From: Candidatus Kapaibacterium sp. | GTDB taxonomy: Bacteria > Bacteroidota > Ignavibacteria > Palsa-1295 | Length of the DNA: 64,000 nt | Direction: 5' to 3' | Assembly: GCA_046590205.1 (NCBI GenBank) | Contig: JBKJTT010000068.1 | Span: 4,819 to 68,818 of the forward strand | Position numbers and translations under genes: made by a program | Shown: positions 1-64,000 of the stretch, one piece after another | Layout of the letters: every line of letters starts with the position of its first letter | Numbering within the stretch: position 1 is the first letter of the stretch | The notes under the pieces: generated by a model | Databases searched by the model: none | What the model was told of the DNA's origin: nothing | Seen by the model: the letters and a program-made list of their open reading frames with translations, nothing else

Positions 1-479
1 ATCTCGCCGCCGAAGTCAACGATGATGAGGTGTATCTTCTCGTATTCAGATGCAAATCCTATCGTCTCGTATCTTCCTCTTGCTCCGAGCGAAGCACGCC
101 GAAGTTTCTCTGGTGAAAAATGATGCGACACTGTTAATGATGCTGTCTCATTACTAAATAGCTCTTCGTACCCCATACGAACGAACGATACACCAATTGA
201 TGTAGAAATATCAGTAATAGTATAAGCTATGCCCGCCGCATATTCGGTTGCATGATCAAGTCCACCTTTGAAGGGAGAAAATGATACCGACGTAAGCGCA
301 TCAGTGAGCGAATCAGAGTGTACAGATGAAGGGTTAATCGCAAAAACGTTACCACTGCGCGAGATAATATCGGAGTAGGCAAGCGAAACCGAACCTGCCG
401 ATGAGGGCATTAGTCCTTGCCCGAAGGACTCGGTGCAAAGTAAGAATAACACAAACGTAGTAAATATCCGCGAACTCAC
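1..479 (-). CDS. Partial (5' end in window) outer-membrane beta-barrel-like secreted protein, possibly PorV/PorQ-like T9SS-associated; runs off window edge
   Basis: Hand translation of the minus strand from a GTG at 479 gives at least 159 aa with no stops. It begins VSSRIFTTFVLFLLCTESFGQG (signal-peptide-like), followed by ...AYSDIISRSGNVFAINPSS..., which resembles the N-terminal motif of PorV/PorQ/FadL-like barrels. It is absent from the ORF track because no stop codon falls within the window. Confidence 0.4.
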   Translation of the reverse strand, partial: MSSRIFTTFVLFLLCTESFGQGLMPSSAGSVSLAYSDIISRSGNVFAINPSSVHSDSLTDALTSVSFSPFKGGLDHATEYAAGIAYTITDISTSIGVSFVRMGYEELFSNETASLTVSHHFSPEKLRRASLGARGRYETIGFASEYEKIHLIIVDFGGE

Positions 480-482
480 GAG

Positions 483-520
483 TTCAAAAATAAGAAACCC
501 CGACAATTAGCCGGGGTTTC
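483..520 (-). terminator. Rho-independent terminator downstream of the DUF1573-cytochrome c gene
   Basis: The inverted repeat aaaccccg / cggggttt (495-502 pairing with 512-519) is followed on the minus strand by a T-tract (ttatttttg), immediately after the stop codon at 545. Confidence 0.55.
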
Positions 521-544
521 TTAGAAAAAAGATTTTTCGAAAGC

Positions 545-1378
545 TTAGTTTGCTTTGGTAGCACCTTCGAGCGACTTCATGCTCTTCTCGCGTTGTAAGT
601 TCTTTTTGAACGCCTTGAGATAATCAACAAGTGATGCGATCTCTTCGTCGTTAAGCGGTCCTTTGTGTTTGGTATGGAATCCGGGCATGTTTGAGTTCGG
701 GATACCATCACGGATGATCGTTGTCCACGATTTTTCATCATGGTTCATCATTGCATCAGATGCGATGTCGGCACCCGGCTTGTGTTCAGCAGCAGAACCG
801 TGGCAAAGAGCGCAGTCTGCTTCATAAAGCTTTGCGCCAAGTTCGCCTTTGCCTTTATCAACGTGGCATGATGCACAACTTCCTTCAAAGACTTTCTGAA
901 TTGACATTGCTTCACCCGCATGTGCAGTCGATGACTTGAAGATCGTACCTTGAATACGAAGTGTCTTCTGGGCGCCGTTAACAGCATTAGAGACAACAGT
1001 AATGGTCTTGACCATCGGTCCTTCTGCTTTGTTATGAGCATCAAAGGTGATCTTCAAGCGCGATTCCTGATTCGGAGCAAGTTTTTTGTTGTCAAGGACA
1101 GCCGCTGTGCATCCGCAAGACGGGTTTGCGCTAATGATCTCGAGCGTATCAGTGCCAACATTTTTGATCACAAACGTTGTAACTACATCTTTATTCTGCT
1201 CGATCTTCCCAAAATCATGCGTCTCCTCGTTGAACTCGATCTTCGGTCCCTTCATGGAGTCAGCAGGTGTAAAGAAACCGGCAACAGCCGAGCGAAGCTC
1301 AAACGAGGACGGACCGTTCAAGAGGACAAATGCCGCGATGGCAATAACCGCAGCGAAAAGTGCAAAAGTACGTTTCAT
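545..1378 (-). CDS. Lipoprotein-type DUF1573 domain fused to a c-type cytochrome domain (two CxxCH motifs)
   Basis: An N-terminal signal peptide is followed by the DUF1573 signature (HDFGKI...NVGTDTLEI...PSCGCT). The C-terminal region contains CASCH and CALCH haem-binding motifs. Confidence 0.7.
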   Translation of the reverse strand: MKRTFALFAAVIAIAAFVLLNGPSSFELRSAVAGFFTPADSMKGPKIEFNEETHDFGKIEQNKDVVTTFVIKNVGTDTLEIISANPSCGCTAAVLDNKKLAPNQESRLKITFDAHNKAEGPMVKTITVVSNAVNGAQKTLRIQGTIFKSSTAHAGEAMSIQKVFEGSCASCHVDKGKGELGAKLYEADCALCHGSAAEHKPGADIASDAMMNHDEKSWTTIIRDGIPNSNMPGFHTKHKGPLNDEEIASLVDYLKAFKKNLQREKSMKSLEGATKAN

Positions 1379-1510
1379 AGAGGCAGTTGAGTAAATTTAA
1401 CGTAAAGTGTTTAAATGTATAACGCTTAAGAAAGGTTTCGGTTACACATGGAACAGACTATTGGCCAGATAAGTTATACATAGCAGATACAGAAAGGAAT
1501 CCTGCCCCCA

Positions 1511-2809
1511 TTGAGAGAGAATTTTGAGTTTTTCTCGACACATAAAGAACGCGAACGCGCCGCTATCGTGTCGCTCATACGCCAATCCGACGAATCCGGT
1601 CGCCTTGCCGCGAAAGAACATCTTGATGAATTAGAACGACTTGCAGATACTGCCGGAGCCGATGTGCTCTACCGGATGACGCAAGAACGTCCGCTCCCCG
1701 ACGGCGCAACCTACCTCGGAAAAGGAAAAGTAGCCGAATTGAAGACTCATGTAGAGATGAACGAGATCCAGCTCGTCCTCTTCGATGATGACCTTTCACC
1801 CGTCCAGATACGCAATCTCGAAAAAGAACTTACGGTAAAGGTACTTGACCGCTCCGGTCTTATCCTCGATATTTTCGCATCCCGCGCCCGTACCCGCGAA
1901 GCAAAGACGCAAATAGAGCTTGCACAGCTTGAGTACTTTCTGCCTCGCTTGACCCGTCAATGGACTCACTTATCGAAGCAGTTCGGTGGTATCGGTACAA
2001 AAGGACCCGGTGAAACGCAGATCGAGACGGATAGACGTATCATCAAAACACGTATCATCAAGCTTAAAGAAAAACTTAGTGAAATTTCGCGTCAACAGTT
2101 GACTCGTCAAGAAGGAAGAACAGACGAACTTGCACGAGTTGCTCTCGTCGGTTATACCAACGCAGGCAAATCTTCGCTTCTGAATGCTCTTTCACTCGGT
2201 GATGTGTATGTTGAGGATAGATTATTTGCAACACTTGATGCGACAACACGCGCAGTTGAGCTTAGCCACGGAAAAAAGATATTACTTACTGACACGGTTG
2301 GGTTCATACGCAAACTCCCAGCAAAGCTTGTCGCTTCGTTCCGTTCGACGCTTACCGAGATCGAGAACGCCGATATACTTCTGCATACTGTCGATGCAAA
2401 CCACTCCGATATCGACGAACATTTAGAGGTCGTTGAAAAAACACTTTCTGATCTCGGTGCAAGCGAGAAACCGACGATCCTCGTCTTGAATAAATGCGAT
2501 CTATTGCCAAAGGAAGAGAGACCTAACTTCGAGGAGCTTCGCAGCCGCTATCCACACATGGTGATGATAAGCGCATTCAAAGGTTACGGTATCACTACGC
2601 TCAAGGAGGAGATAGAAAATGTACTTGGCGAATCATCTTCGTATATGGAGGTTGAAGTGCCGATGGATAAGTATGAGATCGCTTCACGACTCCACGAACT
2701 TGCCGAAGTAACCGAACGCAAATTCACTGACACGACAGTCACGATGAAGCTATCGGTACACAAACGGAATAAAGAGAGAGTGCAAAGACTTTTGGCGAAA
2801 GCAGCGTAA
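1511..2809 (+). CDS. hflX: GTPase HflX
   Basis: The HflX N-domain and G-domain motifs are present (GYTNAGKSSLLNAL, DTVGF, NKCD) and the sequence is collinear with E. coli HflX. The ORF opens with TTG at 1511, so the true start is uncertain (an in-frame GTG near 1569 is also possible). Confidence 0.85.
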   Translation: MRENFEFFSTHKERERAAIVSLIRQSDESGRLAAKEHLDELERLADTAGADVLYRMTQERPLPDGATYLGKGKVAELKTHVEMNEIQLVLFDDDLSPVQIRNLEKELTVKVLDRSGLILDIFASRARTREAKTQIELAQLEYFLPRLTRQWTHLSKQFGGIGTKGPGETQIETDRRIIKTRIIKLKEKLSEISRQQLTRQEGRTDELARVALVGYTNAGKSSLLNALSLGDVYVEDRLFATLDATTRAVELSHGKKILLTDTVGFIRKLPAKLVASFRSTLTEIENADILLHTVDANHSDIDEHLEVVEKTLSDLGASEKPTILVLNKCDLLPKEERPNFEELRSRYPHMVMISAFKGYGITTLKEEIENVLGESSSYMEVEVPMDKYEIASRLHELAEVTERKFTDTTVTMKLSVHKRNKERVQRLLAKAA

Positions 2810-2812
2810 GGG

Positions 2813-2995
2813 GTAGTTCTTAGTTGGTAGTCGTTAGTGATTGTGTCATTGCGAGGAGTGGCTTTAGCCCGACGAAGCAATCTAAAATATCGAAAGTGCA
2901 ACACTCTTTGAGATTTGAGATTGCTTCGTCACTCCCTTCGGTCGTTCCTCGCAATGACAATACCTTAAATACACACTAAAGACTAACTAAGAGAG
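2813..2995. repeat. Complex nested inverted repeat between convergent hflX and the merR-like gene; likely a bidirectional terminator and a member of a palindromic repeat family
   Basis: The inner stem gtcattgcgagga (2846-2858) pairs with tcctcgcaatgac (2946-2958). A second inner pair is gacgaagcaatct / agattgcttcgtc. The outer arms ggtagtcgttagtg (2826-2839) and ctaaagactaactaag (2976-2991) share core motifs with the hairpin at 48645-48708. Confidence 0.6.
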
Positions 2996-3568
2996 CGTCT
3001 CCTTCAACTCAAGCAGTTGCTTCTTCAAATCCTGTAATGTCTTCACAGGCACAAGCACTTCTTTCGGCGGCACGGGTGGGATAATGTGAAGCTGTGATTC
3101 ATCTTTGACCTTTATTTTTGTTTCTGCTGCCTGCATACGACGCTCGAGGTCGCGCTCTTCATGGAGTATCTTCTTGGCGCCTTCAATAGTAAAACGCTGA
3201 TCGCGCAGAAGTTCTTTGATGCGCTGAATAAGTTTTACATCCTTATCGGAATAGATACGATTTCCGCCGCGATTCTTTTGCGGGTTGAGGTCATCGAACT
3301 CCGTCTCCCAATAACGCAAAACATACTGCTCCACACCTGCCATTGCACTGACTTCCGAAATCGAGAGATAAAGTTTCGGGATTGCATAATCATGCAAACC
3401 GCGACGCTGTCTTGTGCGCTCGGTGTTCTGCTCGGGTTCGGGCTCCATCTGCATATCTTTTGCAGATGGCACTTCAAAAAATTCGCCTTGTACTGTCATT
3501 GGGGTGCCTATCAACTGTAATGCAAAATTACAACAGTTTTGGGACGGGGGTCGTGATTCGTGATTCAC
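2987..3568 (-). CDS. MerR-family transcriptional regulator
   Basis: A MerR-type helix-turn-helix (YLSISEVSAMAGVEQYVLRYWE...NRGGNRIYSDKDVKLIQRI) lies after a roughly 55-aa N-terminal extension. The start overlaps the acpS stop by 4 bp (ATGA); an internal start is possible. Confidence 0.7.
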   Translation of the reverse strand: MNHESRPPSQNCCNFALQLIGTPMTVQGEFFEVPSAKDMQMEPEPEQNTERTRQRRGLHDYAIPKLYLSISEVSAMAGVEQYVLRYWETEFDDLNPQKNRGGNRIYSDKDVKLIQRIKELLRDQRFTIEGAKKILHEERDLERRMQAAETKIKVKDESQLHIIPPVPPKEVLVPVKTLQDLKKQLLELKETLS

Positions 3569-3951
3569 AACTTCTCAATGACAACCATCGCCTCTGCTAT
3601 CTCTTTGGTATGGGTTAGCGAGACTTGTATCTGGTACTCGCCGCCTATTCTGGAATCGGCAAGGGTTTTCATTGAGCCGGTGAGCTTCATGATGGGTTTG
3701 CCAGACATTTCCTTGCCGACGACAGATTCCTTCCAGCGAAAGCCGTTGCGGATACCTGTCCCGAGCGCTTTGGATAGTGCTTCTTTTGCGGCAAATCTTG
3801 CTGCGAAATGTTCGGCGCTGTTCTTACGGGAGCTGCAGTAGCGAATTTCTTCTTCGGCAAAGATGCGGCGAACGAACTGCTCGCCATACGTGGCGATGCT
3901 CGCCGCAATGCGCGGTACTTCGATGGTGTCTATGCCGATGCCGTATATCAT
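3565..3951 (-). CDS. acpS: Holo-[acyl-carrier-protein] synthase (4'-phosphopantetheinyl transferase AcpS)
   Basis: The sequence MIYGIGIDTIEVPRI...AARFAAKEALSKALGTGI is a typical AcpS. It is about 128 aa and overlaps the upstream gene by 4 bp. Confidence 0.85.
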   Translation of the reverse strand: MIYGIGIDTIEVPRIAASIATYGEQFVRRIFAEEEIRYCSSRKNSAEHFAARFAAKEALSKALGTGIRNGFRWKESVVGKEMSGKPIMKLTGSMKTLADSRIGGEYQIQVSLTHTKEIAEAMVVIEKL

Positions 3952-4565
3952 ACTATGACAATATCGAACGAGTGCAGAAGCCCGATAGCTCCCTCGGTAG
4001 AGAACTTCGCTTTCTTAATGGTATTTTCGAGCGGATCAATGATGAAGTTATATGAAGTCGAGAGGTCTGCTTTGGTAAGGTTCGTTCTGCCGAAGATGGC
4101 TTCCGAGAAATCGCAGTTGGAAAATATTGCACCCGAAAGATCAGTCTCACTAAAGAACACTCGCTTTAGCGAGCAACCAGTAAACTCTGTTTTCTTCAAC
4201 GGTAGTTTAATGAATGAAGCATGGTCAAGTTTACACTCATCGAAGCGAACATCTATCATTGCTGCATTTGTAACGCTCATATCAATGCCGAGAAGTTTTG
4301 ATGAGCGGAAGTGGACGCCGCGAAAGTTCGTCGCACGAACGGTAGCATTACTCAAGTCGCAGGAGATGAACTCACACTCGATGAATACGGACTCATCAAG
4401 CTTTATACCGCCGAAGTCGCATCGGGTGAATACGCATCGCTCATATTCACCAGATGTAAAACCTTCTTCGCGAAAGTTTTCACCGGTTATCTTTTTCTCG
4501 AAGTGATAGTTGTCGCTCATAAAAATAAAAGAGTCCGCCGTAGCGGACTCTAATAACTCATTCAT
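3948..4565 (-). CDS. Pentapeptide-repeat protein (Qnr/McbG-like fold)
   Basis: Tandem A(D/N)LxX pentapeptide repeats run through the C-terminal 190 aa (CDFGGIKLDESVFIECEFISCDLSNATVRATNFRG...). The ORF-track entry 3948..5165 is too long, because its N-terminal 200 aa are an out-of-frame overlap with the binding-protein gene. The real start is the ATG at 4565 (MNELL...) or at 4520 (MSDNY...). Confidence 0.7.
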   Translation of the reverse strand: MNELLESATADSFIFMSDNYHFEKKITGENFREEGFTSGEYERCVFTRCDFGGIKLDESVFIECEFISCDLSNATVRATNFRGVHFRSSKLLGIDMSVTNAAMIDVRFDECKLDHASFIKLPLKKTEFTGCSLKRVFFSETDLSGAIFSNCDFSEAIFGRTNLTKADLSTSYNFIIDPLENTIKKAKFSTEGAIGLLHSFDIVIV

Positions 4566-4572
4566 TGATAAA

Positions 4573-6399
4573 TTAAAATCCGGCCGCAACTGCCTTCGTG
4601 CCGCCTCCTGATGCTCCGCGGATCTTCCAGAGAGCATGGATGAAACCGGGACGGACAGGATGCCATGATACATTATCAAACCTATTGACCCAAGCGACAG
4701 GTGTTTGGGGAGTCCAAAGGATAGTGATCGGCTGATCGTCGTAGAGCACTTGCTGAAATTGCTTTTGAAGTTCGATGCGAGTTGCTTCGTCAAACTCTGC
4801 ACGAATACCTGTGAGCAATTCATCAGCACGTTTACTTGCATATTGCGGATAGTTCGAGCCGCGGTTACGCCCCTGCGATGAATGATAAAGTTGGTAGTTA
4901 TCGGATTCAAACGGATCGCTCTGCCATGAACCATACGATGCGTCAAAGTTATGGTCACGCTGACGGTCAAGGAAGATAGACCACTCGATAGGCGCAACTT
5001 CTGCCTTGATACCAACCTTACGAAGTGATTCGGTGATGATAAGAAGAATTTGTTTTCTTGTCTCATTACCTGCATTGACCATGAAGGTAAAACTGAACGG
5101 TGTTTTCTTACCGCCGATAGTTTTATCAAGGATACCGTCGCCGTCGGAATCAACCCAGCCCGCATCGGTCAGAAGCTGTTTTGCTTTTGCAACATCGTAC
5201 TCGATAGTTGCAAGGTTTGAGTTATACTCCTTGCGGGATTCTGAATTTGGAGATTGCGTTAATTTGGCTAACCCATACAGTACTTTATCAATGATCGTTT
5301 TTCTATCAATAAGATGCGACATCGCCCAGCGAACTTTGGAATCGTTAAAGAACTTGCTTTTATTATTCCAGTTGATAAGCGCATACGAGGAAAGCGGGAA
5401 TGTCGTTTTGCTGATATGCTTCGCTTGATTCGTATCAACTTTAACGTAGTACGGCGGCTGCAAGAATCCGATGAGGTCAATGTCCTGCGCCTTGAGTGCT
5501 GTAACTGTTGCAGCCCAATCACTGATGACCTTATAAATAAGGGTATCAGGAGAAACTTCACCATACTTTGAACCGCTTCTATTTACATAGTTTGGATTAC
5601 GCACAAGAATTATGCGGTCATTGGTGCGCCACTCTGCAAGTTTATACGGACCAGAACCCTGAATAAACTTTGGGTCACGACCTGTTTCAGCTGTAGTAAA
5701 ATACTCTGCGTATTCTTTCATTGCCGGATTGATGTTCATCTTGGCTACTTTGTCCACATCAACTTCTTCACCTGCACCAGGTGCTTCGATGATAGCAGCA
5801 ATATCACCCCATGAATACTTGTCCGTCAGTCCTTTGGGGTCAAAAATATGTTTCGGCAAGATATAAAGAATATCGGAGAATGCCTGCTGAACTGTCAAGA
5901 AGTATGGCTTCCACATTGTGAAGCGAACGCGGTATGGGTCGCCGTCAATGAGTTCGCAGCTATGGATGCCATCAACATAGACTCTCTTCTGGGCACTCAT
6001 GGTATTGAGCGGATTCTTCAGCGACTTCAAACTGAAGATAACGTCAACTCCTGTGAGTTCTTTGCCGTCAGCAAACTTGATGCCTTTGCGAAGTTTGAAA
6101 TCGAAGGTCTTGTGGTCTTCGGATTCGATGGGCATTTCTTCAGCAAGCCACGGGATGTTGACTTCCATCGTTTCGGGGTTGATACGAAGCAGACGCTCGA
6201 AGATCATTTCCTCAACGTATGTTTCGTTGGCTCCGGTTGAGTTCTGCGGGTTGAGTCGTTCAAGCTCGGAGAGGATATGCTCAACGACGCGATTATTGGT
6301 TGAAACTGATTTAGCTTCTCCTCCGCTACCGCCGCCGCAACTGACGAGATAGGAAGCAGAAAGAATTGTGAGAAGAAAGATGCGGAAATTCGTTTTCAT
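4573..6399 (-). CDS. ABC transporter substrate-binding protein, family 5 (peptide/nickel/opine type), lipoprotein
   Basis: A lipobox signal (LVSCGGGSGG) is followed by the overall family-5 binding-protein architecture at about 600 aa. The start is taken at MKTNFRIF (6399). No permease or ATPase genes are adjacent. Confidence 0.65.
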   Translation of the reverse strand: MKTNFRIFLLTILSASYLVSCGGGSGGEAKSVSTNNRVVEHILSELERLNPQNSTGANETYVEEMIFERLLRINPETMEVNIPWLAEEMPIESEDHKTFDFKLRKGIKFADGKELTGVDVIFSLKSLKNPLNTMSAQKRVYVDGIHSCELIDGDPYRVRFTMWKPYFLTVQQAFSDILYILPKHIFDPKGLTDKYSWGDIAAIIEAPGAGEEVDVDKVAKMNINPAMKEYAEYFTTAETGRDPKFIQGSGPYKLAEWRTNDRIILVRNPNYVNRSGSKYGEVSPDTLIYKVISDWAATVTALKAQDIDLIGFLQPPYYVKVDTNQAKHISKTTFPLSSYALINWNNKSKFFNDSKVRWAMSHLIDRKTIIDKVLYGLAKLTQSPNSESRKEYNSNLATIEYDVAKAKQLLTDAGWVDSDGDGILDKTIGGKKTPFSFTFMVNAGNETRKQILLIITESLRKVGIKAEVAPIEWSIFLDRQRDHNFDASYGSWQSDPFESDNYQLYHSSQGRNRGSNYPQYASKRADELLTGIRAEFDEATRIELQKQFQQVLYDDQPITILWTPQTPVAWVNRFDNVSWHPVRPGFIHALWKIRGASGGGTKAVAAGF

Positions 6400-6421
6400 A
6401 AGGTATATATTAAGATTCAAC

Positions 6422-6721
6422 ATGAAGTATTATATCATTCTAACAAGCTACGTAGTTCCGCCCGAAATGGTCGTTGAGCATACCCCTGCCCACCGAGCGC
6501 ATTTGGCGGACTATTATAAGAAAGGCATTATGCTCTTCTCCGGACCGATGGAGCCCCGCACAGGCGGCATACTTTATGCCCGAGCAGAGGGTGTTTCAGT
6601 TGTTGAGGAGATGGTATCGGTTGACCCCTTCAAGACGACCGGCTGCGCCAATTTTCAGATAATCGAGATGAAACCTGTTATGTGGGCAGAAGGGCTAAAC
6701 AATTTGTTTGGTACTCCGTAG
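6422..6721 (+). CDS. YciI-like (Dabb-fold) protein
   Basis: MKYYIILTSYVV...HRAHLADYYKKGIMLFSGPM...VDPF resembles YciI-family proteins of about 99 aa. The start is placed at the internal ATG at 6422 because the longer ORF would overlap the divergent upstream gene. Confidence 0.55.
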   Translation: MKYYIILTSYVVPPEMVVEHTPAHRAHLADYYKKGIMLFSGPMEPRTGGILYARAEGVSVVEEMVSVDPFKTTGCANFQIIEMKPVMWAEGLNNLFGTP

Positions 6722-6730
6722 GCATTATCA

Positions 6731-7630
6731 ATGCACACTGCTATTGATCATCTCCAACCGGAAATTGCGTCTTCTTTAGGCAACTTTGAGCTTGTCGCGA
6801 AGTTCGTTGTCGAAGGGTTTATTACAGGACTACATAAATCGCCGTATCACGGATTTTCTGTCGAGTTCGCACAGCACCGCCCATATATGCCGGGAGATGC
6901 GATTCGCAATATAGATTGGAAGCTCTTCGCTCGGACAGACCGACACTTCGTAAAGCAGTTCGAGGAAGAGACGAATCTGAAGGCACATATCATACTCGAT
7001 ATTTCGCGCTCGATGAATTATACGAGCGGCAAACACATCACGAAGTACCGCTACGCTTCGATACTTGCTGCTTCACTTGCATATCTTCTGATTCGTCAGC
7101 AGGATGCCGTCGGGCTTGGCTTGTACGATGAGGAAGTAAAGCTTTTTATGCCTGCACGGCTCAAGACAAGTTACTTGCGCGAGATACTCAAGGCAATCCA
7201 AACGGCAGAGCCCTCGAATAAAACAAAGACTGCATCAGCGTTACGCTCATTACTCGAACGGCTTAAACGACGCGGTCTTGTTATTGTCATTAGTGATTTT
7301 CTTGGTGATGCCGATGAGATTATCACATCACTCAAGCTCCTGCGTCATGCCGGACATGAAGTGATTGCATTTCAAGTGCTTGACCCCGTCGAGAGAAACT
7401 TTGCTCTTGATGTGAGCGATGCAACTATCGTTGATATGGAAACCGGTGAATCGCTAAAAACACAGCCGTACCAATTACAAGAAGCGTATCGTAAGGCAAT
7501 GGGAGAGCACATCGAGAAGCTCCGTCATGAACTTGCCAACGAGAGGATAGATTATCTGCTTATTGATACAACTATTCCGTTCGATATCCCTTTACGGGAA
7601 TATCTCTACAAGCGACAAATGTTATTGTAG
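6731..7630 (+). CDS. DUF58 (vWA-like) domain protein
   Basis: The DUF58 signature is present: HGFSVEF...YMPGDAIRNIDWKLFARTDRHFVKQFEEE. Confidence 0.75.
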   Translation: MHTAIDHLQPEIASSLGNFELVAKFVVEGFITGLHKSPYHGFSVEFAQHRPYMPGDAIRNIDWKLFARTDRHFVKQFEEETNLKAHIILDISRSMNYTSGKHITKYRYASILAASLAYLLIRQQDAVGLGLYDEEVKLFMPARLKTSYLREILKAIQTAEPSNKTKTASALRSLLERLKRRGLVIVISDFLGDADEIITSLKLLRHAGHEVIAFQVLDPVERNFALDVSDATIVDMETGESLKTQPYQLQEAYRKAMGEHIEKLRHELANERIDYLLIDTTIPFDIPLREYLYKRQMLL

Positions 7631-7666
7631 AAATAGAATCTTAGATGTAGTATACAACTTCTTTCA

Positions 7667-9307
7667 ATGACAGAGAAAAACACAGGGACCCCTACACTTG
7701 AGGAGCGAATTAAAACTCTGCAGCATACAATAGAAAACGGTAATCATCCGATACCCGAACTCCTCCTTCAAACGGAAGCTCTTATCACCGAAGCAAAAGA
7801 ATTGGGTGATAATGACGCCCTCTACAAACTTCTCACTGCAAAAGCTTCACAACTCTATTTTTGTGGCAAGCATGAGGAATCAAAAGAGTTTTACCTCGAA
7901 GTATTAGAGCAATGCCTGGCAGAGAATCGAAAAGAAGCACTCCCAAGAATTTATCTTGCCTTAGGCAGGCTTTATTCTACCATGCAAGATGACCGAGTCG
8001 CGCTTGATTATATTCACTTATCAAAAGCCGCCGCCGAAGAGGTAGATGATAAAGAAATCATTGCAGAGGGCAATATACTCAAAGGCATAACTCTCGCCAA
8101 GAGCCAACAGTACAATGAAGCACTTGACGCTTATAACGAAGCTGCACGATATTCATACGAAACGAATAACACCCGAAGAATGGGCGCTATCTTCTTTTTG
8201 ATGGCACAGCTTCATCATCATGCTGAAAACTATCAATCTGCGAAAGAATCATGTGAGCTTGCAATAAAATACTTCACCGAGTGTGACAATAAACGCGGAA
8301 TACTTATTGCGACAACACGACTTGCCTCGATCATCAGCGCTCTTGATGACCATACCAGAGCACTTGATATCCTCAATGAGCATGAAGGACAGGTAACACA
8401 TTTTTCACTCCCATATATATCATGCGGGTTCTATACCATTAAAGCAGAGATTCTTTTGGCGGTAAAAGACTACAGCCGTTGCGAAGAAACGTTACATCTC
8501 GCTTATGGATTTGTATTAGAATCAAATAATCCTCGCAACTTACTTGACCTCTACACAACCTTTATTAGTCTTTATCTACAAACCGACAGAATTTCTCAAG
8601 CCAGGGAGTACCTTGAGCAGGCATATACTATCGCAAAGGATAATAATGATTCTCATTGGGAGATGAAATTGCACAAGCATGAATCTGACCTGTATGCCCA
8701 GATCGGCGACTATCAACAGGCTCTCACACAATATATCCTTTACCATGAACAGGATAAAAAAATAGCTGCCGAAACAACTGAAGAGTGGCTTGCCATTATA
8801 CGCATTAATCATGAGCTTATTGAGAAAGAGCGCGAATCAGAAATTTACCGGCTTCGGTCAGAAAAACTCCAGCGAGAGCTTGTCAGTAAGTCAACGCACC
8901 TTGCTTCTGAATCGGAGATATTGACACGTTTCAGAGAAGAGCTAAAGGAAGTACTCTCCGAGAGTACCGAAGCCAGCGTTATCCTCCGTAAAATTAAGGA
9001 GAAGGTTATCGAAATTCCAATGTCTGCAGTAAATTGGGAGGAATTCGACAGACACTTTCATGATGCACATCCTGATTTTACCAAAAACCTCCTCCAACGC
9101 TTCCCCGACCTCACCCCAATGGAAGCAAAAGTATGTACACTACTTAAGGTTGGACTTACTTCTAAAGAGATTGCCCATATCCTTGTCCTTTCTGAAAGAA
9201 GTATTGAGAACCACAGGTATCGCCTCCGCAAGAAGTTGGGCTTTGGCGAGCAGAATATTTCCCAATTCCTCAATAGCGTAGAAACACAACTGGTACCATC
9301 GCGGTAA
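7667..9307 (+). CDS. TPR-repeat protein with a C-terminal LuxR/GerE-type HTH (transcriptional regulator)
   Basis: N-terminal TPR-like repeats are followed by a C-terminal LuxR-type helix-turn-helix (LTPMEAKVCTLLKVGLTSKEIAHILVLSERSIENHRYRLRKKLG). Confidence 0.7.
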   Translation: MTEKNTGTPTLEERIKTLQHTIENGNHPIPELLLQTEALITEAKELGDNDALYKLLTAKASQLYFCGKHEESKEFYLEVLEQCLAENRKEALPRIYLALGRLYSTMQDDRVALDYIHLSKAAAEEVDDKEIIAEGNILKGITLAKSQQYNEALDAYNEAARYSYETNNTRRMGAIFFLMAQLHHHAENYQSAKESCELAIKYFTECDNKRGILIATTRLASIISALDDHTRALDILNEHEGQVTHFSLPYISCGFYTIKAEILLAVKDYSRCEETLHLAYGFVLESNNPRNLLDLYTTFISLYLQTDRISQAREYLEQAYTIAKDNNDSHWEMKLHKHESDLYAQIGDYQQALTQYILYHEQDKKIAAETTEEWLAIIRINHELIEKERESEIYRLRSEKLQRELVSKSTHLASESEILTRFREELKEVLSESTEASVILRKIKEKVIEIPMSAVNWEEFDRHFHDAHPDFTKNLLQRFPDLTPMEAKVCTLLKVGLTSKEIAHILVLSERSIENHRYRLRKKLGFGEQNISQFLNSVETQLVPSR

Positions 9308-9699
9308 ATCCTTTTTGCCGTCCGGTTAAAGATTTATTTGAATTGAGTACTTTTTGAGTAGTGGGAAGTACTTAATGTAGAGGTATATTTGCATTGTATA
9401 TAATGCCATGTATAACAATATGATAACCACACAAATAGGTGCACCTTCAAGTAGTATGGAATTCGTATTCCTTTGGTGTACAGATAATGAAGCGGTGTAT
9501 GATCTAGGATAATGATTAAACAGCCATGTTTCTTGAGTGGGGGTGAGACCCTTTTTTAGAGATATAGAATACACGCTTCGTATGAAAACGCCCGATGATA
9601 TATCCAAGGAACTTGGAAATGTCATCGGGCGTTGTATTGATTGTGAGACTTATAGGTGTAGGGGGGTTCCATTTAGGCCCTTTGTATCTAGAGTCAAGG

Positions 9700-9745
9700 T
9701 GAGAGAAAAGCCCCGTTGACTTCGGTTGACGGGGTTTATTTTTTG
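9700..9745 (+). terminator. Intrinsic terminator-like hairpin about 80 nt upstream of the M24 peptidase start
   Basis: ccccgttgac ttcg gttgacgggg forms a stem (with two G-U wobble pairs in RNA) and is followed by tttattttttg. Confidence 0.5.
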
Positions 9746-9824
9746 CCCACCGAAAAAAATCGTAATATGCGAAGTTTTCTTTCTCCCTTTGGTGTTATCC
9801 ACGCCCAGTATTAACAAGGTATTA

Positions 9825-10901
9825 ATGGCAAGACTTGCACGACTTCAACGGACGGTACGCGATCATGGGCTTGATGCCTTAGTCGTAACTCACCTGCCTA
9901 ACATCAACTATCTCATCGGTTATACCGGCTCGAACGGTATCCTCGTCGTTCCGGCGCAGGGTAAACCACATTTCTTTACCGATTTTCGCTATAAATCGCA
10001 AGTCAAGATAGAAGTTGCAGGTGCGAAGATCTCTATTGTTGATAGAGAGAAACAACTCCTTGATGCCTTTGTTGAGAAGCAACTCTTTAGTGATTTTGAT
10101 GCTGTGGGCTTTGAAGAGTACAAGTGCCCCTATCACGTCTATGATTTTATCCGCAAGAAATTCCGTCATTTGAAACTCGTTGCAAAACGAGAGATGGTCG
10201 AGACAATGACGATGATCAAGACAGATGATGAGATCGACGCAATCGCCAAAGCAGCAGCAATCGGTGATCAGGTCTTTACAAAAATACTTGATGTTATTAA
10301 ACCGGGCGTTACCGAACTTGAGGTTTCGGCAGAGATAAGTTACCATGCCAAAAAGCTTGGCGGCGAAGGCGATGCCTTCGAGATTATCGTTGCAAGCGGC
10401 GAGCGCACTGCTCTTCCGCACGGTATCGCAACCGATAGAAAGATCAAAAAGAACGAACTCGTCACAATTGATTTTGGCTGCCGCTACAAAGGATTTAATT
10501 CCGATATGACGCGCACCGTATCTGTCGGAAAAGTATCAACCGAGCTTCAGAAGATTTACGATATCGTTCGGGTTGCACAACAGCGCGCAATTGATAAAGC
10601 AAAGCCTGGCATGAACGGCAGAGAACTTGATAATGTCGCGCGTGATTACATCACGCTTCACGGCTACGGCTCGAAGTTCGGGCATGGTACCGGGCATGGC
10701 ATTGGTATCGAAGTACATGAAGTCCCCATCATTGCACAGCGAGGCGAACGCTTTATCCTTGAGCCGAGCATGGTATTCACTATCGAACCGGGTATCTATG
10801 TTGATGGTGTAGGTGGTGTGCGTATTGAAGATGATGTTGTCATTACAAATGACGGATGCACCGTTCTTAATAAAACTACGAAGGACTTGATCGTTCTTTA
10901 A
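9825..10901 (+). CDS. M24-family Xaa-Pro aminopeptidase (PepP/PepQ-like)
   Basis: A creatinase-like N-terminal domain precedes an M24 metal-ligand region (HGTGHGIGIEVHE...). The start is set at the internal ATG at 9825 (MARLARLQ); the upstream part of the ORF overlaps the terminator. Confidence 0.8.
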   Translation: MARLARLQRTVRDHGLDALVVTHLPNINYLIGYTGSNGILVVPAQGKPHFFTDFRYKSQVKIEVAGAKISIVDREKQLLDAFVEKQLFSDFDAVGFEEYKCPYHVYDFIRKKFRHLKLVAKREMVETMTMIKTDDEIDAIAKAAAIGDQVFTKILDVIKPGVTELEVSAEISYHAKKLGGEGDAFEIIVASGERTALPHGIATDRKIKKNELVTIDFGCRYKGFNSDMTRTVSVGKVSTELQKIYDIVRVAQQRAIDKAKPGMNGRELDNVARDYITLHGYGSKFGHGTGHGIGIEVHEVPIIAQRGERFILEPSMVFTIEPGIYVDGVGGVRIEDDVVITNDGCTVLNKTTKDLIVL

Positions 10902-10920
10902 TAACTGAAAAAATAGTAAA

Positions 10921-10949
10921 TAAAAAAGGCAGCTATTCGCTGCCTTTTT
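10921..10949. terminator. Bidirectional intrinsic terminator between the convergent M24 peptidase and lipoprotein genes
   Basis: aaaaaaggcagc tattc gctgcctttttt is a perfect stem flanked by an A-tract and a T-tract. Confidence 0.7.
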
Positions 10950-10952
10950 TAT

Positions 10953-11339
10953 TTAATTAATCACGAGGGTATCCCGCACCGTATCACGCAAGAACCCTTT
11001 ATAAAAATCCGGCTTCTCGAGCGCAAGCCAGCTTGTGTAGGTCCCGAGTGCTAACCCCGTTGGATGAGCCGTCACTTTTATCGGATGGGAGGAGATTGTA
11101 TCCCCTTCGGTTGCAAGATTATATTTAATGATCGATGTATCCCCTGCCCCTGCAATAAATACGGGGAACGGGCAGCCGCAGGTAACGACGGAGTTTACAG
11201 TACGAGTTGAGTCTGTTGCACGGAGGGTAGTTTTGGATGAATTATGCACGAGCATATTTTCCTCCGGCTCCGAAGCAGTCGGTGTGCAGGCAGCAAAAAA
11301 TGCTGCCGGTAGAAGTATGAGGAGAACTGATCTTTTCAT
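10953..11339 (-). CDS. Hypothetical lipoprotein
   Basis: A signal peptide with a lipobox (FFAACTP) is present. There is no recognisable domain. Confidence 0.5.
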   Translation of the reverse strand: MKRSVLLILLPAAFFAACTPTASEPEENMLVHNSSKTTLRATDSTRTVNSVVTCGCPFPVFIAGAGDTSIIKYNLATEGDTISSHPIKVTAHPTGLALGTYTSWLALEKPDFYKGFLRDTVRDTLVIN

Positions 11340-11399
11340 GGGTACTATTTAATACTACTTTATGAAATGGTATCAACGGCGAATTAGTTCTACTTCGCA

Positions 11400-12155
11400 A
11401 TGCTCGTTACTACTGACGCTATAGTTCTTCGCTCGCGCAAACAGGGGGATACCTCGAAGATATGTGCTATCTATACAAAGGAATACGGGCTGGTTGATGT
11501 CATCGCAAAGGGTGCAAGAGAAATGAAATCCAAGTTTGCCGGTTCGCTCGAACTTTTTATGCACATCACCGCCGTGTTCTATAAAAAGCAAGGCAAAGAA
11601 CTGTATCTGCTGGCAAAAGCAGAGAATGTAAGCCGCATGTCGGGTATTACGAACTCGCTTGCAAAGATAGAATCTGCGACAAAGATTGCCGAGCTGCTGC
11701 TAAATACCCTCCATGACGAAGAAAAGAACCCAAAACTTTTTACATTACTTTCGGCGACATTTGAAGCGATCTCCGCTGCCGCGACCGACGATCACGCTCG
11801 CTCGTTCTTATTCAGCTTTTATAATGAATTTGCAAAACTTGGCGGATTTGAGTTACACATCCCCGCCGAGATGCCACAAGGAAAGTACCCTGTCTTCGAG
11901 ATAGAGAAGGGCTGCGTCCTGATGATGGATTCCCCAATGACTGCTGAAAGCCGCTTTTATCTCCCGATAAGTCCGGAAGTCTGCGCTATCCTCCGTTTCT
12001 ACCAAAATAACGACGACCCCACGAAGGTGAACTTGAAAGTATCCGAGAATGCCGGCTTTATGCTCGAGCGTCTCTTTGCCGCGTATTTCTCTGCCCACAT
12101 AGAAGCTATCGGTAATAAAAAAAGCAAAAGCACGAAAGTATTTGCGAGCATGTAA
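11400..12155 (+). CDS. recO: DNA repair protein RecO
   Basis: The N-terminal OB-fold region (AIVLRSRKQGDTSKICAIYTKEYGLVDVIAKGAR) and an overall length of 251 aa are consistent with RecO. Confidence 0.8.
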   Translation: MLVTTDAIVLRSRKQGDTSKICAIYTKEYGLVDVIAKGAREMKSKFAGSLELFMHITAVFYKKQGKELYLLAKAENVSRMSGITNSLAKIESATKIAELLLNTLHDEEKNPKLFTLLSATFEAISAAATDDHARSFLFSFYNEFAKLGGFELHIPAEMPQGKYPVFEIEKGCVLMMDSPMTAESRFYLPISPEVCAILRFYQNNDDPTKVNLKVSENAGFMLERLFAAYFSAHIEAIGNKKSKSTKVFASM

Positions 12156-12181
12156 CTCGTTCTTTCGGCGGTACGTAAAAG

Positions 12182-13999
12182 ATGGCACATCGGCATGTTG
12201 GTCTATGTTATACACGTCCTAAATTACTACTACTGTTGGCTGATATTTTTATTTCATACTCCCGAAAAGATGCCGAACTGGCTATTGCGCTTGCCGAGCG
12301 GCTGCGTGGGACCGGTGCAACCGTTTGGATGGACACCGTTGCCATCGTGGCAGCTCAAACCTGGAGCGCGGAGATCGTGAATGCGATAAAAGAATGCAAG
12401 GCACTTGTGGTCTTGCTTTCTCCTGATTCTGTCGCATCACAGAATGTAACAAAAGAGGTCGCGCTTGCATCCGAAATGCGAAAGATCATTGTCCCTGTTA
12501 ATATAAGTGAATGCGAACTCAACGATGCAATGATCTATGCGCTTGCCGGACTGCACCGCATTTCCTATCATGATGAAGAGGCACTCTTGCGTTCGTTCGA
12601 GAAGCATGGGTTTGGTAATAGAGGAGCGGAAGTAAGTCCATCAGAACCGAAAGAACCGACTGAAGCTCGCACTGACAGAATGGAATGTGTCCGTCCCACT
12701 ACTCTGCACGTTGCCGTGCTTCCATTCGATGACCTATCTCCATCAAAAGATAATGACTGGTTCGCCGATGGGATGATGGATGAGTTAATTACTACATTCG
12801 ACTCGCTTGATACAGTAGTAGTCTGCCCTCGTACAGATGTGCTTTATTACAAAGGGAAACATCCGAAGTTACAAGAGATAGTCGATGATCTGGGTGTCAC
12901 TCATGTCATCGAAGGGAGTGTGCAGAAGATACTTGAGAAGATACGTATCAATGTGACGCTCACTGATGCGCGAAAGAATCAGCGGGTCTGGAGCGAAACG
13001 TATCAGGGTACGTTCGATGATGTATTTGAACTGCAAGATAAAACATGTTTTGCTATCACCGAAGCATTGCGTATCAGCTTGACCCCTGAAGACGAAAAGA
13101 AAATAGAACGCAAACCGACTGATAACACCGAAGCATACGAGTTACTTTTAAAAGCAACTGAGTATTACTATAGACAAACACGCGCCGACTATGAACATGC
13201 GTTGCAGCTCTATGAAGTTGCCGCAAAGCTTGACCCGCTTTGCACTCCGGTGTTTTCTGGTATAGCATCCTCGTCGCTCGAACTCTATAAGTCGTACTCA
13301 CATGATACGGCTGATCTGAAAAAAGCAGAAGACTCTATTGCTAAGATGACTGCCATCGAAGGAGAGACTGCCAGATCACTTCGTTTGATAAGTAATATCG
13401 AGTCATTGCGCGGCAACAACGAAGAAGCGCTTCGGTATGCACAAAAATCTCTTCAACTTGACCCGGACTATTCACCCGCATATCAAGCACTTGGTCTATC
13501 TCTAACGGCGCTTGGTCGTCTGGGCGAAGCTGCCGATGCCAGAGAGCGGAACGTGCAATTGACCATCAATAGTATCCACGTTCACTTTGGGTTGCTCATT
13601 GTGCTCGATCAACTTGGGGACATGGCGCGTTTGCAAGCAGCAGCACTTCGGGCTATACCCTTTTATGAAAAACATGTTCGGTTCAATCCCGATGATGTCA
13701 ATGCACAAGTGCAATTAGCAATGGTGTTGTACTTTGCGGCACGACCTGAAGAAGCAAAACTAAAGGCAGATGAGCTTGTCCTCGAGAAAACAATTGACGG
13801 CAATGCTCTCTATAATCTTACATGTCTCTACCTAAAACTAACAGACACCTCTCGCGCACTTGCAACATTTCGCCGAAGCATCGAAGCCGGATTTACCGAC
13901 ATCAAACTCTTCCGCACCGACCCCGATCTCGCACTCCTTCGCGAAAGCCCGGAATTTGAGCTGTTAGTAGGAGAGTTGGAAGAGAAGATAGCCACGTAG
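12182..13999 (+). CDS. TIR domain / TolB-N-like / TPR repeat protein
   Basis: An N-terminal TIR domain (DIFISYSRKD...VWMD...LLSPDSVASQNVTKEVALA) has a candidate catalytic Glu in the KEVALA stretch. The middle segment resembles the TolB-N-like module seen in TPR signalling proteins. The C-terminal half is TPR repeats. There is no Walker A motif and no transmembrane segment. Confidence 0.7.
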   Translation: MAHRHVGLCYTRPKLLLLLADIFISYSRKDAELAIALAERLRGTGATVWMDTVAIVAAQTWSAEIVNAIKECKALVVLLSPDSVASQNVTKEVALASEMRKIIVPVNISECELNDAMIYALAGLHRISYHDEEALLRSFEKHGFGNRGAEVSPSEPKEPTEARTDRMECVRPTTLHVAVLPFDDLSPSKDNDWFADGMMDELITTFDSLDTVVVCPRTDVLYYKGKHPKLQEIVDDLGVTHVIEGSVQKILEKIRINVTLTDARKNQRVWSETYQGTFDDVFELQDKTCFAITEALRISLTPEDEKKIERKPTDNTEAYELLLKATEYYYRQTRADYEHALQLYEVAAKLDPLCTPVFSGIASSSLELYKSYSHDTADLKKAEDSIAKMTAIEGETARSLRLISNIESLRGNNEEALRYAQKSLQLDPDYSPAYQALGLSLTALGRLGEAADARERNVQLTINSIHVHFGLLIVLDQLGDMARLQAAALRAIPFYEKHVRFNPDDVNAQVQLAMVLYFAARPEEAKLKADELVLEKTIDGNALYNLTCLYLKLTDTSRALATFRRSIEAGFTDIKLFRTDPDLALLRESPEFELLVGELEEKIAT

Positions 14000-14036
14000 C
14001 AAATCACAAAAATCCAATAACCCCATTAACCCGACG

Positions 14037-15809
14037 CTACCTCCCCACCATCTTCTTCAAATCCAACGACCAAGGCGTAACTGCTGCGCCTTGCTTGATG
14101 ACGTTCACACTTGCGCGCCAGCCGTCGGCAGGACAGGAGAGAGCAATATGATACGCTCCCGCAGGAAACGAACTCATATCTACTGCATACTGATGTAACC
14201 CATCAACATCGACTACCTCTTCACGAAGTACCGTTACTCCGATGCTGTTGAATACACGTAACTCAAGTATACCTTTTGTGCAGTTCTCAAATGTAAGGAC
14301 GGTCTTCTGATCGAGTGGGTTGGGTGAGGCATAAAGTTGTGTGGCCTGAAGCTTTTTCAGTTCTCGATCGGATGCTATGTTATTCAGATGTACCGGTATC
14401 TTCGAGGTACCATGCAATACGGCAATATATCCTACATCATCCCAGTCACGGTCAATATCTCTCTGGATTTTTGCGCAAGGATTTCCAATAATAATATCCT
14501 GCATATTATCACTGTCGGCAGTCAATGTATCGGGAACTCCACAATCATATTCTGACTGATAGTACATATCAATCTTATCGTTCATTGCATCACCGAGCAC
14601 ATAGAATGAATGAGTACCTGTAAAACCTGAGTAACTACTTCCACCACTATGTAATACACGATTTCCTGTACCCGTCATATCACCCATATCCCTTAATGCT
14701 TGAAAAGAGAAAATACCTTTAAATTGTGAATTGTACTTTGATGGTTTCCACATGAAGAAATCAGGCTTGTCTATCATTAGTCGTTTTTTCCCGAAATCAG
14801 GACCACCACGATAAATCCATAATGATTTTGTACTATCGTTGTCTGTCCCAAAAGATGGCATGAGATCAACCGAATGGTCATTTGGATCATTTCTTCGGTA
14901 AGCTTGCATTGTAAAAAAGAATGGAGACCAACTTCCCGAATCTAACCCATGCAGTTTCGGATTTTCATGCCGAGATAATAATGTATCAAAACGGATAGCA
15001 TTTGCAAATTTTTCCATGTTGAATGGGGGATCATTCTCATAAAAATACCCATTACTATAATAATCAAAGAAGACCGCGTCTGTTCTTCCTGAATTTCGGA
15101 AATCCGCATATGTACCATATCGACTGAATTCAAGTGAATCATATCTACCAAGACTCATTGCGGAATCATGTGTCACCATTTCTCCTGGATGATAGAGTGA
15201 GGAGCCACCTTTATACAACACAACATATGTGGTATCTCTATATCCAGGATTTCCTGTACCAACCATAAATAGTATGTCATCAACAGTATCAGAGGTAAGG
15301 CGAGCTACATAAGAAAGTGGAAAGGACATCCGGTCTATCGTCCAATCACTTTTCAAATTATATCGTAGCGTAGTAAATCGGGTTCTATTAAATCTACCAT
15401 TGTCGTCAGCCCAGAAAATAGTATCATATTGTTCGCCGAACACTATGACATCTGTATGCTGAGTATCTCTAAAGTGAGCAAACTTATAACTAGTCCCTAT
15501 CCAACCTCTGAAATCAAGATCTGTTTCTTCAACATTTTGGAGATCGTGAATATCAAGATCAGTACTAGTGCTAAAACTGCTAAAGATACCTAAATGCTTT
15601 GGTAAGCCATAGCTAATAATTCTTCTGTTATTTTCCCCTGGAAATTGCGGAATGTTATTTGTATAGCCGCCAAGTTCTTGTTGGTTTCTACTGCCATAGA
15701 CTGTATCAATATCTACCCCTAAAATAGGGTAAAAACAACCACTTTCAAACTGAGCATGAGCAATTCCCGCAGAAAGAACAAGATATGCTGTAATAATGAG
15801 TACTTTCAT
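14037..15809 (-). CDS. Hypothetical secreted protein with a T9SS C-terminal sorting domain
   Basis: The signal peptide is MKVLIITAYLVLSAGIAHAQ, with the start at the internal ATG 15809. The C-terminal region matches the Por/T9SS sorting-domain pattern (LYASPNPLDQKTVLTFE...GAYHIAL...), followed by a 17-aa tail. Confidence 0.6.
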   Translation of the reverse strand: MKVLIITAYLVLSAGIAHAQFESGCFYPILGVDIDTVYGSRNQQELGGYTNNIPQFPGENNRRIISYGLPKHLGIFSSFSTSTDLDIHDLQNVEETDLDFRGWIGTSYKFAHFRDTQHTDVIVFGEQYDTIFWADDNGRFNRTRFTTLRYNLKSDWTIDRMSFPLSYVARLTSDTVDDILFMVGTGNPGYRDTTYVVLYKGGSSLYHPGEMVTHDSAMSLGRYDSLEFSRYGTYADFRNSGRTDAVFFDYYSNGYFYENDPPFNMEKFANAIRFDTLLSRHENPKLHGLDSGSWSPFFFTMQAYRRNDPNDHSVDLMPSFGTDNDSTKSLWIYRGGPDFGKKRLMIDKPDFFMWKPSKYNSQFKGIFSFQALRDMGDMTGTGNRVLHSGGSSYSGFTGTHSFYVLGDAMNDKIDMYYQSEYDCGVPDTLTADSDNMQDIIIGNPCAKIQRDIDRDWDDVGYIAVLHGTSKIPVHLNNIASDRELKKLQATQLYASPNPLDQKTVLTFENCTKGILELRVFNSIGVTVLREEVVDVDGLHQYAVDMSSFPAGAYHIALSCPADGWRASVNVIKQGAAVTPWSLDLKKMVGR

Positions 15810-15868
15810 CTCTATAAAGACACGCGAGAATCCAAATGGATGCGTAGTGTCAGGGCAAAAATACGTCA

Positions 15869-16048
15869 TATCGTAGGGGCTCGCCGGTGGCGTGCCTGTT
15901 TTCAGCTCCGATAGAAGTTACGTTTCGCTCCTACGGAGCTCTGGAATGTTGCGGATACTTTTCCAGGGGCTCACGCCCCTGGCTACCGACGTGCCGCTCC
16001 TATCGGAGCTAAGGGGGCAGGGCACGCCACCGGCGAGCCCCTACGATA
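15869..16048. repeat. GC-rich nested palindromic element (MITE-like, or a structured RNA or operator) in the 770-bp divergent intergenic region
   Basis: The outer inverted repeat tatcgtaggggctcgccggtggcgtgcctg (15869-15898) pairs with cagggcacgccaccggcgagcccctacgata (16018-16048), about 30 bp with one indel. TA dinucleotides flank both ends. Inner hairpins are cagctccgatag/ctatcggagct, gctcc-tac-ggagc and ccagggg-ctcacg-cccctgg. An internal direct repeat is cgctcctacggagc / cgctcctatcggagc. Confidence 0.6.
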
Positions 16049-16578
16049 GGTGCCTATGGGAATTGGCGAAAGCGGGGCAAAAACGTGGATTTCGGATATC
16101 CCCAAAGATTATCTTGTTGTTAATCAATAAGTTAGCGTGAATTTTTGGCGGACATCTTGCAAAACGTCAAATAATTTCGTAAATTTGCATGTCGGAGTTT
16201 GTCGCTCGTGGATTGTGATTCGTCGAAAATGCGGTTTTCCGATAGATTCTTCCATATCCAGATTCCTCATTTCGCTTCGCTCCATACGGAATGACGTCCC
16301 CGAAAACTAAAGCATGAACGTCTGCACCCCTAAACGTCCATTTCCCCTATATGTGTAAATTCTTAGCACCATCCCTGCAACCTACTACCCGTAACCTCCA
16401 ACCCTCATTAAAGTGGGGAAAAGTGGAAGAGGAGTGCACAATTAGAGTGTTGATTTATATGGGACTTACGAGGGAAAGTTGCGGAAAGTAAGGGCACAGA
16501 ATTATCCACACATTTTCCCCAAGATTTTTTGTAACCTTTTGGGAAGATAAGTGTCCTTTATATAGAGAATCTTACGAA

Positions 16579-17256
16579 ATGTCATTACTTACCTTACATA
16601 AAGAAGAAGAACAGGCATTAAAGCAGCCGAACGGGCAGCCACAGGGACCTACAGAACAGGACCGTCTGGACTTTGCTACCTACACTGCTTTTATTAAGGG
16701 TGATGACAAAGCATTTCTTCAGCTTTATAACCGCTACGAAGCGCCCCTTTTGCTCTATTGCCGTAAAATGTGTGCCGATAGCCGTGTCGCCGAGGACTCG
16801 TTCCAGGAGACATGGATGCATATTTTCGAGCTTCGCGGCAAGACAACAAGTTTGGCTAATTTCCGCCCGTTCCTCTTTCGCACAGGTCGGAATGTCTGCC
16901 TCAATAAAATGCGGCATGAGATGGTTCGAATTCGCAGGTCGGTTGAGTTAACCGATGAAAGCGCAAGCGTTTCGTACCAATCGGAATCTGAGCAGGAAGA
17001 GCTTCGCCAGCTTATTTCACGCGCACTGAGCAAACTGCCGATCGCCGAGCGCGAGGTATTTGTACTCCATGAGTACAGTAATTTTCATTATCATGAGATC
17101 GCATCGATCTTAGGTCGAAGCGATGCAAGTATCAAAACACTTGCCTTCAGGGCAAGAACCCGTTTACGAAAAGTGGTTTCAAGCTGGCTTGGTCTTGGCG
17201 AAGAAGCAGACCCGGCGGCACATAATCAGTTGTTTGCCAAGCTATGGAAGGAATAA
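16579..17256 (+). CDS. RNA polymerase sigma-70 factor, ECF subfamily
   Basis: Region 2 (DSFQETWMHIFE) and a region 4 helix-turn-helix (LPIAEREVFVLHEYSNFHYHEIASILGRSDASIKTLAFRARTRLRK) are present. Confidence 0.8.
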   Translation: MSLLTLHKEEEQALKQPNGQPQGPTEQDRLDFATYTAFIKGDDKAFLQLYNRYEAPLLLYCRKMCADSRVAEDSFQETWMHIFELRGKTTSLANFRPFLFRTGRNVCLNKMRHEMVRIRRSVELTDESASVSYQSESEQEELRQLISRALSKLPIAEREVFVLHEYSNFHYHEIASILGRSDASIKTLAFRARTRLRKVVSSWLGLGEEADPAAHNQLFAKLWKE

Positions 17257-17262
17257 TATAAT

Positions 17263-17895
17263 ATGAATATTCGTGACGAAGAGTTAGTACAACGGTATTT
17301 TGACCATTCGATGTCATCTGGTGAGGAACAAAACTTCCTCATTGATGTCGCCGCACGCGACGATATGCGGATGGCGTTCCGTTCACAGCTTGAACTACTC
17401 AAAGCGATCAAGTTTGATAAAGATATTTTAGGCGGTACAGGACTTGTCCGCGAGCGAACCCTTGCCGCACTTGGCTTATCGGCAATGCTCACGGCAACGA
17501 CCGATGAGGCAATCGCCGCGCCGACCTTCATGCAGAACGTGAAAGGGTTTCTCGCGAAACCATACACGATGCTTATTGCAGGTGTCGTCGCTGGTGGATT
17601 AGCAACGTATGCAGTGCTCCCGACGAACACTGTTATGGTAGCTCCGGTAAAGACCGAACAACAGATAGTACAGCCGTCATCGCTGGAGATTCAGATGCCG
17701 GAAGTCAGTGCTCCTGAAATTCAGAATAACCTGTCGCCTGCCGAAACGAAGCAGACAAACGTTGTAAAGCCAACTGCTAAGCAGGCAGTGACGAATACGA
17801 AGCCCGCGGAGACTACACCTATTGTGAATACGAACGGTGTATCACCAGAAGTCAAAAACAAGGTGGTTATCCGCAAACCGAGCGAGGTAAAATGA
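17263..17895 (+). CDS. Putative anti-sigma factor (single-pass membrane protein)
   Basis: The gene lies immediately downstream of the ECF sigma gene (6-nt gap). It has an N-terminal anti-sigma-like helix region, one transmembrane helix (YTMLIAGVVAGGLATYAVL) and a Pro/Thr/Val-rich extracytoplasmic tail. Confidence 0.5.
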   Translation: MNIRDEELVQRYFDHSMSSGEEQNFLIDVAARDDMRMAFRSQLELLKAIKFDKDILGGTGLVRERTLAALGLSAMLTATTDEAIAAPTFMQNVKGFLAKPYTMLIAGVVAGGLATYAVLPTNTVMVAPVKTEQQIVQPSSLEIQMPEVSAPEIQNNLSPAETKQTNVVKPTAKQAVTNTKPAETTPIVNTNGVSPEVKNKVVIRKPSEVK

Positions 17896-18027
17896 TTCTT
17901 TCATTCACATGATCCTTCGTTAGTACGAGATGGGGTGGGCATGTTGCCCGCCCCGTTTCGGTAAAAGGCGAAGGTGGTGCAAACGTGAACTTTCTCCTGG
18001 GATAACTTATTGTTATAGTAGAGAAAT

Positions 18028-20181
18028 ATGCTGCTTCTTGACGCAGTCCTTATGAGTGTCATGTTCGGTACCAAAACACACAGCCCTTCACGAGCGACCT
18101 CCCGTTTCGGGTATGTAGTGTCCCTATTACTTATACTCGCGTCATCCTCTTACTCGCAGATCGCATTGCTTTCCAAGAACGATAAACCTGCTCGGCTCGG
18201 TATCAGCGGACTTTATGGTACGAACATCTCAAGCACTCATATCGAAGAGTTTAACGGTCAGGAATTCTGCGGTGTCTTCGAGCAAGGCGAAGCACCGGGA
18301 TTATCAGTTGGTGTCTTTGGTGAGATACCATTTGGGGCAAGCAGCTTCTCGCTCATCCCCAGTCTGTCGTACCGTAACCTATCAAGCAGCTTTACAACAA
18401 ACCCGTTCAACTTAGAGCATGCTTTTGATATTGGTGCAGGAGATACAGTCCGCATTGACCGCGAACGAGTTTACCAGACTAACATCTCGACTATAGCTTT
18501 CGGAGCATCAGCCGGATGGCGACCGATTGAACAGCTCCGTTTCGATGCAGGATTATCATTCGGATTTTTCGCATCACATAGCTATACCAAGACGGAGCAT
18601 CTCCTGACACCGGATGCAGTCTATACATCAAACAACCTCTCGACGCTTGAACTTGAGAGTGGTGAGATGCCAGTCAACTCATTCCTGCTTACACTTGAGA
18701 CAGGTATCGGCTATGACTTCCCTCTTTCGGATAAGGTAACGTTCTCGCCTCGGATCAATGCAAGTATCCCGCTAACAGCTATTTCCGAAACTGGCGGTTC
18801 AAGTTATAAAACATGGACTATCGCCGGCGGAGCGCAGCTATCAGTTGCACTTGATAAAAAAGAAGAACTCTATATCCCGCCAATACCGCCGGAGCTACCG
18901 ACTGCCCCGCCTGCAGAAAAACCGGTTGCTATTCGTGAACCTGATAAGAGTGTTCTTCGCGTCAATGTCAGGGCTGTTGGTATTACAAGCGGCGGCGAGG
19001 AAGTCCCGGAGCCAATAGTCTCAATACAAAATGTTCGCGTCACAGACCTTGCGCCGACACTCAACTACGTATTCTTTGATGACGGTAAAGAGGAAATACC
19101 TTCTCGCTATCAGAAGATAACAGCATCCGGCACACGCGGCTTTAACTACTCAATGTTCAATACCGAAAATGCACTTGAGATACATTATAGCGTCTTGAAC
19201 ATCATCGGTAAACGACTACAATCTGAACCGCAGGCAAAGATAACCTTAACAGGGACAAAGAGTCTTCACTCGGATGGTGATTCACTTAGTGAAGATAACC
19301 TTGCAATGCAACGCGCACAGAATGTTGCAAACTACTTGCAAAATGTGTGGGGTATCTCTTCATCCCGCATCCGTATCAAGAGCAAGGGATTGCCGGATCA
19401 GCCATCGGATGATAATACATTGACTGGTCAAGCAGAAAATAGACGAGTTGAAATTAGCACTTCATTCCCAAAGATACTTGACCCGCTTGAGACAAAACGT
19501 ATAGAACGCACTGCAACACCGCCGCGCATTGCATTCTATCAGGATATTGTATCAGATACTGGTATTAAGTCGCTTCAGATAACTATCAAACAAGGCGACA
19601 AGATAATCGAGCGCATTGACGGACTCACCGACGAGCGAATTAAAGAACAACTTTGGAATATACCATCTGAAAGCATTACTGCTGGTTCAAGTGATTCTGT
19701 TCTCTGGACTATGGATATTGTAGATTTTGCCGGAAATACAGCGCAGGTAACAGGTGCTATCAATGTAAAGCTCGCGGAATCTACTCTTGATGTTAATAAA
19801 CGCGACACCATCGTTGATAAAAGTTTAGAACGCTTCCAACTCATCCTCTTTGATTACAGCCGTGCATCATCGTCACTTGATAACAATGTCAGTGCCCTGC
19901 TTGATAGAGTATCGTCATCGGTATCACCCGATGCCAAAATATATCTTGTCGGCTATACTGACATTACAGGCGACCAGTCATATAACGACCGACTCTCCCT
20001 TGATAGAGCAAGCAAAGCGTCGCTCTTACTATCATCAAAGCTGAAAACACTTGGCATACGTTCGCCGCAGTTCACGCTTGAAGGACGCGGCTCACGCGAA
20101 CTTCTCTATGATAATACAAATGCCGAAGGCAGATTCCTTTCTCGTACTGTGCGCATCTCGATTGAGAAGGATATTAAGTGA
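18028..20181 (+). CDS. OmpA-family protein with two C-terminal OmpA-like peptidoglycan-binding domains
   Basis: Two OmpA-like modules are present (ITLTGTKSLHSDGDS...NLAMQRAQNVANYL...NRRVEIS and IYLVGYTDITGDQSYNDRLSLDRASKASLLL...RTVRISIE). The N-terminal region is signal-peptide-like, and the exact start is uncertain. Confidence 0.65.
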   Translation: MLLLDAVLMSVMFGTKTHSPSRATSRFGYVVSLLLILASSSYSQIALLSKNDKPARLGISGLYGTNISSTHIEEFNGQEFCGVFEQGEAPGLSVGVFGEIPFGASSFSLIPSLSYRNLSSSFTTNPFNLEHAFDIGAGDTVRIDRERVYQTNISTIAFGASAGWRPIEQLRFDAGLSFGFFASHSYTKTEHLLTPDAVYTSNNLSTLELESGEMPVNSFLLTLETGIGYDFPLSDKVTFSPRINASIPLTAISETGGSSYKTWTIAGGAQLSVALDKKEELYIPPIPPELPTAPPAEKPVAIREPDKSVLRVNVRAVGITSGGEEVPEPIVSIQNVRVTDLAPTLNYVFFDDGKEEIPSRYQKITASGTRGFNYSMFNTENALEIHYSVLNIIGKRLQSEPQAKITLTGTKSLHSDGDSLSEDNLAMQRAQNVANYLQNVWGISSSRIRIKSKGLPDQPSDDNTLTGQAENRRVEISTSFPKILDPLETKRIERTATPPRIAFYQDIVSDTGIKSLQITIKQGDKIIERIDGLTDERIKEQLWNIPSESITAGSSDSVLWTMDIVDFAGNTAQVTGAINVKLAESTLDVNKRDTIVDKSLERFQLILFDYSRASSSLDNNVSALLDRVSSSVSPDAKIYLVGYTDITGDQSYNDRLSLDRASKASLLLSSKLKTLGIRSPQFTLEGRGSRELLYDNTNAEGRFLSRTVRISIEKDIK

Positions 20182-23100
20182 GTACGATAAGAACATATCG
20201 TCTCACCCTTGTTGCGCTCTTCGCACTGTTGTTTGCAGCAACCCTGCGAAGCCAGAATTGCGAATCGAACATGCTCTTCATACAAGACTCTGGTGGATAT
20301 GCTTACGTCCCGAAGTTCTCTGCAACAAAACTTGGCACGTCATTTACGATAGAGTTTTGGGTACAGTCACTTCGGAGCCAAAGTGGTAAAGGAATTCTTG
20401 AGATAGGGAGAACCGGTGATAGCGGAACAATACGATTTGAGATCGATAGTTCATTCTTAGTCAAAGCAACAACATCTTTTACAAATGCTACTGTATCGCT
20501 GACCACACCGTCATTTACTCAATCACAGTGGAATCACGTTGTGCTCTCGCTCTCAACAAAAGATACACTTAAATTATATCTTAATGGTACTCTTGTAGCA
20601 AGCCAAAGAGTATCGACACGCACATTACGAACACTCGGGGATACGCTTTTTATTGGTACAAGCAGTTTATTGCAGACAACACTTTATGGTAATATTGATG
20701 AGCTTCGTATTTGGAACAAAGAACGTACCCTCGCGGAGATACAAATTCACAACACCTCACCGGTTTCGGATACCGCATCAGGTCTGGCTGCATACTACCG
20801 TATGGATGATAGATCAGGGCTTGGAAGACTTTGCGATTTTTCATGGAATGGAAATAATGGGATACTCGTAGGCAATGCTTCTACTACCGCGTCCACTTCA
20901 CCTATCGGAGCACCCGACCATAAGGGGTACATGCTCAAGGCACGGGAAAAGATCGTTGATATGGGGACCATTTCGTGCGGCGGCTCAAAAGCTGCAACGG
21001 TTCATATCACCAACACTGATATTGATACACTTGGAATAAAATCGATCGGGTATTCGAGCGGAAATATCTTCAGTATTACGCGGACACCGCCGTTCCCTAT
21101 CTATCCGGGCCGAACGGAAATAATATCAGTCCAAGCAGACGCAAAAAGTATCGGTACGTTCTTTGACACGCTTATCATTGCAAGCTCGACTGAATGCGGA
21201 GGCATCGTAAAGATAATTTTTAAGATCCGAGTTGACTCAGCCGGAGTGGAATTTCTCAATCCAGAAGTGCTCTTAAGTAAGATCCCAATATGTGATCTAC
21301 CCAGAAAATCATCGGTACAGCTCAAGAATACCGGCGGCTCGAAAGTAACTATTGATTCATATCAAATTCTGGATGATCAAGCAATAGAGATCATCAGTCC
21401 TGCACTACCTTTTACTATCGATAGCGGAGCGACACAAGAAGTTCTCTTTACCATCCGTGACCTTCCACCTTCAAAATTTATCACACGCCTACGTATCCAT
21501 ACAAAAGAATGTTCAAGGATAGCGGAAGTTTCTTTTGCAGGTGAACGGACAGATGTTGGTTTTATCTTGCCGGAGGAGATGGTCTATCCTGCGGCGAACA
21601 TGACTTCCAGCGGAGTAATGTACGACAGCACATTCTTTATCTACAATACAGGCACCTCGGAGATATTTATTAATGATATGAGGATCATCGGAGATCCTAT
21701 GTTCCGAATCGTAAAACCAATTTCCGGGAAAATTTATCTTGTCCCCGGTGATACCGCTGAAGTAACGATACGCCTTGATGCACGGACGTGCGGGGAGTTT
21801 TCCGCAAAGCTCGCACTAAAAGGAGTGCCCTGTGGCATAGATACCTCCATTCGGTTGAATGCTGTTGTTGATGGTCCGCTCATCGAACTCAATGATGAGT
21901 ATGACCTTGGCTCATCATGCTTCGCACATGATACGACAATAACATTCGTTAACCGTTCGGATATCACGACCATTCTTGGCAAACCGAGCTTTGATAAAAC
22001 AAATGTATTCACATACTTCGATCAAGGGCTCCTCCCGAAACAACTTGCACCCGGTGATTCGGTAACAATAGCTCTACGCTTTAATCCTCTTATCCCGGGA
22101 GTACATACAGTGCAGGCAACGCTTCCGCTTACTCCGTGCGGGGAGGTTAGTATTACACTAAAGGGACTTTTAGGAGTTGGGTTAATTGCAGTGAGTGATT
22201 CTCTCATTGATTTCGGTCTCGCCTGTGACCTTATACCACAACAAGAAAGCATCAACATCACGAACAATGCCGGAAAAAACGTAACTGTAACGACTGCCGA
22301 CATTATTGGCTCACTCGATTATACGCTTCTTTCCCCATTGCCACCGTTCACTTTGAGTGATGGTGAGACAAAAAATATCATAGTAGAATATCATCCGGCT
22401 TCTCTCGGGCTTGATTCGGCGAACCTTGTGATGAACGATAATGGCTGCTTTGTTACCTCTATCCCTATAGGCGGAATCCGAGAGATAACATCGCTTAAAC
22501 TTGTGAGCGATACTATTGTCTTTGATATGACATGCCCAACGAAGCGTTCTCTAAAGAGTTTTGGTATTGAGAATCTCGGTCTCGGAACGGTATCGATCAC
22601 GAGTGTAACATTCGGCGGTACAACGTTCGGGATAGGCAATCTTGGGAATGTGAAATTAGGTGCAAAACGAGTTACTACCCTTCCTATTTCATTTAATCCG
22701 AAAACGTTGGGCTTGCATGAAGATATGCTCACCATCGTTTTTGGTCCATGTGATGATACTCTTGTCTTGCACTTGAGGGGGATCGGCGGACCTATCGCAC
22801 GCCTCATTCAAGAAGACACACTTTTTGATTTCGGTGAGGTAAAGATCGGTAACACAAGAACACTTTGTGTAGAGTTCACAAACCCAAGCTGTTTGCCGAT
22901 CATTATAGAGAAGTCGAGCATCTTACTTGATGGTTCGTTCGAGTTAGATTTTACCGACAGTACATTGGAACACTTCCCATACAGTGTGACAAAAGATAAC
23001 CCGATAACATTTTGTTTCCGATATACACCAACGATCGAACGAGAGGACTCAAGAATTTTTAGAATACGTTTTGCCGGGGACAGCGTAACAACGATTCTAA

Positions 23101-24719
23101 AGGGAACGGGCATCACCCCACATATTACTCATACTCATCGAGTTCTTGATTTTGGTGATGTCCTTCTCGATAGTACAAGGACACTCTCTGATACAGTAGC
23201 AAATACTGGTAAACTTCCTGTAGTCTTTGTCACTACTCAACCAATCAGTTCTGTATTTACTGTTCTCACTTCTCCTGTAGGATTAGCTTCAGGAGATGAC
23301 TCTCTCTTACGTGTATCCTTCACCCCAAGAGCAGCAATGCTCTATGAGGACACAATCTTCATGCAATGGGAGCAAACCGTTGATACGATCATCCTTCGCG
23401 GAAGAGGTACAGGGCACGGCGCACTCGTGAATACTACACAAGTTGATTTTGGTGATGTGCGTGTCAATACATCTCAAGACGCAAAGATCGCTATTACAGC
23501 CGGAGATGGATTCCCCGTAATCCTCTCGAACGTTGCTATTACGGGTAGTTCGTTCGGTTTCAGCCCCCCAAGTACTAATACGCTATCCTCATCACTTGAT
23601 ACTGCATTTGTAATTATCACATATAGTCCTACTCTTGAAGTGAGTGAATTGGTCCAGCTCACCTTCGACGACAATGCAGGCAACAAAAAGTCTGTAAATC
23701 TCAAAGGACGAGGCGTTGAGGCACATCTGCGAATTGATACACAGTTCGTTGATTTCGGTGTAGTAAAAATTGGTACTGAAAAAACAGCATTGATACCAGT
23801 ACTGAATACCGGTGACTACCCACTTTCTATATCAGAAGCAAGACCCGATATTCGTTCTGTTTTTGACTTGATAAAATTACCAGGTGACATCCCTGCACGT
23901 TCAAGCGAATACTTTGAGTATGTATTCAAGCCGGTAACTGACATTGAGTATTTTGATGCCGTAACCATCACTGCAGACGCTCCAGAAAAAGAACGTACTA
24001 TTATCATTCGCGGTGAAGGCACATTCGGAGATATTATCTATTCGGTTGGAAATGTTACTCTTAACGTAGGTGATATAGTTGAACTGCCTGTTTCAATTGG
24101 TGGTACTGACTTTGCTTCTGTTGCTATTGATAGCTTCACGTGTGTAGTTCATTATGATCCGACCGTCATGTTCGTCCATGATGTCATAACAGAGAATACA
24201 CTTTCAAGTGGGATGATGATGATCGTTGATCGTCTGCCCAAAGACAGCATTATCCGTATTCACGGATTTGCAAAACGATTACCAAGTACACCCGGTGTCC
24301 TCTTTAACTTGAAGGTAGAAGCATTACTCGGACCTATCGATACCACAAGTGTCATGCTTGCCTCATCATCACCGAAACATCAATCACCGCAGGCAGCGCA
24401 AGGGCTATTTACCGTTGCTGATTGCGGAAAATACCGAACAAATATTCACTACAAGGGACCTTACTCGCTTTCTGCTCCGAAGCCGAATCCGGTGACTTCG
24501 ACGCTGTCGCTCTCGTATGAACTCGGTCTTGACGGATTTGTCTCAATGGATATTATCGATGAACTCGGAGTGGTCGTAAAACGAATTCTTTCCGACTCAC
24601 AAAAAAGAGGAAAGCACAACGTTGTTGTAAATGTCGCCGACCTGCCCAGTGGTATGTTCACCTATATCCTACAAAGTTTGGAATACCGCGAAGCAAAGAG
24701 CTTTATTATCTCAAAATAA
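20178..24719 (+). CDS. Giant (1513 aa) secreted adhesin-like protein with, in order, a LamG/ConA-like lectin domain, multiple Ig-like (ASH/choice-of-anchor-like) repeats, a cohesin-like domain and a T9SS C-terminal sorting domain
   Basis: A GTG start overlaps the upstream stop codon (operon coupling). The signal peptide is followed by the LamG signature (FTIEFWV...LYLNGTLVAS...DELRIWNKERTLAEIQ). A repeated DFG.V.IG...T..V.N.G domain occurs many times. The tail matches a cohesin-like segment followed by the sorting domain (...LSAPKPNPVTSTLSLSYELGL...GMFTYILQ...). Confidence 0.75.
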   Translation: MSTIRTYRLTLVALFALLFAATLRSQNCESNMLFIQDSGGYAYVPKFSATKLGTSFTIEFWVQSLRSQSGKGILEIGRTGDSGTIRFEIDSSFLVKATTSFTNATVSLTTPSFTQSQWNHVVLSLSTKDTLKLYLNGTLVASQRVSTRTLRTLGDTLFIGTSSLLQTTLYGNIDELRIWNKERTLAEIQIHNTSPVSDTASGLAAYYRMDDRSGLGRLCDFSWNGNNGILVGNASTTASTSPIGAPDHKGYMLKAREKIVDMGTISCGGSKAATVHITNTDIDTLGIKSIGYSSGNIFSITRTPPFPIYPGRTEIISVQADAKSIGTFFDTLIIASSTECGGIVKIIFKIRVDSAGVEFLNPEVLLSKIPICDLPRKSSVQLKNTGGSKVTIDSYQILDDQAIEIISPALPFTIDSGATQEVLFTIRDLPPSKFITRLRIHTKECSRIAEVSFAGERTDVGFILPEEMVYPAANMTSSGVMYDSTFFIYNTGTSEIFINDMRIIGDPMFRIVKPISGKIYLVPGDTAEVTIRLDARTCGEFSAKLALKGVPCGIDTSIRLNAVVDGPLIELNDEYDLGSSCFAHDTTITFVNRSDITTILGKPSFDKTNVFTYFDQGLLPKQLAPGDSVTIALRFNPLIPGVHTVQATLPLTPCGEVSITLKGLLGVGLIAVSDSLIDFGLACDLIPQQESINITNNAGKNVTVTTADIIGSLDYTLLSPLPPFTLSDGETKNIIVEYHPASLGLDSANLVMNDNGCFVTSIPIGGIREITSLKLVSDTIVFDMTCPTKRSLKSFGIENLGLGTVSITSVTFGGTTFGIGNLGNVKLGAKRVTTLPISFNPKTLGLHEDMLTIVFGPCDDTLVLHLRGIGGPIARLIQEDTLFDFGEVKIGNTRTLCVEFTNPSCLPIIIEKSSILLDGSFELDFTDSTLEHFPYSVTKDNPITFCFRYTPTIEREDSRIFRIRFAGDSVTTILKGTGITPHITHTHRVLDFGDVLLDSTRTLSDTVANTGKLPVVFVTTQPISSVFTVLTSPVGLASGDDSLLRVSFTPRAAMLYEDTIFMQWEQTVDTIILRGRGTGHGALVNTTQVDFGDVRVNTSQDAKIAITAGDGFPVILSNVAITGSSFGFSPPSTNTLSSSLDTAFVIITYSPTLEVSELVQLTFDDNAGNKKSVNLKGRGVEAHLRIDTQFVDFGVVKIGTEKTALIPVLNTGDYPLSISEARPDIRSVFDLIKLPGDIPARSSEYFEYVFKPVTDIEYFDAVTITADAPEKERTIIIRGEGTFGDIIYSVGNVTLNVGDIVELPVSIGGTDFASVAIDSFTCVVHYDPTVMFVHDVITENTLSSGMMMIVDRLPKDSIIRIHGFAKRLPSTPGVLFNLKVEALLGPIDTTSVMLASSSPKHQSPQAAQGLFTVADCGKYRTNIHYKGPYSLSAPKPNPVTSTLSLSYELGLDGFVSMDIIDELGVVVKRILSDSQKRGKHNVVVNVADLPSGMFTYILQSLEYREAKSFIISK

Positions 24720-24762
24720 GATGTTGTAAAACCTCTCGTAGTTTGCCGTATTTTTGCACAAT

Positions 24763-25320
24763 ATGATACTAACCGATAAAGAAATCTTAAACGAAATCGA
24801 GGCAGGGACGATACTCATCGAGCCATATCGCCGCGAAGACCTCGGCTCTAATAGTTATGATGTTCACCTGGGTGCACCGCTTGCAACCTATCGCTCTGCA
24901 ACTCTCGATGCAAGAGCCCATAACGAGATCGAGCATTTTATGATACCCCCTGAAGGGTACGTACTTCACCCGGATACGCTCTATCTTGGCGTGACCGAAG
25001 AATATACCGAGACACATAAGCACGTCCCTTTCCTTGAGGGCAAATCATCTGTCGGCAGACTCGGGATTGATATTCATGCAACCGCAGGCAAAGGTGATGT
25101 TGGCTTCTGTAATTATTGGACGCTTGAAATATCAGTGAAGCAGCCAGTCCGTATCTATGCCGGAATGCCTATTGGACAGCTTATTTACTTTGTTGTACAA
25201 GGTGAATGCCTTGTACCCTATAATACCAAAGGAAATGCGAAATATAACGCCCGCACTACCCGTCCAGTCGAATCAATGATGTTTAAGAACTTCGACGAAA
25301 AAGAGGGCAAATGGAAATAA
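24763..25320 (+). CDS. dcd: dCTP deaminase
   Basis: MILTDKEILNEIEAGTILIEPYRREDLGSNSYDVHLG is a typical Dcd N-terminus. The start is set at the ATG at 24763 (the track ORF opens with TTG at 24754). Confidence 0.8.
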   Translation: MILTDKEILNEIEAGTILIEPYRREDLGSNSYDVHLGAPLATYRSATLDARAHNEIEHFMIPPEGYVLHPDTLYLGVTEEYTETHKHVPFLEGKSSVGRLGIDIHATAGKGDVGFCNYWTLEISVKQPVRIYAGMPIGQLIYFVVQGECLVPYNTKGNAKYNARTTRPVESMMFKNFDEKEGKWK

Positions 25321-25404
25321 TCTACAACTGAAACTCAATAGCCTAAATAATCCTTTTATATGATTGCCGCTAGTTACGGTCATTCATGTAAAAGTAGTTA
25401 GATT

Positions 25405-28359
25405 ATGTTAAAAAAATATGGTTTTATTTTGAGTTGTGCCCTCCTTTCTGCGTTCGACCTCCCAGTAACAGCGCAAGAAGTAAAGGAAGCTGAAGTCCTG
25501 AAATCACCTTTCAAATCGACGAGTGAAATTGGTGCTTTCAAAGAGTTAAATCTTTACCCTGAAAGTATACGCCGCTCGAAGCCATTCGCACGGTATATGC
25601 ACCGATTCCAACGTGTCGCCGAAGTTAATGGTACGTACGATGCAGTTTCCAGATACGAATCATTTACCGAATCACAAGGACATTTGCTCCAGGCATCCTA
25701 TAAGCAAAGCAAGGGAGAAAATTCGATCTTTGCAGATGCGTGGGTAAATATTGGACCCTCGAACCGTGGCGGCTGCACAAAAGCACTTGCTATCGACCCC
25801 ACTAATGGTAATATAGTCTATGCCGGGGCAGCCGGAGGCGGTGTCTGGAAAACAACCAATGGCGGTTCTTCGTGGACAGCGCTTACTGATCTTGTCATCC
25901 CTGACCTTGCAACAGTATCCATTGCCATTGACCCAAGCAATACAAATACGATCTATGCCGGCTCTGGTGATGGTTCTCTCGCCACTGACGGGCTTGCAGG
26001 TACAGGGCTTTATAAGTCAACCAATGCAGGCGGCTCATGGACAAAGGTTGGCTCAACACAGCTTTCACGAACAGTGAACAAAGTACTTGTCCACCCGACG
26101 AACTCTAATGTTGTCTTTGCTTGCAACTTTGATGGTTCCGGTACGAACGGGAAAGGACTTTACCGTTCAACAAACGGTGGGACAAGTTTTACCAGAGTCC
26201 ACCCGACTACTAAAAATGCTGATGGTGTGATTTGGGATATTGTTCAAGGAGCAACGATCAGCGGCAAAACTATTTTCTATCTTGTCGAAGGAAATCTTGG
26301 CAATGGCACTTCAACAGAGTGCGGTATCTATAAATCAATTGATGACGGAGTCACGTGGGGTAAGCTTTTAACGACTACCCTTCCCGATGGCTCGCTCATC
26401 GGTAAAGCTGCGCTTGCTTGCCCTAAGGCAAACCTATCAAAACTCTATTGCTTCATGGCTACACCGGCTGGTAACTTACGCGGACTTTACCGCTCGACCG
26501 ACGGTGGCTCATCATTTAGTACCATCACCGTACCCAGCACCATCTTTTCTCCAAGCGGTGGGACCGGTCAAGGATGGTACGATCTCTGTATCGGAGTTTC
26601 TCCAAACTCAGGAGGTACAGGCGGAAATGATACCGTTCTCATCGGAGGCGTAGAAGCATATCGTACATATAACGGCGGTTCAACTTGGATCGCTTATAGC
26701 GACTACGACAATAACTCTGCTGTCCACGTTGATCATCATGCGATCGCATTCAATCCGGTTAGTTCAAAGCAGATATTTATTGGCAATGATGGCGGTATCT
26801 ATAAATCAACAAATACCGGCAGCTCGTGGAATTACACAAGCAATAATTACAACACTATGCGCTTTTACCACATCGGTCTTGATAAGACTGATTACAAAGC
26901 GACAATGGGCGGCAGTCAAGATCAGGGTACATGGCGCACGTATAGCGGTGGAAGTCCTTCATTCCGATTTGGTGGTGACGGATTCAACGTTATCATTGAT
27001 CCAACTATACCGAGTACGTATTATTGTGAGGGCCCTTATGGAGAGCTTTTCAGAATCACAGGCAATGGATTATTGACAACACCGATCAGTGGTTCCTCGT
27101 TTGAATCTGAATCGGCATGGGATACACCATTTATCATGGCTCCTAAGAGCAGTACCACTCTATATACCGGACGTACAAAGGTATGGAAAACAACAGACCA
27201 AGGCACTACCTGGACAGCGATATCTCCTGTCTTAAATGCCTCTCATATCCAAGCACTTGCTGTTTCTCCATCAAATAGTAATGTGATATTTGCCGGATTA
27301 ACAACAGGGCGCATCAAAAAAACTACGAATGGCGGTACCGATTGGACAGATGAAAATACGGGTACATCTGCAACGGTCGAATCGATCGTATGCCATCCTC
27401 GCGACAAGGACTGGGCACTGGTTTCGCTCAGTGCAACCTCAACAGCAACTCCACGTGTCATGCTCACTACCAATGGCGGTACTGATTGGACAAGCAAATC
27501 CGGTACAACAACTACAACACGTTTGCCGGGTGTACCTGTCAATCAAGTTGCACTTGACTCAACAGATCCCGCAAATATCTGGTATGCAGCAACAGACAAC
27601 GGGATGTATTACACACGCGACGCCGGTGCGACATGGTCAATTGCCGGTTCAGGTATAGGACTTTCGCCTTGTTGGGATGTGCAAGTTCATCCGAATAAGA
27701 TCACGATACGTGTCGGTACACATGGCAGAAGTATTTGGGAAGCAAATGCAAATATCCTTCCGGTAGAACTTACGAGTTTGACCGCCCGCCGTACGCTCAG
27801 CGGCACCGCACTTGCATGGGCTACTGAAAGCGAGACAACCAATAGCGGCTTCAAGGTGCAGCGCAGCTTTAACTACGATGAGTTCGAAGATATTGCCTTC
27901 ATCCCGGGGGCAGGCAACTCCAACATTCATCGCGATTATAGTTATCTTGACACCAAAATGGATGCCGGGTATTATATCTATCGCTTAAAACAAATTGATC
28001 TTGACGGCTCGGAACACTTATCGAATATCGTAGAAGTTCGCTATGGCACTGACGGGACTTCTCGACTTGACCAAAATTTCCCGAATCCATTTGTTATGAG
28101 CGTAAGCGGTTCTTCAACTACGAAGATACGTTTTGCACTTTCGACAAATGACAAAGCAACGCTTTCTATCTATTCAGTCACCGGAGATCATATCCGCACA
28201 CTCATGCGAGCTGAAGAGCTACCTGCCGGAGAACAGATAGTTAACTGGGATGGAAAAGATGAAAGTGGTGGTATGGTAGCAGATGGTGTCTATCAATACA
28301 CCCTTGAACTCGATAGCGGGACAAAGCTTTGGAATAAGATGGTTGTTCTAAAACAATAA
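25405..28359 (+). CDS. BNR/Asp-box repeat (sortilin/Vps10- or xyloglucanase-like) secreted protein with a T9SS C-terminal sorting domain
   Basis: Many S-x-D/N-G-G-x-S/T-W/F Asp-box repeats are present (STNGGTSFT, STDGGSSFS, TTNGGTDWT and others). The C-terminal sorting domain reads QNFPNPFVMSVSG...IYSVTGDHIRTL...GVYQYTLEL. Confidence 0.7.
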   Translation: MLKKYGFILSCALLSAFDLPVTAQEVKEAEVLKSPFKSTSEIGAFKELNLYPESIRRSKPFARYMHRFQRVAEVNGTYDAVSRYESFTESQGHLLQASYKQSKGENSIFADAWVNIGPSNRGGCTKALAIDPTNGNIVYAGAAGGGVWKTTNGGSSWTALTDLVIPDLATVSIAIDPSNTNTIYAGSGDGSLATDGLAGTGLYKSTNAGGSWTKVGSTQLSRTVNKVLVHPTNSNVVFACNFDGSGTNGKGLYRSTNGGTSFTRVHPTTKNADGVIWDIVQGATISGKTIFYLVEGNLGNGTSTECGIYKSIDDGVTWGKLLTTTLPDGSLIGKAALACPKANLSKLYCFMATPAGNLRGLYRSTDGGSSFSTITVPSTIFSPSGGTGQGWYDLCIGVSPNSGGTGGNDTVLIGGVEAYRTYNGGSTWIAYSDYDNNSAVHVDHHAIAFNPVSSKQIFIGNDGGIYKSTNTGSSWNYTSNNYNTMRFYHIGLDKTDYKATMGGSQDQGTWRTYSGGSPSFRFGGDGFNVIIDPTIPSTYYCEGPYGELFRITGNGLLTTPISGSSFESESAWDTPFIMAPKSSTTLYTGRTKVWKTTDQGTTWTAISPVLNASHIQALAVSPSNSNVIFAGLTTGRIKKTTNGGTDWTDENTGTSATVESIVCHPRDKDWALVSLSATSTATPRVMLTTNGGTDWTSKSGTTTTTRLPGVPVNQVALDSTDPANIWYAATDNGMYYTRDAGATWSIAGSGIGLSPCWDVQVHPNKITIRVGTHGRSIWEANANILPVELTSLTARRTLSGTALAWATESETTNSGFKVQRSFNYDEFEDIAFIPGAGNSNIHRDYSYLDTKMDAGYYIYRLKQIDLDGSEHLSNIVEVRYGTDGTSRLDQNFPNPFVMSVSGSSTTKIRFALSTNDKATLSIYSVTGDHIRTLMRAEELPAGEQIVNWDGKDESGGMVADGVYQYTLELDSGTKLWNKMVVLKQ

Positions 28360-28365
28360 TTAGTA

Positions 28366-28391
28366 AAGAGGTCAGCTTCGGCTGACCTCTT
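28366..28391 (+). terminator. Terminator-like hairpin after the BNR gene
   Basis: aagaggtcagc ttcg gctgacctctt forms an 11-bp perfect stem with a ttcg tetraloop, followed by a weak T-run (ggtttg). Confidence 0.45.
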
Positions 28392-28394
28392 GGT

Positions 28395-29435
28395 TTGAGA
28401 GTAGCAGCGATGAACACACAACGGCTTGACATCATAAACATTGGTCTGATGCTGCTCTCGTTCGGCTCGGCGTTGCTGTTCCCTGCCGAAACATTTCTTG
28501 TTGCTATTATGATTCTTGGACCGTTGCATTATCTTACTGAAATGCCATGGCTTGAGAAGAAGGGGTTCTTCATTCCTTCAAAAAAGATGGTATGGCTGCT
28601 TGTAGGAATGGGAGTACTCATTATTTTTCTGCAATTTGGGAAAGATCTACTCCCTGAAGGAAGCGGTAAGTGGACATTCCGAACAATGGGCATGTTAGCT
28701 GGAGCATGTTTCCTCGTAGCGTTTTCGCTTACAATGTTCAAGAAGTTATCTTTAATACTAGTCGCTCTTGTTGTCATTCTTATTGCTTCATGGTTTCTTT
28801 CCGAATCACCACAATATACACAGCTTTTTCTAAATCTATTCCCTACACTTATCCATGTCTTCATTTTTACGAGTGCATTTATCCTTTTCGGCGCGCTCAA
28901 ACATAAAAGTAAAACCGGAATCGCTTCACTTCTTGTTTACACAGTATGCACGGCGTTGATATTCCTTTTTACTCCAAGTGCTTCAGATGCAACCCTTAAT
29001 CCGACTGTCATTAATCTATATTACTATCAAGCGGATATACACATGAGCTTGGTCTCGATACTTAACTTCCCTACTATCGGTCCGGATAATTATGATTTGG
29101 ATAATCTCATTTTCTATTCGCCTGCGGGAATAACAGTAATGAGATTTATTGCCTTTACCTACATGTATCACTTCCTCAACTGGTTCTCAAAAACATCTAT
29201 TATCAAGTGGCATGAAAATAGTCGGTTCGTCCTTGTAGGAGTGTTTAGTGTTTGGATTGGTGTGCTCATATTATATTGGATCGATCTATCGTTGAGTTTG
29301 AATATCATCTACGTACTGGGTATCTTCCATGTGATACTTGAGTACCCTCTCAATCACCGATCGTTCGTTGGTATTGGTCAAGAGCTCAGGAAGCTCTTTG
29401 CCGGTGGTTCGCTCACACCTGCCGATTCGCGATAA
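28395..29435 (+). CDS. Hypothetical polytopic membrane protein
   Basis: About 9-10 hydrophobic segments are visible. The motifs HYLTEM and FHVILEYPLNHRSF may mark an intramembrane enzyme, but no family could be assigned. The start could instead be the internal ATG at 28410. Confidence 0.5.
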   Translation: MRVAAMNTQRLDIINIGLMLLSFGSALLFPAETFLVAIMILGPLHYLTEMPWLEKKGFFIPSKKMVWLLVGMGVLIIFLQFGKDLLPEGSGKWTFRTMGMLAGACFLVAFSLTMFKKLSLILVALVVILIASWFLSESPQYTQLFLNLFPTLIHVFIFTSAFILFGALKHKSKTGIASLLVYTVCTALIFLFTPSASDATLNPTVINLYYYQADIHMSLVSILNFPTIGPDNYDLDNLIFYSPAGITVMRFIAFTYMYHFLNWFSKTSIIKWHENSRFVLVGVFSVWIGVLILYWIDLSLSLNIIYVLGIFHVILEYPLNHRSFVGIGQELRKLFAGGSLTPADSR

Positions 29436-29484
29436 AAGGAAATACTTCCTGCGTATATCGGGTTTTCTATACGAGCAATTTACT

Positions 29485-32400
29485 GTGACGATTAAGGTCA
29501 TATATCGCCCGTTACTCCTTCTACTTCTGCAGATAACTACCATGTTTGCTGGGGTTACCTTTATCTACGGACAAGGGAGAGTCGTTCGCATTCAGCCCGA
29601 CGCGATAGCTGCGGGAATGACCGTTGCATTTGAGTTATTCGCTCTGGAAAAAGATTCAGGCACATTTGGTGCTGATGGTATCTATCTCCCCGATCAAAAG
29701 ATACAACTTGTAAACCCTTCCGATACCACAAGAGCAATTTTCGGACCCGTCGTCGTTAGTTGGAAAGGTCGTCTAATACAGATGCCTGTGACAATTAGCG
29801 AAACCACTCCGCAAGGGCAAATTCAGTTTCGTATTAAAAATGGTGCGTCGGTAAGTCCGTTCATTACATTTTTTCGGATCGTTGGACTCGATCCGAAAGT
29901 GACAGTATCAGGCAGCGCGGTCATAGGTGACCCATTCACAGGAATCGGCAAATTTACTCCCGGGAATACGATGGTCGTCGAAGGTTTGGAGATAACATCA
30001 ACCTCGCTAACTGATAATGTTACTTTTTCTACGTATCACATAGACAGCAACGGAAACCCACGTTTTCATCCTGTTATCATTCTCTCGAAGGGACCGATCA
30101 CGATCTCCAACTCAAGACTTTCTCTCAGTGCCGATTCACTCAATGGTGGACCCGGAGGGGGTGGGGGTGGGGGTGGATTTGCACGGACAGGCGGTGCAGG
30201 GTTTACCGGAGGAGGAAGCGACAGCGGAATAACTATTATGAACGTAGGATCGGGTGACGGACCAAGTTTTCAAATCGATGGTTCTTACACCGGCGGAGCA
30301 TCACTAACGGGTGCTTTGGGTGGAGTTAGTGACTTTTCAGATCAAGGTGGTGGTGGTGGAACAGGATCACCATTTGGATCAAGCGGAAAAAGCGGAAGGG
30401 AAAATAGTTTATCTCCTAAAGGTGGGTATGGTGGTGGCTCAGCTGGCGGAGAAGAATTGAATCTACCATACGGCGGCGGCGGCGGCGGCTACGCAACAAA
30501 AGGTGAGAGTGGCAAAGGGGGAGGAGACAATGGTGGGAACATCAATGGCGGCAGATTTCTTGTTCCGCTGCAAGGTGGTTCCGGAGGCGGCGCAGGCAAT
30601 TGTTACGAATGTATTGATTCACTTACAGGTTCAGGCGGCGGGGGCGGCGGGGGATTAACAATCATCAGCTTCGCAAGTATTAATGTAAACGCTTCGAAGA
30701 TACTATCGAATGGGAATATGGGTACAAACGCACCAGAACGACTACAAGCCGGTGGTGGAGGTGGCTCCGGGGGTGCTCTATATCTTACAGCACGAGCAAA
30801 AGTAATCTTTTTGTCAGCAATGCTTCAGAGTCAAGGCGGCAATGGCGGACTCGGAGGAATTGATATAGAAGAAGCATCACGCGGAGGGAATGGCGGAGAT
30901 GGCTTGATTCGTGTCGACGGCGATACATCTTTTGTCGCAAGCTCATTTGATGCCGGTATCATTGCTTCAGGTCCTACCGTACACATCCCAACGAGTCCGG
31001 TATCTGCGGTCGGTTTACAAATTATCGGTACTGCGGGAAACATGATGGGACTGAAAGATTCTATCCGTATCTACTACCGCTCCTCCCGTTCATCATGGAA
31101 ATTCGTTGATACGGTTCGCATCACCGATACCCGCTGGCAAAAATATATTCAGTCTGATTTTGATTCGGTACTCTATGTGACAGTCCTACAAAGGACTGAA
31201 GACCCGCAACGAAGATTTGCAAACTACGAACCGGAGTGGCTGCTATCGCATTTATCAAGTGGTATCATCAAGGTTATTCCACGTCCACGTCTCGTTTATT
31301 CTCCTGATACCGTTCGCACGGGATGCATAAAACTTGACTCATGCGGTTCGAGCACAGTCTATTTAAACAATGTAGGTTCTCTTCCAGTCACGATAGACTC
31401 TCTTAGTATATCCAATCCTGATTTTACGATTATCTCTAATCCTACTTCGATTCGCCAATTTTCACGCGATAGCATTACCATAAATTACTGCCCAAAAAAA
31501 GCAGGGCAAGATACGGCAATACTCTCGCTTTTTACAAATGATTCGTCAAGGCAGATTGTCGTTATCGGCTGCGGCACAAACAAAGATTTGCGTATCACGA
31601 TTATTACATCAATCCATCATTTTGGCAGACGGAAAGTTGATTCTTGTTATACTGTAAAGATCACTATTAAGTCTGATGGTCAAGATACTGTCACCATTGA
31701 CCCAAAAGAATTTACGAACGGCCAGTTTACAGTTCTATCGCCAACATCACCAATCAAACTTGGAAAAGGGCAAAGTGATACAATAGTTATTCAGTATTGT
31801 CCAACTGACACCGGCTTCGTTCGCTCCTCTGTAATTATAACGGAGCAACGGGATTCTATCGTCGTCACAGGCACCGGAATACTGAAGAAAATATCAGCGG
31901 TCGATACACTGAATCTGGGAGTGCTATGTAATGGCAAATGCTTTGATACCACAATTACAATTACATCAAGCGGAAATGAGCCGGTCCGTGTGGATTCTAT
32001 CAATGGGGCAACGATACTATTATCTCAACTCCCCATAACTCTTCAACCTGAGCAGCAGACAGATATTCGCATACGTATCTGTCCCGATTCGATCACGCAA
32101 ACACAAAAGAGGATTAGCTTTATCGGTGATGCAGATTTTTCGCAATCTACTCTATCTGTATTTTTACTTTCATCGCCAAATCTTACACTTACCCAACCAC
32201 TTGAATTCAAGGGAATCTGTATCGGTGGTAAGGATACGATAGTCCGAAGCTTTGTTAACCGAACAGGTACTAATTTAGCTGTAAATTCCGCGTCGCTTCA
32301 CGGAAGTTCAGGGATAACATCCTCTGCGATTTCTACACCGACATCATTACCGAGTGATGATTCTGTGCGGATTGAGTTTTACTTTGATCCTGCTACACCG

Positions 32401-33483
32401 GAAGCATATAGCGACACTCTTGAGTTTGCCGTCTCATCAAACGGCTGCGATACTGTTCTATCGTATATCATTACGGGTTTTGCATCAAATGGTGAGCCGT
32501 TATTCTCGCGCAAGGAAATAGATTTTGGAACAGTCGATACAGGAGACTGCACAACTAACCTACTTATCATCAGCAATGTATGTCTCTCGCCGATAACAGT
32601 TAATGTTCCTACACTATCGGGAAGATTTAGTTTAATCTCATCTCAATCGTCCCCTCTCCAGATAAGCGGAGGCGAAAGCGATACTCTTATCTATCAATAC
32701 TGCCCAAACACAGATACTGGTGATTCATTATCTGTAAACTTCACCGATGGTTTAGGCACAAACTATCCCGTGACTTTCAGAGGAAAAGGACTAGTAAAGA
32801 CATCACAACCACACGTATATATCCATTTGCCAATTAGCAAAGCTGTTTCCGGAACAGCGTTCGACTATATCGTATCAATTGATAGTGCGAGAGATATTGT
32901 CCGTCTTGATTCGTTTGTCGTTACGCTAACGTATGACCCAATCGTTGTTCAGCCGATGAGTATTGCATCAGGACAAATAGGAAGTATCAAACGTGGCAGC
33001 GAGACTACGCCCGGTGTTTATACTTTTGCAGTTGAGAACATTCAGATAGAACCTGCGAGGTCAATCGCATCTATTACAATGATGCCACTTCTCTCGAAGC
33101 ATACATCAACACCTGTAATTGCTACAGCTTCGCTACCATATCCGAATGCTGCTCTTACAATAAATGAAGGACGTATCGATGTTGAGCGATGTGAAGATCC
33201 GCCACAGAATATCGTCATACCCGGAGATTTTTCTTTTGAGCTACCTACTCCTAATCCAACAAACGCGAACATACTACTCTCGTTTGAAACAGGAGCTGAA
33301 GGGATAGCGAATATCTCTGTTTCAAATTCATCAGGAAGTGTTGTTTTGGAGAAGAGTGTTGCGGCAAAAAAAGGTTTGAATGAATATCATCTTGATCTCT
33401 CATCGTTGCCATCGGGCAGATATTCTGTTGCGATAGATTCATGGGGATGGCGCGAGACCAAGCCCGTGGTAATTATAAAATAA
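29485..33483 (+). CDS. Giant secreted protein with, in order, a long Gly-rich (probable beta-helical) region, Ig-like repeats, a cohesin-like domain and a T9SS C-terminal sorting domain
   Basis: The track ORF 29338..33483 overlaps the upstream membrane-protein gene. The likely start is the GTG at 29485, giving a signal-like N-terminus (IYRPLLLLLLQITTMFAGVTFIYGQG); the ATG at 29542 is an alternative. The Gly-rich block is encoded at about 30140-30920 (GGPGGGGGGGGFARTGGAGFTGGGS...GGNGGDGLIRVDGD). Ig-like and cohesin-like domains follow. The sorting domain reads ELPTPNPTNANILLSFE...GRYSVAIDS. Confidence 0.65.
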   Translation: MTIKVIYRPLLLLLLQITTMFAGVTFIYGQGRVVRIQPDAIAAGMTVAFELFALEKDSGTFGADGIYLPDQKIQLVNPSDTTRAIFGPVVVSWKGRLIQMPVTISETTPQGQIQFRIKNGASVSPFITFFRIVGLDPKVTVSGSAVIGDPFTGIGKFTPGNTMVVEGLEITSTSLTDNVTFSTYHIDSNGNPRFHPVIILSKGPITISNSRLSLSADSLNGGPGGGGGGGGFARTGGAGFTGGGSDSGITIMNVGSGDGPSFQIDGSYTGGASLTGALGGVSDFSDQGGGGGTGSPFGSSGKSGRENSLSPKGGYGGGSAGGEELNLPYGGGGGGYATKGESGKGGGDNGGNINGGRFLVPLQGGSGGGAGNCYECIDSLTGSGGGGGGGLTIISFASINVNASKILSNGNMGTNAPERLQAGGGGGSGGALYLTARAKVIFLSAMLQSQGGNGGLGGIDIEEASRGGNGGDGLIRVDGDTSFVASSFDAGIIASGPTVHIPTSPVSAVGLQIIGTAGNMMGLKDSIRIYYRSSRSSWKFVDTVRITDTRWQKYIQSDFDSVLYVTVLQRTEDPQRRFANYEPEWLLSHLSSGIIKVIPRPRLVYSPDTVRTGCIKLDSCGSSTVYLNNVGSLPVTIDSLSISNPDFTIISNPTSIRQFSRDSITINYCPKKAGQDTAILSLFTNDSSRQIVVIGCGTNKDLRITIITSIHHFGRRKVDSCYTVKITIKSDGQDTVTIDPKEFTNGQFTVLSPTSPIKLGKGQSDTIVIQYCPTDTGFVRSSVIITEQRDSIVVTGTGILKKISAVDTLNLGVLCNGKCFDTTITITSSGNEPVRVDSINGATILLSQLPITLQPEQQTDIRIRICPDSITQTQKRISFIGDADFSQSTLSVFLLSSPNLTLTQPLEFKGICIGGKDTIVRSFVNRTGTNLAVNSASLHGSSGITSSAISTPTSLPSDDSVRIEFYFDPATPEAYSDTLEFAVSSNGCDTVLSYIITGFASNGEPLFSRKEIDFGTVDTGDCTTNLLIISNVCLSPITVNVPTLSGRFSLISSQSSPLQISGGESDTLIYQYCPNTDTGDSLSVNFTDGLGTNYPVTFRGKGLVKTSQPHVYIHLPISKAVSGTAFDYIVSIDSARDIVRLDSFVVTLTYDPIVVQPMSIASGQIGSIKRGSETTPGVYTFAVENIQIEPARSIASITMMPLLSKHTSTPVIATASLPYPNAALTINEGRIDVERCEDPPQNIVIPGDFSFELPTPNPTNANILLSFETGAEGIANISVSNSSGSVVLEKSVAAKKGLNEYHLDLSSLPSGRYSVAIDSWGWRETKPVVIIK

Positions 33484-33488
33484 GTTTG

Positions 33489-34451
33489 ATGGAAACATTA
33501 GCAACCTGGAAACACGGCTTTACGCCGAACCGAGTTACATTTGAATCATTACGATTAGGCAATTCATCGCTTGACGCTGTCGAATCAGGAGCGCGCAATT
33601 GCGAAGCAGATGAAACGTGCATGTCAGTCGGCAGAGGCGGGATACCCGATGATATGGGTATCGTCTCACTCGATGCATCCATTATGGATCATGGAGGAAA
33701 CTGCGGAGCTGTTACATTCGTCGAACATTACTTACATCCCATTTCCATTGCGCGCCGCGTCATGGAGAAGACTCCGCACATTATGTTATCAGGCAAAGGT
33801 GCAGAGCTATTTGCCGAGCGCGAAGGATTCACGAGAGACGAACTCCTGACCGATGCCGCAAAAAAACTTTACGATAAGTGGAAGTCGCTCCCCAAAGGCG
33901 GATTGAATGTTCGTCTGCGCCGCTCGACCGAAGGTGAGCATGAATATGTTTTTGAATACACCGAGGGAGGCATAAAGCATGAGCTTTCACGAGAGATACT
34001 CAACGAGTCTCATGACACGATAGGCATCATTGCGCGAGATAAGAACGGCAAGCTTGCCGGGGCGTGCACCACCTCGGGACTTGCATTCAAGATGCACGGC
34101 AGAGTCGGCGATTCACCTATCATTGGTGCGGGTCTCTACGTTGATGGTGAAGTAGGTGCGGCGGTAGCAACAGGTAACGGCGAACTCGTGATGCGAGCTT
34201 GCTCCGCATTTCATATCGTTGAGCAGCTTCGTCAAGGAGTTGAGCCGAATGTAGCACTTGATAACGCTATCGCAAGAATGCACAAAGACAAACATTTGAC
34301 TGACGACATGCAAGTCGGCGTAATGCTGCTTCGATCTGATGGTGTATGGTCTGCACGAAGTTTACGCGAAGGATTTCAGCTTGCTGTTGCGAGTGACGGC
34401 AAGGAAAACACACTCTATAATTGTAACAACACATCATTCTCACAGGTATGA
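33489..34451 (+). CDS. Ntn-hydrolase asparaginase family 2 (isoaspartyl peptidase / glycosylasparaginase-like)
   Basis: HDTIGIIARDKNGKLAGACTTSG...GRVGDSPIIGAGLYVDGEVGAAVATGNGE contains the autoproteolytic Thr motif region. The start is set at the ATG at 33489 (METLATW). Confidence 0.75.
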   Translation: METLATWKHGFTPNRVTFESLRLGNSSLDAVESGARNCEADETCMSVGRGGIPDDMGIVSLDASIMDHGGNCGAVTFVEHYLHPISIARRVMEKTPHIMLSGKGAELFAEREGFTRDELLTDAAKKLYDKWKSLPKGGLNVRLRRSTEGEHEYVFEYTEGGIKHELSREILNESHDTIGIIARDKNGKLAGACTTSGLAFKMHGRVGDSPIIGAGLYVDGEVGAAVATGNGELVMRACSAFHIVEQLRQGVEPNVALDNAIARMHKDKHLTDDMQVGVMLLRSDGVWSARSLREGFQLAVASDGKENTLYNCNNTSFSQV

Positions 34452-35179
34452 CGGTACTTATCACAGGCGCGGGACGTGGCATTGGTAGAGCAATAGCATT
34501 AGCACTTACTGCCGCAGGTCATACTGCGATACTTACCGCTCGCACAACGACTGAACTTGAAGGCGTTAAACAAGAGATAGAGTCGAAGAACGGAAAAGCA
34601 TTTATCTACCTATGTGACATCACTTCGAAAGAATCTCTGACTTCCCTGCTTGCTTCAGTAAAGAATGATGTCGGCAATGTTGATATACTTATTAATAATG
34701 CAGGGATTGCCGAATCGGCGAAACTTGAAGATACGTCAGATGAATTCTGGCAAAAAACGTTCGCCGTCAATGTTGACGCACCGTTCTTCCTTGCTCGCGC
34801 AGTTGTACCTGACATGAAAAAGAATGGGAAAGGTGTAATAATCAATATTGCTTCGACCGCCGCACTTGAGGGCTTTAATTATACGTCTGCATACACCGCT
34901 TCCAAGCATGCACTCCTTGGCTTATCTCGTGCTCTCGCGGTAGAACTTCGCAAAAGCAACATCTCTGTCCATACTATCTGTCCTGGATTTGTCCGGACTG
35001 ATATACTCGCAAAGAGCGTCGAGAATATCACTAAACGCACAGGCAAATCAAGCTCGGATGCCGAAGCAGAGCTTGGCAAGATGAATGCTTCGGGCAAAAT
35101 CATCGAACCCGAAGAAGTCGCACACATTGTTCTTGGTATTATTTCAGGTGCAAATACGAGCGAGCTTATAACTCTCTAA
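34448..35179 (+). CDS. SDR-family oxidoreductase
   Basis: The TGAGRGIG Rossmann motif and the NNAG and YTASKHAL catalytic motifs are present. The gene overlaps the upstream stop by 4 bp. Confidence 0.8.
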   Translation: MTVLITGAGRGIGRAIALALTAAGHTAILTARTTTELEGVKQEIESKNGKAFIYLCDITSKESLTSLLASVKNDVGNVDILINNAGIAESAKLEDTSDEFWQKTFAVNVDAPFFLARAVVPDMKKNGKGVIINIASTAALEGFNYTSAYTASKHALLGLSRALAVELRKSNISVHTICPGFVRTDILAKSVENITKRTGKSSSDAEAELGKMNASGKIIEPEEVAHIVLGIISGANTSELITL

Positions 35180-35182
35180 ACT

Positions 35183-35794
35183 ATGCTTGACATACGTACA
35201 GAAGCCATCGTAAAAGCATCGGTGCTTGCATCGCGTCCATCATACCGTGATGGATTGCGTCTGCATCTTGCGAAAGTAAAAGCTGATGCACTTGCAACAC
35301 GTGAAGAACTTTATGAAGCATTCTTACAACTTTATCTCTTTGCAGGTTTTCCGTCTGCACTTGAGGCAAGCCGCGCACTTTTGAGACTATTCCCAGTCGA
35401 TAAGAATGATGTAAGTAGAGATATTACTTCGTACTACACTGTCGAATCATTTGCTCGTCAAGGCGAAGAACTCTATAAAAAAGTGTATGCTGCAAATCAT
35501 AATGTCGTCAAGCAAGGGCTTATCGATATTTCGCCCGAGCTTGCCGCATGGGCACTTGTTGAAGGATATGGGAAGACATTATCACGCCCGAATCTGGATA
35601 CCAAAACCCGAGAGCTTGCTATTGTTGCTATTCTTACGCAGCTTGAATGGGATAGACAGCTTTTCTCGCATATACTCGGCTCACGAAACGTCGGAGCTAC
35701 AAGTCGGGAGATAACTGAAGCTGCAAGAATAGGTGCGAACGGCGACGTAAAGAAGTTTGAAATTGCGGAACAACTCATCCAAAAAATCACTTAA
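35183..35794 (+). CDS. Carboxymuconolactone decarboxylase (CMD/AhpD-like) family protein
   Basis: The all-helical sequence resembles CMD-family proteins (ELAAWALVEGYGKTLSRPNLDTKTRELAIVAILT). It has no CxxH motif, so it is not an AhpD peroxidase type. Confidence 0.45.
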   Translation: MLDIRTEAIVKASVLASRPSYRDGLRLHLAKVKADALATREELYEAFLQLYLFAGFPSALEASRALLRLFPVDKNDVSRDITSYYTVESFARQGEELYKKVYAANHNVVKQGLIDISPELAAWALVEGYGKTLSRPNLDTKTRELAIVAILTQLEWDRQLFSHILGSRNVGATSREITEAARIGANGDVKKFEIAEQLIQKIT

Positions 35795-35804
35795 AACACC
35801 CGCA

Positions 35805-37049
35805 ATGAATACGAACCGTTTCTTATTAGTATTTCTCGCATTTCTTACCGTCGGCTGCGGCAAGAGTATTGACGCACCACCAACACTATCGTCGGTTGGC
35901 TTTGATGCTGCAGGTTCGAGGCAGATTCCGAAGATCGGCTCGCCGGCCACGATCACTAATATACTTAATGAGAAACTTACCTTCGAGAGAGCGGAGTTTA
36001 CTTCGTCACCCATCGCTTTCCCGGATGCAAGCGGATATGTTGTCGGAACACGCGCTGGTATGGTGGCGATCTTTTCTGCTGCCGATTCGCTCACTGCATT
36101 AATCTCACTTCAAAGTAAGTCGCCAGTTCTTGAAATACTTGTTGACAGCAATTCTATTATTGTTTTACAACCCGACGGCTTAGTAACGTTACTCGCAAAA
36201 GATGGGAAAGAGCGATGGACAAACCCACTGACTACTTCTCCACGGTGCAACTCTCTTCTTAGCGACGCAAACATTTTGATTGCGACTGATTCTTCCCTTG
36301 TTCGTATTTCAACTGCTGATGGTAAATCGTCAAATATTTTATCTTATGCTCTTTCTCCTCGCTCACTTGCATACGATAAGAATGCAAAGCTTATCTATTT
36401 TGCACTGACGACAAATTCAAGCGACGGGGCTGATAGTATTATATGTATAAGTGAAGATGGGAAAGTTATCTCACGTACAGGATTTCCGAACATGCGTATT
36501 AGTTCGAACTTGACACTCGTTGGTGATGAGAGCAAACGTGTAGCATTCGGATACTTTGGTGACTTGAATCCGCAAAGCTCTGTACGCAGAACTTATGTAG
36601 CTCTTTATGAAGGCATTACAGAAGGCAAGCCGAAACAAGTAGCTAAGCATGAAATACCATATATCCCGATGAACATCGCATCAAACAGGGAGCTTATCGT
36701 TTCATCCGGCTTCCGCGAACGTTCGGAAGAACTTGCATCAGGCATTGACGCATTTGATATTGCAAAGCTCGAAAAGCGTTGGCAGCGCAGATTCTCGGAG
36801 CCGCTTGTCGCACCAATCAGTATCTCAAGTGCAAATATATACTTCACTCTTAGTTTTCCGACGACTGCCGAGACGCCCTCGAATGGATTGTTCTATGTGC
36901 TCTTTGCTGAAGACGGAAAAACCGATAGAGAAGTTGCTATCGAAGGAGTGCGTTCCGGGTTTGCGGCGGGTATGCCAATGCCGCTGGGTGAATCGGCACT
37001 TATGCTATCTGATAATCAAAAACCAATTATCTATATAATCAGAGATTGA
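35805..37049 (+). CDS. Hypothetical lipoprotein (possible beta-propeller)
   Basis: A lipobox (LTVGCGKS) is present and the start is the internal ATG at 35805. The repetitive beta-strand-rich sequence shows no confident family match. Confidence 0.5.
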   Translation: MNTNRFLLVFLAFLTVGCGKSIDAPPTLSSVGFDAAGSRQIPKIGSPATITNILNEKLTFERAEFTSSPIAFPDASGYVVGTRAGMVAIFSAADSLTALISLQSKSPVLEILVDSNSIIVLQPDGLVTLLAKDGKERWTNPLTTSPRCNSLLSDANILIATDSSLVRISTADGKSSNILSYALSPRSLAYDKNAKLIYFALTTNSSDGADSIICISEDGKVISRTGFPNMRISSNLTLVGDESKRVAFGYFGDLNPQSSVRRTYVALYEGITEGKPKQVAKHEIPYIPMNIASNRELIVSSGFRERSEELASGIDAFDIAKLEKRWQRRFSEPLVAPISISSANIYFTLSFPTTAETPSNGLFYVLFAEDGKTDREVAIEGVRSGFAAGMPMPLGESALMLSDNQKPIIYIIRD

Positions 37050-37954
37050 TGGACCTTTTCAATAAGCTCATTGCTTGGGTTTTACCAATTGTTCCAAAAG
37101 GTATTGTCCGCAAGGTAAGCGCACGGTACATCGCAGGCGATGCACTCCCCGATGCTGTTCGATGTGTTCGCTCTCTTAACGGCGAAGGTGCAATGGCAAC
37201 GGTGGATGTACTCGGTGAATACATCAAGAATATCGGTGAAGCAGATGAGAATACACGCTACTCATGTGAAGTGCTCGAGACAATTGAGCGCGAAAAGATT
37301 GACAGTAACCTTTCGATAAAGCTAACATCGCTCGGACTTGGCTTGGATAATGCTCACTGCGAAGAGAACGTCAGGAAGATACTCGATACAGCGAGGACAC
37401 ACGGCAATATCTTTGTGCGCTTTGATATGGAAGACTCTCACTACACAACTCTTACAATAGATCTTTATGATAAACTCCGCAAAGAATATTCAAATGTAGG
37501 AGTCGTAATACAAGCATATCTTCGCAGAACAGAGAACGATATTAAACAGCTTACTGATGGTGGCTTCACAAACGTTCGACTCTGCAAAGGCATCTACATT
37601 GAAGCCGAAGAGATCGCATTCAAAGGACGCGACGAGATACGCTATAACTTTGCGAAGTGCCTCGACCTGCTTTTCTCACGCGGAGCATACGTCGGTATAG
37701 CGACACATGACGAAGTTATCGTTGAAAGTGCAAAGAACATCATCAAGAAACACTCTCTTGATAGAACAAAGTATGAATTCCAAATGCTTCTTGGTGTACG
37801 CGAGAATATGCGTCGCGCCATCATTAAAGAAGGACATCGTCTGCGTGTTTATGTTCCGTTCGGTGCAGATTGGTACGGATATTCTGTGCGCCGCTTAAAA
37901 GAGAATCCAAGTGTTGCAGGACATGTTGTAAAAGCGATGTTCACGAGAGGATAA
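37046..37954 (+). CDS. Proline dehydrogenase (monofunctional PutA-type catalytic domain)
   Basis: At about 300 aa, with ...SIKLTSLGL... and LCKGIYIEAEEIAF...YVPFGADWYGYSVRRLKENPS, it matches stand-alone ProDH enzymes. It overlaps the upstream gene by 4 bp. Confidence 0.75.
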   Translation: MMDLFNKLIAWVLPIVPKGIVRKVSARYIAGDALPDAVRCVRSLNGEGAMATVDVLGEYIKNIGEADENTRYSCEVLETIEREKIDSNLSIKLTSLGLGLDNAHCEENVRKILDTARTHGNIFVRFDMEDSHYTTLTIDLYDKLRKEYSNVGVVIQAYLRRTENDIKQLTDGGFTNVRLCKGIYIEAEEIAFKGRDEIRYNFAKCLDLLFSRGAYVGIATHDEVIVESAKNIIKKHSLDRTKYEFQMLLGVRENMRRAIIKEGHRLRVYVPFGADWYGYSVRRLKENPSVAGHVVKAMFTRG

Positions 37955-37957
37955 CCA

Positions 37958-38347
37958 GTGCACCAATACGCAAAACATTTTTCGCTTGAAGAGGCGCAGC
38001 AGATCGTCAAGGATGTCATCCCCATCCTCGAAGATATTTCGCGGCTCAAAGAAATTCTCGACAATAAAGGATATGACGTATTCCGCCATCAGTATTTTGG
38101 TGGCATAGGACCGAACGGACAGAAGTTCTTCCCGAGCGAAATGGAAGAACTTGTGCTGAAGGTCAGGGAGATAAACGAACTCGGCATTGAGATCAAAGAC
38201 CTTAATAAAGGACTCATCGATTTCCCGCATTTGCGTCGCGGCGGAGAGGAAGTATATCTCTGTTATATGCTCGGTGAACCTGCTATCATTGCATGGCATC
38301 CGATCTTGGGCGGATTCCCTTCAAGAAAATCGCTTGACGAACTGTAA
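37958..38347 (+). CDS. Hypothetical protein (DUF2203-like)
   Basis: This is a 129-aa GTG-start ORF lying 3 nt after the ProDH stop. It has a weak resemblance to DUF2203. Confidence 0.4.
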   Translation: MHQYAKHFSLEEAQQIVKDVIPILEDISRLKEILDNKGYDVFRHQYFGGIGPNGQKFFPSEMEELVLKVREINELGIEIKDLNKGLIDFPHLRRGGEEVYLCYMLGEPAIIAWHPILGGFPSRKSLDEL

Positions 38348-38400
38348 TATTTTTGTACTTCCCCGTGTCTATATACTTTCTATCTAACGCAAAATAATCT

Positions 38401-39243
38401 ATGAAAAGAACGTTACGAATCGCTCTCTGTGCATTTACATTCTTATCACTGCAAACCCTCATTAGCTGCAGTCAGAAAGAAGCCGATAAACCCGCCGAGA
38501 ACATCGAATCAAAAGTTGATAGCGCACTCGGCAGCGAGCCGACTGCTGAGGTTGTACCTCCGACAGATACTACAACATCCGCTCCTACCGGAGGATCAGG
38601 CGGCGCTGGCGAAAAGCTCTTTAAGAGCACCTCGCTTGGCAAAGTAAAATCATCATGTGCAACATGCCACTCTACCGGAGGTTCTGATTCGCGTATCAGA
38701 GCAGGACATACCCTCGCCGGAGTTACCAAACGTACCTCCACATGGAACGGGATGTTCAAAGACGCTGACCTCGAGAAGAACGCATACGGCGCATCGCTCT
38801 GCGCTACGCTCTTCCAGGCAAAAGCTAGCGGACTTAAAGCCGACGAAGTTACTGCGCTCAATGAATACCTGAAGTCTCTAGAATCTGCTCCCGGAGCTGT
38901 GACAAAGAATCTCAACATCCAATGGGCAGCGAAGCCACCTTTGAAAAAGGATGAATCTGTTGATGAGAAAGTTGCCAAGCCAATTCTCAAAGCGATCATG
39001 AAAACACCCGGTGATGTAAAAGCGGGAGAAGGTGTATTCGCAAAGTCATGCGCTAACTGCCATAGCTTTAAAGATAAACTTATCGGACCAAAGTTCACGG
39101 CGGATATTGCGGGTGAACCGGAGATCATTGCATCGGCAATACGCTTCGGCTACGGTGCGATGCCATTCTTTGCGAAGGATAAGCTTACCGATCAGCAAGT
39201 CGCTGATGTAGTCGCCTATATTCAGGCAACAGCCGGCAACTAA
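38401..39243 (+). CDS. Di-haem c-type cytochrome lipoprotein
   Basis: A lipobox signal (LISCSQ) is followed by two CxxCH motifs (CATCH, CANCH), each in a cytochrome-c-like segment. Confidence 0.7.
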   Translation: MKRTLRIALCAFTFLSLQTLISCSQKEADKPAENIESKVDSALGSEPTAEVVPPTDTTTSAPTGGSGGAGEKLFKSTSLGKVKSSCATCHSTGGSDSRIRAGHTLAGVTKRTSTWNGMFKDADLEKNAYGASLCATLFQAKASGLKADEVTALNEYLKSLESAPGAVTKNLNIQWAAKPPLKKDESVDEKVAKPILKAIMKTPGDVKAGEGVFAKSCANCHSFKDKLIGPKFTADIAGEPEIIASAIRFGYGAMPFFAKDKLTDQQVADVVAYIQATAGN

Positions 39244-39264
39244 AATAGAGACACTTTCTTACTT

Positions 39265-39299
39265 CACAAGCCCTTTTTTTGAAGGGCTTGTGTTGTTTA
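39265..39299 (+). terminator. Intrinsic terminator after the di-haem cytochrome gene
   Basis: cacaagccc ... gggcttgtg forms a stem and is followed by ttgtttat. Confidence 0.5.
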
Positions 39300-39344
39300 T
39301 AACTCATCCTGTCACAGAGCGTTACCGAGTTGTGTCATTGTAAT

Positions 39345-41861
39345 ATGAAAAACACCGCATATCTCTTCGCACTAATAGTGCTTACATTCCTTTCTGCCCC
39401 CTCTGCATGGGCATTGGAGCATAATATTACGGCAGATGTGATAATTTCTCCTACGAACGGTGGGCGCCTGCCTGTAAACGTCCCTACAACTGTAAAAGCG
39501 TACTTTAAAAACAATGGCACATCCGCAGATTCAAATGTTGTGCTTACTGCATTTATCAGAAACGTTGCCAACACTGTAATATACAGAGATACTGTCATCG
39601 TCAGTAGTTGGGGAAGCGAAGAAGTTAAAGAAATTACCTTTAGAAATTTCACACCAACTCAACTTACAGATTACCGTTTTTATGTTGTCGCACTCTTACC
39701 TACTGATGAACTGAGAAGTGACGACACCCTCATTAACTATACTTTCAGTCGTTATGAATCTGATGTAAAAGCTGTCGCTGTTACAACTCCAACCCCTGAT
39801 AGTATTATCTCGCAAAAGCTTGGATTCCAACCTGCTGGCACATTTCAGTGCTTGGGGGTACGCGACAACTTCGATTTTAAGTGTAGATTTCAAATAAGGA
39901 AGTGCAGTGATAATTCGCTCGTGTTTCAGGCAGACTCTATCATGCCTGAACTTTACTATGGTGATCTGCCGAAAGAGTTTAAATTCCCTTCGAAAAGTTG
40001 TAACTTCGATACGCGCAAACTTGCACTGGGATGTTACAAAGCAGCGGTAATCGCATTTCTCCCCGACGATGGCGACAGAACCAACGACACTGCTTACGCA
40101 TTCTTCGAGGTCGTTGCTACTACACTCCCCCATGACATGAAAGCAGACTCCGTCGTTACGCCGAAGAACGGGACGAGCATACCGAACCCGACGAACATTC
40201 CCATCACCATCCGATTCCGCAATAGCGGGGCGAACGATGAATCGAACGTGAAGGTCGTTGCTTCGGTGACGAATCCGAAAGGTCTTGTGCTTTACCGCGA
40301 CACTGCGACGATCAACTTCCTTGCAAAAGGCGGCACGCAGGATGTTGCTTTCAAGACGTTCATCTTCCCTTCGCAAAGTAATTACTTTGGCAATTACATT
40401 TTCTCCGGTACTGTGCTACTGACCAATGATGAATACCGTCTCGATGATACCATCCGCTCAAGCGTAACACTCGGCACCGCGCAGGATGTGCAGGCAGTAG
40501 AGATACTCAATCCGTTTAACGGAGAAGTAAAGACAGGTGGAGTTGCATTCGGGGTGAAGGTGACGTTCCGCACCAGTTGGGGTACTGGTGAGTTTCTGAA
40601 TGTACCTGTTCGCGTACAACTCCGTGCATGTTCTGAAAACCTTTTGCGCTTTCAAGCAGATACCGTTATTCCTGTACTGAACATCGATTCAGGACTCTTC
40701 ACTGTCATATTCCCTATTGCAAGCGGAGTCTTCAACACAGCCGAACTTCCGGCGGAATGTTATCGAACCGTTGCGTTCACAAGACTTTCTTTCGATGGCA
40801 ACAGAGCAAACGATACCGTACGCAATACATTTACCATCGCGCCATATAGGTCACATAACATCACTGCTGTTGCTGTTACTGCCCCTCTCGATCAGTCGCA
40901 TGGCGGAAAGCTTATCGCTGTTGCGGTGAAGTACCAGAACACGGGTGTCAATGATGAATCAACCGTCAAACTTCTTGCGATAATAAAAGACAGGGACGGT
41001 AATGTGATATACCGCGACAGCGCGTATGAAACAAATTGGATCTCGAGCGAAGAGCGGACGAAAGGATTCAAGAACTTCACGCTGCCTGCCGACGGCATCT
41101 ATACGCTCTATGGCATTTGCGCAATGGCGGGCGACGTCGCGCGTTCGGATGATACAGTCCTCTCGCGATTCTCGACCGGTCAGGTCATAGATGCGGAAGC
41201 TGTTGCAGTTGTGTATCCGAAAGAGGGCGATAATATCAAAGAAGGTACATCGTTTAATCCCGTTGCATTATTCCGTTGGGCTGGAGGATATGACGATAAA
41301 TATCCCGTCCCCGTATCGCTTGAGATACGCAGATGCGAGGATAATATGCTCGTCTTCCAGGCAGATAGCATACTGGATTCGCTTCGCGTCGAAGATGAGG
41401 AGAAAGAGGTTATCTTCCCTACTACTGCGGGCGGCTGGGACATTGCCAATATACCCGATGGGTGCCTCCGCGTCGCTGCAATCGCGAAGATGGAGTTCGA
41501 CGGCAATAGAAAGAACGACACGGCATATAGCACTATACTTATCATCGTCAAGCACTCCGTAGGCACAGAGCAGACAAAACAAGCGCTTACGCTCGTAGCG
41601 AACTACCCGAACCCGTTCGCTACGCGCACCGAGATGAGCTACGAGCTTTCGACAAGCGGCTACATGTCCATCCGCCTTATCGATATATCAGGCAAGCTCG
41701 TAGAAACCATAACAGCCAACACACTCCGCGCCGCAGGCAGACACAGCATCACCATAGACGCCACACCCCTCTCAAACGGCACGTATTTTGTGGAGATGGT
41801 CTTTAAGGATGCAAGCGGGATTCTCTCACGCGAGATACAACGGGTGACGGTAAAGAGGTAG
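39345..41861 (+). CDS. Secreted protein with four tandem CARDB-like domain pairs and a T9SS C-terminal sorting domain
   Basis: The start is the ATG at 39345 (MKNTAYLFALIVLTF...). Four repeat units of roughly 125 aa each begin VISPTNGGRLPVNVPTTVKAYFKNNG / VVTPKNGTSIPNPTNIPITIRFRNSG / ...AVAVKYQNTG..., each followed by a Cys-containing subdomain. The sorting domain reads NYPNPFATRTEMSYEL...GTYFVEMVF. Confidence 0.65.
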   Translation: MKNTAYLFALIVLTFLSAPSAWALEHNITADVIISPTNGGRLPVNVPTTVKAYFKNNGTSADSNVVLTAFIRNVANTVIYRDTVIVSSWGSEEVKEITFRNFTPTQLTDYRFYVVALLPTDELRSDDTLINYTFSRYESDVKAVAVTTPTPDSIISQKLGFQPAGTFQCLGVRDNFDFKCRFQIRKCSDNSLVFQADSIMPELYYGDLPKEFKFPSKSCNFDTRKLALGCYKAAVIAFLPDDGDRTNDTAYAFFEVVATTLPHDMKADSVVTPKNGTSIPNPTNIPITIRFRNSGANDESNVKVVASVTNPKGLVLYRDTATINFLAKGGTQDVAFKTFIFPSQSNYFGNYIFSGTVLLTNDEYRLDDTIRSSVTLGTAQDVQAVEILNPFNGEVKTGGVAFGVKVTFRTSWGTGEFLNVPVRVQLRACSENLLRFQADTVIPVLNIDSGLFTVIFPIASGVFNTAELPAECYRTVAFTRLSFDGNRANDTVRNTFTIAPYRSHNITAVAVTAPLDQSHGGKLIAVAVKYQNTGVNDESTVKLLAIIKDRDGNVIYRDSAYETNWISSEERTKGFKNFTLPADGIYTLYGICAMAGDVARSDDTVLSRFSTGQVIDAEAVAVVYPKEGDNIKEGTSFNPVALFRWAGGYDDKYPVPVSLEIRRCEDNMLVFQADSILDSLRVEDEEKEVIFPTTAGGWDIANIPDGCLRVAAIAKMEFDGNRKNDTAYSTILIIVKHSVGTEQTKQALTLVANYPNPFATRTEMSYELSTSGYMSIRLIDISGKLVETITANTLRAAGRHSITIDATPLSNGTYFVEMVFKDASGILSREIQRVTVKR

Positions 41862-41944
41862 GGGTCAGTGGCTAGTGCCTAGTGGTTATTAGGGATAAAA
41901 CTATAAGGGATTTTTTCCGTAGAACTTATTGTCGCTTATATAAT

Positions 41945-43198
41945 ATGAAAAGACTTTATATCCTCTTCCTCTTTTTTGCGTCCTCGGCGTTTGCCCAGCC
42001 GAAGCTGCTTATCCCGATGGATCTCGATCAAGCCGATCACCTGAAGGCATACGGCATTACGTACTGGGGGCTTGCGAAGGGCATCGAGTTCGATTGGCTC
42101 TTGAACTATCGCGGCGGGAGCTTCATGGCGAACTATACCGATATTCTTGCGGCTGAATGCCGGATCAGAGGCGTTGGCTTCGAGAAGATAGACGCTTCGA
42201 GCGCCGCATCGATCTATACTCTTGTTCAGTCCGAAGAGAAGAACATGGATGTCGTGAAGCTTGAGAAGGTGCCTCGCATTGCAGTCTATGTCCCGCCTGG
42301 GTTTCAGCCGTGGGATGATGCCGTAACGCTGGCTTTGGAATATGCCGAAGTGCCCTACGATAAGCTTTGGGATGAAGAGATCGTCGGCGGTAAACTCGCG
42401 AAGTACGATTGGCTTCATTTGCATCACGAGGATTTTACCGGTCAGTATGGTAAGTTTTATGGTAACTCGCGGCACGAGCCCTGGTATCAGGCGCAGGTCA
42501 GGCTGCTCGAGGCAACGGCAAGTAAACTTGGCTTCGCGAAGGTCAGCGAACTCAAACGCTCCGTTGCCAAGAAGATCAAAGAATATGTCGGCAACGGCGG
42601 CTTTATGTTTGCTATGTGTTCGGCAACCGATAGCTACGACATCGCCCTTGCCTCGGAGAACACCGATATCTGCGACGCAGTCTTCGATGGTGACGGTGTT
42701 GATCCAAGCTACCCGTCGAAGCTTGATTTCACCAAAACATTTGCCTTCGAGAACTTTGGTCTTCGCACCAACCCTATGGAATATGAATATTCCGATATCG
42801 ATGTGCAGTATCAGGAGATCGGCAATACGGATAACGATTACTTTACACTCTTTGATTTTTCTGCGAAGTTCGACCCCGTCCCGACAATGCTGACACAGAA
42901 TCATGTCGGGATCGTCAGAGGTTTTATGGGACAATCAACGATGTTTCATAAGCAGTACATCAAGAAGACCGTCACGATACTCGGTGAACGCGAAGGCAGC
43001 GAACAGGTCAGGTATTTATATTCGAACTTCGGACGCGGCTTCTTCGCCTTCTACGGCGGACATGACCCCGAAGATTATACGCACCAAGTAGGCGACCCGC
43101 CGACAGACCTGAAGCTCCATAAACAAAGCCCCGGCTACCGCCTGATACTCAACAACGTCCTCTTCCCTGCGGCAAAGAAGAAGAAGCTGAAGACGTAG
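41945..43198 (+). CDS. Hypothetical secreted protein (possible class I glutamine-amidotransferase/ThuA-like fold)
   Basis: The signal peptide is MKRLYILFLFFASSAFAQP. It is an aromatic-rich globular protein. The assignment to a ThuA-like fold is tentative. A 332-aa antisense ORF is rejected. Confidence 0.5.
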   Translation: MKRLYILFLFFASSAFAQPKLLIPMDLDQADHLKAYGITYWGLAKGIEFDWLLNYRGGSFMANYTDILAAECRIRGVGFEKIDASSAASIYTLVQSEEKNMDVVKLEKVPRIAVYVPPGFQPWDDAVTLALEYAEVPYDKLWDEEIVGGKLAKYDWLHLHHEDFTGQYGKFYGNSRHEPWYQAQVRLLEATASKLGFAKVSELKRSVAKKIKEYVGNGGFMFAMCSATDSYDIALASENTDICDAVFDGDGVDPSYPSKLDFTKTFAFENFGLRTNPMEYEYSDIDVQYQEIGNTDNDYFTLFDFSAKFDPVPTMLTQNHVGIVRGFMGQSTMFHKQYIKKTVTILGEREGSEQVRYLYSNFGRGFFAFYGGHDPEDYTHQVGDPPTDLKLHKQSPGYRLILNNVLFPAAKKKKLKT

Positions 43199-43200
43199 TC

Positions 43201-43689
43201 ATGACTATCGCATCTCTATCTTGTGATGATTGGCATAGTGTTAGCAATATCTATCTCGAAGGAATTGCAACAGGGAATGCTTCACTTGAAACAGATACAC
43301 CGAGTTGGGAGAAATGGGATGATGAACACTTAGCTTATTGTCGGCTCATTGCGAAGGAGGATGATGTCATACTTGGTTGGGCAGCTCTCTCCCCTGTTTC
43401 GGGACGATGTGTTTATGGTGGAGTTGCTGAGGTTAGTATTTACATTGCAGAATCTGCCCGAGGCAAAGGAATCGGCAAACAGCTCTTTGAACGGCTTATT
43501 GAAGAATCAGAAAATAACGAACTCTGGACGTTACAATCTGGCATCCTGCAAGAGAACATCGCCAGCATTAAACTCCACGAGAAATGTGGCTTCCGAATTA
43601 TAGGTGTAAGAGAACGTATTGGACAGCGCGATGGTATCTGGCGCAATGTTGTACTGATGGAGAGAAGAAGTCATAAAGTAGGAGTATGA
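43201..43689 (+). CDS. GNAT-family N-acetyltransferase
   Basis: The acetyl-CoA-binding motif SARGKGIGKQLFERL is present, and the protein is phosphinothricin/MnaT-like overall. Confidence 0.75.
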   Translation: MTIASLSCDDWHSVSNIYLEGIATGNASLETDTPSWEKWDDEHLAYCRLIAKEDDVILGWAALSPVSGRCVYGGVAEVSIYIAESARGKGIGKQLFERLIEESENNELWTLQSGILQENIASIKLHEKCGFRIIGVRERIGQRDGIWRNVVLMERRSHKVGV

Positions 43690-43704
43690 AAACGATTCAT
43701 CTAT

Positions 43705-45897
43705 TTATGCTTCTTCGGTGACCACACTATTCGCATAGTCAAATGCCCTGACGAACCTGAGGTGTTCATACCCAAATTTTTCTTTATCGAGAATCGCCAT
43801 CACGGGAGAAAGAGCATTCATCGAACCAACTTTCTTAAATGCTTCGCGAATTGCATCTATCTTATTTGTATCAATGAGACGGTCAATATCATCGACCTCA
43901 CCCTCTGCTATAAAACCTTCGAGATGAGTTGCAATAGTCGATACAGCAAGCCCGCGTATCTCCGCAATCTCTTTTAGGGAATGACCTTTTTGAAATAAAG
44001 ATTTTGTCAGACCTGCAGTAGATGGTATTGCCGGCGGAATATATGGGTCAACAGTTCTATTGTCCGGTTTTACAACTTCATTTATAACAGCGACAAATGC
44101 CGCAGCATAATGCTTCTTCTTGACTTCACCAATGCCCGTCATCTTCCCGAACTGCTCCTCTGTCCGTGGCAACTTGACGGTCATCTCACGAAGAACCGAA
44201 TCATGGAAGATCACATACGGCGGTACATTTTGTTTATTAGCAAGTTCTTTACGAAGTGTACGAAGTGCTTCGAATAGCTTTGCACTTAGCTCCGATAGAT
44301 CAGCTGTTACTGTTCGAGATGGTCCTGCGGCTCGTTCCTCTTTGGTCTTCCTCGTCTTAAGAGGTGGCGGAGGAAGTGAGATAGGCGAACGGTTGACAAG
44401 GGCTTCATTACCTTTTGTCGTCAACTTCAACGCACCGTATTCTTCATCGCGAATAATATATTCTTCAGCTTCAAGTTCTTTTGCAATATGCTGCCACTGT
44501 GGCTTCTTATACTCTTTCCCTATTCCAAACGTAGTAAGCTTATGATGCCCGTTATGAATAATTCTATCTTCTTTGTCATTACCTGTCAAAACATCTGCGA
44601 TGTATCCTGCGCCATATCGCTGTGAAGTACGAATGATGGTCGAAAGGAATTTCTGCGCTGCAACGGTAAGGTCTGCCGTTTCTTTTTTCTCGCCAGAGCC
44701 GAGGCAGTTATCACATGCTCCACAATTATCTGTCGGCTGTTCCTCCCCGAAATACTGTAAGACCATTTTTCTTCGGCAGGTACGAAGCTCGGCATATTTA
44801 CAGATCAGGTCAAGATTTGCAAGGTTGTTCTTGACGATATTCTGCGGCAGTTTGTCATTCTGGATAAGACGTGATATTTTTATCTTGTCGCCTGCGGAGT
44901 AAAAGAGAACGCAATCCGATGGTAGCCCGTCGCGCCCCGCGCGACCAGTCTCCTGATAATACCCTTCCAAGTTCTTTGAAATATCATAATGCACGACGAA
45001 CCTGACATTCGATTTATCAATGCCCATTCCGAATGCAATAGTCGCGCAAACGATATCAACTTTATCGCGAATGAAATCTTCCTGATTCTTGCTTCGCTGC
45101 GCCGACGTCATACCCGCATGATAGGCAACAGCACGGTAGCCACGAGAAGCGAGACGCTCGGCAATACCTTCGGTCGAGGCGCGGGACATACAATAGATAA
45201 TACCCGATTCACCTTTATGCGTCTCCAGGAATCGGAGCAGGTCATTGAACGTATCGCCTTTCGGCTGAACCGAATAGATAAGATTCGGACGATTAAAACT
45301 TGCCTTATAGCGCGAACCATGTTTACCGATGCCAAGTTGCTCGACGATGTCATTAGCAACTCTCTCTGTCGCCGTTGCCGTCAACGCCATAACAGGCACA
45401 TCACCAAACTTCTTACGAACCATCGCAAGCTGACGGTACTCCGGACGGAAATCATGTCCCCATTCGCTGATACAATGCGCTTCATCAATAGCGATGAAGG
45501 CAACATCAAGCGTACTTAGAAAACCCAAGAAGTCCGGCATAACAAGCCGCTCCGGCGCGCAGTAGAGAATCTTTACCGCACCGCGACGGATGAGGTCTTT
45601 TCGATGCGAAACCTCCTGCGGATCAAGCGAGCTATTGATGAATGTAGCCGGAATGCCAAGCTCATGCAGACTATCCACCTGATCTTTCATCAGCGCAATA
45701 AGCGGACTAACGACGATGACAAGTCCCTTCGTCAGCAGTGCCGGAAGCTGGTAGCAGAGCGACTTTCCGCCGCCAGTCGGCATCAGGACAAAGACGTCCT
45801 TGCCCGCAAGTATATCTTCGATGATCTCGCCCTGCAAGGGTCGAAACGAAGTATAGCCGAAATACTGCTCTAATGCTTGTAGGTGCCTATCATCCAT
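43705..45897 (-). CDS. recQ: ATP-dependent DNA helicase RecQ
   Basis: Helicase motif I (MPTGGGKSLCYQLPAL), a DEAH box, RQC Zn-binding cysteines and a C-terminal HRDC-like region are present. The length is 730 aa. Confidence 0.85.
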   Translation of the reverse strand: MDDRHLQALEQYFGYTSFRPLQGEIIEDILAGKDVFVLMPTGGGKSLCYQLPALLTKGLVIVVSPLIALMKDQVDSLHELGIPATFINSSLDPQEVSHRKDLIRRGAVKILYCAPERLVMPDFLGFLSTLDVAFIAIDEAHCISEWGHDFRPEYRQLAMVRKKFGDVPVMALTATATERVANDIVEQLGIGKHGSRYKASFNRPNLIYSVQPKGDTFNDLLRFLETHKGESGIIYCMSRASTEGIAERLASRGYRAVAYHAGMTSAQRSKNQEDFIRDKVDIVCATIAFGMGIDKSNVRFVVHYDISKNLEGYYQETGRAGRDGLPSDCVLFYSAGDKIKISRLIQNDKLPQNIVKNNLANLDLICKYAELRTCRRKMVLQYFGEEQPTDNCGACDNCLGSGEKKETADLTVAAQKFLSTIIRTSQRYGAGYIADVLTGNDKEDRIIHNGHHKLTTFGIGKEYKKPQWQHIAKELEAEEYIIRDEEYGALKLTTKGNEALVNRSPISLPPPPLKTRKTKEERAAGPSRTVTADLSELSAKLFEALRTLRKELANKQNVPPYVIFHDSVLREMTVKLPRTEEQFGKMTGIGEVKKKHYAAAFVAVINEVVKPDNRTVDPYIPPAIPSTAGLTKSLFQKGHSLKEIAEIRGLAVSTIATHLEGFIAEGEVDDIDRLIDTNKIDAIREAFKKVGSMNALSPVMAILDKEKFGYEHLRFVRAFDYANSVVTEEA

Positions 45898-46064
45898 GCT
45901 GAAAAGATACGAAAATAATCCGAACCGCTAACAAAATTATTCATTACAATATTGTTTTATCTTTTTTTGCGCTGCAATGTCTAAGTTTGTAAATCACCGA
46001 TGGAATTATTAATACCTTCGCTTGTTGAACTTGGTTACTTCATATACTATTTACAGAGGTAATC

Positions 46065-47132
46065 ATGACCACACTCTCTTTATACCGAAACAACTGGTTT
46101 CTTTTTCTATTTATTATAATACCGCTTTTATCGTGCTCACATGATGGCAAAGCTATTAAAATAGAGCCCACAACAGGCGGACCTGGTAACCCTAGTTTTG
46201 AAGAGGCGACAATAAATGATGGAAGCTCTGGAAAGAACTGGTTTGGCCCTCAAAAAGAATATGTGCCGCACTATGAGATAAAGATTGGGACATCCAACGC
46301 ATACGAGGGTAAACAATACGCAGAAGTGTACTCAACAGGTACTCCGACGGGTAGAGAATTTGGCAATATCATGCAATTTATTGATGCGACACCGTATAAG
46401 GGTAAAACTGTTCGATTTAGAGCTGCAGTCAGGGTTACATCTGAAAATGGCGGTAGAGCGCAGATGTGGATGCGTGTTGATAGACCTGACAACTCTATGG
46501 GTTTCTTTGACAACATGAATGACAGACCAATTACTAGCACAGAATGGAAGGAGTATGACATTGTCGGTACGATAGACACTGCCGCTGACAAAATATATAT
46601 TGGTTGTATGTTGATAGGTGAGGGTAAGATAAATGTTGATGCAGTAAGGTTTGACATCATTGATGAAAACCCGCCGCTATCGGCAACCGACCCATTCCGC
46701 AGTGGATGGGGGAGAGCCGGCAGCCATCCCAATGAATATAAGATGGGTTTTACCGAAGACAAAGAAGCTATCGCAAAAATCGAGTATACTTCAAAAGATG
46801 AACCCTCAGGATTTGGTACCTATATGCAAATGTATCCACCAGGTAAATGGGCAGGTAAGAAGCTCAAAATGACAGGATATATAAAGACAGAGAATATAGA
46901 GGATTGGTGTGGTATGTGGTGCCGTATTGATGGTGATAAAGAAGGAGAGTCACTCGATTTCGACAATATGCAAGATCGCCCTATTAAAGGAACCACTGAT
47001 TGGAAAAAATATGAGATCACCATCAATGTACCTACTAAAGCTTCTGCAATAGCGTATGGAGTATTAGTTGCCGGAAAAGGTACTGCATACTTCAAAGATA
47101 TCACGTTCGAAGAAATAGGTAAAGCTGACTAA
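46065..47132 (+). CDS. Hypothetical lipoprotein with repeated CBM4/9-like (galactose-binding-like) modules
   Basis: A lipobox (LLSCSHDG) is present. Two or three internally repeated modules of about 100 aa resemble carbohydrate-binding modules (...GKTVRFRAAVRV...MWMRVD... and ...KLKMTGYIKTE...MWCRIDG...). Confidence 0.45.
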   Translation: MTTLSLYRNNWFLFLFIIIPLLSCSHDGKAIKIEPTTGGPGNPSFEEATINDGSSGKNWFGPQKEYVPHYEIKIGTSNAYEGKQYAEVYSTGTPTGREFGNIMQFIDATPYKGKTVRFRAAVRVTSENGGRAQMWMRVDRPDNSMGFFDNMNDRPITSTEWKEYDIVGTIDTAADKIYIGCMLIGEGKINVDAVRFDIIDENPPLSATDPFRSGWGRAGSHPNEYKMGFTEDKEAIAKIEYTSKDEPSGFGTYMQMYPPGKWAGKKLKMTGYIKTENIEDWCGMWCRIDGDKEGESLDFDNMQDRPIKGTTDWKKYEITINVPTKASAIAYGVLVAGKGTAYFKDITFEEIGKAD

Positions 47133-47140
47133 AGTTACTT

Positions 47141-47857
47141 TCACTTCAAACCCAACTCTTTTTGCATACGAGGCGGAAGATTCCTTCCGCCTTCTCGCAT
47201 CGTTAGTCCTGATGAATCTTCTTTATATTCGCGAAAAAATTCAAATGTTAGGTCAGGATAGTGTTTACCTATTTCGCGCAGTGTCCAGCCGATGGCTTTA
47301 CGGGTGAAGAATCCTTTCTCGTGAAGAAGCTCTTCAAATGTCGGAATTGCAAACTCTGCGCGAAGCTGTTTCTTTCTTGATGGCATGACGTGGATGAGGA
47401 TGGCGGCACGTCTTGTCCAGAGGTGTTTGCTCTTTGTCCACTTCCGAACCTTCGGATATACTTCGTCGGGGTAGTTCATCGCAAGAGTACCGAGATGCCG
47501 CGTCGCAAGGTAATCAAGCATAGCCCAACCTTCACATTCTTGGGTTATCTTTTTAAGCATCGGCAGGTCTTTAGGAGTAAGTTCTTTATCGCACCTCTCG
47601 ATGAGCATCAACCCCGCCGCTTGTTCCTCGAACCAGTTCGACGACCAGAGCTCTAAGCCAAGCACGATGAGTTCGTCTTTATCAAGCTTCGGTTTTTTCG
47701 GGAAGACCTTCGTTACTGCCTCGACGAGAGCAGCATTCTTCAAGCCGTAAAAATCTTTGGTTGACTTGTGATAATTCTTATGGAACGCGGCATGAGTTTT
47801 ATCACGCCGCTTGTTGAGTTCTTTCCGAAGAGCCGCTATTCTCACATCACCCATCAC
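47141..47857 (-). CDS. DNA alkylation repair protein (AlkD/AlkC HEAT-like repeat glycosylase family)
   Basis: The sequence is collinear with AlkD-family motifs (YHKSTKDFYGLKNAAL, WTRRAAIL, RKAIGWTLREIGKHYPDL). Confidence 0.6.
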   Translation of the reverse strand: MMGDVRIAALRKELNKRRDKTHAAFHKNYHKSTKDFYGLKNAALVEAVTKVFPKKPKLDKDELIVLGLELWSSNWFEEQAAGLMLIERCDKELTPKDLPMLKKITQECEGWAMLDYLATRHLGTLAMNYPDEVYPKVRKWTKSKHLWTRRAAILIHVMPSRKKQLRAEFAIPTFEELLHEKGFFTRKAIGWTLREIGKHYPDLTFEFFREYKEDSSGLTMREGGRNLPPRMQKELGLK

Positions 47858-47875
47858 ACATTACTCATCACTCCG

Positions 47876-48583
47876 TTACGCCATTGTATGATAGACTGCC
47901 TGCACGTCATCGTCATCTTCCATGCGGTCGATGAGTTCGAAGACTTCCGTTGCCTGCTCTTCGTTGAGTTCTTTTGTTGTAGTGGGGAGGCGTTCTATCT
48001 TTGCTTCGGTGACAGGGATATGTTTCTCCTCAAGTGCTTTTTGCATTCCGGCAAAATCTGTGAAGGAAGTATAAACGATAACTTCATCGTCTTCAAGTTT
48101 AATATCTTCAGCGCCGAAATCAATCAACTCCAACTCAAGCTCATCCATCTTTACCTCGGCGGCGGGAAGCTTGAAAACACCTTTGCGGTCGAACATAAAT
48201 TCAACAGAGCCCGTCGTCCCGAATGAGCCACCAAGTTTATTGAAATAACTGCGGATATTTGCTACGGTGCGGGTCGGGTTATCGGTAGCGGCTTCGATCA
48301 TCAGTGCAATTCCATGCGGCGCGTATCCTTCATAGATCGCTTCATTGTAATCTTCGGCATCTTTGCTCGATGCACGCTTTATCGCACCTTCGACGCGGTC
48401 TTTGGGCATGTTAACGCCTTTGGCGTTCTGGATTGCTGCGCGGAGGCGGGGATTAGATTCCGGCTCCGGTCCGCCGAGCTTCACGGCAACGGCTATTTCC
48501 TTACCGAGTTTGGTGAACGCCTTGGACATTTTGTCCCAGCGCTTCATCTTTCTTACCTTACGGAATTCAAATGCTCTACCCAT
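47876..48583 (-). CDS. YebC/PmpR-family DNA-binding regulatory protein
   Basis: MGRAFEFRKVRKMKRWDKMSKAFTKLGKEI... is highly characteristic of the YebC family. The start is the ATG at 48583. Confidence 0.85.
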   Translation of the reverse strand: MGRAFEFRKVRKMKRWDKMSKAFTKLGKEIAVAVKLGGPEPESNPRLRAAIQNAKGVNMPKDRVEGAIKRASSKDAEDYNEAIYEGYAPHGIALMIEAATDNPTRTVANIRSYFNKLGGSFGTTGSVEFMFDRKGVFKLPAAEVKMDELELELIDFGAEDIKLEDDEVIVYTSFTDFAGMQKALEEKHIPVTEAKIERLPTTTKELNEEQATEVFELIDRMEDDDDVQAVYHTMA

Positions 48584-48644
48584 AGTGTATCTGGTTACAA
48601 CGGGCGTATCTAACACGGAATCCGGGTTCGGGGTTCTTTGGCAG

Positions 48645-48708
48645 TCGGTAGTCTTTAGTCGTTAGCAAGTAGAAGAACTCTGCATTTTACTAACGACTAA
48701 AGACTACC
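48645..48708. repeat. Perfect 20-bp-stem inverted repeat related to the palindromic element at 2813-2995
   Basis: cggtagtctttagtcgttag (48645-48664) pairs with ctaacgactaaagactaccg (48689-48708) around a 24-nt loop. It shares the tagtcgttag and ctaaagacta cores with 2826-2839 and 2976-2985. It lies in a divergent promoter region, so it is not a terminator. Confidence 0.6.
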
Positions 48709-48761
48709 GATTAACGACTATATTTGTTGTATCTTTGTACTCTATATCTGCAAAATACACC

Positions 48762-49343
48762 ATGAAACTCAAACTACTCGCACCTATTGGTTCTGCTATC
48801 GCTATCTTCGGATTCTTCTCACCGTGGATGAGCTGCGGCGCAATAAAATTCACGGGATATGACCTTGCTTCGGGGGCAAATATGGGTAGTAATACTACCG
48901 ATGCAGACATGATTATTTGGGTAGTGCTGATCGCCGCTGTCATTATCATTGCGCTTTACTTCTTATTCAATATGCGCCGTCAGCTAAAGAAAGCAATGAT
49001 ACCAACTATCGGCGCAGCAGTGCTCGGACTTTCGATTCTTGCCGCAAAGTACATTGATGTCGGGAAAACGAAGTCAGGGTTTAATGAAGGACTTGAGCAA
49101 GGGATGGCTGCGGGGGCTTCGGATAGCACAGTAACCAGCTCGAAAGAAATGGAAGGATTTGGTAATATGATGAGTGATTCTATTCGCATCGAATGGGGCT
49201 TTTGGCTCACTGCACTTGCCTTCGCAACCTCCATCGCCGGCGCATGGAATTACAAAGACGAACCACTCGTAGCTGATGCAACCGCAATCGGTACACCCCT
49301 CCCCGACGACGGAAGTAAGATGAATCAGGATTTGGGGATATAG
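48762..49343 (+). CDS. Hypothetical membrane protein
   Basis: Three or four transmembrane segments are visible. The start is the ATG at 48762 (MKLKLLAP...). No family could be assigned. Confidence 0.5.
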   Translation: MKLKLLAPIGSAIAIFGFFSPWMSCGAIKFTGYDLASGANMGSNTTDADMIIWVVLIAAVIIIALYFLFNMRRQLKKAMIPTIGAAVLGLSILAAKYIDVGKTKSGFNEGLEQGMAAGASDSTVTSSKEMEGFGNMMSDSIRIEWGFWLTALAFATSIAGAWNYKDEPLVADATAIGTPLPDDGSKMNQDLGI

Positions 49344-49380
49344 GGGAGAAAGCAACACCACACACAAAGCTATACTATAT

Positions 49381-49890
49381 ATGATTGCTCTATTATTCAT
49401 ATTTCTATTCATTACTAATCCGATAGAGGTGTCATCTCTTAGGTTTGGGATTTCTGCGGGTGAACTCAAAAAAGATATGAAGAATAAATACATGTCCTGT
49501 GATACCCTCTATACAGGAGTTGTGGAGCCAAGAATAGAATATCTTTGCTACGCACCTGTCATATTCCACAGACTTTCTATGTTTATGAGTGTTCAGCTTG
49601 ATAGGAACGGGAAGGTCGTTAGGTATAGATTCCAAAATGCCAAGTCCACCGACTTTGAACAGCTCGTCCCCAACATCGCGCGAACGAAAGCCGACAGCAC
49701 GATACCCGTCAAATACACAGCTGATGATTTTCTAATACTTACAGAATCGCTCTCAAAAATATTAGGTGAAGGAAAACCATCCGTTGAGAATGGAGTAGCG
49801 ACAATGGATTGGAGTAATGACAGTCAAAAATTGATTACGGTGATGAATGTAGAAGAAGGCGTGATTGAGCTTTTCTATATGATGTATTAA
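49381..49890 (+). CDS. Hypothetical protein (N-terminal hydrophobic segment)
   Basis: This is a 169-aa ORF in a lower-GC stretch, with a signal- or anchor-like N-terminus and no recognisable domain. Confidence 0.45.
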   Translation: MIALLFIFLFITNPIEVSSLRFGISAGELKKDMKNKYMSCDTLYTGVVEPRIEYLCYAPVIFHRLSMFMSVQLDRNGKVVRYRFQNAKSTDFEQLVPNIARTKADSTIPVKYTADDFLILTESLSKILGEGKPSVENGVATMDWSNDSQKLITVMNVEEGVIELFYMMY

Positions 49891-49897
49891 TGACTGT

Positions 49898-50842
49898 ATG
49901 AGACTACGACTTCTATTTATATCATTCATAATCACCTCAACGGCATACTCACAGGGAACTCCTTACTCCGTATCTATTGACTATAAGACTGTCAGAAAAA
50001 TTAAAGAAAAGTGTATTATCGGTGTTAGATTCGACATCGGAGAATCACAAACGCATCCAAACTCTACAAAAAAAGATGGCGATCTGCATATAGGTGGGTC
50101 TACTACTGACTTAGGGTTCAATACGGTTGCTGAAATAATGAATGCCAAAGATGTTCAAGCTGCAATAGATACTGTTCATAACTGCGAAGTAGAGAAGAGA
50201 CCTCTAAATCTTGTTGGTTGTTGGAGATTGTGGTTTGAACACCAAAAAGCGGATGAAGAACAAGATTATGAAGTAGAGCCAGAAGATGAGAATACAAATC
50301 CTGATCATACTTGGGAAATTCACCCTGTTTTAGAGATAAATGGTTATTCTATAGCTAACACTCTGCGACCTATTAGAGAAGGGCTTGATGAATATGAGTA
50401 CAAAAAGGCAGAAAAAACAATCAAAATTTTTAGTAATACGAAGTGTACAGTAACATACTCTGATTCTAGTTTGAGGATTCAATCAAAAAAGCTTGGCTAC
50501 AATTATTGTGCATTCACAATTAGGCCAACCTCTAAACTCAAGAAGATCCCCGGATTCAAAAAAAACGGCAGAACATATGTAGGGGGTCATTACTTAAGTG
50601 CTAATGTTGCAGGCAAAGGGAAAAAAAACCTTGCTTCAAATATTCGTTTTATATTCCCGCCTAGAACATCATCTGAAAACAAAATTAAAAAACTAACCGG
50701 CAAGTCATTACAAGTAGTTGCCATACCCAGAGTTTCTCTGTCTGCTATTTATCATTGGAAAAAATCAGCGAAGAAAAAAACAGTAATAGAACAGTTGCCA
50801 ATTGAATTTATAGTAGTTGCAGTGCTTAGGATTAGTAGTTGA
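49898..50842 (+). CDS. Hypothetical secreted protein
   Basis: The signal peptide is MRLRLLFISFIITSTAYSQG and the C-terminus is Lys-rich. The ORF is visibly AT-rich relative to its neighbours. Confidence 0.5.
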   Translation: MRLRLLFISFIITSTAYSQGTPYSVSIDYKTVRKIKEKCIIGVRFDIGESQTHPNSTKKDGDLHIGGSTTDLGFNTVAEIMNAKDVQAAIDTVHNCEVEKRPLNLVGCWRLWFEHQKADEEQDYEVEPEDENTNPDHTWEIHPVLEINGYSIANTLRPIREGLDEYEYKKAEKTIKIFSNTKCTVTYSDSSLRIQSKKLGYNYCAFTIRPTSKLKKIPGFKKNGRTYVGGHYLSANVAGKGKKNLASNIRFIFPPRTSSENKIKKLTGKSLQVVAIPRVSLSAIYHWKKSAKKKTVIEQLPIEFIVVAVLRISS

Positions 50843-50853
50843 ATTTTGGATTT

Positions 50854-51021
50854 CTAAGCAACTCTCAAGCGGTCTTGAAGGATTAATGAGATAGCTTCCG
50901 AAAGACTCTCATTTGCTTCTTCCTTGGTTCTGCCTTGACCGTTCGCACCGGGAATCTCTGGACAGTAGGCGATATACCACTCCCCATCTTGTTCTATTAT
51001 TGATGTGAATTCATGCTTCAT
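50854..51021 (-). CDS. UPF0150/HicB-like small protein (55 aa), no adjacent hicA
   Basis: This ORF is not in the track (under 60 aa). Hand translation gives MKHEFTSIIEQDGEWYIAYCPEIPGANGQGRTKEEANESLSEAISLILQDRLRVA. The Y.A.CPE(I/L)PG...G.T.EEA...EAI pattern is the hallmark of the HicB N-terminal/UPF0150 fold. It sits 34 nt downstream of the metH-like gene on the same strand. Confidence 0.55.
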   Translation of the reverse strand: MKHEFTSIIEQDGEWYIAYCPEIPGANGQGRTKEEANESLSEAISLILQDRLRVA

Positions 51022-51055
51022 ATTAATACTAACCTGATACGAATGAATACAGTTC

Positions 51056-52882
51056 TTACGCCGCCTTCTTCACCGTCTCCCACTTGCGTTCATCGAAGAT
51101 GAGTTGTCTTGCGAGTTCTCTGCCTTTTTCATCTATTTTATGGAGCGGCATGATCTTGCCTGAATGCACGATAGCCATATCAAGACCTGCCTCGATGGCG
51201 TAGTGCATAAAGACAGAGTTCAGGACGTGACGTGAATGCGGATTCAAGCCGAAGGAAATATTCGAGACACCGAGAATGGTGCGACACTTTGGGTGCAGTT
51301 TCTTGATGAGTCGTATCGCTTCGATTGTTTCGATACCTGCGCCTCGGAATTCATCATCACCTGAACCGAGTGTAAATGTCAGTGTATCGAAAATAAGGTC
51401 TTCTTCACGCATTCCGTACTTACTCACAGAGAGATCAATGATGCGTTCGGCTATCTCAAACTTTTTCTCTCGCGTTTTTGCCATCCCAAGCTCGTCAATA
51501 GTAAGAGCGATAACGGCTGCGCCATAACGCTTGCAGAGCGGAAGAACATGCGCCATGCGCTCTTCGCCGTCTTCAAGATTGATTGAATTAATAATAGCTC
51601 TGCCTGCATAGAGCTTTAGTGCTTCTTCCATGACGGGATACTCTGTCGAATCAATAACAACGGGAAGTGTTACCTGCGTATTAAAGAGCTTCATAACTTC
51701 TCGCATATCGCGGACTTCATCACGTCCGACATACGCAACGCATAAATCAAGCATGTGTGCGCCTTCTTTGACCTGCTCCTTCGCCATCGCGACAGCACTT
51801 TCGTAATCCTCTTTGAGTATCAGGTCTTTGAATTTCTTCGAGCCGTTGGTATTACATCTCTCACCAACGATAACCGGAGCTGGCTCCATGTTGAGCGGTG
51901 CTGATGAATAGATAGATGATGCAGATGGTGTCCAACTTACCGAACGCTCTTTGGTTGTGATACTTTGTGCAAGTGAAGCGAGACGAGCTATATGGTCTTT
52001 ACGAGTACCGCAGCAGCCGCCGATGATAGAGACGCCGAGATCGCCTACGAAATGCTTCATCCACTTCTCCATCTCTTCAGGTGTGAGATGATAATGCGCT
52101 ACGCCGCCGACATTTTCCGGCAGACCGGCATTCGGCATACAGAAGATCGGTTTCGATGAGCTTTGCGTCAGGAAGCGGACGTTCTCTTCCATCTCCTTCG
52201 GACCTGTCGCACAGTTCATCCCAATAGCAGTGATAAAGTCATACGGCTCAAGCGCAGTGAGTGCCGCGCTTATCTCCGTACCCATGAGCATCGTGCCCAT
52301 CGTCTCGATAGTGACGGATGTGATGACGGGAATCTGAATCTTGCGCTCGGCAAAGAGGTCTTGCACTGCGGCAAGTGCTGCTTTCATCTGTAAAAGATCT
52401 TGCGATGTCTCGATGCAGAAAAGGTCTGCACCACCATCAAGCATACCTGCCATCTGTGTATAGAACGTATCGCGTTGTTCATCGAATGTGATGTGTCCAA
52501 GAGAAGGCAACTTTGTTGTAGGACCGATAGAACCAGCTACAAAACGCGGTCGCTCTTTGGTTGAAAAATCACGCGCTACTTTCTTTGCCAACTCGGTCGC
52601 TTCTTTCGAGAGTTCGTAAGCCAAGTGTCCGAGGTCATACTCGGCAAGGACGATAGATGCAGAGCCGAAGGTATTCGTCTCGATAACATCCGCTCCGGCA
52701 TCAAGGTAATCGTAATGTACAAGCTCGACAGCCGATGGCTTCGAGCGCACAAGATACTCGTTACAGCCCGCCAAGTGCTCACCGCCAAAATCATCGGGCG
52801 TGAGGTTCTGGGTCTGCAAATGCGTACCGGTAGCCCCGTCAAAGACGACAGGACGTTCTTGTATGAGTTGTTCAAAGGTCAT
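51056..52882 (-). CDS. metH: Methionine synthase-like protein with homocysteine S-methyltransferase and pterin-binding domains only (no cobalamin-binding or AdoMet domains)
   Basis: The homocysteine-domain Zn-ligand motifs are present (GMNCATGP, IGGCCGT). The pterin-binding domain is recognisable (INSINLEDGEERMAHVLPLCKRYGAAVIALTIDE). The protein ends without a DxHxxG cobalamin-binding motif. Confidence 0.7.
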   Translation of the reverse strand: MTFEQLIQERPVVFDGATGTHLQTQNLTPDDFGGEHLAGCNEYLVRSKPSAVELVHYDYLDAGADVIETNTFGSASIVLAEYDLGHLAYELSKEATELAKKVARDFSTKERPRFVAGSIGPTTKLPSLGHITFDEQRDTFYTQMAGMLDGGADLFCIETSQDLLQMKAALAAVQDLFAERKIQIPVITSVTIETMGTMLMGTEISAALTALEPYDFITAIGMNCATGPKEMEENVRFLTQSSSKPIFCMPNAGLPENVGGVAHYHLTPEEMEKWMKHFVGDLGVSIIGGCCGTRKDHIARLASLAQSITTKERSVSWTPSASSIYSSAPLNMEPAPVIVGERCNTNGSKKFKDLILKEDYESAVAMAKEQVKEGAHMLDLCVAYVGRDEVRDMREVMKLFNTQVTLPVVIDSTEYPVMEEALKLYAGRAIINSINLEDGEERMAHVLPLCKRYGAAVIALTIDELGMAKTREKKFEIAERIIDLSVSKYGMREEDLIFDTLTFTLGSGDDEFRGAGIETIEAIRLIKKLHPKCRTILGVSNISFGLNPHSRHVLNSVFMHYAIEAGLDMAIVHSGKIMPLHKIDEKGRELARQLIFDERKWETVKKAA

Positions 52883-52947
52883 TAGTAACATAATACGAAT
52901 CTACGACGAATTAGTTCATATTATTGTTAAACGGCTTGAGCAAAACC

Positions 52948-53769
52948 ATGAAACTTCAAGCCAAAAAATCTCTCGGACAGAATTTCCTTCACGATGAAGG
53001 CATACTTCGCCGTATTGCAGATGCAGCGAAGATAGAATCAGGCGATACAGTTGCCGAGATCGGTCCCGGGCTTGGCGCATTGACAAAACAACTTCTCAAG
53101 AAAGACCTTGCTAAACTCATTGCATATGAGGTTGATGATCGAGCAATAGAGTTACTTCAAAAGGAATTCATTGACCCTCGCTTTGAACTTCGGCATGAAG
53201 ACATACTTCAAGTTAACCTGACCGAAATCTCAAATGATAGACTACGAGTAGTTGGCAACATCCCCTATTATATCACAAGTCCAATCATCTTTAAACTCAT
53301 TGATGATAGACAGTATATTAGAGATGCACTTTTACTGGTTCAACTCGAAGTTGCAGAGCGACTTACCGCCGAACCACGAACGAAAGCATACGGCATCCCG
53401 ACCGTGCTCACTAATTTCTTCGGTGAAGTAACATACCTTTTTAAGGTCAAAGCCGGATCATTTAGACCTGCTCCAAAGGTAGATTCTGCTGTTATTCATA
53501 TCAACTTTGAGCGTGGGTATTTCCCGAGGAATAACCTCTCAATTCCAGAGGGTTTTGACACGAAAGACTTCCAACGCTTTATTCGTCAGGTCTTTGCTAT
53601 GCGCCGCAAAACACTGCGTAACAATCTAAAGGCGTTTGCAAGTGAGGCGGGGATGGGAATGTTGGAGTCCGACACGATCCTATCAAACTATCTCGGCAAG
53701 AGAGCCGAAGAGCTGATAATCTCTGATTTCCTAAAGATATACGAAGTAATAACTCATTCGTCGGAATGA
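52948..53769 (+). CDS. rsmA: 16S rRNA (adenine1518-N6/adenine1519-N6)-dimethyltransferase RsmA/KsgA
   Basis: SLGQNFLHDEGILRRI...VAEIGPGLGALT is the typical KsgA N-terminus and SAM motif. The start is the ATG at 52948. Confidence 0.85.
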   Translation: MKLQAKKSLGQNFLHDEGILRRIADAAKIESGDTVAEIGPGLGALTKQLLKKDLAKLIAYEVDDRAIELLQKEFIDPRFELRHEDILQVNLTEISNDRLRVVGNIPYYITSPIIFKLIDDRQYIRDALLLVQLEVAERLTAEPRTKAYGIPTVLTNFFGEVTYLFKVKAGSFRPAPKVDSAVIHINFERGYFPRNNLSIPEGFDTKDFQRFIRQVFAMRRKTLRNNLKAFASEAGMGMLESDTILSNYLGKRAEELIISDFLKIYEVITHSSE

Positions 53770-53798
53770 TAGAGTAAGCTATTCCGTTTTTTGCCGCA

Positions 53799-54782
53799 AT
53801 GACCTTCTTCCGTAGTTCCTTCGGCGCAATGACGCCGGTTGACATCGTTACTCTCGTCTTTACGTGCATTCTTGCGGTGCTCACGGCTATATTCCACTCC
53901 CGCTTAGACACCGTTGCAATATACACAAACCTAACTATTGTATGGATAGTCGTAATTGCCGCTAATTACCTGCGTTCACGGTCATCGGCAAAGGGAGTAC
54001 GCATGTTTCATGCGTTCTATATCATGCCCGTTGTTGTCTTTATCTTCAAGACAGTCGAGAAGTTGTCCTATAATATACATGGAAAAGATTTTGACACTCT
54101 CCTGATCGCAATCGATAGAGCGTTTTTTGGTGTTGACCCAACCGTCTGGCTTGCAGAGCATTTTCCTCTTTCACCGCTCGGAGTTGAGTTCTATATGCTG
54201 TGCTATTTCATGTATTATATTCTCTTCATAATTCTGACGTGGGAGCTATTCCTTCGCCGCAAGAATCATTCCGAAGGCGGTATCCATGACAATGAACTTG
54301 AGACGTATAGATTCTCTGTAGTGTATGGCTTCTTGTTCTCGTATATCGGATACATGATACTCCCGAGTGTCGGTCCACGCTTTACACTTCATGAGTTCTC
54401 GCAATTGCCTATCGAGATGCCGGGATTGTGGATGACAGACTTCTTTCGTTATTTGATTGATTCAGGCGAGAACATAACCAAGACAATGACGAGCACGGAA
54501 GCGATGAAATACGTCACACGTGACGCATTCCCAAGTGGTCATACAATGATGGCGGTTATTACGATGCTTCTTGCTATCAAATACAAAACACGTTCACGTT
54601 GGGTGATAAATTTTTTTGTGGTCGGGCTTATTATCTCTACAGTACTTCTTCGGTACCATTATGTAATAGACATTGCAGCAGGGATAATATTCGCCTTAGT
54701 GGCACTCTATACAGCGCCGTATGTAACAAGGGTTTTACTCAGCTGGAACGCAAAACTAACGGGCAACGATGATACCCGATGA
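53799..54782 (+). CDS. PAP2-superfamily membrane protein (phosphatase/phosphotransferase-like)
   Basis: The protein is polytopic. The PAP2 motifs PSGH (FPSGHTMMAV) and a Y-H-x3-D segment (LRYHYVIDIAAG) are present. Confidence 0.55.
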   Translation: MTFFRSSFGAMTPVDIVTLVFTCILAVLTAIFHSRLDTVAIYTNLTIVWIVVIAANYLRSRSSAKGVRMFHAFYIMPVVVFIFKTVEKLSYNIHGKDFDTLLIAIDRAFFGVDPTVWLAEHFPLSPLGVEFYMLCYFMYYILFIILTWELFLRRKNHSEGGIHDNELETYRFSVVYGFLFSYIGYMILPSVGPRFTLHEFSQLPIEMPGLWMTDFFRYLIDSGENITKTMTSTEAMKYVTRDAFPSGHTMMAVITMLLAIKYKTRSRWVINFFVVGLIISTVLLRYHYVIDIAAGIIFALVALYTAPYVTRVLLSWNAKLTGNDDTR

Positions 54783-57281
54783 TACACGCTGGCCTTGTGC
54801 GGTCAATGCGATAATATACGAGCCACTTGGTACTGACTGTGGGAGTGTGAAGTTTATATCCTGAATTGGTCCTGAGTTAGCGAACTTCTGTGTTTGCCAA
54901 AGAGTATTCCCCAATACATCAATAATTGAAATATCTATCTGTGTTCCTTGTGAAAGTTTATGGCTTATAGAAACTACAAAATCACTGCGTATGGGGGAAG
55001 GAATGATCTTAACGATCGAAAGTGGGATCGTCTTCATATACCCATGGAGATATTCATCGCCACAGTTATCTATCCCTACAAATTCACCCGTCGTATCAAG
55101 GGCGTTGACATCCAATGGGCACGGTGAAGCACTTGTAAAGAATCCCGATAGTGCTATCTCTGTAGCATTGGTATCGGTCACATAGGTAGGTCCCTTCAAA
55201 AAACCGAGAAGTCCTTTTCCTTTCACGAGTGCCGCTCCGTTGGGATGAGTATAAATAAGCTCATCAGTCTCATTATCTATCTTATTTATCGATACATCCC
55301 AACCTGCAAGAATAGTAGATGTTGTTTTAACAGAAGATATGTCAAGTACATCGTGATCGTAGCGAAGCCGCACACGAAGCTCACGCAAGGTGTCAACAAT
55401 AGCGGTTTCAAGATAAAGCTGTCCTGTTGTCGTATCACCAAGCTCGACCGAGCGGAGGATGATAGATAATTTTGCATCTACCACACCACGAGACTCAAAT
55501 ATCTGAATTGTTTCCTGCCCAGCTCCTCGACGGTTCGGTAAATACGCGAAGTCAAGTTCACTCTCAGTACTCGTCGCTCGGAGTGTTGTTTGTGGCGATG
55601 TTGTCGATACATCAAAGACTACACTAAGTAGTTCTCCACTTACTGAAATGGGGGTCGGAGATTTTATCGTAAGCCGAATCGTATCAGGCGATAAATTATC
55701 TATCGTTGAAATTCCTACAATAGATGGTGATGGTGTAATCGTTACAGGTGTCATCAACCGTCCATCGTACGTGAACGTTAAGCGCAGTTGATACACGTTC
55801 TCCGATGGTAATATCGGCTCGGCAAGTGAAATCGATGAACTGAACGTCCGACAAGTCTTTGCAGAATCTGATACAATGACAAGTGAACGTGTGATCGGAC
55901 GCGGAAGTGGCGGCGCGATTCCCGTCATTGTGCTCAAGTATGCCTCGGCAGCATCAAATCCGCTCATCATTGCATAGACAGGTACAGGCGATGTGATACG
56001 GTGTTCACCCGAAACAATAGCAGCGATAAGAACAGAAAATGAAGAGTTTGGGATAGGGACTCTTGTAGGGAAACGAGTTATCGGGTCAGTATCAATGAAG
56101 ATGCGATCCGAGTCAGCTGTTGAGTAAATAAGTGATACATAGTTTATTACAAAACCAACGGGAAAACTCGGAGCGAGCCAAAGCAATGTATCTCCCCATG
56201 CTCGCTGCGGCAATACAGGTGCAATTGATGGATCACTGTAATAGTAATTATCTGACCCTGCTGTGAGTTCATGGCAGATCGCTGGGGCACTCACTAAGAA
56301 CATATCAGGATTATTGTGAGGAACTACGAGTCGTCCGGTCGTCGTCTGATAGAGAACTCCGCTCGTACTTAGGACAAAGAATTGTTGGGTTGGACTCGTG
56401 AAAATAAGTCGGCTATCATGCTGTGGGTCTGATGGCGGAGTAGAATAAAAAACCGTATCAATTACCAGTGCAGTCGGAAGCAAATGATCAACAAGAGGGT
56501 TACATGATTGTTGTGCAAGCGGAACATACGAACAGGTAGATGCCATCATAACGCTTACTGGCTTCGTCGATTGCACTTGAGAGTTCGAGAGCGAGGAGTT
56601 TACCGGCAGCGAAAAAATATCTGCCTTGAGTATAAATGTCTCCCCTCTGTTGAGTCTTACATTTATCGGAAGATCAGCATCATACCCACCTATACATTTT
56701 ACTTTTGGAATGATCGTTACGTCAGTACCATCCTCGTTAGCAATAACGAGTATCTGATTACGATTATCTTCATAGTAATTTACATAATCTGAAGTATCAT
56801 TAAAAAGCCCCCAACCAGTCGCCAAATAATCTGTGCCAAGAACATCATCCGGAAATATCTGTGATGATTCACTTGCTGCCGGATTAAGGATGTAATATGT
56901 AAGATTGATTGGTTGGGTAGTCCGAACAAGAATGCCTTTATTCGTTTTACCGAGATCATAGAGGTGCATCAACGAATGAGGCAGGTCAACTTGTGAGGCA
57001 CGGTTCGCCGAAAAAGAAAAATTGATCTCCACTCCGGACGGAGAATAGACTACTCCATCACCATCATGTGGACTCATTATTATTAGAGCTAACCGAGAGC
57101 GTACAAACTCTGAAGAAACCCTATCTGCTCCTTCTGGGATTGCAAACGTGAATGATGTGCCTGCCGTCTTTAGACCTTGTGAATCAGCAGAAACGACTCC
57201 CAAAAGGAGCAGGAAGAAGCTAAAGAGTATGCGTTGGTGTCGTGGCACTCGTGTTTTTAAAAAAAAGGGAGATATACCCAT
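54756..57281 (-). CDS. Large (841 aa) secreted protein with a T9SS C-terminal sorting domain
   Basis: An N-terminal signal (RILFSFFLLLLGVVSA) is followed by a long beta-rich body. The C-terminal sorting domain reads ...KIIPSPIRSDFVVSISH...GSYIIALTAQG.... The 3' end overlaps the convergent PAP2 gene by 27 bp. Confidence 0.6.
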   Translation of the reverse strand: MGISPFFLKTRVPRHQRILFSFFLLLLGVVSADSQGLKTAGTSFTFAIPEGADRVSSEFVRSRLALIIMSPHDGDGVVYSPSGVEINFSFSANRASQVDLPHSLMHLYDLGKTNKGILVRTTQPINLTYYILNPAASESSQIFPDDVLGTDYLATGWGLFNDTSDYVNYYEDNRNQILVIANEDGTDVTIIPKVKCIGGYDADLPINVRLNRGETFILKADIFSLPVNSSLSNSQVQSTKPVSVMMASTCSYVPLAQQSCNPLVDHLLPTALVIDTVFYSTPPSDPQHDSRLIFTSPTQQFFVLSTSGVLYQTTTGRLVVPHNNPDMFLVSAPAICHELTAGSDNYYYSDPSIAPVLPQRAWGDTLLWLAPSFPVGFVINYVSLIYSTADSDRIFIDTDPITRFPTRVPIPNSSFSVLIAAIVSGEHRITSPVPVYAMMSGFDAAEAYLSTMTGIAPPLPRPITRSLVIVSDSAKTCRTFSSSISLAEPILPSENVYQLRLTFTYDGRLMTPVTITPSPSIVGISTIDNLSPDTIRLTIKSPTPISVSGELLSVVFDVSTTSPQTTLRATSTESELDFAYLPNRRGAGQETIQIFESRGVVDAKLSIILRSVELGDTTTGQLYLETAIVDTLRELRVRLRYDHDVLDISSVKTTSTILAGWDVSINKIDNETDELIYTHPNGAALVKGKGLLGFLKGPTYVTDTNATEIALSGFFTSASPCPLDVNALDTTGEFVGIDNCGDEYLHGYMKTIPLSIVKIIPSPIRSDFVVSISHKLSQGTQIDISIIDVLGNTLWQTQKFANSGPIQDINFTLPQSVPSGSYIIALTAQGQRVSSGIIVAR

Positions 57282-57327
57282 ATTTTTAACGACACGGCAC
57301 CAAAGAGTTGTTCCCTTGGAAAAACAG

Positions 57328-58629
57328 TTAGTTCTTCAATGCCTTTTGTCCAATGTCATTTCGGTAATATGCACCGTCAAAGCTGATAAGCCCGAGAGCA
57401 CGATACGCAGCACCGATGGTCTCTTTTATTTCGTTTCCAAAACCAACTGCAGTGACAGAAAGCACTCTTCCTCCGGACGTAACAATCTTCCCGTGCTCAT
57501 CAGTCTTTGTTGCGGCGTGAAAGACAGCAACGCCTTCGTCAATTTCTTTCTTTGGGTTGAAATGGTCAAGACCTTCTATGACCTTTCCCGTCTCGTACTG
57601 TTCAGGATACCCCTGGGATGACATAACAACGGTTACTGCACATGCCTCAAAACTCTTGACGGGCATTTTCTCTTTAAGCTTCCCTGTCGCACATGCAAGT
57701 AGTAATTCTGCAAAGTCACCTTCGATAAGCGGGATGATAACTTGTGCTTCAGGGTCACCGAAGCGGACATTGAACTCAACAACTCTCGCCCTGCTATTCT
57801 TTATCATCACACCGCAATAGAGAACACCTCGATAGGTACGACTTTCTTCGCGAAGTCCTCGGAGCACCGGCTCAATGATCTCACGCTTGATCTGCTCCAT
57901 GATCTCATCGGTAACGATCTTCGCAGGAGCGTATGCACCCATACCACCTGTATTTTTTCCGCGATCACCATCGTAGATACGTTTATGATCTTGCGCCGTG
58001 GCGAGAACGTCATAATCAATCCCATCAGTGATAGCAAATACCGATGCCTCTTCGCCTTCCATAAATTCTTCGATGACTATACGTGCACCGGCTTCGCCGA
58101 AAATGCGGCGGCCGAATATCTCATCCATCGTGTGAAGTGCTTCGGCTTCGGTCTCGACGATAATGACACCTTTTCCTGCGGCTAAACCATCTGCTTTGAT
58201 GACGGCAGGATAGTTGAGGTGGCGTAAGAAGGCACGAGCTTCAAGCTGCTCGCCTGGGGTGAAGACTGCGAAGCGAGCCGTCGGGACACCGTGACGGTGC
58301 ATAAAATCTTTTGAGAATGCTTTTGATGCTTCCAGCAATGCAGCAGAGCGGTGCGGACCGAAGGCAGGGATGCGTTCAGTTTCAAGCGCATCAGCAATTC
58401 CAACTGCAAGCGGACCTTCAGGACCGATAACGACAAGGTCAATACGCTCACGAAGACAAAAACCAACAACAGCTTTTTCATCGGTTGGTACAAGGCCGAC
58501 ACATTCGGCTACCTGTGCAATGCCGGCATTACCAGGTGCACAAAAAATCTGACTTACGACAGGTGATTGCTTGAGCTTCCAACAAATAACATGCTCGCGT
58601 GCGCCGGAGCCGAGTACCAATATTCTCAT
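57328..58629 (-). CDS. purD: Phosphoribosylamine--glycine ligase
   Basis: MRILVLGSGAREHVICWKL... and the ATP-grasp motifs are collinear with PurD. The length is 433 aa. Confidence 0.9.
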   Translation of the reverse strand: MRILVLGSGAREHVICWKLKQSPVVSQIFCAPGNAGIAQVAECVGLVPTDEKAVVGFCLRERIDLVVIGPEGPLAVGIADALETERIPAFGPHRSAALLEASKAFSKDFMHRHGVPTARFAVFTPGEQLEARAFLRHLNYPAVIKADGLAAGKGVIIVETEAEALHTMDEIFGRRIFGEAGARIVIEEFMEGEEASVFAITDGIDYDVLATAQDHKRIYDGDRGKNTGGMGAYAPAKIVTDEIMEQIKREIIEPVLRGLREESRTYRGVLYCGVMIKNSRARVVEFNVRFGDPEAQVIIPLIEGDFAELLLACATGKLKEKMPVKSFEACAVTVVMSSQGYPEQYETGKVIEGLDHFNPKKEIDEGVAVFHAATKTDEHGKIVTSGGRVLSVTAVGFGNEIKETIGAAYRALGLISFDGAYYRNDIGQKALKN

Positions 58630-58711
58630 TCAGGATTTACAACTAATTATATGCAAAAATACGACTGCTGGTGACATCAGCAAACAGGTTATGATATTTG
58701 GAGCAGAATCA

Positions 58712-59653
58712 TCACACCCCATCGTCTTCAAACCGCGACAGCGATTGAAGTTCGAGGAATCGCTCATAGATAGCTCCTGTCTCTAAATTCTCTATTGCCT
58801 CGGTCGAGAACTTCGTGCAGCAATAGCTTGCGAGTGCAGTACCGTATATAACTGCACGTTTGACATCATCATACGCAACCGAATCACGCTTCGATAAATA
58901 TCCCATGAAGCCACCCATAAATGTATCACCTGCACCCGTCGGGTCATATATCTCTTCAAGGGGATAGCTCGGTGCAGAGAAGAAGTGCTCGTTATAGAAT
59001 AACAATGCACCATGCTCTCCCTTTTTAATGATGACGATACTCGGACCGTCACTGGAGAGCATCTCCTGAAGCTTTCTACCGCTGTGAATAAGACTTGGCG
59101 ATTCGACAAGCAAACGTGCTTCGCTATCATTGAGCACTAATGCATTGCTCTTTGAGAGTGTAAGTTCAAGATCTGCGCGTGCCCCTGTTATCCAGAAGTT
59201 CATCGTATCACAAATAATAAGCTTCGGCTTTTTAGTGAGCTGTGTGATAACGTCATGCTGCAAGCTCGGAGCTACATTCCCAAGCACCAGAAAATCAGGA
59301 GCAGTGATATGTGCAGGTACTTTCGGCTTGAAATCAGCAAGCACATTGAGATCAGTAACAAGCGTATCGCGGGTATTCATATCATAATGATACTTGCCTG
59401 CCCAAAAGAAGGTCTTCCCGCCTTTGACAACCTCTACCCCTGAAATATCAAACTTCTTAGATTTGAGGAGATTCCACCCATGCTCGGGAAAATCTTCGCC
59501 TACTACACCAACGAGGGATATCTGTTCACCCGGCACAAAGTAGCTTGCCGAAAGAGCGATATAGGTTGCGCTGCCGCCAAGAGCATTTTCTTTTTTGGCG
59601 AATGGCGTTTCGAGCGAATCAATAGCGAGAGTACCGACTATTAGTAAAGACAT
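58712..59653 (-). CDS. pfkB-family carbohydrate kinase (ribokinase-like)
   Basis: The N-terminal GG motif (NALGGSATYIAL) and the C-terminal DPTGAGDTF motif are present. Confidence 0.75.
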   Translation of the reverse strand: MSLLIVGTLAIDSLETPFAKKENALGGSATYIALSASYFVPGEQISLVGVVGEDFPEHGWNLLKSKKFDISGVEVVKGGKTFFWAGKYHYDMNTRDTLVTDLNVLADFKPKVPAHITAPDFLVLGNVAPSLQHDVITQLTKKPKLIICDTMNFWITGARADLELTLSKSNALVLNDSEARLLVESPSLIHSGRKLQEMLSSDGPSIVIIKKGEHGALLFYNEHFFSAPSYPLEEIYDPTGAGDTFMGGFMGYLSKRDSVAYDDVKRAVIYGTALASYCCTKFSTEAIENLETGAIYERFLELQSLSRFEDDGV

Positions 59654-59918
59654 AGAGTTTTCTTATGTAAAAGCGAAAAGGCAACAACGTCAGTGCTATG
59701 GTGGTTCAGTGGTGAAACAATTCAAATAGTGTGTCGTAGATATATTATGTCATATTTACTCCTTGAATTTCTTGATTCTGCCACAGCCGTATTATTGTTG
59801 CCGAACCGGAAAACACCCTCCGTTTGGGCAACAGCATTTGTACTTGTATTCCTTGCTGGTATACTCGTTATCGTAGCCGCCAACTGAACAGTCCTTCCTA
59901 AATGAGTGTTTACCATGT

Positions 59919-60122
59919 ATGCAGATTGGTAACGAAAACTACGAGATTCTAGTAAAGCGCGAAGGTGAAACGGGTTACTCCGCTTTTTGTCCGGAGCTTG
60001 AGCTTATTGTACGCGGGACAGCGCATGTGCAAGTTGAAGAAAAGATGAAACTGCTCATCCAAGAGCATGTTGCAAAAAAAAATGCTGAAGCCGCGGCTTC
60101 CAACGGCGTTTCAAAGAACTAA
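59919..60122 (+). CDS. UPF0150/HicB-like small protein (67 aa) immediately upstream of priA
   Basis: YEILVKREGETGYSAFCPELELIVRGTAHVQVEEKMKLLIQEHV matches the UPF0150/HicB N-terminal fold pattern. An 18-nt gap separates it from priA. Confidence 0.55.
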   Translation: MQIGNENYEILVKREGETGYSAFCPELELIVRGTAHVQVEEKMKLLIQEHVAKKNAEAAASNGVSKN

Positions 60123-60140
60123 GCTTTTTCCCCTGACGCT

Positions 60141-62696
60141 ATGGCACAGAGCAACGACAGGTATGCAGTTGTAGCTCTTCCACTCCCTTTCAAATTCCAT
60201 TCAGGCGGCTTTGAAGGGCTGACCTATTCTATCCCAGCCGAACTTCGAGACAGTGTCACAGTCGGTGTACGTGTTCTTGTACCGCTCGGCAAGCGGCTTA
60301 CAACTGGGGTACTCGTTGATATTACATCTGAAGCTCCAAAAGATATACGACTCAAGCCAATCACAGACGTTCTCGATGCCACTCCTGTTTTTGACAAGTC
60401 ATTTCTTGAATGGACAAAATGGATTGCCTCATATTACTTAGCATCATGGGGTGAAGTACTTGAGACTGCCCTGCCCGAAGGTCTGCGACCTGCAACAAAG
60501 AGTAAAATATCGGTTATCACAAAACCAAGTGCCGAAGAACTTGCAGTGATGCGTAATTCTGCTCCGCGAAGAGCAGAATTACTTGCTACTATCGCAGGAT
60601 ACGAGAACGGTGTTTATCTTGCCCATCTTGAAAAAAGACATAAGTTCAAGGGACTGTATTCACAAGTCTTTGCGCTTGAACAAGACGGATTTATCAAGAT
60701 AGAACTGCCCTTCACAGGCATCACAAAACCGAAGAAGCAGAAAGTCGTTCTGCTCTCTGATGAACTTGCAAATGACACTACGGCATTCAGCGCAGCCCTC
60801 ATAGAAGTCGAGCGTGCAAAGAAGCAAGTACAAGTCCTCTTGAAACTTCTCCAGCAGAAACAACTTCATCCGAACGAACCGCTTCCGCAATCACTGCTTG
60901 AAAGACAAACGGATGTAACAAGTGCTGTGATAAACAAACTAGAAGAGCGTGGCTTTGTAAAATTTGAGAGTCGAGAAATCATACCTGTTATTCATGAACT
61001 TCCTCTCTCGAATGAGGAAGATGATATAAAGAACATCTCTCTTACTGACGAACAGCAGATAGCGATAACGACGATCTCTGATTCTATCTCAAAAAAAGAG
61101 CCGGCAACATATCTTCTTCATGGAGTAACAGGTTCAGGCAAGACGGAAGTCTATATTGCTCTTGCACGCAAAGTGCTAGATGAGGGGGGAAGTGTACTTG
61201 TGCTTGTGCCGGAGATATCTTTGACACCGCAGCTTATCGATAGATTCAAAAAGCGTCTAAGCTCCGACCGTAACATCCCCGTTGCCGTTCTGCACTCGCG
61301 AATGTCGCTTGCCGATAGGTACCGTTCATGGAAGATGCTTGCATCAGGCGAAGCGCGGATCGCAATCGGGGCGCGTAGCGCGGTATTCGCTCCACTCAAA
61401 GACTTGCGACTTATTGTCGTTGACGAAGAACATGAAGTAACATTCAAGCAATACGACTCGAACCCGAGATATAATGCCCGCGATGCTGCTATCATGCGAG
61501 CACATCTGCTCGGTGCAACAGCCGTTCTTGGTAGTGCAACCCCTTCGCTTGAGAGTTACTATAATGCTGAACAAGGGAAATATCATTTACTCAAGCTTAC
61601 TAAACGAGCACAAGAAGCGCGGTTGCCGAAAGTTGAGATCGTTGATATGCGCACCGCTCCAAGACGCAAAGAGCAGATGGCGGGGATGTCGCATCTCTCC
61701 GATAAGCTCATCGTAGATATGCAAGCGCGGATTGCGAATAAAGAAGGCATTGTTCTTTTACAGAACCGTCGCGGCTTCTCGACGTACATAGGTTGCTCAA
61801 GCTGCGGAGAGGTCATCATGTGTCCGAACTGTTCGGTAACGCTTACCTATCATACGATAGGGAAACGCTTGCATTGCCATTACTGCGGATTCCAAAACCA
61901 TAAACCTAAGACCTGCCCGAAATGCAGTAGCCAGAAACTCTACGAAGGTGGTGTCGGTACACAACGAGTGGAGGATGAACTCCTGCAAGAATTACCGGAT
62001 ACAAAAGTCATCCGAATGGATCTTGACACGACGGCACGCAAAGGCGCATACGAAAAGATACTCGGAGCGTTCGGTAAAGGCGAAGCGGATATTCTTCTGG
62101 GCACACAGATGGTGGCAAAGGGGCTTGACTTTCCTCGTGTAACGCTCGTCGGTGTTATCAGTGCAGATACTTCGCTTACATTACCTGACTTCCGTTCGAG
62201 CGAACGGACATTCCAGCTTCTCACGCAAGTATCCGGCAGGGCGGGGCGAAAGGATTTGGAAGGCGAAGTCATTGTCCAGACCATGCAGCCCGAACATGAG
62301 GCGATACTCCTGGCCAAAGAACATAACTACGAAGGATTTTATAAATATGAATTGCCTTTGCGCAAAGAACTTCGCTACCCGCCATTCTCACGGCTTATAC
62401 TTATTGAGTTCAAAGGTAAATCGGAGCAGTCAGTTCGAGAACGAGCTTTTGCATTTGCGACATTGTTCCCTACCACTGCATCATACTATGAACGCCTCGG
62501 ACCATCAGAGCCGGTCTTGAAGAAACTTCGAGGAGAGTATCGTTGGCATATTCTTATTAAGAACTATCGCGATAAAGATGCCTCCGGGGAAAAGATGCGA
62601 CGGATAATCGCGGGTGCGTTAGAACAGTATCAAACCAAGTATGCGACGAGTGCTGTAAAAGTAACGGTAGATGTCGATGTGCAAGGAGTCCTTTAA
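60141..62696 (+). CDS. priA: Primosomal protein N' (PriA helicase)
   Basis: Walker A (GVTGSGKTEVY), DEEH, Cys-rich Zn-binding insert (CSSCGEVIMCPNCS...CHYCGF...CPKCSS) and the C-terminal domain are all present. The length is 851 aa. Confidence 0.9.
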   Translation: MAQSNDRYAVVALPLPFKFHSGGFEGLTYSIPAELRDSVTVGVRVLVPLGKRLTTGVLVDITSEAPKDIRLKPITDVLDATPVFDKSFLEWTKWIASYYLASWGEVLETALPEGLRPATKSKISVITKPSAEELAVMRNSAPRRAELLATIAGYENGVYLAHLEKRHKFKGLYSQVFALEQDGFIKIELPFTGITKPKKQKVVLLSDELANDTTAFSAALIEVERAKKQVQVLLKLLQQKQLHPNEPLPQSLLERQTDVTSAVINKLEERGFVKFESREIIPVIHELPLSNEEDDIKNISLTDEQQIAITTISDSISKKEPATYLLHGVTGSGKTEVYIALARKVLDEGGSVLVLVPEISLTPQLIDRFKKRLSSDRNIPVAVLHSRMSLADRYRSWKMLASGEARIAIGARSAVFAPLKDLRLIVVDEEHEVTFKQYDSNPRYNARDAAIMRAHLLGATAVLGSATPSLESYYNAEQGKYHLLKLTKRAQEARLPKVEIVDMRTAPRRKEQMAGMSHLSDKLIVDMQARIANKEGIVLLQNRRGFSTYIGCSSCGEVIMCPNCSVTLTYHTIGKRLHCHYCGFQNHKPKTCPKCSSQKLYEGGVGTQRVEDELLQELPDTKVIRMDLDTTARKGAYEKILGAFGKGEADILLGTQMVAKGLDFPRVTLVGVISADTSLTLPDFRSSERTFQLLTQVSGRAGRKDLEGEVIVQTMQPEHEAILLAKEHNYEGFYKYELPLRKELRYPPFSRLILIEFKGKSEQSVRERAFAFATLFPTTASYYERLGPSEPVLKKLRGEYRWHILIKNYRDKDASGEKMRRIIAGALEQYQTKYATSAVKVTVDVDVQGVL

Positions 62697-62702
62697 AATC
62701 TT

Positions 62703-62745
62703 AAAACCCGCAACGAAGTAGATTATTCCACTCTGTTGCGGGCTT
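62703..62745. terminator. Bidirectional terminator-like hairpin between convergent priA and the alpha/beta hydrolase gene
   Basis: aaacccgcaac pairs with gttgcgggcttt (an 8-9 bp GC stem) around a 20-nt loop. Confidence 0.5.
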
Positions 62746-62825
62746 TAAGGAGGCTTCGGTATGAATTATCAATTCAATTCAACAGGTAAAACTACGAAAT
62801 ACAAGAAGAAATAGTTTCAACACTA

Positions 62826-63611
62826 TTACAGTAAAAAATCTTTTACGACTTTATTATACTCTTCGGGTTGGTCAGCGTGGGCTATGTGCCCTGCCCCTTC
62901 AATACAAATATGCTGTGCACCGTTAATACCCGTAGCTAACTCATCCGAGAGCGTGACTGGGGTTATCTTATCTATTGAGCCGGAGATGGCGAGCGTCTTG
63001 TTTTTGACTAAAGGAAGCATCTTTCTGAAATCTGGACTCCAAGTCGCCTGCCAACTTGCAAGATAAGCATCCTTATCTTTACGAGCCATAGCATAGATGG
63101 CTTCATCCAATGTTTCCCTGTCAATATAAGGTTTGAATACGAGCGGTATCCTCTCCTTTGCAAATTCAGAGAGTGTCTTCGTATCAAGTGCTACCTTTGC
63201 ACGCGGGAGAATGGCATCCTTATCAGTATGATAGGCAAATGTATTACCCAGCACGATCTTATCAAGAGTTGTCAATCCAAGTTCTATCGCTTGTAAGATA
63301 ATAACACCTCCCATTGAATTACCAACCCAATGTGCCTTTTCGTAGCCAAGTTGTTTAATGATGGCATCAACATCAAGTGCAAATTCTTTGAGTGTAATTG
63401 GGAGGGTGTTTCCGTCTCTATCACGAGCATCGGAGTCACCGGAGCCCCGCATATCAATCGCCGCAACGGAGTAACCAAGTGAGTTAAAATACTGCAACTG
63501 ATACTTCCAACTCGTCCTATCCGCGCCAACACCATGCAAGAAGACAATCAGCTCTTTCTCACCTTTGAGAAAGTCGAGTGCTATGTTTATGTTTCTGAGA
63601 TTACTGTACAT
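62826..63611 (-). CDS. Alpha/beta-fold hydrolase
   Basis: The oxyanion-hole motif FLHGVGAD and the nucleophile elbow GNSMGG are present. The length is 261 aa. Confidence 0.75.
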   Translation of the reverse strand: MYSNLRNINIALDFLKGEKELIVFLHGVGADRTSWKYQLQYFNSLGYSVAAIDMRGSGDSDARDRDGNTLPITLKEFALDVDAIIKQLGYEKAHWVGNSMGGVIILQAIELGLTTLDKIVLGNTFAYHTDKDAILPRAKVALDTKTLSEFAKERIPLVFKPYIDRETLDEAIYAMARKDKDAYLASWQATWSPDFRKMLPLVKNKTLAISGSIDKITPVTLSDELATGINGAQHICIEGAGHIAHADQPEEYNKVVKDFLL

Positions 63612-64000
63612 TCCCTGTTATCATCATCTCGACGCGGCGGTTTTTGGCCCTCGCGGTGTCATCGGAGCCACCTACAATTGGTTTTGACTTGCCGTATCCT
63701 TTTGCTGTCATGCGACGTGCAGGAATACCTTTGCTTGTAAGAAATTGCATTACGCTCTTAGCTCTGTCTTCAGAAAGTTTGTTGTTGTAGTCATCGTTAC
63801 CAACATCATCGGTATGTCCACCTACTTCGATCGTTGCATTCTTGTTCTTCTGTAGGAATCCAACAACGCGGTCAAGCTCAAGTTTACTTTCAGAGAGTAA
63901 CTCACTCTTATTAAAATCAAAATATACATTTTTAAACTCTGATATTGAGCCAACCTCAATAGGAGTTAGTTCAAGATCAAGTTGCTTTCTATCGAACGAA
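63601..64000 (-). CDS. OmpA/MotB-family peptidoglycan-binding protein, C-terminal part (5' end outside the window)
   Basis: Hand translation of the minus strand gives ...KSVMQFLTSKGIPARRMTAKGYGKSKPIVGGSDDTARAKNRRVEMMITGNVQ*. The NRRVE stretch is the classical end of an OmpA-like domain. The ORF continues beyond coordinate 64000. Confidence 0.55.
   Translation of the reverse strand, partial: SFDRKQLDLELTPIEVGSISEFKNVYFDFNKSELLSESKLELDRVVGFLQKNKNATIEVGGHTDDVGNDDYNNKLSEDRAKSVMQFLTSKGIPARRMTAKGYGKSKPIVGGSDDTARAKNRRVEMMITGNVQ

Follow-up and report, generated by a model that had tools for sequence, protein, structure and literature searches.

A conserved sigma/putative anti-sigma gene cassette that looks like a surface-protein switch in Kapabacteria-like Bacteroidota

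The window analysed here, a stretch of 64 kb, carries four genes (ORF1 to ORF4, Table 1) that we interpret as an ECF sigma/membrane anti-sigma switch for secreted surface proteins, specific to a lineage of Kapabacteria-like Bacteroidota and fixed in the genome beside the genes for an OmpA-type anchor and a giant adhesin; we put the probability of this reading at roughly 60%. Since the genes for the sigma factor and its presumed inhibitor stand beside those for the anchor and the giant protein, and further genes for secreted surface proteins are preceded by the same promoter as the sigma gene, the module looks like an undescribed but conventional cell-surface-remodelling switch. The four genes and products named in a previous sequence-only reading of this DNA held when open reading frames and domains were checked, as did the spacing of 6 nt between the sigma stop codon and the ATG of ORF2 and the overlap of the giant gene's GTG with the TGA of the OmpA gene (aaGTGAg). 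Its description of the genes as tightly packed applies to these two junctions, but not to the gap between the anti-sigma and OmpA genes, which measures 132 nt. No Rfam family or tRNA was found in the window, a generic scan for sigma-70 promoters and terminators did no better than with shuffled sequences, and a literature search on Kapabacteria together with sigma factors or T9SS returned nothing relevant.

Table 1. Positions of the cassette and of neighbouring elements in the window
Feature	Position	Strand	Description
Divergent neighbour, probable regulon member	14037-15809	-	590-aa secreted protein; signal peptide MKVLIITAYLVLSAGIAHAQ; weak Por_Secre_tail
Weaker sigma-type promoter copy	15814-15844	-	cgCATCC-N16-GTCTTT; 4 nt separate its end from the start codon of the divergent neighbour (ATG at 15809)
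Large palindrome	15869-16048		Perfect 28-nt arms (15869-15896 and 16021-16048); 124-nt centre with inner inverted repeat
Sigma-gene promoter, ECF-type	16530-16558	+	TGTAACC (-35), 16-nt spacer, GTC (-10, 16553-16555), then T-rich tail
Sigma gene (ORF1)	16579-17256	+	225 aa; ECF (group IV) sigma-70 factor
Putative anti-sigma gene (ORF2)	17263-17895	+	210 aa
GC-rich hairpin	17926-17961	+	16 bp; right after ORF2; weak U tail only
Promoter-like box	17985-18020	+	GTGAACTTTCT, core GAACTTTCT at 17987-17995; TATAGT about 19 nt on; just 5' of the OmpA start
OmpA-family gene (ORF3)	18028-20181	+	717 aa
Giant surface-protein gene (ORF4)	20178-24719	+	1513 aa; GTG start

A survey of gene order, whose lack of conservation the sequence-only reading had named as one way to refute its proposal, found the order sigma, ORF2, OmpA, LamG-headed giant in all informative loci without exception (23 genome contigs, one JGI contig and 7 metagenome contigs, counting loci with an OmpA identity of at least 36% and enough flanking sequence). 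The genes on either side change, whereas the order itself persists over the whole range of OmpA identities from 100% to 36%. Moreover, the same MAGs carry a second, paralogous cassette with the same order, whose sigma factor is 33–38% and whose OmpA protein is 27–32% identical, and whose giant protein has Ig repeats and a T9SS tail without LamG; the promoters of the two cassettes are of different types (TGTAACC vs TGTCACA). Without selection for linkage, one would hardly expect so diverged a paralogue to keep the order within the same genomes. More distant double-OmpA paralogues adjoin giant proteins without any sigma gene.

With regard to the sigma factor, profile searches found Sigma70_r2 (36.6) and r4_2 (51.6) and no other sigma regions, and the protein scored 79.9 against the ECF superfamily model TIGR02937 (cutoff 42.9), which places it among the ECF (group IV) factors. 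It carries an N-terminal extension of about 45 aa and stayed below the curated cutoff of every named subgroup model (the Bacteroides-type TIGR02985, the PG0214/GFO_1088 family NF058625, SigM, SigW, RpoE and others), the best scores being 99.1 (cutoff 126.4), 94.9 (cutoff 206) and 88.8 (cutoff 130). Among solved structures it lies nearest to SigL, AlgU, RpoE and SigW. The gene is preceded by a promoter with the consensus TGTAACC-N16-GTCTT, which is of the ECF type as judged by the AAC in the -35 element, the GTC in the -10 element and its conservation 5' of the gene. Although the sigma proteins of 24 orthologous loci share no more than 38–60% identity with that of the window, all 24 have TGTAAC and the G.C of the -10 element unchanged, and the pattern has a single match in the whole window. 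When each locus was scored with a leave-one-out matrix, this promoter was the top-ranking site in 24 of 25 loci (13–39 bits, and at least 22 bits in all loci but one). As a rule, ECF factors control their own expression, and their genes lie together with those of their regulators and/or targets (PMC7826278). The strong conservation of its own ECF-type promoter indicates that the sigma gene is autoregulated.

The second-best matrix match in the window (18.2 bits) is the weaker promoter copy in front of the divergent neighbour. Its spacer and -10 element are almost identical to those of the sigma promoter in two relatives (L012 and L015), and its -35 element is degenerate (ATC for AAC). Translation of the neighbour probably starts at the ATG at 15809 and not at 15869. 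The protein is 27–33% identical (E down to 1e-71) to a family that is encoded directly behind a sigma-type promoter in five metagenome contigs, and in the distant locus L004 a homologue directly adjoins the sigma gene on its upstream side. A wider scan of metagenomes for the promoter gave 36 matches, 9 of them before sigma cassettes (for 2 of these 9, at short contig ends, the cassette was identified solely by similarity of the promoter or an ORF); 6 of the 36 were antisense inside the coding sequences of two gene families, and the others were mostly intergenic and correctly oriented. The genes thus placed encode an FG-GAP-like protein of about 590 aa with a weak tail (5 loci), an IgGFc-binding/ASH/Por_Secre_tail protein (45.7 bits, 2 loci), a BNR/Sortilin/Por_Secre_tail protein (31.5 bits, 1 locus) and a CarboxypepD_reg-like protein that is probably a lipoprotein (2 loci), targets that are not all attributable to genomes carrying the cassette. 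Locus L030 has a site of 24 bits in front of a BNR/Sortilin ORF that lies at a distance of 7.7 kb from the sigma gene. Behind five of the metagenome matches lies a conserved leader of about 400 nt that has no match in Rfam, followed by an ORF of about 155 aa that has none in Pfam. These results demonstrate for the relatives, and suggest less strongly for the window, that predicted promoters of the same type head other genes for T9SS-exported surface proteins.

The large palindrome that had been noted in the upstream intergenic region is real, with perfect arms, and sits between the two divergent promoters. It has no second copy in the window and no plasmid match and is absent from all 89 related loci compared, which rules it out as an operator of the cassette. 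Since it is not conserved, it is unlikely to be part of the module and is probably an unrelated repeat or a MITE-like insertion.

ORF2 consists of a conserved N-terminal helical domain (residues 1–75), a TM helix at about 100–120 and a Pro-rich outer tail of about 90 aa, which in the alignment is low-complexity and poorly conserved apart from a short conserved motif at its C-terminal end. The AF2 model places helices at 3–13, 19–31, 33–55 and 62–69 in addition to the TM helix (mean pLDDT 55). All of the top 10 Foldseek matches are anti-sigma domains (RsiW, RslA, MucA and RskA), with E values of 1–4.5 and probabilities of at most 0.5, i.e. not significant. No family in Pfam or NCBIfam matched ORF2, nor did any PDB sequence usably, and the ZAS motif H-x3-C-x2-C is absent from the protein, which has no cysteine; remote members of the family gave faint matches to RseA_N and zf-HC2. 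The family is small, with 176 representatives among 1.84 billion. In every cassette locus ORF2 lies directly 3' of the sigma gene in the same orientation, and this adjacency together with the single TM helix is what is expected of a class I anti-sigma factor. The label given to ORF2 previously thus fits its position, its topology and the non-significant fold matches, but not any Pfam or NCBIfam family; since no such family matches, the anti-sigma identity is one that we infer, and we regard ORF2 as a putative single-pass anti-sigma factor.

The product of ORF3 has a signal peptide, a β-barrel (about 55–275; OMP_b-brl_2 32.4, cutoff 27), a Pro-rich linker, a first OmpA-like domain (about 311–478), a β-sandwich (about 489–588) and a second OmpA-like domain (about 600–715). 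The N-terminal barrel and the C-terminal OmpA-like peptidoglycan-binding domain place it in the OmpA family. Its double OmpA domain, already recognised from the sequence, was borne out by the profile search (OmpA 80.2 bits over two stretches), by the AF2 model, in which the barrel has a pLDDT of about 90, and by Foldseek, which matched E. coli OmpA, the barrels of Ail, OmpX and Pla and the peptidoglycan-binding domains of AbOmpA, OprF and Pal. The second domain retains the canonical GYTD...N..LS..RA motif and the first is divergent.

The giant protein comprises a signal peptide, a LamG/ConA-like head (Laminin_G_3 81.6, residues 38–189, in agreement with the sequence-only reading), Ig-like repeats, a cohesin-like domain and a T9SS type-A-like C-terminal domain. 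The repeats are of the DUF1573/ASH/HYDIN type and match the NCBIfam choice-of-anchor D model (136.6 bits); about 10 of them, each of about 100 aa, can be counted between residues of about 250 and 1285, which is not clearly the "more than 10" reported before. The cohesin-like domain is above its cutoff, but marginally so (24.4 vs 24.1). The sorting tail itself scored below the cutoffs of both Por_Secre_tail (23.3, cutoff 27) and TIGR04183 (19, cutoff 23). However, the C-terminal 233 aa are 41–47% identical to those of orthologues, and PF18962 is above threshold in the more distant L004 orthologue and in the giant of the paralogous cassette. The assignment as T9SS cargo therefore stands on homologous C-termini and the signal peptide while the protein's own tail is sub-threshold, and the tail is best called a predicted one. 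The close junction of the OmpA and giant genes, with an overlap or gap of at most about 90 nt and mostly 10 nt or less, is kept across orthologous loci.

The gap between ORF2 and the OmpA gene has a different character. Its RNA folds with an MFE of -54.2 kcal/mol (z = -6.0), stable hairpins follow ORF2 in most loci examined, among them most of the distant loci that were folded, and canonical terminators occupy the equivalent position in three close relatives (L002, L016 and L018). The hairpin of the window is likely to be a partial terminator or attenuator. The separate promoter-like box CGAACTTTCT 5' of the OmpA gene is conserved in the subclade of the window and lies at the same place in loci of the close subclade; it is the sole exact match in the window. 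Matrix scoring showed that it does not match the sigma factor's own promoter, and no sigma-type promoter precedes the OmpA gene in any of 25 loci, where the best scores were -15 to +5 bits. Three relatives carry 0.8–2.7 kb of unrelated DNA in the gap, with genes identified in two (the inserts identified being an IS with a restriction-modification pair and a thioredoxin-like gene), and in L019 and L020 the box still adjoins the OmpA gene despite insertions. The description of the cassette as a four-gene operon is not upheld by these features, and one plain operon is probably not what these genes form. With no sigma promoter before the OmpA gene, a terminator-like hairpin and tolerated insertions, it is therefore synteny only that argues for control of the OmpA and giant genes by the sigma factor.

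In the reading that we prefer, the N-terminal helical domain of ORF2 would hold the sigma factor at the inner membrane, and an envelope or surface signal would inactivate ORF2; regulated proteolysis is suggested because the outer tail is short and unstructured. Once released, the sigma factor would upregulate itself and a group of secreted surface proteins. The OmpA and giant genes would be translationally coupled, and their products would act as anchor and adhesin. In the subclade of the window this pair may represent a second transcription unit, set apart by the hairpin, and headed by its own promoter-like box, and transcription from the sigma promoter would get to it only by read-through. 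The more distant subclade shows no separate promoter, so that the likely route there would be read-through from the sigma promoter. The module belongs to a poorly studied, uncultured branch of the Bacteroidota and combines a small putative anti-sigma family for which there is no existing model with a clear promoter and a predicted regulon of T9SS surface proteins. If the predictions are true, it would give a handle on how these bacteria choose the giant surface proteins they display. The promoters of the two paralogous cassettes, TGTAACC... and TGTCACA..., would be candidates for orthogonal sigma/promoter pairs.

The previous proposal is that the four genes form a single operon for surface sensing: in the manner of FecA and FecR, the anti-sigma tail would receive a signal across the periplasm from the OmpA protein together with the giant protein (or the ligand of the latter), and the sigma factor would thereby be under feedback control. 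This proposal appears unlikely to us. The strict four-gene linkage kept through duplication would fit such a relay, as would the extra periplasmic β-sandwich and the short conserved motif that ends the anti-sigma tail, and there are precedents in SigX with OprF and CmpX (PMC7826278) and in the T9SS cargo PorA, which relays a surface signal to PorXY-SigP (PMC7712824). However, the tail is otherwise low-complexity and poorly conserved, ORF2 has no match to a FecR domain, the OmpA protein has none to a TonB-dependent receptor, plug or signalling domain, and the two gene pairs are set apart by hairpin or terminator, separate box and tolerated inserts. FecI-FecR-FecA and the ECF240/anti-sigma/SusC sets of Bacteroidetes share the layout of sigma factor, membrane anti-sigma factor and outer-membrane protein; the missing FecR and TonB-dependent domains and the small OmpA-type barrel exclude the cassette from that type. 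The earlier remark that ECF pairs usually sit with TonB-dependent transducers is true of FecI-like groups but not of ECF factors in general, as ECF102 (SigX) adjoins the OmpA-family porin OprF (PMC7826278), and it was through the transcription of oprF that a role of SigX was first recognised (PMC3832394). As in the SigX-CfrX-CmpX-OprF system of P. aeruginosa, an ECF sigma gene is here conserved beside one for a protein with a barrel and a peptidoglycan-binding domain, and the C-terminal domain of OprF structurally matches the OmpA-like domains; the present protein differs from OprF in having two such domains and a gene coupled to that of a giant T9SS cargo, and the phylum and the promoter are different too. 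Membership in ECF102 was rejected, as neither the CmpX mechanosensitive channel nor CfrX occurs in the window or related loci. PorXY-SigP likewise ties an ECF sigma factor to T9SS biology, with a sorting-domain cargo taking part in signalling (PMC7712824), but SigP works with a two-component system and controls secretion-machinery genes, whereas here a putative classical anti-sigma factor and predicted cargo targets are found.

It is more speculative still, and we give it little credence, that the cassette represents a T9SS-era form of cell-surface signalling, in which the giant protein and its peptidoglycan-tethered OmpA partner would serve as a ligand or mechanical sensor read by the anti-sigma tail and would switch on the regulon of secreted surface proteins, with the paralogous cassettes acting as insulated parallel channels in one cell.

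An envelope-stress response of the RpoE/RseA type seems similarly improbable. Unassembled OmpA barrel or stalled T9SS cargo would then trigger proteolysis of the anti-sigma factor, and the OmpA/giant pair would be the most demanding client of export and assembly. The cassette resembles RpoE/RseA, SigW/RsiW and AlgU/MucA in its two-domain sigma factor (regions 2 and 4) with the gene of the presumed inhibitor immediately downstream, in the build of that presumed inhibitor (a helical N-terminal domain, a single TM helix, and an outer tail that is short and unstructured here, as in RseA or RsiW), and in an autoregulated promoter whose -35 element contains AAC and whose -10 element contains GTC; RpoE, AlgU and SigW are among the closest solved relatives of the sigma factor, and the predicted targets are exported surface proteins. 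Unlike in those systems, the putative anti-sigma factor is without known family or zinc motif and the sigma factor falls below all subgroup cutoffs. In addition, the predicted targets are cargo and not the chaperones, proteases, assembly factors or other envelope-repair genes of classical sigma-E regulons, the trend so far being a predicted regulon without repair or quality-control genes, and the cassette holds no protease gene. That the adjacency is meaningless, the two gene pairs being independent units and chance neighbours in this lineage, would agree with the terminator, the separate box, the insertions, the lack of a cognate promoter before the OmpA gene and the distant double-OmpA paralogues beside giants without a sigma gene, but is very improbable given an order that stays constant down to 36% OmpA identity amid changing flanks and recurs in the diverged cassette of the same genomes.

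Partners of the SprF/PorP type have a role in secretion or anchoring. SprB, a very large repeat-rich T9SS adhesin, is encoded beside the outer-membrane protein SprF in the remFG-sprCDBF operon (PMC9723704). The giant gene and its neighbour are arranged alike, but the partner is here OmpA-type and not PorP/SprF-type, the sorting domain is type-A-like and not type B, and the anchoring role is a predicted one. That a double-OmpA protein is found repeatedly beside a giant T9SS cargo suggests that it is a dedicated anchoring partner, so far unstudied. No genes for T9SS machinery were found in the 64-kb window; three further proteins encoded in it (29338-33483, 39330-41861 and 54756-57281) carry sorting tails above cutoff.

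The four genes lie exactly where a sequence-only reading had placed them, and the spacing it gave, 6 nt between the sigma gene (ORF1) and ORF2 and a GTGA overlap of the OmpA and giant genes (ORF3/ORF4), agreed base by base. The tight packing it described applies to these two junctions, but not to the 132 nt that separate ORF2 from the OmpA gene. The ORF1 product, an ECF sigma factor, has two domains (regions 2 and 4 only); it passes the TIGR02937 cutoff, and its closest solved structures are SigL, AlgU, RpoE and SigW. Within the ECF family it lies outside every named subgroup tested, each subgroup model scoring below its own cutoff.

Features of the window discussed in the text
Feature	Position	Strand	Remarks
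TIR-TPR protein gene	12182-13999		605 aa; N-terminal TIR domain (79 bits), TPR repeats
Divergent ORF	14037-15869		internal ATG at 15809
Second-best matrix site	15844-15814	minus	18.2 bits; ends 4 nt before the internal ATG of the divergent ORF
Palindrome	15869-16048		one copy
Sigma promoter	16530-16558		single match in the window
ORF1, sigma factor	16579-17256		225 aa
ORF2, putative anti-sigma factor	17263-17895		210 aa
Gap hairpin	17926-17961		16-bp stem, poor U tail; gap RNA z = -6.0
Conserved box (closer subclade)	17987-17995		(C/T)GAACTTTCT, then TATAG ~19 nt on; 30-45 nt before the OmpA start
ORF3, OmpA-family protein	18028-20181		717 aa
ORF4, giant protein	20178-24719		1513 aa; GTG start
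dCTP deaminase gene (dcd)	24763-25320		starts ~40 nt past the giant gene, no terminator between
ORF without family match	28395-29435		346 aa; overlaps the start of the next gene
Second giant Ig-repeat T9SS cargo	29338-33483		1381 aa; Por_Secre_tail 33.5 bits
Paralogous-type promoter	39310-39336	+	TGTCACA-N16-GTGTCAT, right before the ATG of the next gene
CARDB protein gene	39345-41861		~838 aa; Por_Secre_tail 39.2 bits

ORF2 adjoins the sigma gene, is a single-pass membrane protein and gave no family match. An alignment of 42 relatives showed strong conservation of the first 75 residues, a transmembrane helix at about residues 100–120, and a proline-rich, poorly conserved tail ending in a short conserved C-terminal motif. 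The AlphaFold model contains four N-terminal helices plus the transmembrane helix (mean pLDDT 55, about 80 over residues 1–40), and its top ten Foldseek matches in the PDB were all cytoplasmic anti-sigma domains (RsiW, RslA, MucA, RskA), albeit weak (E 1–4.5). The family is small, with 176 representatives among 1.84 billion (E ≤1e-3), and its distant members gave only faint RseA_N and zf-HC2 matches. A zinc anti-sigma factor is ruled out since ORF2 has no cysteine; position, topology and the weak fold signal make it a putative anti-sigma factor.

The OmpA-family protein consists of a signal peptide, a confidently predicted beta-barrel (about residues 55–275), a proline-rich linker and two OmpA-like domains with a beta-sandwich between them. 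Its fold matches are E. coli OmpA, the Ail/OmpX/Pla barrels and, among peptidoglycan-binding domains, those of A. baumannii OmpA, OprF and Pal. In the first OmpA-like domain, T-G-T-K/R-S-x-H-S-x-G-D-S (residues ~405–430) replaces the usual G-x-T-D...G peptidoglycan-contact motif. The replacement is kept in 20 orthologues and domain 2 retains the canonical motif; as judged from these residues, peptidoglycan binding may not be a property of both domains. The giant protein has a signal peptide, and its reported LamG head (81.6 bits) and Ig-like repeats were confirmed, although the repeats number about 10 (each ~100 aa; choice-of-anchor D at 136.6 bits, ASH/HYDIN/DUF1573), the cohesin match is marginal (24.4 vs 24.1) and the sorting tail is below threshold. 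The homologous tails of the orthologue at the related locus L004 and of the paralogous giant pass the threshold.

The order of the cassette proved to be deeply conserved and duplicated. Loci whose OmpA homologues share 52%, 47% and 38% identity carry the four genes in unchanged order. A scan of the genome collection gave 79 loci, annotated by BLASTP with the window proteins, and sigma, ORF2, OmpA and LamG-giant genes were present at every locus with at least 36% OmpA identity and sufficient flank (23 distinct genome contigs). Fragments at contig ends agree with this order as far as they extend, and metagenome contigs supplied seven further cassettes; the flanking genes vary from locus to locus. 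The same MAGs also carry a paralogous cassette of identical gene order (paralogous/orthologous loci L039/L016, L040/L018, L044/L017, L048/L019, L057/L014 and L061/L021), with identities of 33–38% for sigma, 25–33% for ORF2 and 27–32% for OmpA, and a giant of ~1340 aa with Ig repeats and a sorting tail and without LamG. Since more distant double-OmpA paralogues (26–30% identity) often adjoin other giant proteins with no sigma gene, the pairing of OmpA with a giant protein is the older arrangement, and two of its clades are tied to a sigma/anti-sigma pair.

In 24 loci the sigma gene is preceded by a common promoter, TGTAACC-N16-G(T/G)GTCTT; TGTAAC does not vary in it, nor do the G and C of GTC, although identity to the window's sigma factor is only 38–60%. 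With a leave-one-out weight matrix, this site outscored all others on both strands of its ~20-kb locus for 24 of 25 loci (13–39 bits, at least 22 bits in all but one locus); for the remaining one the site lies further upstream than the scored interval. The paralogous cassettes have a related yet distinct promoter, TGTCACA-N16-GTGTC.

The cassette had been described as a single four-gene operon, whereas the ORF2-OmpA gap points to two units. No sigma-promoter-like site was found in this gap in any locus (best scores -15 to +5 bits), and the gap usually holds a stable hairpin just past ORF2. At this position the close relatives L002, L016 and L018, and also L015, L017 and L037, have a textbook terminator. 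Most of the distant loci folded contain one or two stable hairpins (z -1.8 to -3.7) with stem sequences that differ between loci; folding of the L024 gap gave no structure above chance. In L022/L025/L030/L034 and L028/L031/L032 the shape of the hairpin is kept while the stems vary (e.g. CTCTCGCGG/CCGCGAGAG versus CACGCGC/GCGCGTG), which from the sequences looks like compensatory change. In the closer subclade, to which the window belongs, the conserved box before the OmpA gene carries an ECF-like AAC, and some loci add GCCTTTTTATAG, resembling GTCTTTTATATAG of the sigma promoter. The box cannot be attributed to the ORF1 sigma factor, because its -10 is not conserved and is absent in the window. 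Three relatives have extra DNA in the gap: an IS1595 transposase, a methylase and an MvaI/BcnI-type endonuclease in L017, a thioredoxin-like gene in L019 and 0.77 kb of uncharacterised sequence in L020; in L019 and L020 the box remains beside the OmpA gene. The evidence thus favours separate sigma/anti-sigma and OmpA/giant units, the latter, which we infer to be translationally coupled, being reachable from the sigma promoter solely by read-through. Read-through is the likely route in the distant subclade of more diverged loci, since no other promoter is visible there.

The sigma-type promoter also precedes other genes for secreted proteins. Scanning a metagenome collection with TGTAACCTTTN7TCGNKGGTCTT gave 36 loci, nine of which precede sigma cassettes (L107 and L116, short contig ends, being recognised by promoter or ORF similarity alone). 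Six are antisense within two conserved coding sequences, about what chance would give by a rough estimate. Of the 21 that remain, most lie between genes in the correct orientation and have a common tail beyond the pattern (CTTAGTA / TATAGAG), which L105/L121, L122 and L124 lack. The predicted targets comprise a family of secreted proteins of ~570–620 aa that combine FG-GAP-like repeats with a weak sorting tail (five loci); an IgGFc-binding/ASH protein of 907 aa (Por_Secre_tail 45.7 bits; two loci, of which one shares its contig with a member of the FG-GAP-like family); an 896-aa BNR/Sortilin protein (Por_Secre_tail 31.5 bits); and a CarboxypepD_reg-like protein of 258 aa that is probably a lipoprotein (two loci). 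In L099, L102, L106, L108 and L109, a conserved untranslated stretch of ~400 nt (AACATACTTTCAGAAGGACACTTGATACGGTACTCTGTCTGA ... TTGCCGCTTTGAKCGGC) separates the promoter from a small ORF of ~155 aa; neither matched Rfam or Pfam, and possible explanations of the stretch are a structured leader and a small RNA. At genome locus L030, a BNR/Sortilin ORF 7.7 kb away from the sigma gene has a 24-bit site in front of it.

The second-best matrix site in the window is a weaker case because its -35 is degenerate (ATC for AAC). Read from its internal ATG, the divergent ORF behind it starts with a signal peptide and is 27–33% identical to the ~590-aa FG-GAP-like family (E down to 1e-71), and L004 has a homologue just upstream of its sigma gene. 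The paralogous-type promoter occurs once in the window against 0.06 matches expected by chance, behind the terminator of the gene for a dihaem cytochrome c, and the motif recurs in L018 (8125, minus strand) in front of the divergent Ig-rich gene. These motifs suggest that the second sigma factor, encoded outside the window, likewise controls T9SS cargo.

The sigma/ORF2 pair is predicted to work like classical ECF/anti-sigma pairs. ORF2 would sequester the sigma factor until an envelope or surface signal inactivates it, perhaps by proteolysis as with RseA or RsiW, as its short unstructured tail suggests; the freed sigma factor would then switch on its own gene and those of a number of T9SS cargo proteins. 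As a two-domain peptidoglycan tether, the OmpA protein could be the envelope anchor or partner of the giant adhesin, which would be attached to the cell by its C-terminus and carry its LamG head at the far end. This mechanism fits the general rule that ECFs are autoregulated and co-encoded with regulators and/or targets (PMC7826278). The OmpA/giant pair may be an output, an input (sensor) or both. An input role would have precedents: SigX sits with OprF and CmpX (PMC3832394, PMC7826278), and PorXY-SigP is influenced by the cargo protein PorA (PMC7712824). The cassette is not a SigX/OprF module, as it lacks CmpX and CfrX, nor is it a FecIRA-type system, having neither a FecR domain nor a TonB-dependent transducer. 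The logic of sequestration and release is conventional, its functional steps are all predicted and the hosts are uncultured; the novelty lies in an anti-sigma family for which no model exists, in a conserved partner pair of an unusual kind and in the cargo regulon predicted here. No description of the cassette was found in the searchable literature.

The window is chromosomal DNA (G+C ~45%) with the housekeeping genes recO, dcd, recQ, priA, purD, metH and hflX; several of the proteins it encodes carry a T9SS sorting tail. Its proteins have their nearest relatives in MAGs labelled Candidatus Kapaibacterium / Kapabacteria, Ignavibacteriota or Bacteroidota; NCBI places Kapaibacterium in Bacteroidota. 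The dcd gene directly follows the giant gene in all closer-subclade loci and in none of the distant subclade. The TIR-TPR architecture encoded upstream is typical of defence or signalling proteins. The second giant cargo gene and the ORF overlapping its start may form another partner/cargo pair. In L009, two reverse-transcriptase genes (RVT_1; 12799-14118 and 18598-19917) flank a giant Ig/T9SS gene beside a distant double-OmpA paralogue, one of them sitting between the OmpA and giant genes. The large palindrome noted upstream of the cassette is a real element, but it occurs only once in the window and is not shared by relatives. In the intergenic DNA around the cassettes of L004 (~5555-5640) and L025 (upstream of its sigma gene) there are long GC-rich inverted repeats that end in ...CCTACGA; together with that of the window, they may represent a REP/MITE-like repeat class of these genomes.

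Follow-up and report, generated by a model that had tools for sequence, protein, structure and literature searches.

A low-GC islet between the convergent stop codons of TM193 and a metH-like gene carries an uncharacterised exported protein family

Genes of the locus

The locus lies within a 64-kb stretch of DNA (the window, by which this whole stretch is meant) and is composed of five consecutive genes. The coordinates given for the first four in a preliminary description of the sequence were confirmed.

48762-49343, + strand: TM193, a polytopic membrane protein of 193 aa; core gene and left boundary, not cargo
49381-49890, + strand: p169, a protein of 169 aa with an N-terminal hydrophobic segment; orphan cargo gene
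49898-50842, + strand: p314, a Lys-rich protein of 314 aa with a Sec signal peptide; cargo gene of an uncharacterised extracytoplasmic family
50854-51021, - strand: a solitary HicB/UPF0150-like protein of 55 aa; putative N-terminal antitoxin-fold domain alone
51056-52891, - strand: a metH-like protein of 611 aa with S-methyltransferase and pterin-binding domains; core gene and right boundary, not cargo

The islet proper, of about 1.7 kb, comprises p169, p314 and the 55-aa HicB-like gene, and is enclosed by the stop codons of the convergent TM193 and metH-like (hereafter metH) genes. TM193, a gene specific to the lineage, contains an invariant motif (GFFSPWMSCG) and has 18 homologues by sequence search and alignment, ten of them at 75-89% identity; a scan of metagenome contigs for further TM193 loci returned one short contig only. 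A Bacteroidota-type TAnnTTTG motif can be read upstream of the gene (about 48720-48745). The Pfam domains of MetH were assigned from the relatives' copies, and its amino-acid identity is 96-98% among all the related contigs. None of the three plus-strand proteins (TM193, p169 and p314) contains a recognisable domain, as initially described, since no match above threshold was obtained in Pfam, NCBIfam, PADLOC or PHROGs.

The p169 gene starts 37 nt past the TM193 stop codon and ends 7 nt before p314, short spacings that suggest that it is probably co-transcribed with both. Only two sequences among 5.8 billion match the protein, itself and a relative in the related contig L001 (81% identity), and a phmmer search among the ORFs of 84 loci likewise returned the L001 copy only. 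Comparison of these two copies gave a dN/dS of 0.131, which indicates that p169 is a real coding gene. Its N-terminal hydrophobic segment is a signal peptide or a membrane anchor.

The HicB-like gene, which had been described as closing the cassette, belongs instead to a separate sub-slot on the opposite strand, downstream of metH: it begins 34 nt past the stop codon of metH, whose strand it shares, and ends 11 nt from the stop codon of p314. In relatives this sub-slot is occupied by DUF433/DUF5615 genes, by PIN-type genes, or by nothing. Its assignment to HicB/UPF0150 is weak, although consistent across databases: it scores 22.3 bits against Pfam UPF0150 (cut-off 27.3) and 17 bits against HicB_lk_antitox, matches PHROG 497 ('HicB-like', E=3.4e-8) and, among PDB sequences, TTHA1756 (2yzt, E=0.016) and HicB (E=0.14), and shares 43% identity with a protein annotated as HicB (WP_028946505.1) on the Synechocystis plasmid pSYLB. 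An N-terminal pattern (...GxYxAxxPExPG...G.T.EEA...EAI) is common to it, TTHA1756, the HicB structures 6g1c/6g1n and the Synechocystis protein. The polypeptide ends at residue 55, straight after this N-terminal domain and without the C-terminal RHH/HTH DNA-binding domain, a length similar to that of stand-alone UPF0150 proteins. The Synechocystis hicB gene overlaps its hicA, whereas the window gene has no such companion: tblastn with the Synechocystis partner HicA found no HicA-like sequence in the 64-kb window (best E=0.85), and the 34 and 11 nt that separate the gene from its neighbours leave no space for an adjacent hicA. The L001 copy (60 aa) is 89% identical, with a dN/dS of 0.038.

Base composition and codon usage

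An AT-rich shift near 49.35-50.85 kb had been noticed by eye, and it is borne out beyond chance. The GC content of positions 49381-50842 is 0.375, compared with a mean of 0.455 (sd 0.023) for segments of the same length in the 64-kb window (z about -3.5); this is the lowest 1.46-kb stretch in the whole 64 kb, and only 0.08% of the segments are equally low. The gene means for the window ORFs are 0.456 for GC (sd 0.032) and 0.449 for GC3 (sd 0.070). p314 has a GC of 0.363 and a GC3 of 0.283, the lowest of 47 long ORFs, and p169 has a GC of 0.396; in synonymous codon-usage divergence they rank second and third, respectively, among 43 genes. The HicB-like gene has a GC of 0.446. TM193, which had been placed inside the low-GC stretch, has a GC of 0.479, higher than the gene mean, and the islet is accordingly smaller than first proposed.

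Alternative contents of the slot in related contigs

The interval between the TM193 and metH stop codons was compared in seven related metagenomic contigs with which the window has a flank in common, either the left one (yebC, the DNA-alkylation gene and TM193) or the right one (metH). TM193 adjoins metH in every one of them, with or without cargo, and the interval is a hotspot of variable content. In L088 the slot is empty, with the two stop codons 1 nt apart (TAG-A-CTA). Three contigs (L085, L086/87 and L093) contain a T9SS-tailed protein of 314-327 aa, unrelated to the cargo of the window; this protein has a signal peptide, matches Por_Secre_tail/CHU_C weakly and is 30-45% identical among the three. 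The L085 slot additionally holds DUF5615 and DUF433 genes. L089/90 carries a 220-aa protein plus DUF433, and L092 a PIN_3 gene and an 86-aa gene. p169, p314 and the HicB-like gene are found together in L001 only (one of the seven contigs), so that these three genes lack the syntenic orthologues conserved across the lineage that would have spoken against horizontal acquisition. At least four configurations thus exist besides the empty site and the L001 cassette; the plus-strand cargo falls into four mutually unrelated types, three types of toxin-antitoxin genes occupy the same slot, and the GC of the cargo is in every case 0.37-0.40, against 0.44-0.47 for its own locus.

TM193 of the window is 89% identical to that of L085 and 82% identical to that of L001, and yet it is with L001 that the window shares its cargo; this discordance between the TM193 gene tree and the sharing of cargo points to recombination. 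Sliding identity along TM193 revealed allele mosaicism, with no breakpoint tied to the cargo. Within the window/L001 pair, cargo and metH have similar dS values (0.8-1.0 and 0.64), suggesting that here the cassette has been vertically inherited; the GC of the cargo is also the same in both. Differential loss may account for part of the presence/absence pattern.

Two of the features by which genomic islands are recognised are present, that is, presence/absence or replacement polymorphism between conserved flanks, and atypical base composition and codon usage. Signs of mobility were looked for without result, as the slot contains no integrase or transposase ORF and the 64-kb window no tRNA. The only direct repeat that flanks the islet (49385-49400 and 50989-51004, 14 of 16 nt) lies within coding sequence and is probably due to chance. 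The proposal of a horizontally acquired cassette is supported for p169, p314 and the HicB-like gene and fails for TM193, a conserved, syntenic core gene of normal GC (dN/dS 0.097 against L001). Its retention with or without cargo indicates that it lies outside the cassette and is not the dedicated immunity or partner protein that had been suggested.

The p314 protein and its family

p314 is secreted and Lys-rich, as anticipated: it contains 10.5% Lys (5.8% in the window), has a pI of 9.4, and begins with a typical Sec signal peptide that can be read directly (MRLRLLFISFIITSTAYS, followed by QG after the cleavage site). It is 82% identical to its L001 copy where metH is 97.7% identical, with a dN/dS of 0.11. 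The host lineage uses T9SS; it has sorting domains of this type and promoter motifs like those of Bacteroidota. p314 and p169 differ from the T9SS cargo of Bacteroidota/FCB in that Pfam detects no C-terminal sorting domain (Por_Secre_tail/CHU_C) on either, and exit through T9SS is not predicted; p314 is therefore likely to remain at the envelope or within the periplasm.

The family to which p314 belongs is sparse (763 cluster representatives), has no Pfam model, and is patchily distributed across phyla (Acidobacteriota, Ignavibacteria, Bacteroidota, Gemmatimonadota, Bradyrhizobium and others). Beyond L001, the nearest relatives are 34-38% identical and are found in other phyla. Nearly all members carry a signal peptide or a membrane anchor: of 179 examined, 146 show a hydrophobic stretch immediately or a short way ahead of the domain, and only five have a long N-terminal extension without one. 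Sixteen residues are invariant (N82, G107, W109, R110, W112, E114, H115, N134, P135, H137, H142, P143, N202, Y203, P277 and R278), and the invariant polar and aromatic ones are clustered in residues 55-143.

Structure prediction with AF2 succeeded for one of the two cargo proteins: the p169 model (pLDDT 48) is unusable, whereas that of p314 is confident (pLDDT 90) and consists of OB-fold beta-barrels, with the five-stranded closed barrel and the helix between strands 3 and 4 that define the fold. Judged by predicted secondary structure, the conserved Asp, His, Glu, Trp and Arg residues would lie in the loops and strands (L12, beta2, beta3, L45 and beta5) that make up the face of the first barrel commonly used for ligand binding. 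Foldseek searches of PDB and BFVD retrieved only OB-fold matches of a generic kind, single or tandem, with whole-chain TM scores of 0.25 or less, and nothing in either database corresponds to the full chain; a profile of the family found nothing among PDB sequences. The structural comparators include SSB, PriB, Stn1, the tandem OB folds of RPA70 and Teb1, 3f1z (a periplasmic OB lipoprotein of the BOF/YgiW type) and CusF/SilF, all unrelated to p314 in sequence (4-14% identity), and the conserved His/Asp/Glu/Trp/Arg cluster of p314 is unlike that of any of these families. SSB and RPA are cytoplasmic DNA binders whereas p314 is exported, and an SSB/RPA-type identity was rejected because no SSB appeared in the PDB profile search or in Pfam and most relatives carry signal peptides. 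p314 resembles staphylococcal nuclease, which is likewise a secreted OB-fold protein, in the DGD motif of the loop that leads into strand 2, in acidic residues that follow strand 3 and in an Arg close to strand 4. Membership in the SNase family was also discarded (hhalign probability 0.25%; Pfam SNase in none of 31 members).

In 30 of 72 p314-family loci, the gene immediately upstream has the same orientation, often overlaps the family member by 4 nt, and encodes a three-TM protein of about 330 aa. This partner is conserved in Acidobacteriota; it is unrelated to TM193 and p169, and is absent from the rest of the window and from fused members. Fusions to TM segments or to multi-TM C-terminal regions occur in other members, and about five of 179 contain a recognisable extra Pfam domain. 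Among the rare layouts, one joins a TIR domain (E=6e-29), a TM helix and the p314-type domain, and another a zinc ribbon, a TM segment, a coiled coil and the p314-type domain; two pYEATS fusions are themselves secreted. A secreted SNase-like nuclease precedes one member or is fused to it, an alpha/beta hydrolase is joined to another, and a further homologue is flanked by integrases on both sides. Most of the homologues stand alone among housekeeping genes, and at 40 loci that lack the three-TM partner no neighbour family recurs, defence and mobility genes included. A literature search on pYEATS/TIR/transmembrane conflict systems found nothing specific to this family.

Origin and function of the cargo

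The explanation that we favour, with somewhat better than even confidence, is that the interval between the two stop codons is a recombination hotspot that carries p169, p314 and the HicB-like gene as low-GC cargo, p314 being an envelope ligand binder. It is unlikely that the cargo was never horizontally acquired and represents ancestral, fast-evolving genes that were differentially lost or replaced, their low GC reflecting relaxed or AT-biased evolution. The lack of mobility genes and att-like repeats would fit such a history, as would the similarity of cargo and flanks in dS, the equal GC of the cargo in the window and L001, and the 30-45% identity of the T9SS-tailed cargo in three contigs, as expected of an old, fast-evolving resident. 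It does not explain why four unrelated plus-strand cargo types and three toxin-antitoxin types share one slot, why the relatives of p314 outside L001 are merely 34-38% identical and belong to other phyla, why the GC3 of p314 is the extreme of the window, or why the gene tree of TM193 and the sharing of cargo disagree. That p169 and p314 are spurious ORFs in an AT-rich non-coding spacer is hardly credible: both are devoid of annotation and domains, and p169 is an orphan, but the dN/dS of 0.11-0.13 at a dS of about 0.8-1.0 denotes purifying selection on the two genes, and p314 has a confident model and hundreds of homologues with 16 invariant residues, which together refute this idea.

As to function, the preliminary description had suggested a secreted effector with an immunity or partner protein, or a defence or competition module, and the search for such a system gave no PADLOC match, toxin domain, secretion tag on p314 or HicA. 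An effector/immunity or competition module with p314 as the toxin and p169 or the membrane protein as its partner appears improbable. p314 is indeed exported, basic, fast-evolving and located in a variable low-GC slot, its small neighbour p169 carries a hydrophobic anchor, and family members are linked to an SNase-like nuclease, an alpha/beta hydrolase and a pair of integrases (one case each). Against this, Pfam, NCBIfam, PADLOC and PHROGs reveal on p314 no toxin or trafficking domain and no T6SS, T7SS or CDI marker, and the protein lacks a T9SS C-terminal domain; TM193 is a core gene independent of the cargo; and most homologues are solitary among housekeeping genes. The gene order is also not that of a polymorphic toxin, since the gene downstream of p314 is antitoxin-like and on the opposite strand, and the orphan p169 precedes p314 and has no relatives beside the roughly 200 other family loci. 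The dN/dS of p314 speaks, in addition, against diversifying selection. We are similarly doubtful of an envelope-surveillance or anti-phage system in which the p314-type domain acts as the extracytoplasmic sensor, coupled to p169 here and to TM-linked effectors elsewhere. The TIR-TM and zinc ribbon-TM-coiled coil fusions, the accumulation of toxin-antitoxin genes in the slot of relatives and the patchy, horizontally transferred distribution of the family all argue for it. Nevertheless, none of the four islet-region proteins has a match at E<=1 in PADLOC-DB v2, the fusions are a small minority and the two with pYEATS are secreted, defence and mobility genes do not recur at loci without the three-TM partner, and the window copy of p314 has no effector partner.

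Returning to the hotspot reading, small low-GC accessory genes would be swapped in and out between the TM193 and metH stop codons, with homologous recombination between the flanking sequences as the probable route. Here the slot would contain two independent pieces of cargo, p169-p314 on the plus strand and the HicB-like gene on the minus strand, the former probably expressed by transcription that reads on from the TM193 promoter. Once exported via Sec and probably retained in the periplasm or at the envelope, p314 would most likely bind an envelope ligand, possibly with a metal, and may also process it. p169 could be a lineage-specific partner of p314, tethered to the membrane by its N-terminal hydrophobic helix, as its adjacency suggests. 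The HicB-like gene would have lost, or never had, a HicA toxin, and may be a relic or an anti-addiction antitoxin.

Implications

Recombination and integration hotspots between conserved core genes, known as genomic islets, are familiar from bacterial pangenome studies, and the islet is best regarded as an ordinary one that carries one uncharacterised protein family; nothing in the present evidence shows a new mechanism. It resembles known islets in its fixed core flanks, alternative unrelated low-GC cargoes, empty site and build-up of toxin-antitoxin genes, and differs from them in its size (0-1.7 kb), in its position exactly between convergent stop codons, in the lack of integrase, tRNA and repeats, and in that its cargo is probably expressed by read-through from the core genes. 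It is an unusually clean micro-hotspot, for which close relatives show at least five alternative contents, and might offer a compact natural model of how flanking homology allows accessory genes to be swapped in uncultivated FCB-group bacteria. What had been taken for a three-protein membrane/secreted module is reduced to two genes and an orphan antitoxin-like gene.

There is a slim chance that the tandem-OB module of the p314 type is a previously unrecognised extracytoplasmic sensor and the cassette a minimal mobile envelope-surveillance/defence module. If so, a few bacteria would have an outside-in layout resembling that of Toll-like receptors, connected by one TM helix to a cytoplasmic TIR domain or zinc ribbon, and in most cases the sensor would be a free periplasmic protein with a small membrane partner (p169 here, the three-TM protein in Acidobacteriota). 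The lasting value of the locus lies in the p314 family itself, which is exported, has several hundred members across phyla, and has neither a Pfam model nor a solved relative; its uncommon TIR-TM fusions and the membrane partner conserved in Acidobacteriota provide experimental handles on it.

Gene layout and composition

The convergent genes for a 193-aa polytopic membrane protein (TM193) and a metH-like protein bound an interval, here called the slot and read from stop codon to stop codon, whose genes are its cargo. The features of the region are as follows, the four central ORFs agreeing with the preliminary description:

47141-47857, - strand, DNA-alkylation-repair gene (flank)
47876-48616, - strand, yebC-family gene (flank)
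48762-49343, + strand, TM193 gene, 193 aa counted from the ATG
49381-49890, + strand, p169, ORF for a 169-aa protein
49898-50842, + strand, p314, ORF for a 314-aa protein
50854-51021, - strand, HicB-like gene, 55-aa ORF
51056-52891, - strand, metH-like gene (flank)

TM193 and p169 are separated by 37 nt and p169 and p314 by 7 nt, the convergent stops of p314 and the HicB-like gene lie 11 nt apart, and the latter gene, which shares the strand of metH, starts 34 nt after the metH stop. TAnnTTTG promoter-like motifs are present in the window and, together with T9SS sorting domains encoded near the slot in related contigs, indicate the Bacteroidota/Ignavibacteriota group.

The AT-rich stretch described earlier is borne out: 49381-50842 has 37.5% GC (window mean 45.5%), the minimum among same-length windows of the 64 kb (mean 0.455, sd 0.023). 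Both of its genes deviate from the gene-level reference (GC mean 0.456, sd 0.032; GC3 mean 0.449, sd 0.070): p314 has a GC of 0.363 and the lowest GC3 (0.283) among 47 long ORFs, p169 has a GC of 0.396, and they rank 2nd and 3rd, respectively, among 43 genes in synonymous codon-usage divergence. The islet had been drawn with three proteins; by composition it consists of p169 and p314, without the third, because the GC of TM193 is typical for the window (0.479) and that of the HicB-like gene is 0.446. Other low-GC ORFs of the window, both on the - strand, encode proteins of 610 aa (14037-15869, GC 0.403, GC3 0.329) and 99 aa (9326-9625, GC 0.35), and are possibly accessory genes as well.

The closest relative is L001, a 7.9-kb Logan contig with the same order (TM193, p169, p314, small ORF, metH). 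Amino acid identity with it is 97.7% for metH, 89% for the HicB-like protein and 81-82% for TM193, p169 and p314. The dN/dS ratios (Nei-Gojobori) are 0.097 for TM193, 0.131 for p169, 0.111 for p314, 0.038 for the HicB-like gene and 0.025 for metH, with dS ranging from 0.64 to 1.7 over the five pairs. All five genes are under purifying selection and, therefore, none is a spurious ORF.

Probable exchange of the slot contents

TM193 has about 10 close homologues (75-89% identity) and others down to 33%, and the contigs encoding them were read between the convergent TM193 and metH stops. Across relatives, the genes on the left (RecQ, DNA-alkylation, yebC, TM193) and metH on the right (96-98% identity in every pair) are kept, with different contents between them.

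Contents of the slot in the window and in related contigs
Window, L001: p169, p314, HicB-like gene
L088 (1.45-Mb contig): empty; stop codons 1 nt apart (TAG-A-CTA)
L086, L087: single 314-aa protein with signal peptide and weak T9SS tail
L085: 327-aa protein, 45% identical to the T9SS-tailed protein of L086/L087; DUF5615 and DUF433, - strand
L093: third relative of the T9SS-tailed protein; gene cut off by the contig end
L089, L090: 220-aa protein unrelated to other cargo; DUF433
L092 (more distant relative): - strand only, PIN_3 fragment and 86-aa gene

No relatedness between the different cargo types was detected by all-against-all BLASTP, and every cargo is low in GC (0.37-0.40 versus 0.44-0.47 for its own locus). 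The slot has two sub-slots, with + strand cargo just after TM193 and small TA-type - strand genes just after metH. The TM193 gene tree is discordant with cargo sharing, TM193 being 89% identical between the window and L085, 82% between the window and L001, and 91% between L001 and L088. Its hydrophilic central loop (alignment columns 301-450) occurs as two allele types, combined in a mosaic fashion with the remaining gene sequence, and the window groups in it with L085 and L086 (73-85% identity, versus 61-67% for L001, L088 and L089). These patterns are read as repeated exchange of the slot contents by recombination through the conserved flanks, a reading that fits the absence of an integrase or convincing repeat at the slot and of a tRNA in the window; as no mobility genes were found there, replacement by flanking homology is the likely mode. 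The locus is an ordinary micro-hotspot islet.

The preliminary description was largely right in its observation, although it mis-drew the unit. Horizontal acquisition of p169, p314 and the HicB-like gene is supported by presence/absence, composition and phyletic patchiness, and these genes have no conserved syntenic orthologues across the lineage; TM193 does, so it is a core gene and not cargo, which removes it as the proposed membrane partner. For an effector/immunity or defence module no positive evidence was obtained, since neither a PADLOC match, a toxin or secretion-targeting domain, a HicA nor a conserved defence context was found.

Other sites near the slot also vary. About 2 kb to the left, the RecQ/DNA-alkylation-repair junction is a second variable slot: in the window it holds a + strand gene (46065-47132, GC 0.418, GC3 0.374) for a 355-aa lipoprotein-like protein with a weak CBM_4_9 match, in L093 a different 144-aa gene, and in L085 and L086 the two flanking genes are directly adjacent. 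A third variable junction lies right of metH (52891-52948), where rsmA/ksgA follows directly in the window and L092, an AcrB-type RND pump in L001, L086, L088 and L089 (in the last three followed by an MFP and DUF6263 gene, then rsmA), and a T9SS Sortilin-like protein in L085. The divergent yebC/TM193 intergenic region contains a near-perfect 24-nt inverted repeat (48645-48710, 96% complementary, 18-nt loop), the sole occurrence in the window and missing from the same region of L085, L086, L088 and L093; it may act as an operator, or be a hairpin element or a small inserted sequence.

The HicB-like gene

The gene said to close the cassette encodes a protein with weak but consistent matches to the HicB/UPF0150 N-terminal domain; the gene belongs to the separate - strand sub-slot after metH. 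The protein ends after this domain, so that the DNA-binding half found in canonical HicB is missing. Its nearest plasmid homologue (43% identity), from Synechocystis pSYLB, is annotated as HicB and overlaps hicA, whereas the gene studied here has no room for a partner, and tblastn found no HicA-like sequence anywhere in the 64-kb window. The Synechocystis HicB also has a second, weak tblastn match in the window (59967-60050, + strand, E=0.038, 41% over 29 residues), which is probably due to chance. The HicB-like gene is kept in L001 (dN/dS 0.04); at this position relatives have a DUF433 gene, alone or with DUF5615, or PIN-type genes, or no gene at all. The most fitting description is a lone antitoxin-like gene in a sub-slot where TA modules collect. 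It may be a relic or, more speculatively, an antitoxin kept to neutralise incoming HicA toxins. The DUF433 gene adjoining metH is 92% identical between L085 (region 7749-8324) and L089 (region 10346-10549), but its DUF5615 (PIN-like) partner is present in L085 only, and in L089 the DUF433 protein is shorter by 10 residues. This has the look of a TA module in decay, and parallels the HicB-like gene of the window, which has no toxin.

The p314 family and p169

As noted earlier, p314 and p169 lack recognisable domains: neither has a match in Pfam, NCBIfam, PADLOC or PHROG, and the 31 homologues of p314 returned by a word-indexed search (one 82% identical, the others 25-38%) likewise have none. 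An exhaustive profile search yielded 763 representatives of 50% clusters at E<=1e-3 among 1.84 billion, and 211 family loci were confirmed in GTDB species genomes by a pattern scan. Most of these loci belong to Acidobacteriota, with others in Ignavibacteria, Bacteroidota, Gemmatimonadota, Bradyrhizobium, Nitrospirota, Armatimonadota and Planctomycetota. This is a real family with a sparse and patchy distribution. In its alignment, 16 columns are invariant and 27 nearly so, with the motifs KDGDLHIAG, VAEIMNA, G(V/A)WRxWxEH, TNPDHxFEIHP, GYNY, GIPR and LPYEMI.

The N-terminus of p314 is MRLRLLFISFIITSTAYS|QG. A short hydrophobic N-terminus abuts the p314-type domain in 116 of 179 members, 30 have a longer N-extension with a hydrophobic segment and only 5 a long one without it, so the domain is extracytoplasmic in nearly all members. 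T9SS sorting domains are present in neighbouring genes of related contigs; p314 has none and is, for this reason, probably periplasmic or envelope-associated.

Gene calls were usable at 72 loci. At 30 of them, mainly in Acidobacteriota, the p314 homologue is immediately preceded on the same strand by a gene for a conserved protein of about 330 aa with three hydrophobic segments (for example, at 8892-9959 of L007, some 1 kb ahead of the match, and likewise in L009, L010, L013 and others), and the two often overlap by 4 nt, forming an uncharacterised, translationally coupled two-gene operon. This three-TM protein has no Pfam domain, is unrelated to TM193 or p169, and is absent from the window. 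Loci without it have no recurrent neighbour, the Pfam families among 100 of their neighbours being mixed housekeeping ones with a single integrase; one homologue (P0011) lies between two tyrosine recombinases, inside a block of hypothetical genes.

Among 5.8 billion sequences, p169 is represented by exactly two, itself and its counterpart in L001, and no relative adjoins any other p314 homologue. A single hydrophobic segment lies at its N-terminus, and its structure model, with a pLDDT of 48, cannot be used. Because p169 shows conservation (dN/dS 0.13) and ends 7 nt before p314, the simplest reading, judged from adjacency only and by analogy with the gene pair of Acidobacteriota, is that it may be a membrane-anchored partner of p314.

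A few family members are fusions:

P0163 (516 aa): TIR domain (TIR_2, E=5.9e-29), one TM helix (179-197), then the p314-type domain outside the membrane
P0104: zinc ribbon, TM helix, coiled coil, then the p314-type domain
P0083, P0106: signal peptide, pYEATS domain, then the p314-type domain
P0164: alpha/beta hydrolase, then the p314-type domain; no TM segment
P0062: SHD1 and SNase domains, then the p314-type domain

The predicted topology of P0163 resembles that of a Toll-like receptor, in a bacterium, while an internal Met plus signal peptide suggests that P0062 may be two merged ORFs. Several other members carry multi-TM C-terminal extensions. These architectures show the p314-type domain to be a module usually tethered to, or working at, the membrane; the fusions, though rare, leave open a possible role as a sensor.

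An AlphaFold2 model of p314 built from the family alignment is confident (pLDDT 90.4, pTM 0.87). Foldseek returned weak whole-chain alignments to the tandem-OB proteins Teb1, RPA70 and HIN-200 (TM scores <=0.24), BFVD returned phage SSBs only, and neither search found a solved or viral structure matching the entire protein. Judged by the order of its secondary-structure elements, the chain contains two OB-like barrels, at residues 40-147 and 182-312. A likeness to staphylococcal nuclease, in the DGD loop and in being a secreted OB fold, was rejected (hhalign probability 0.25%). In OB folds, the L12 loop, strands 2-3, the L45 loop and strand 5 build the ligand-binding face. Most of the invariant polar and aromatic residues (N55, D60, D62, H64, E79, N82, W109, R110, W112, E114, H115, N134, H137, E140 and H142) map, again by secondary-structure order, to these elements of the first barrel, which makes a putative metal-assisted binding or catalytic site plausible. 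The one point of wider interest in the islet is the p314 family, an uncharacterised family of exported OB-fold proteins whose putative active or binding site is strongly conserved.
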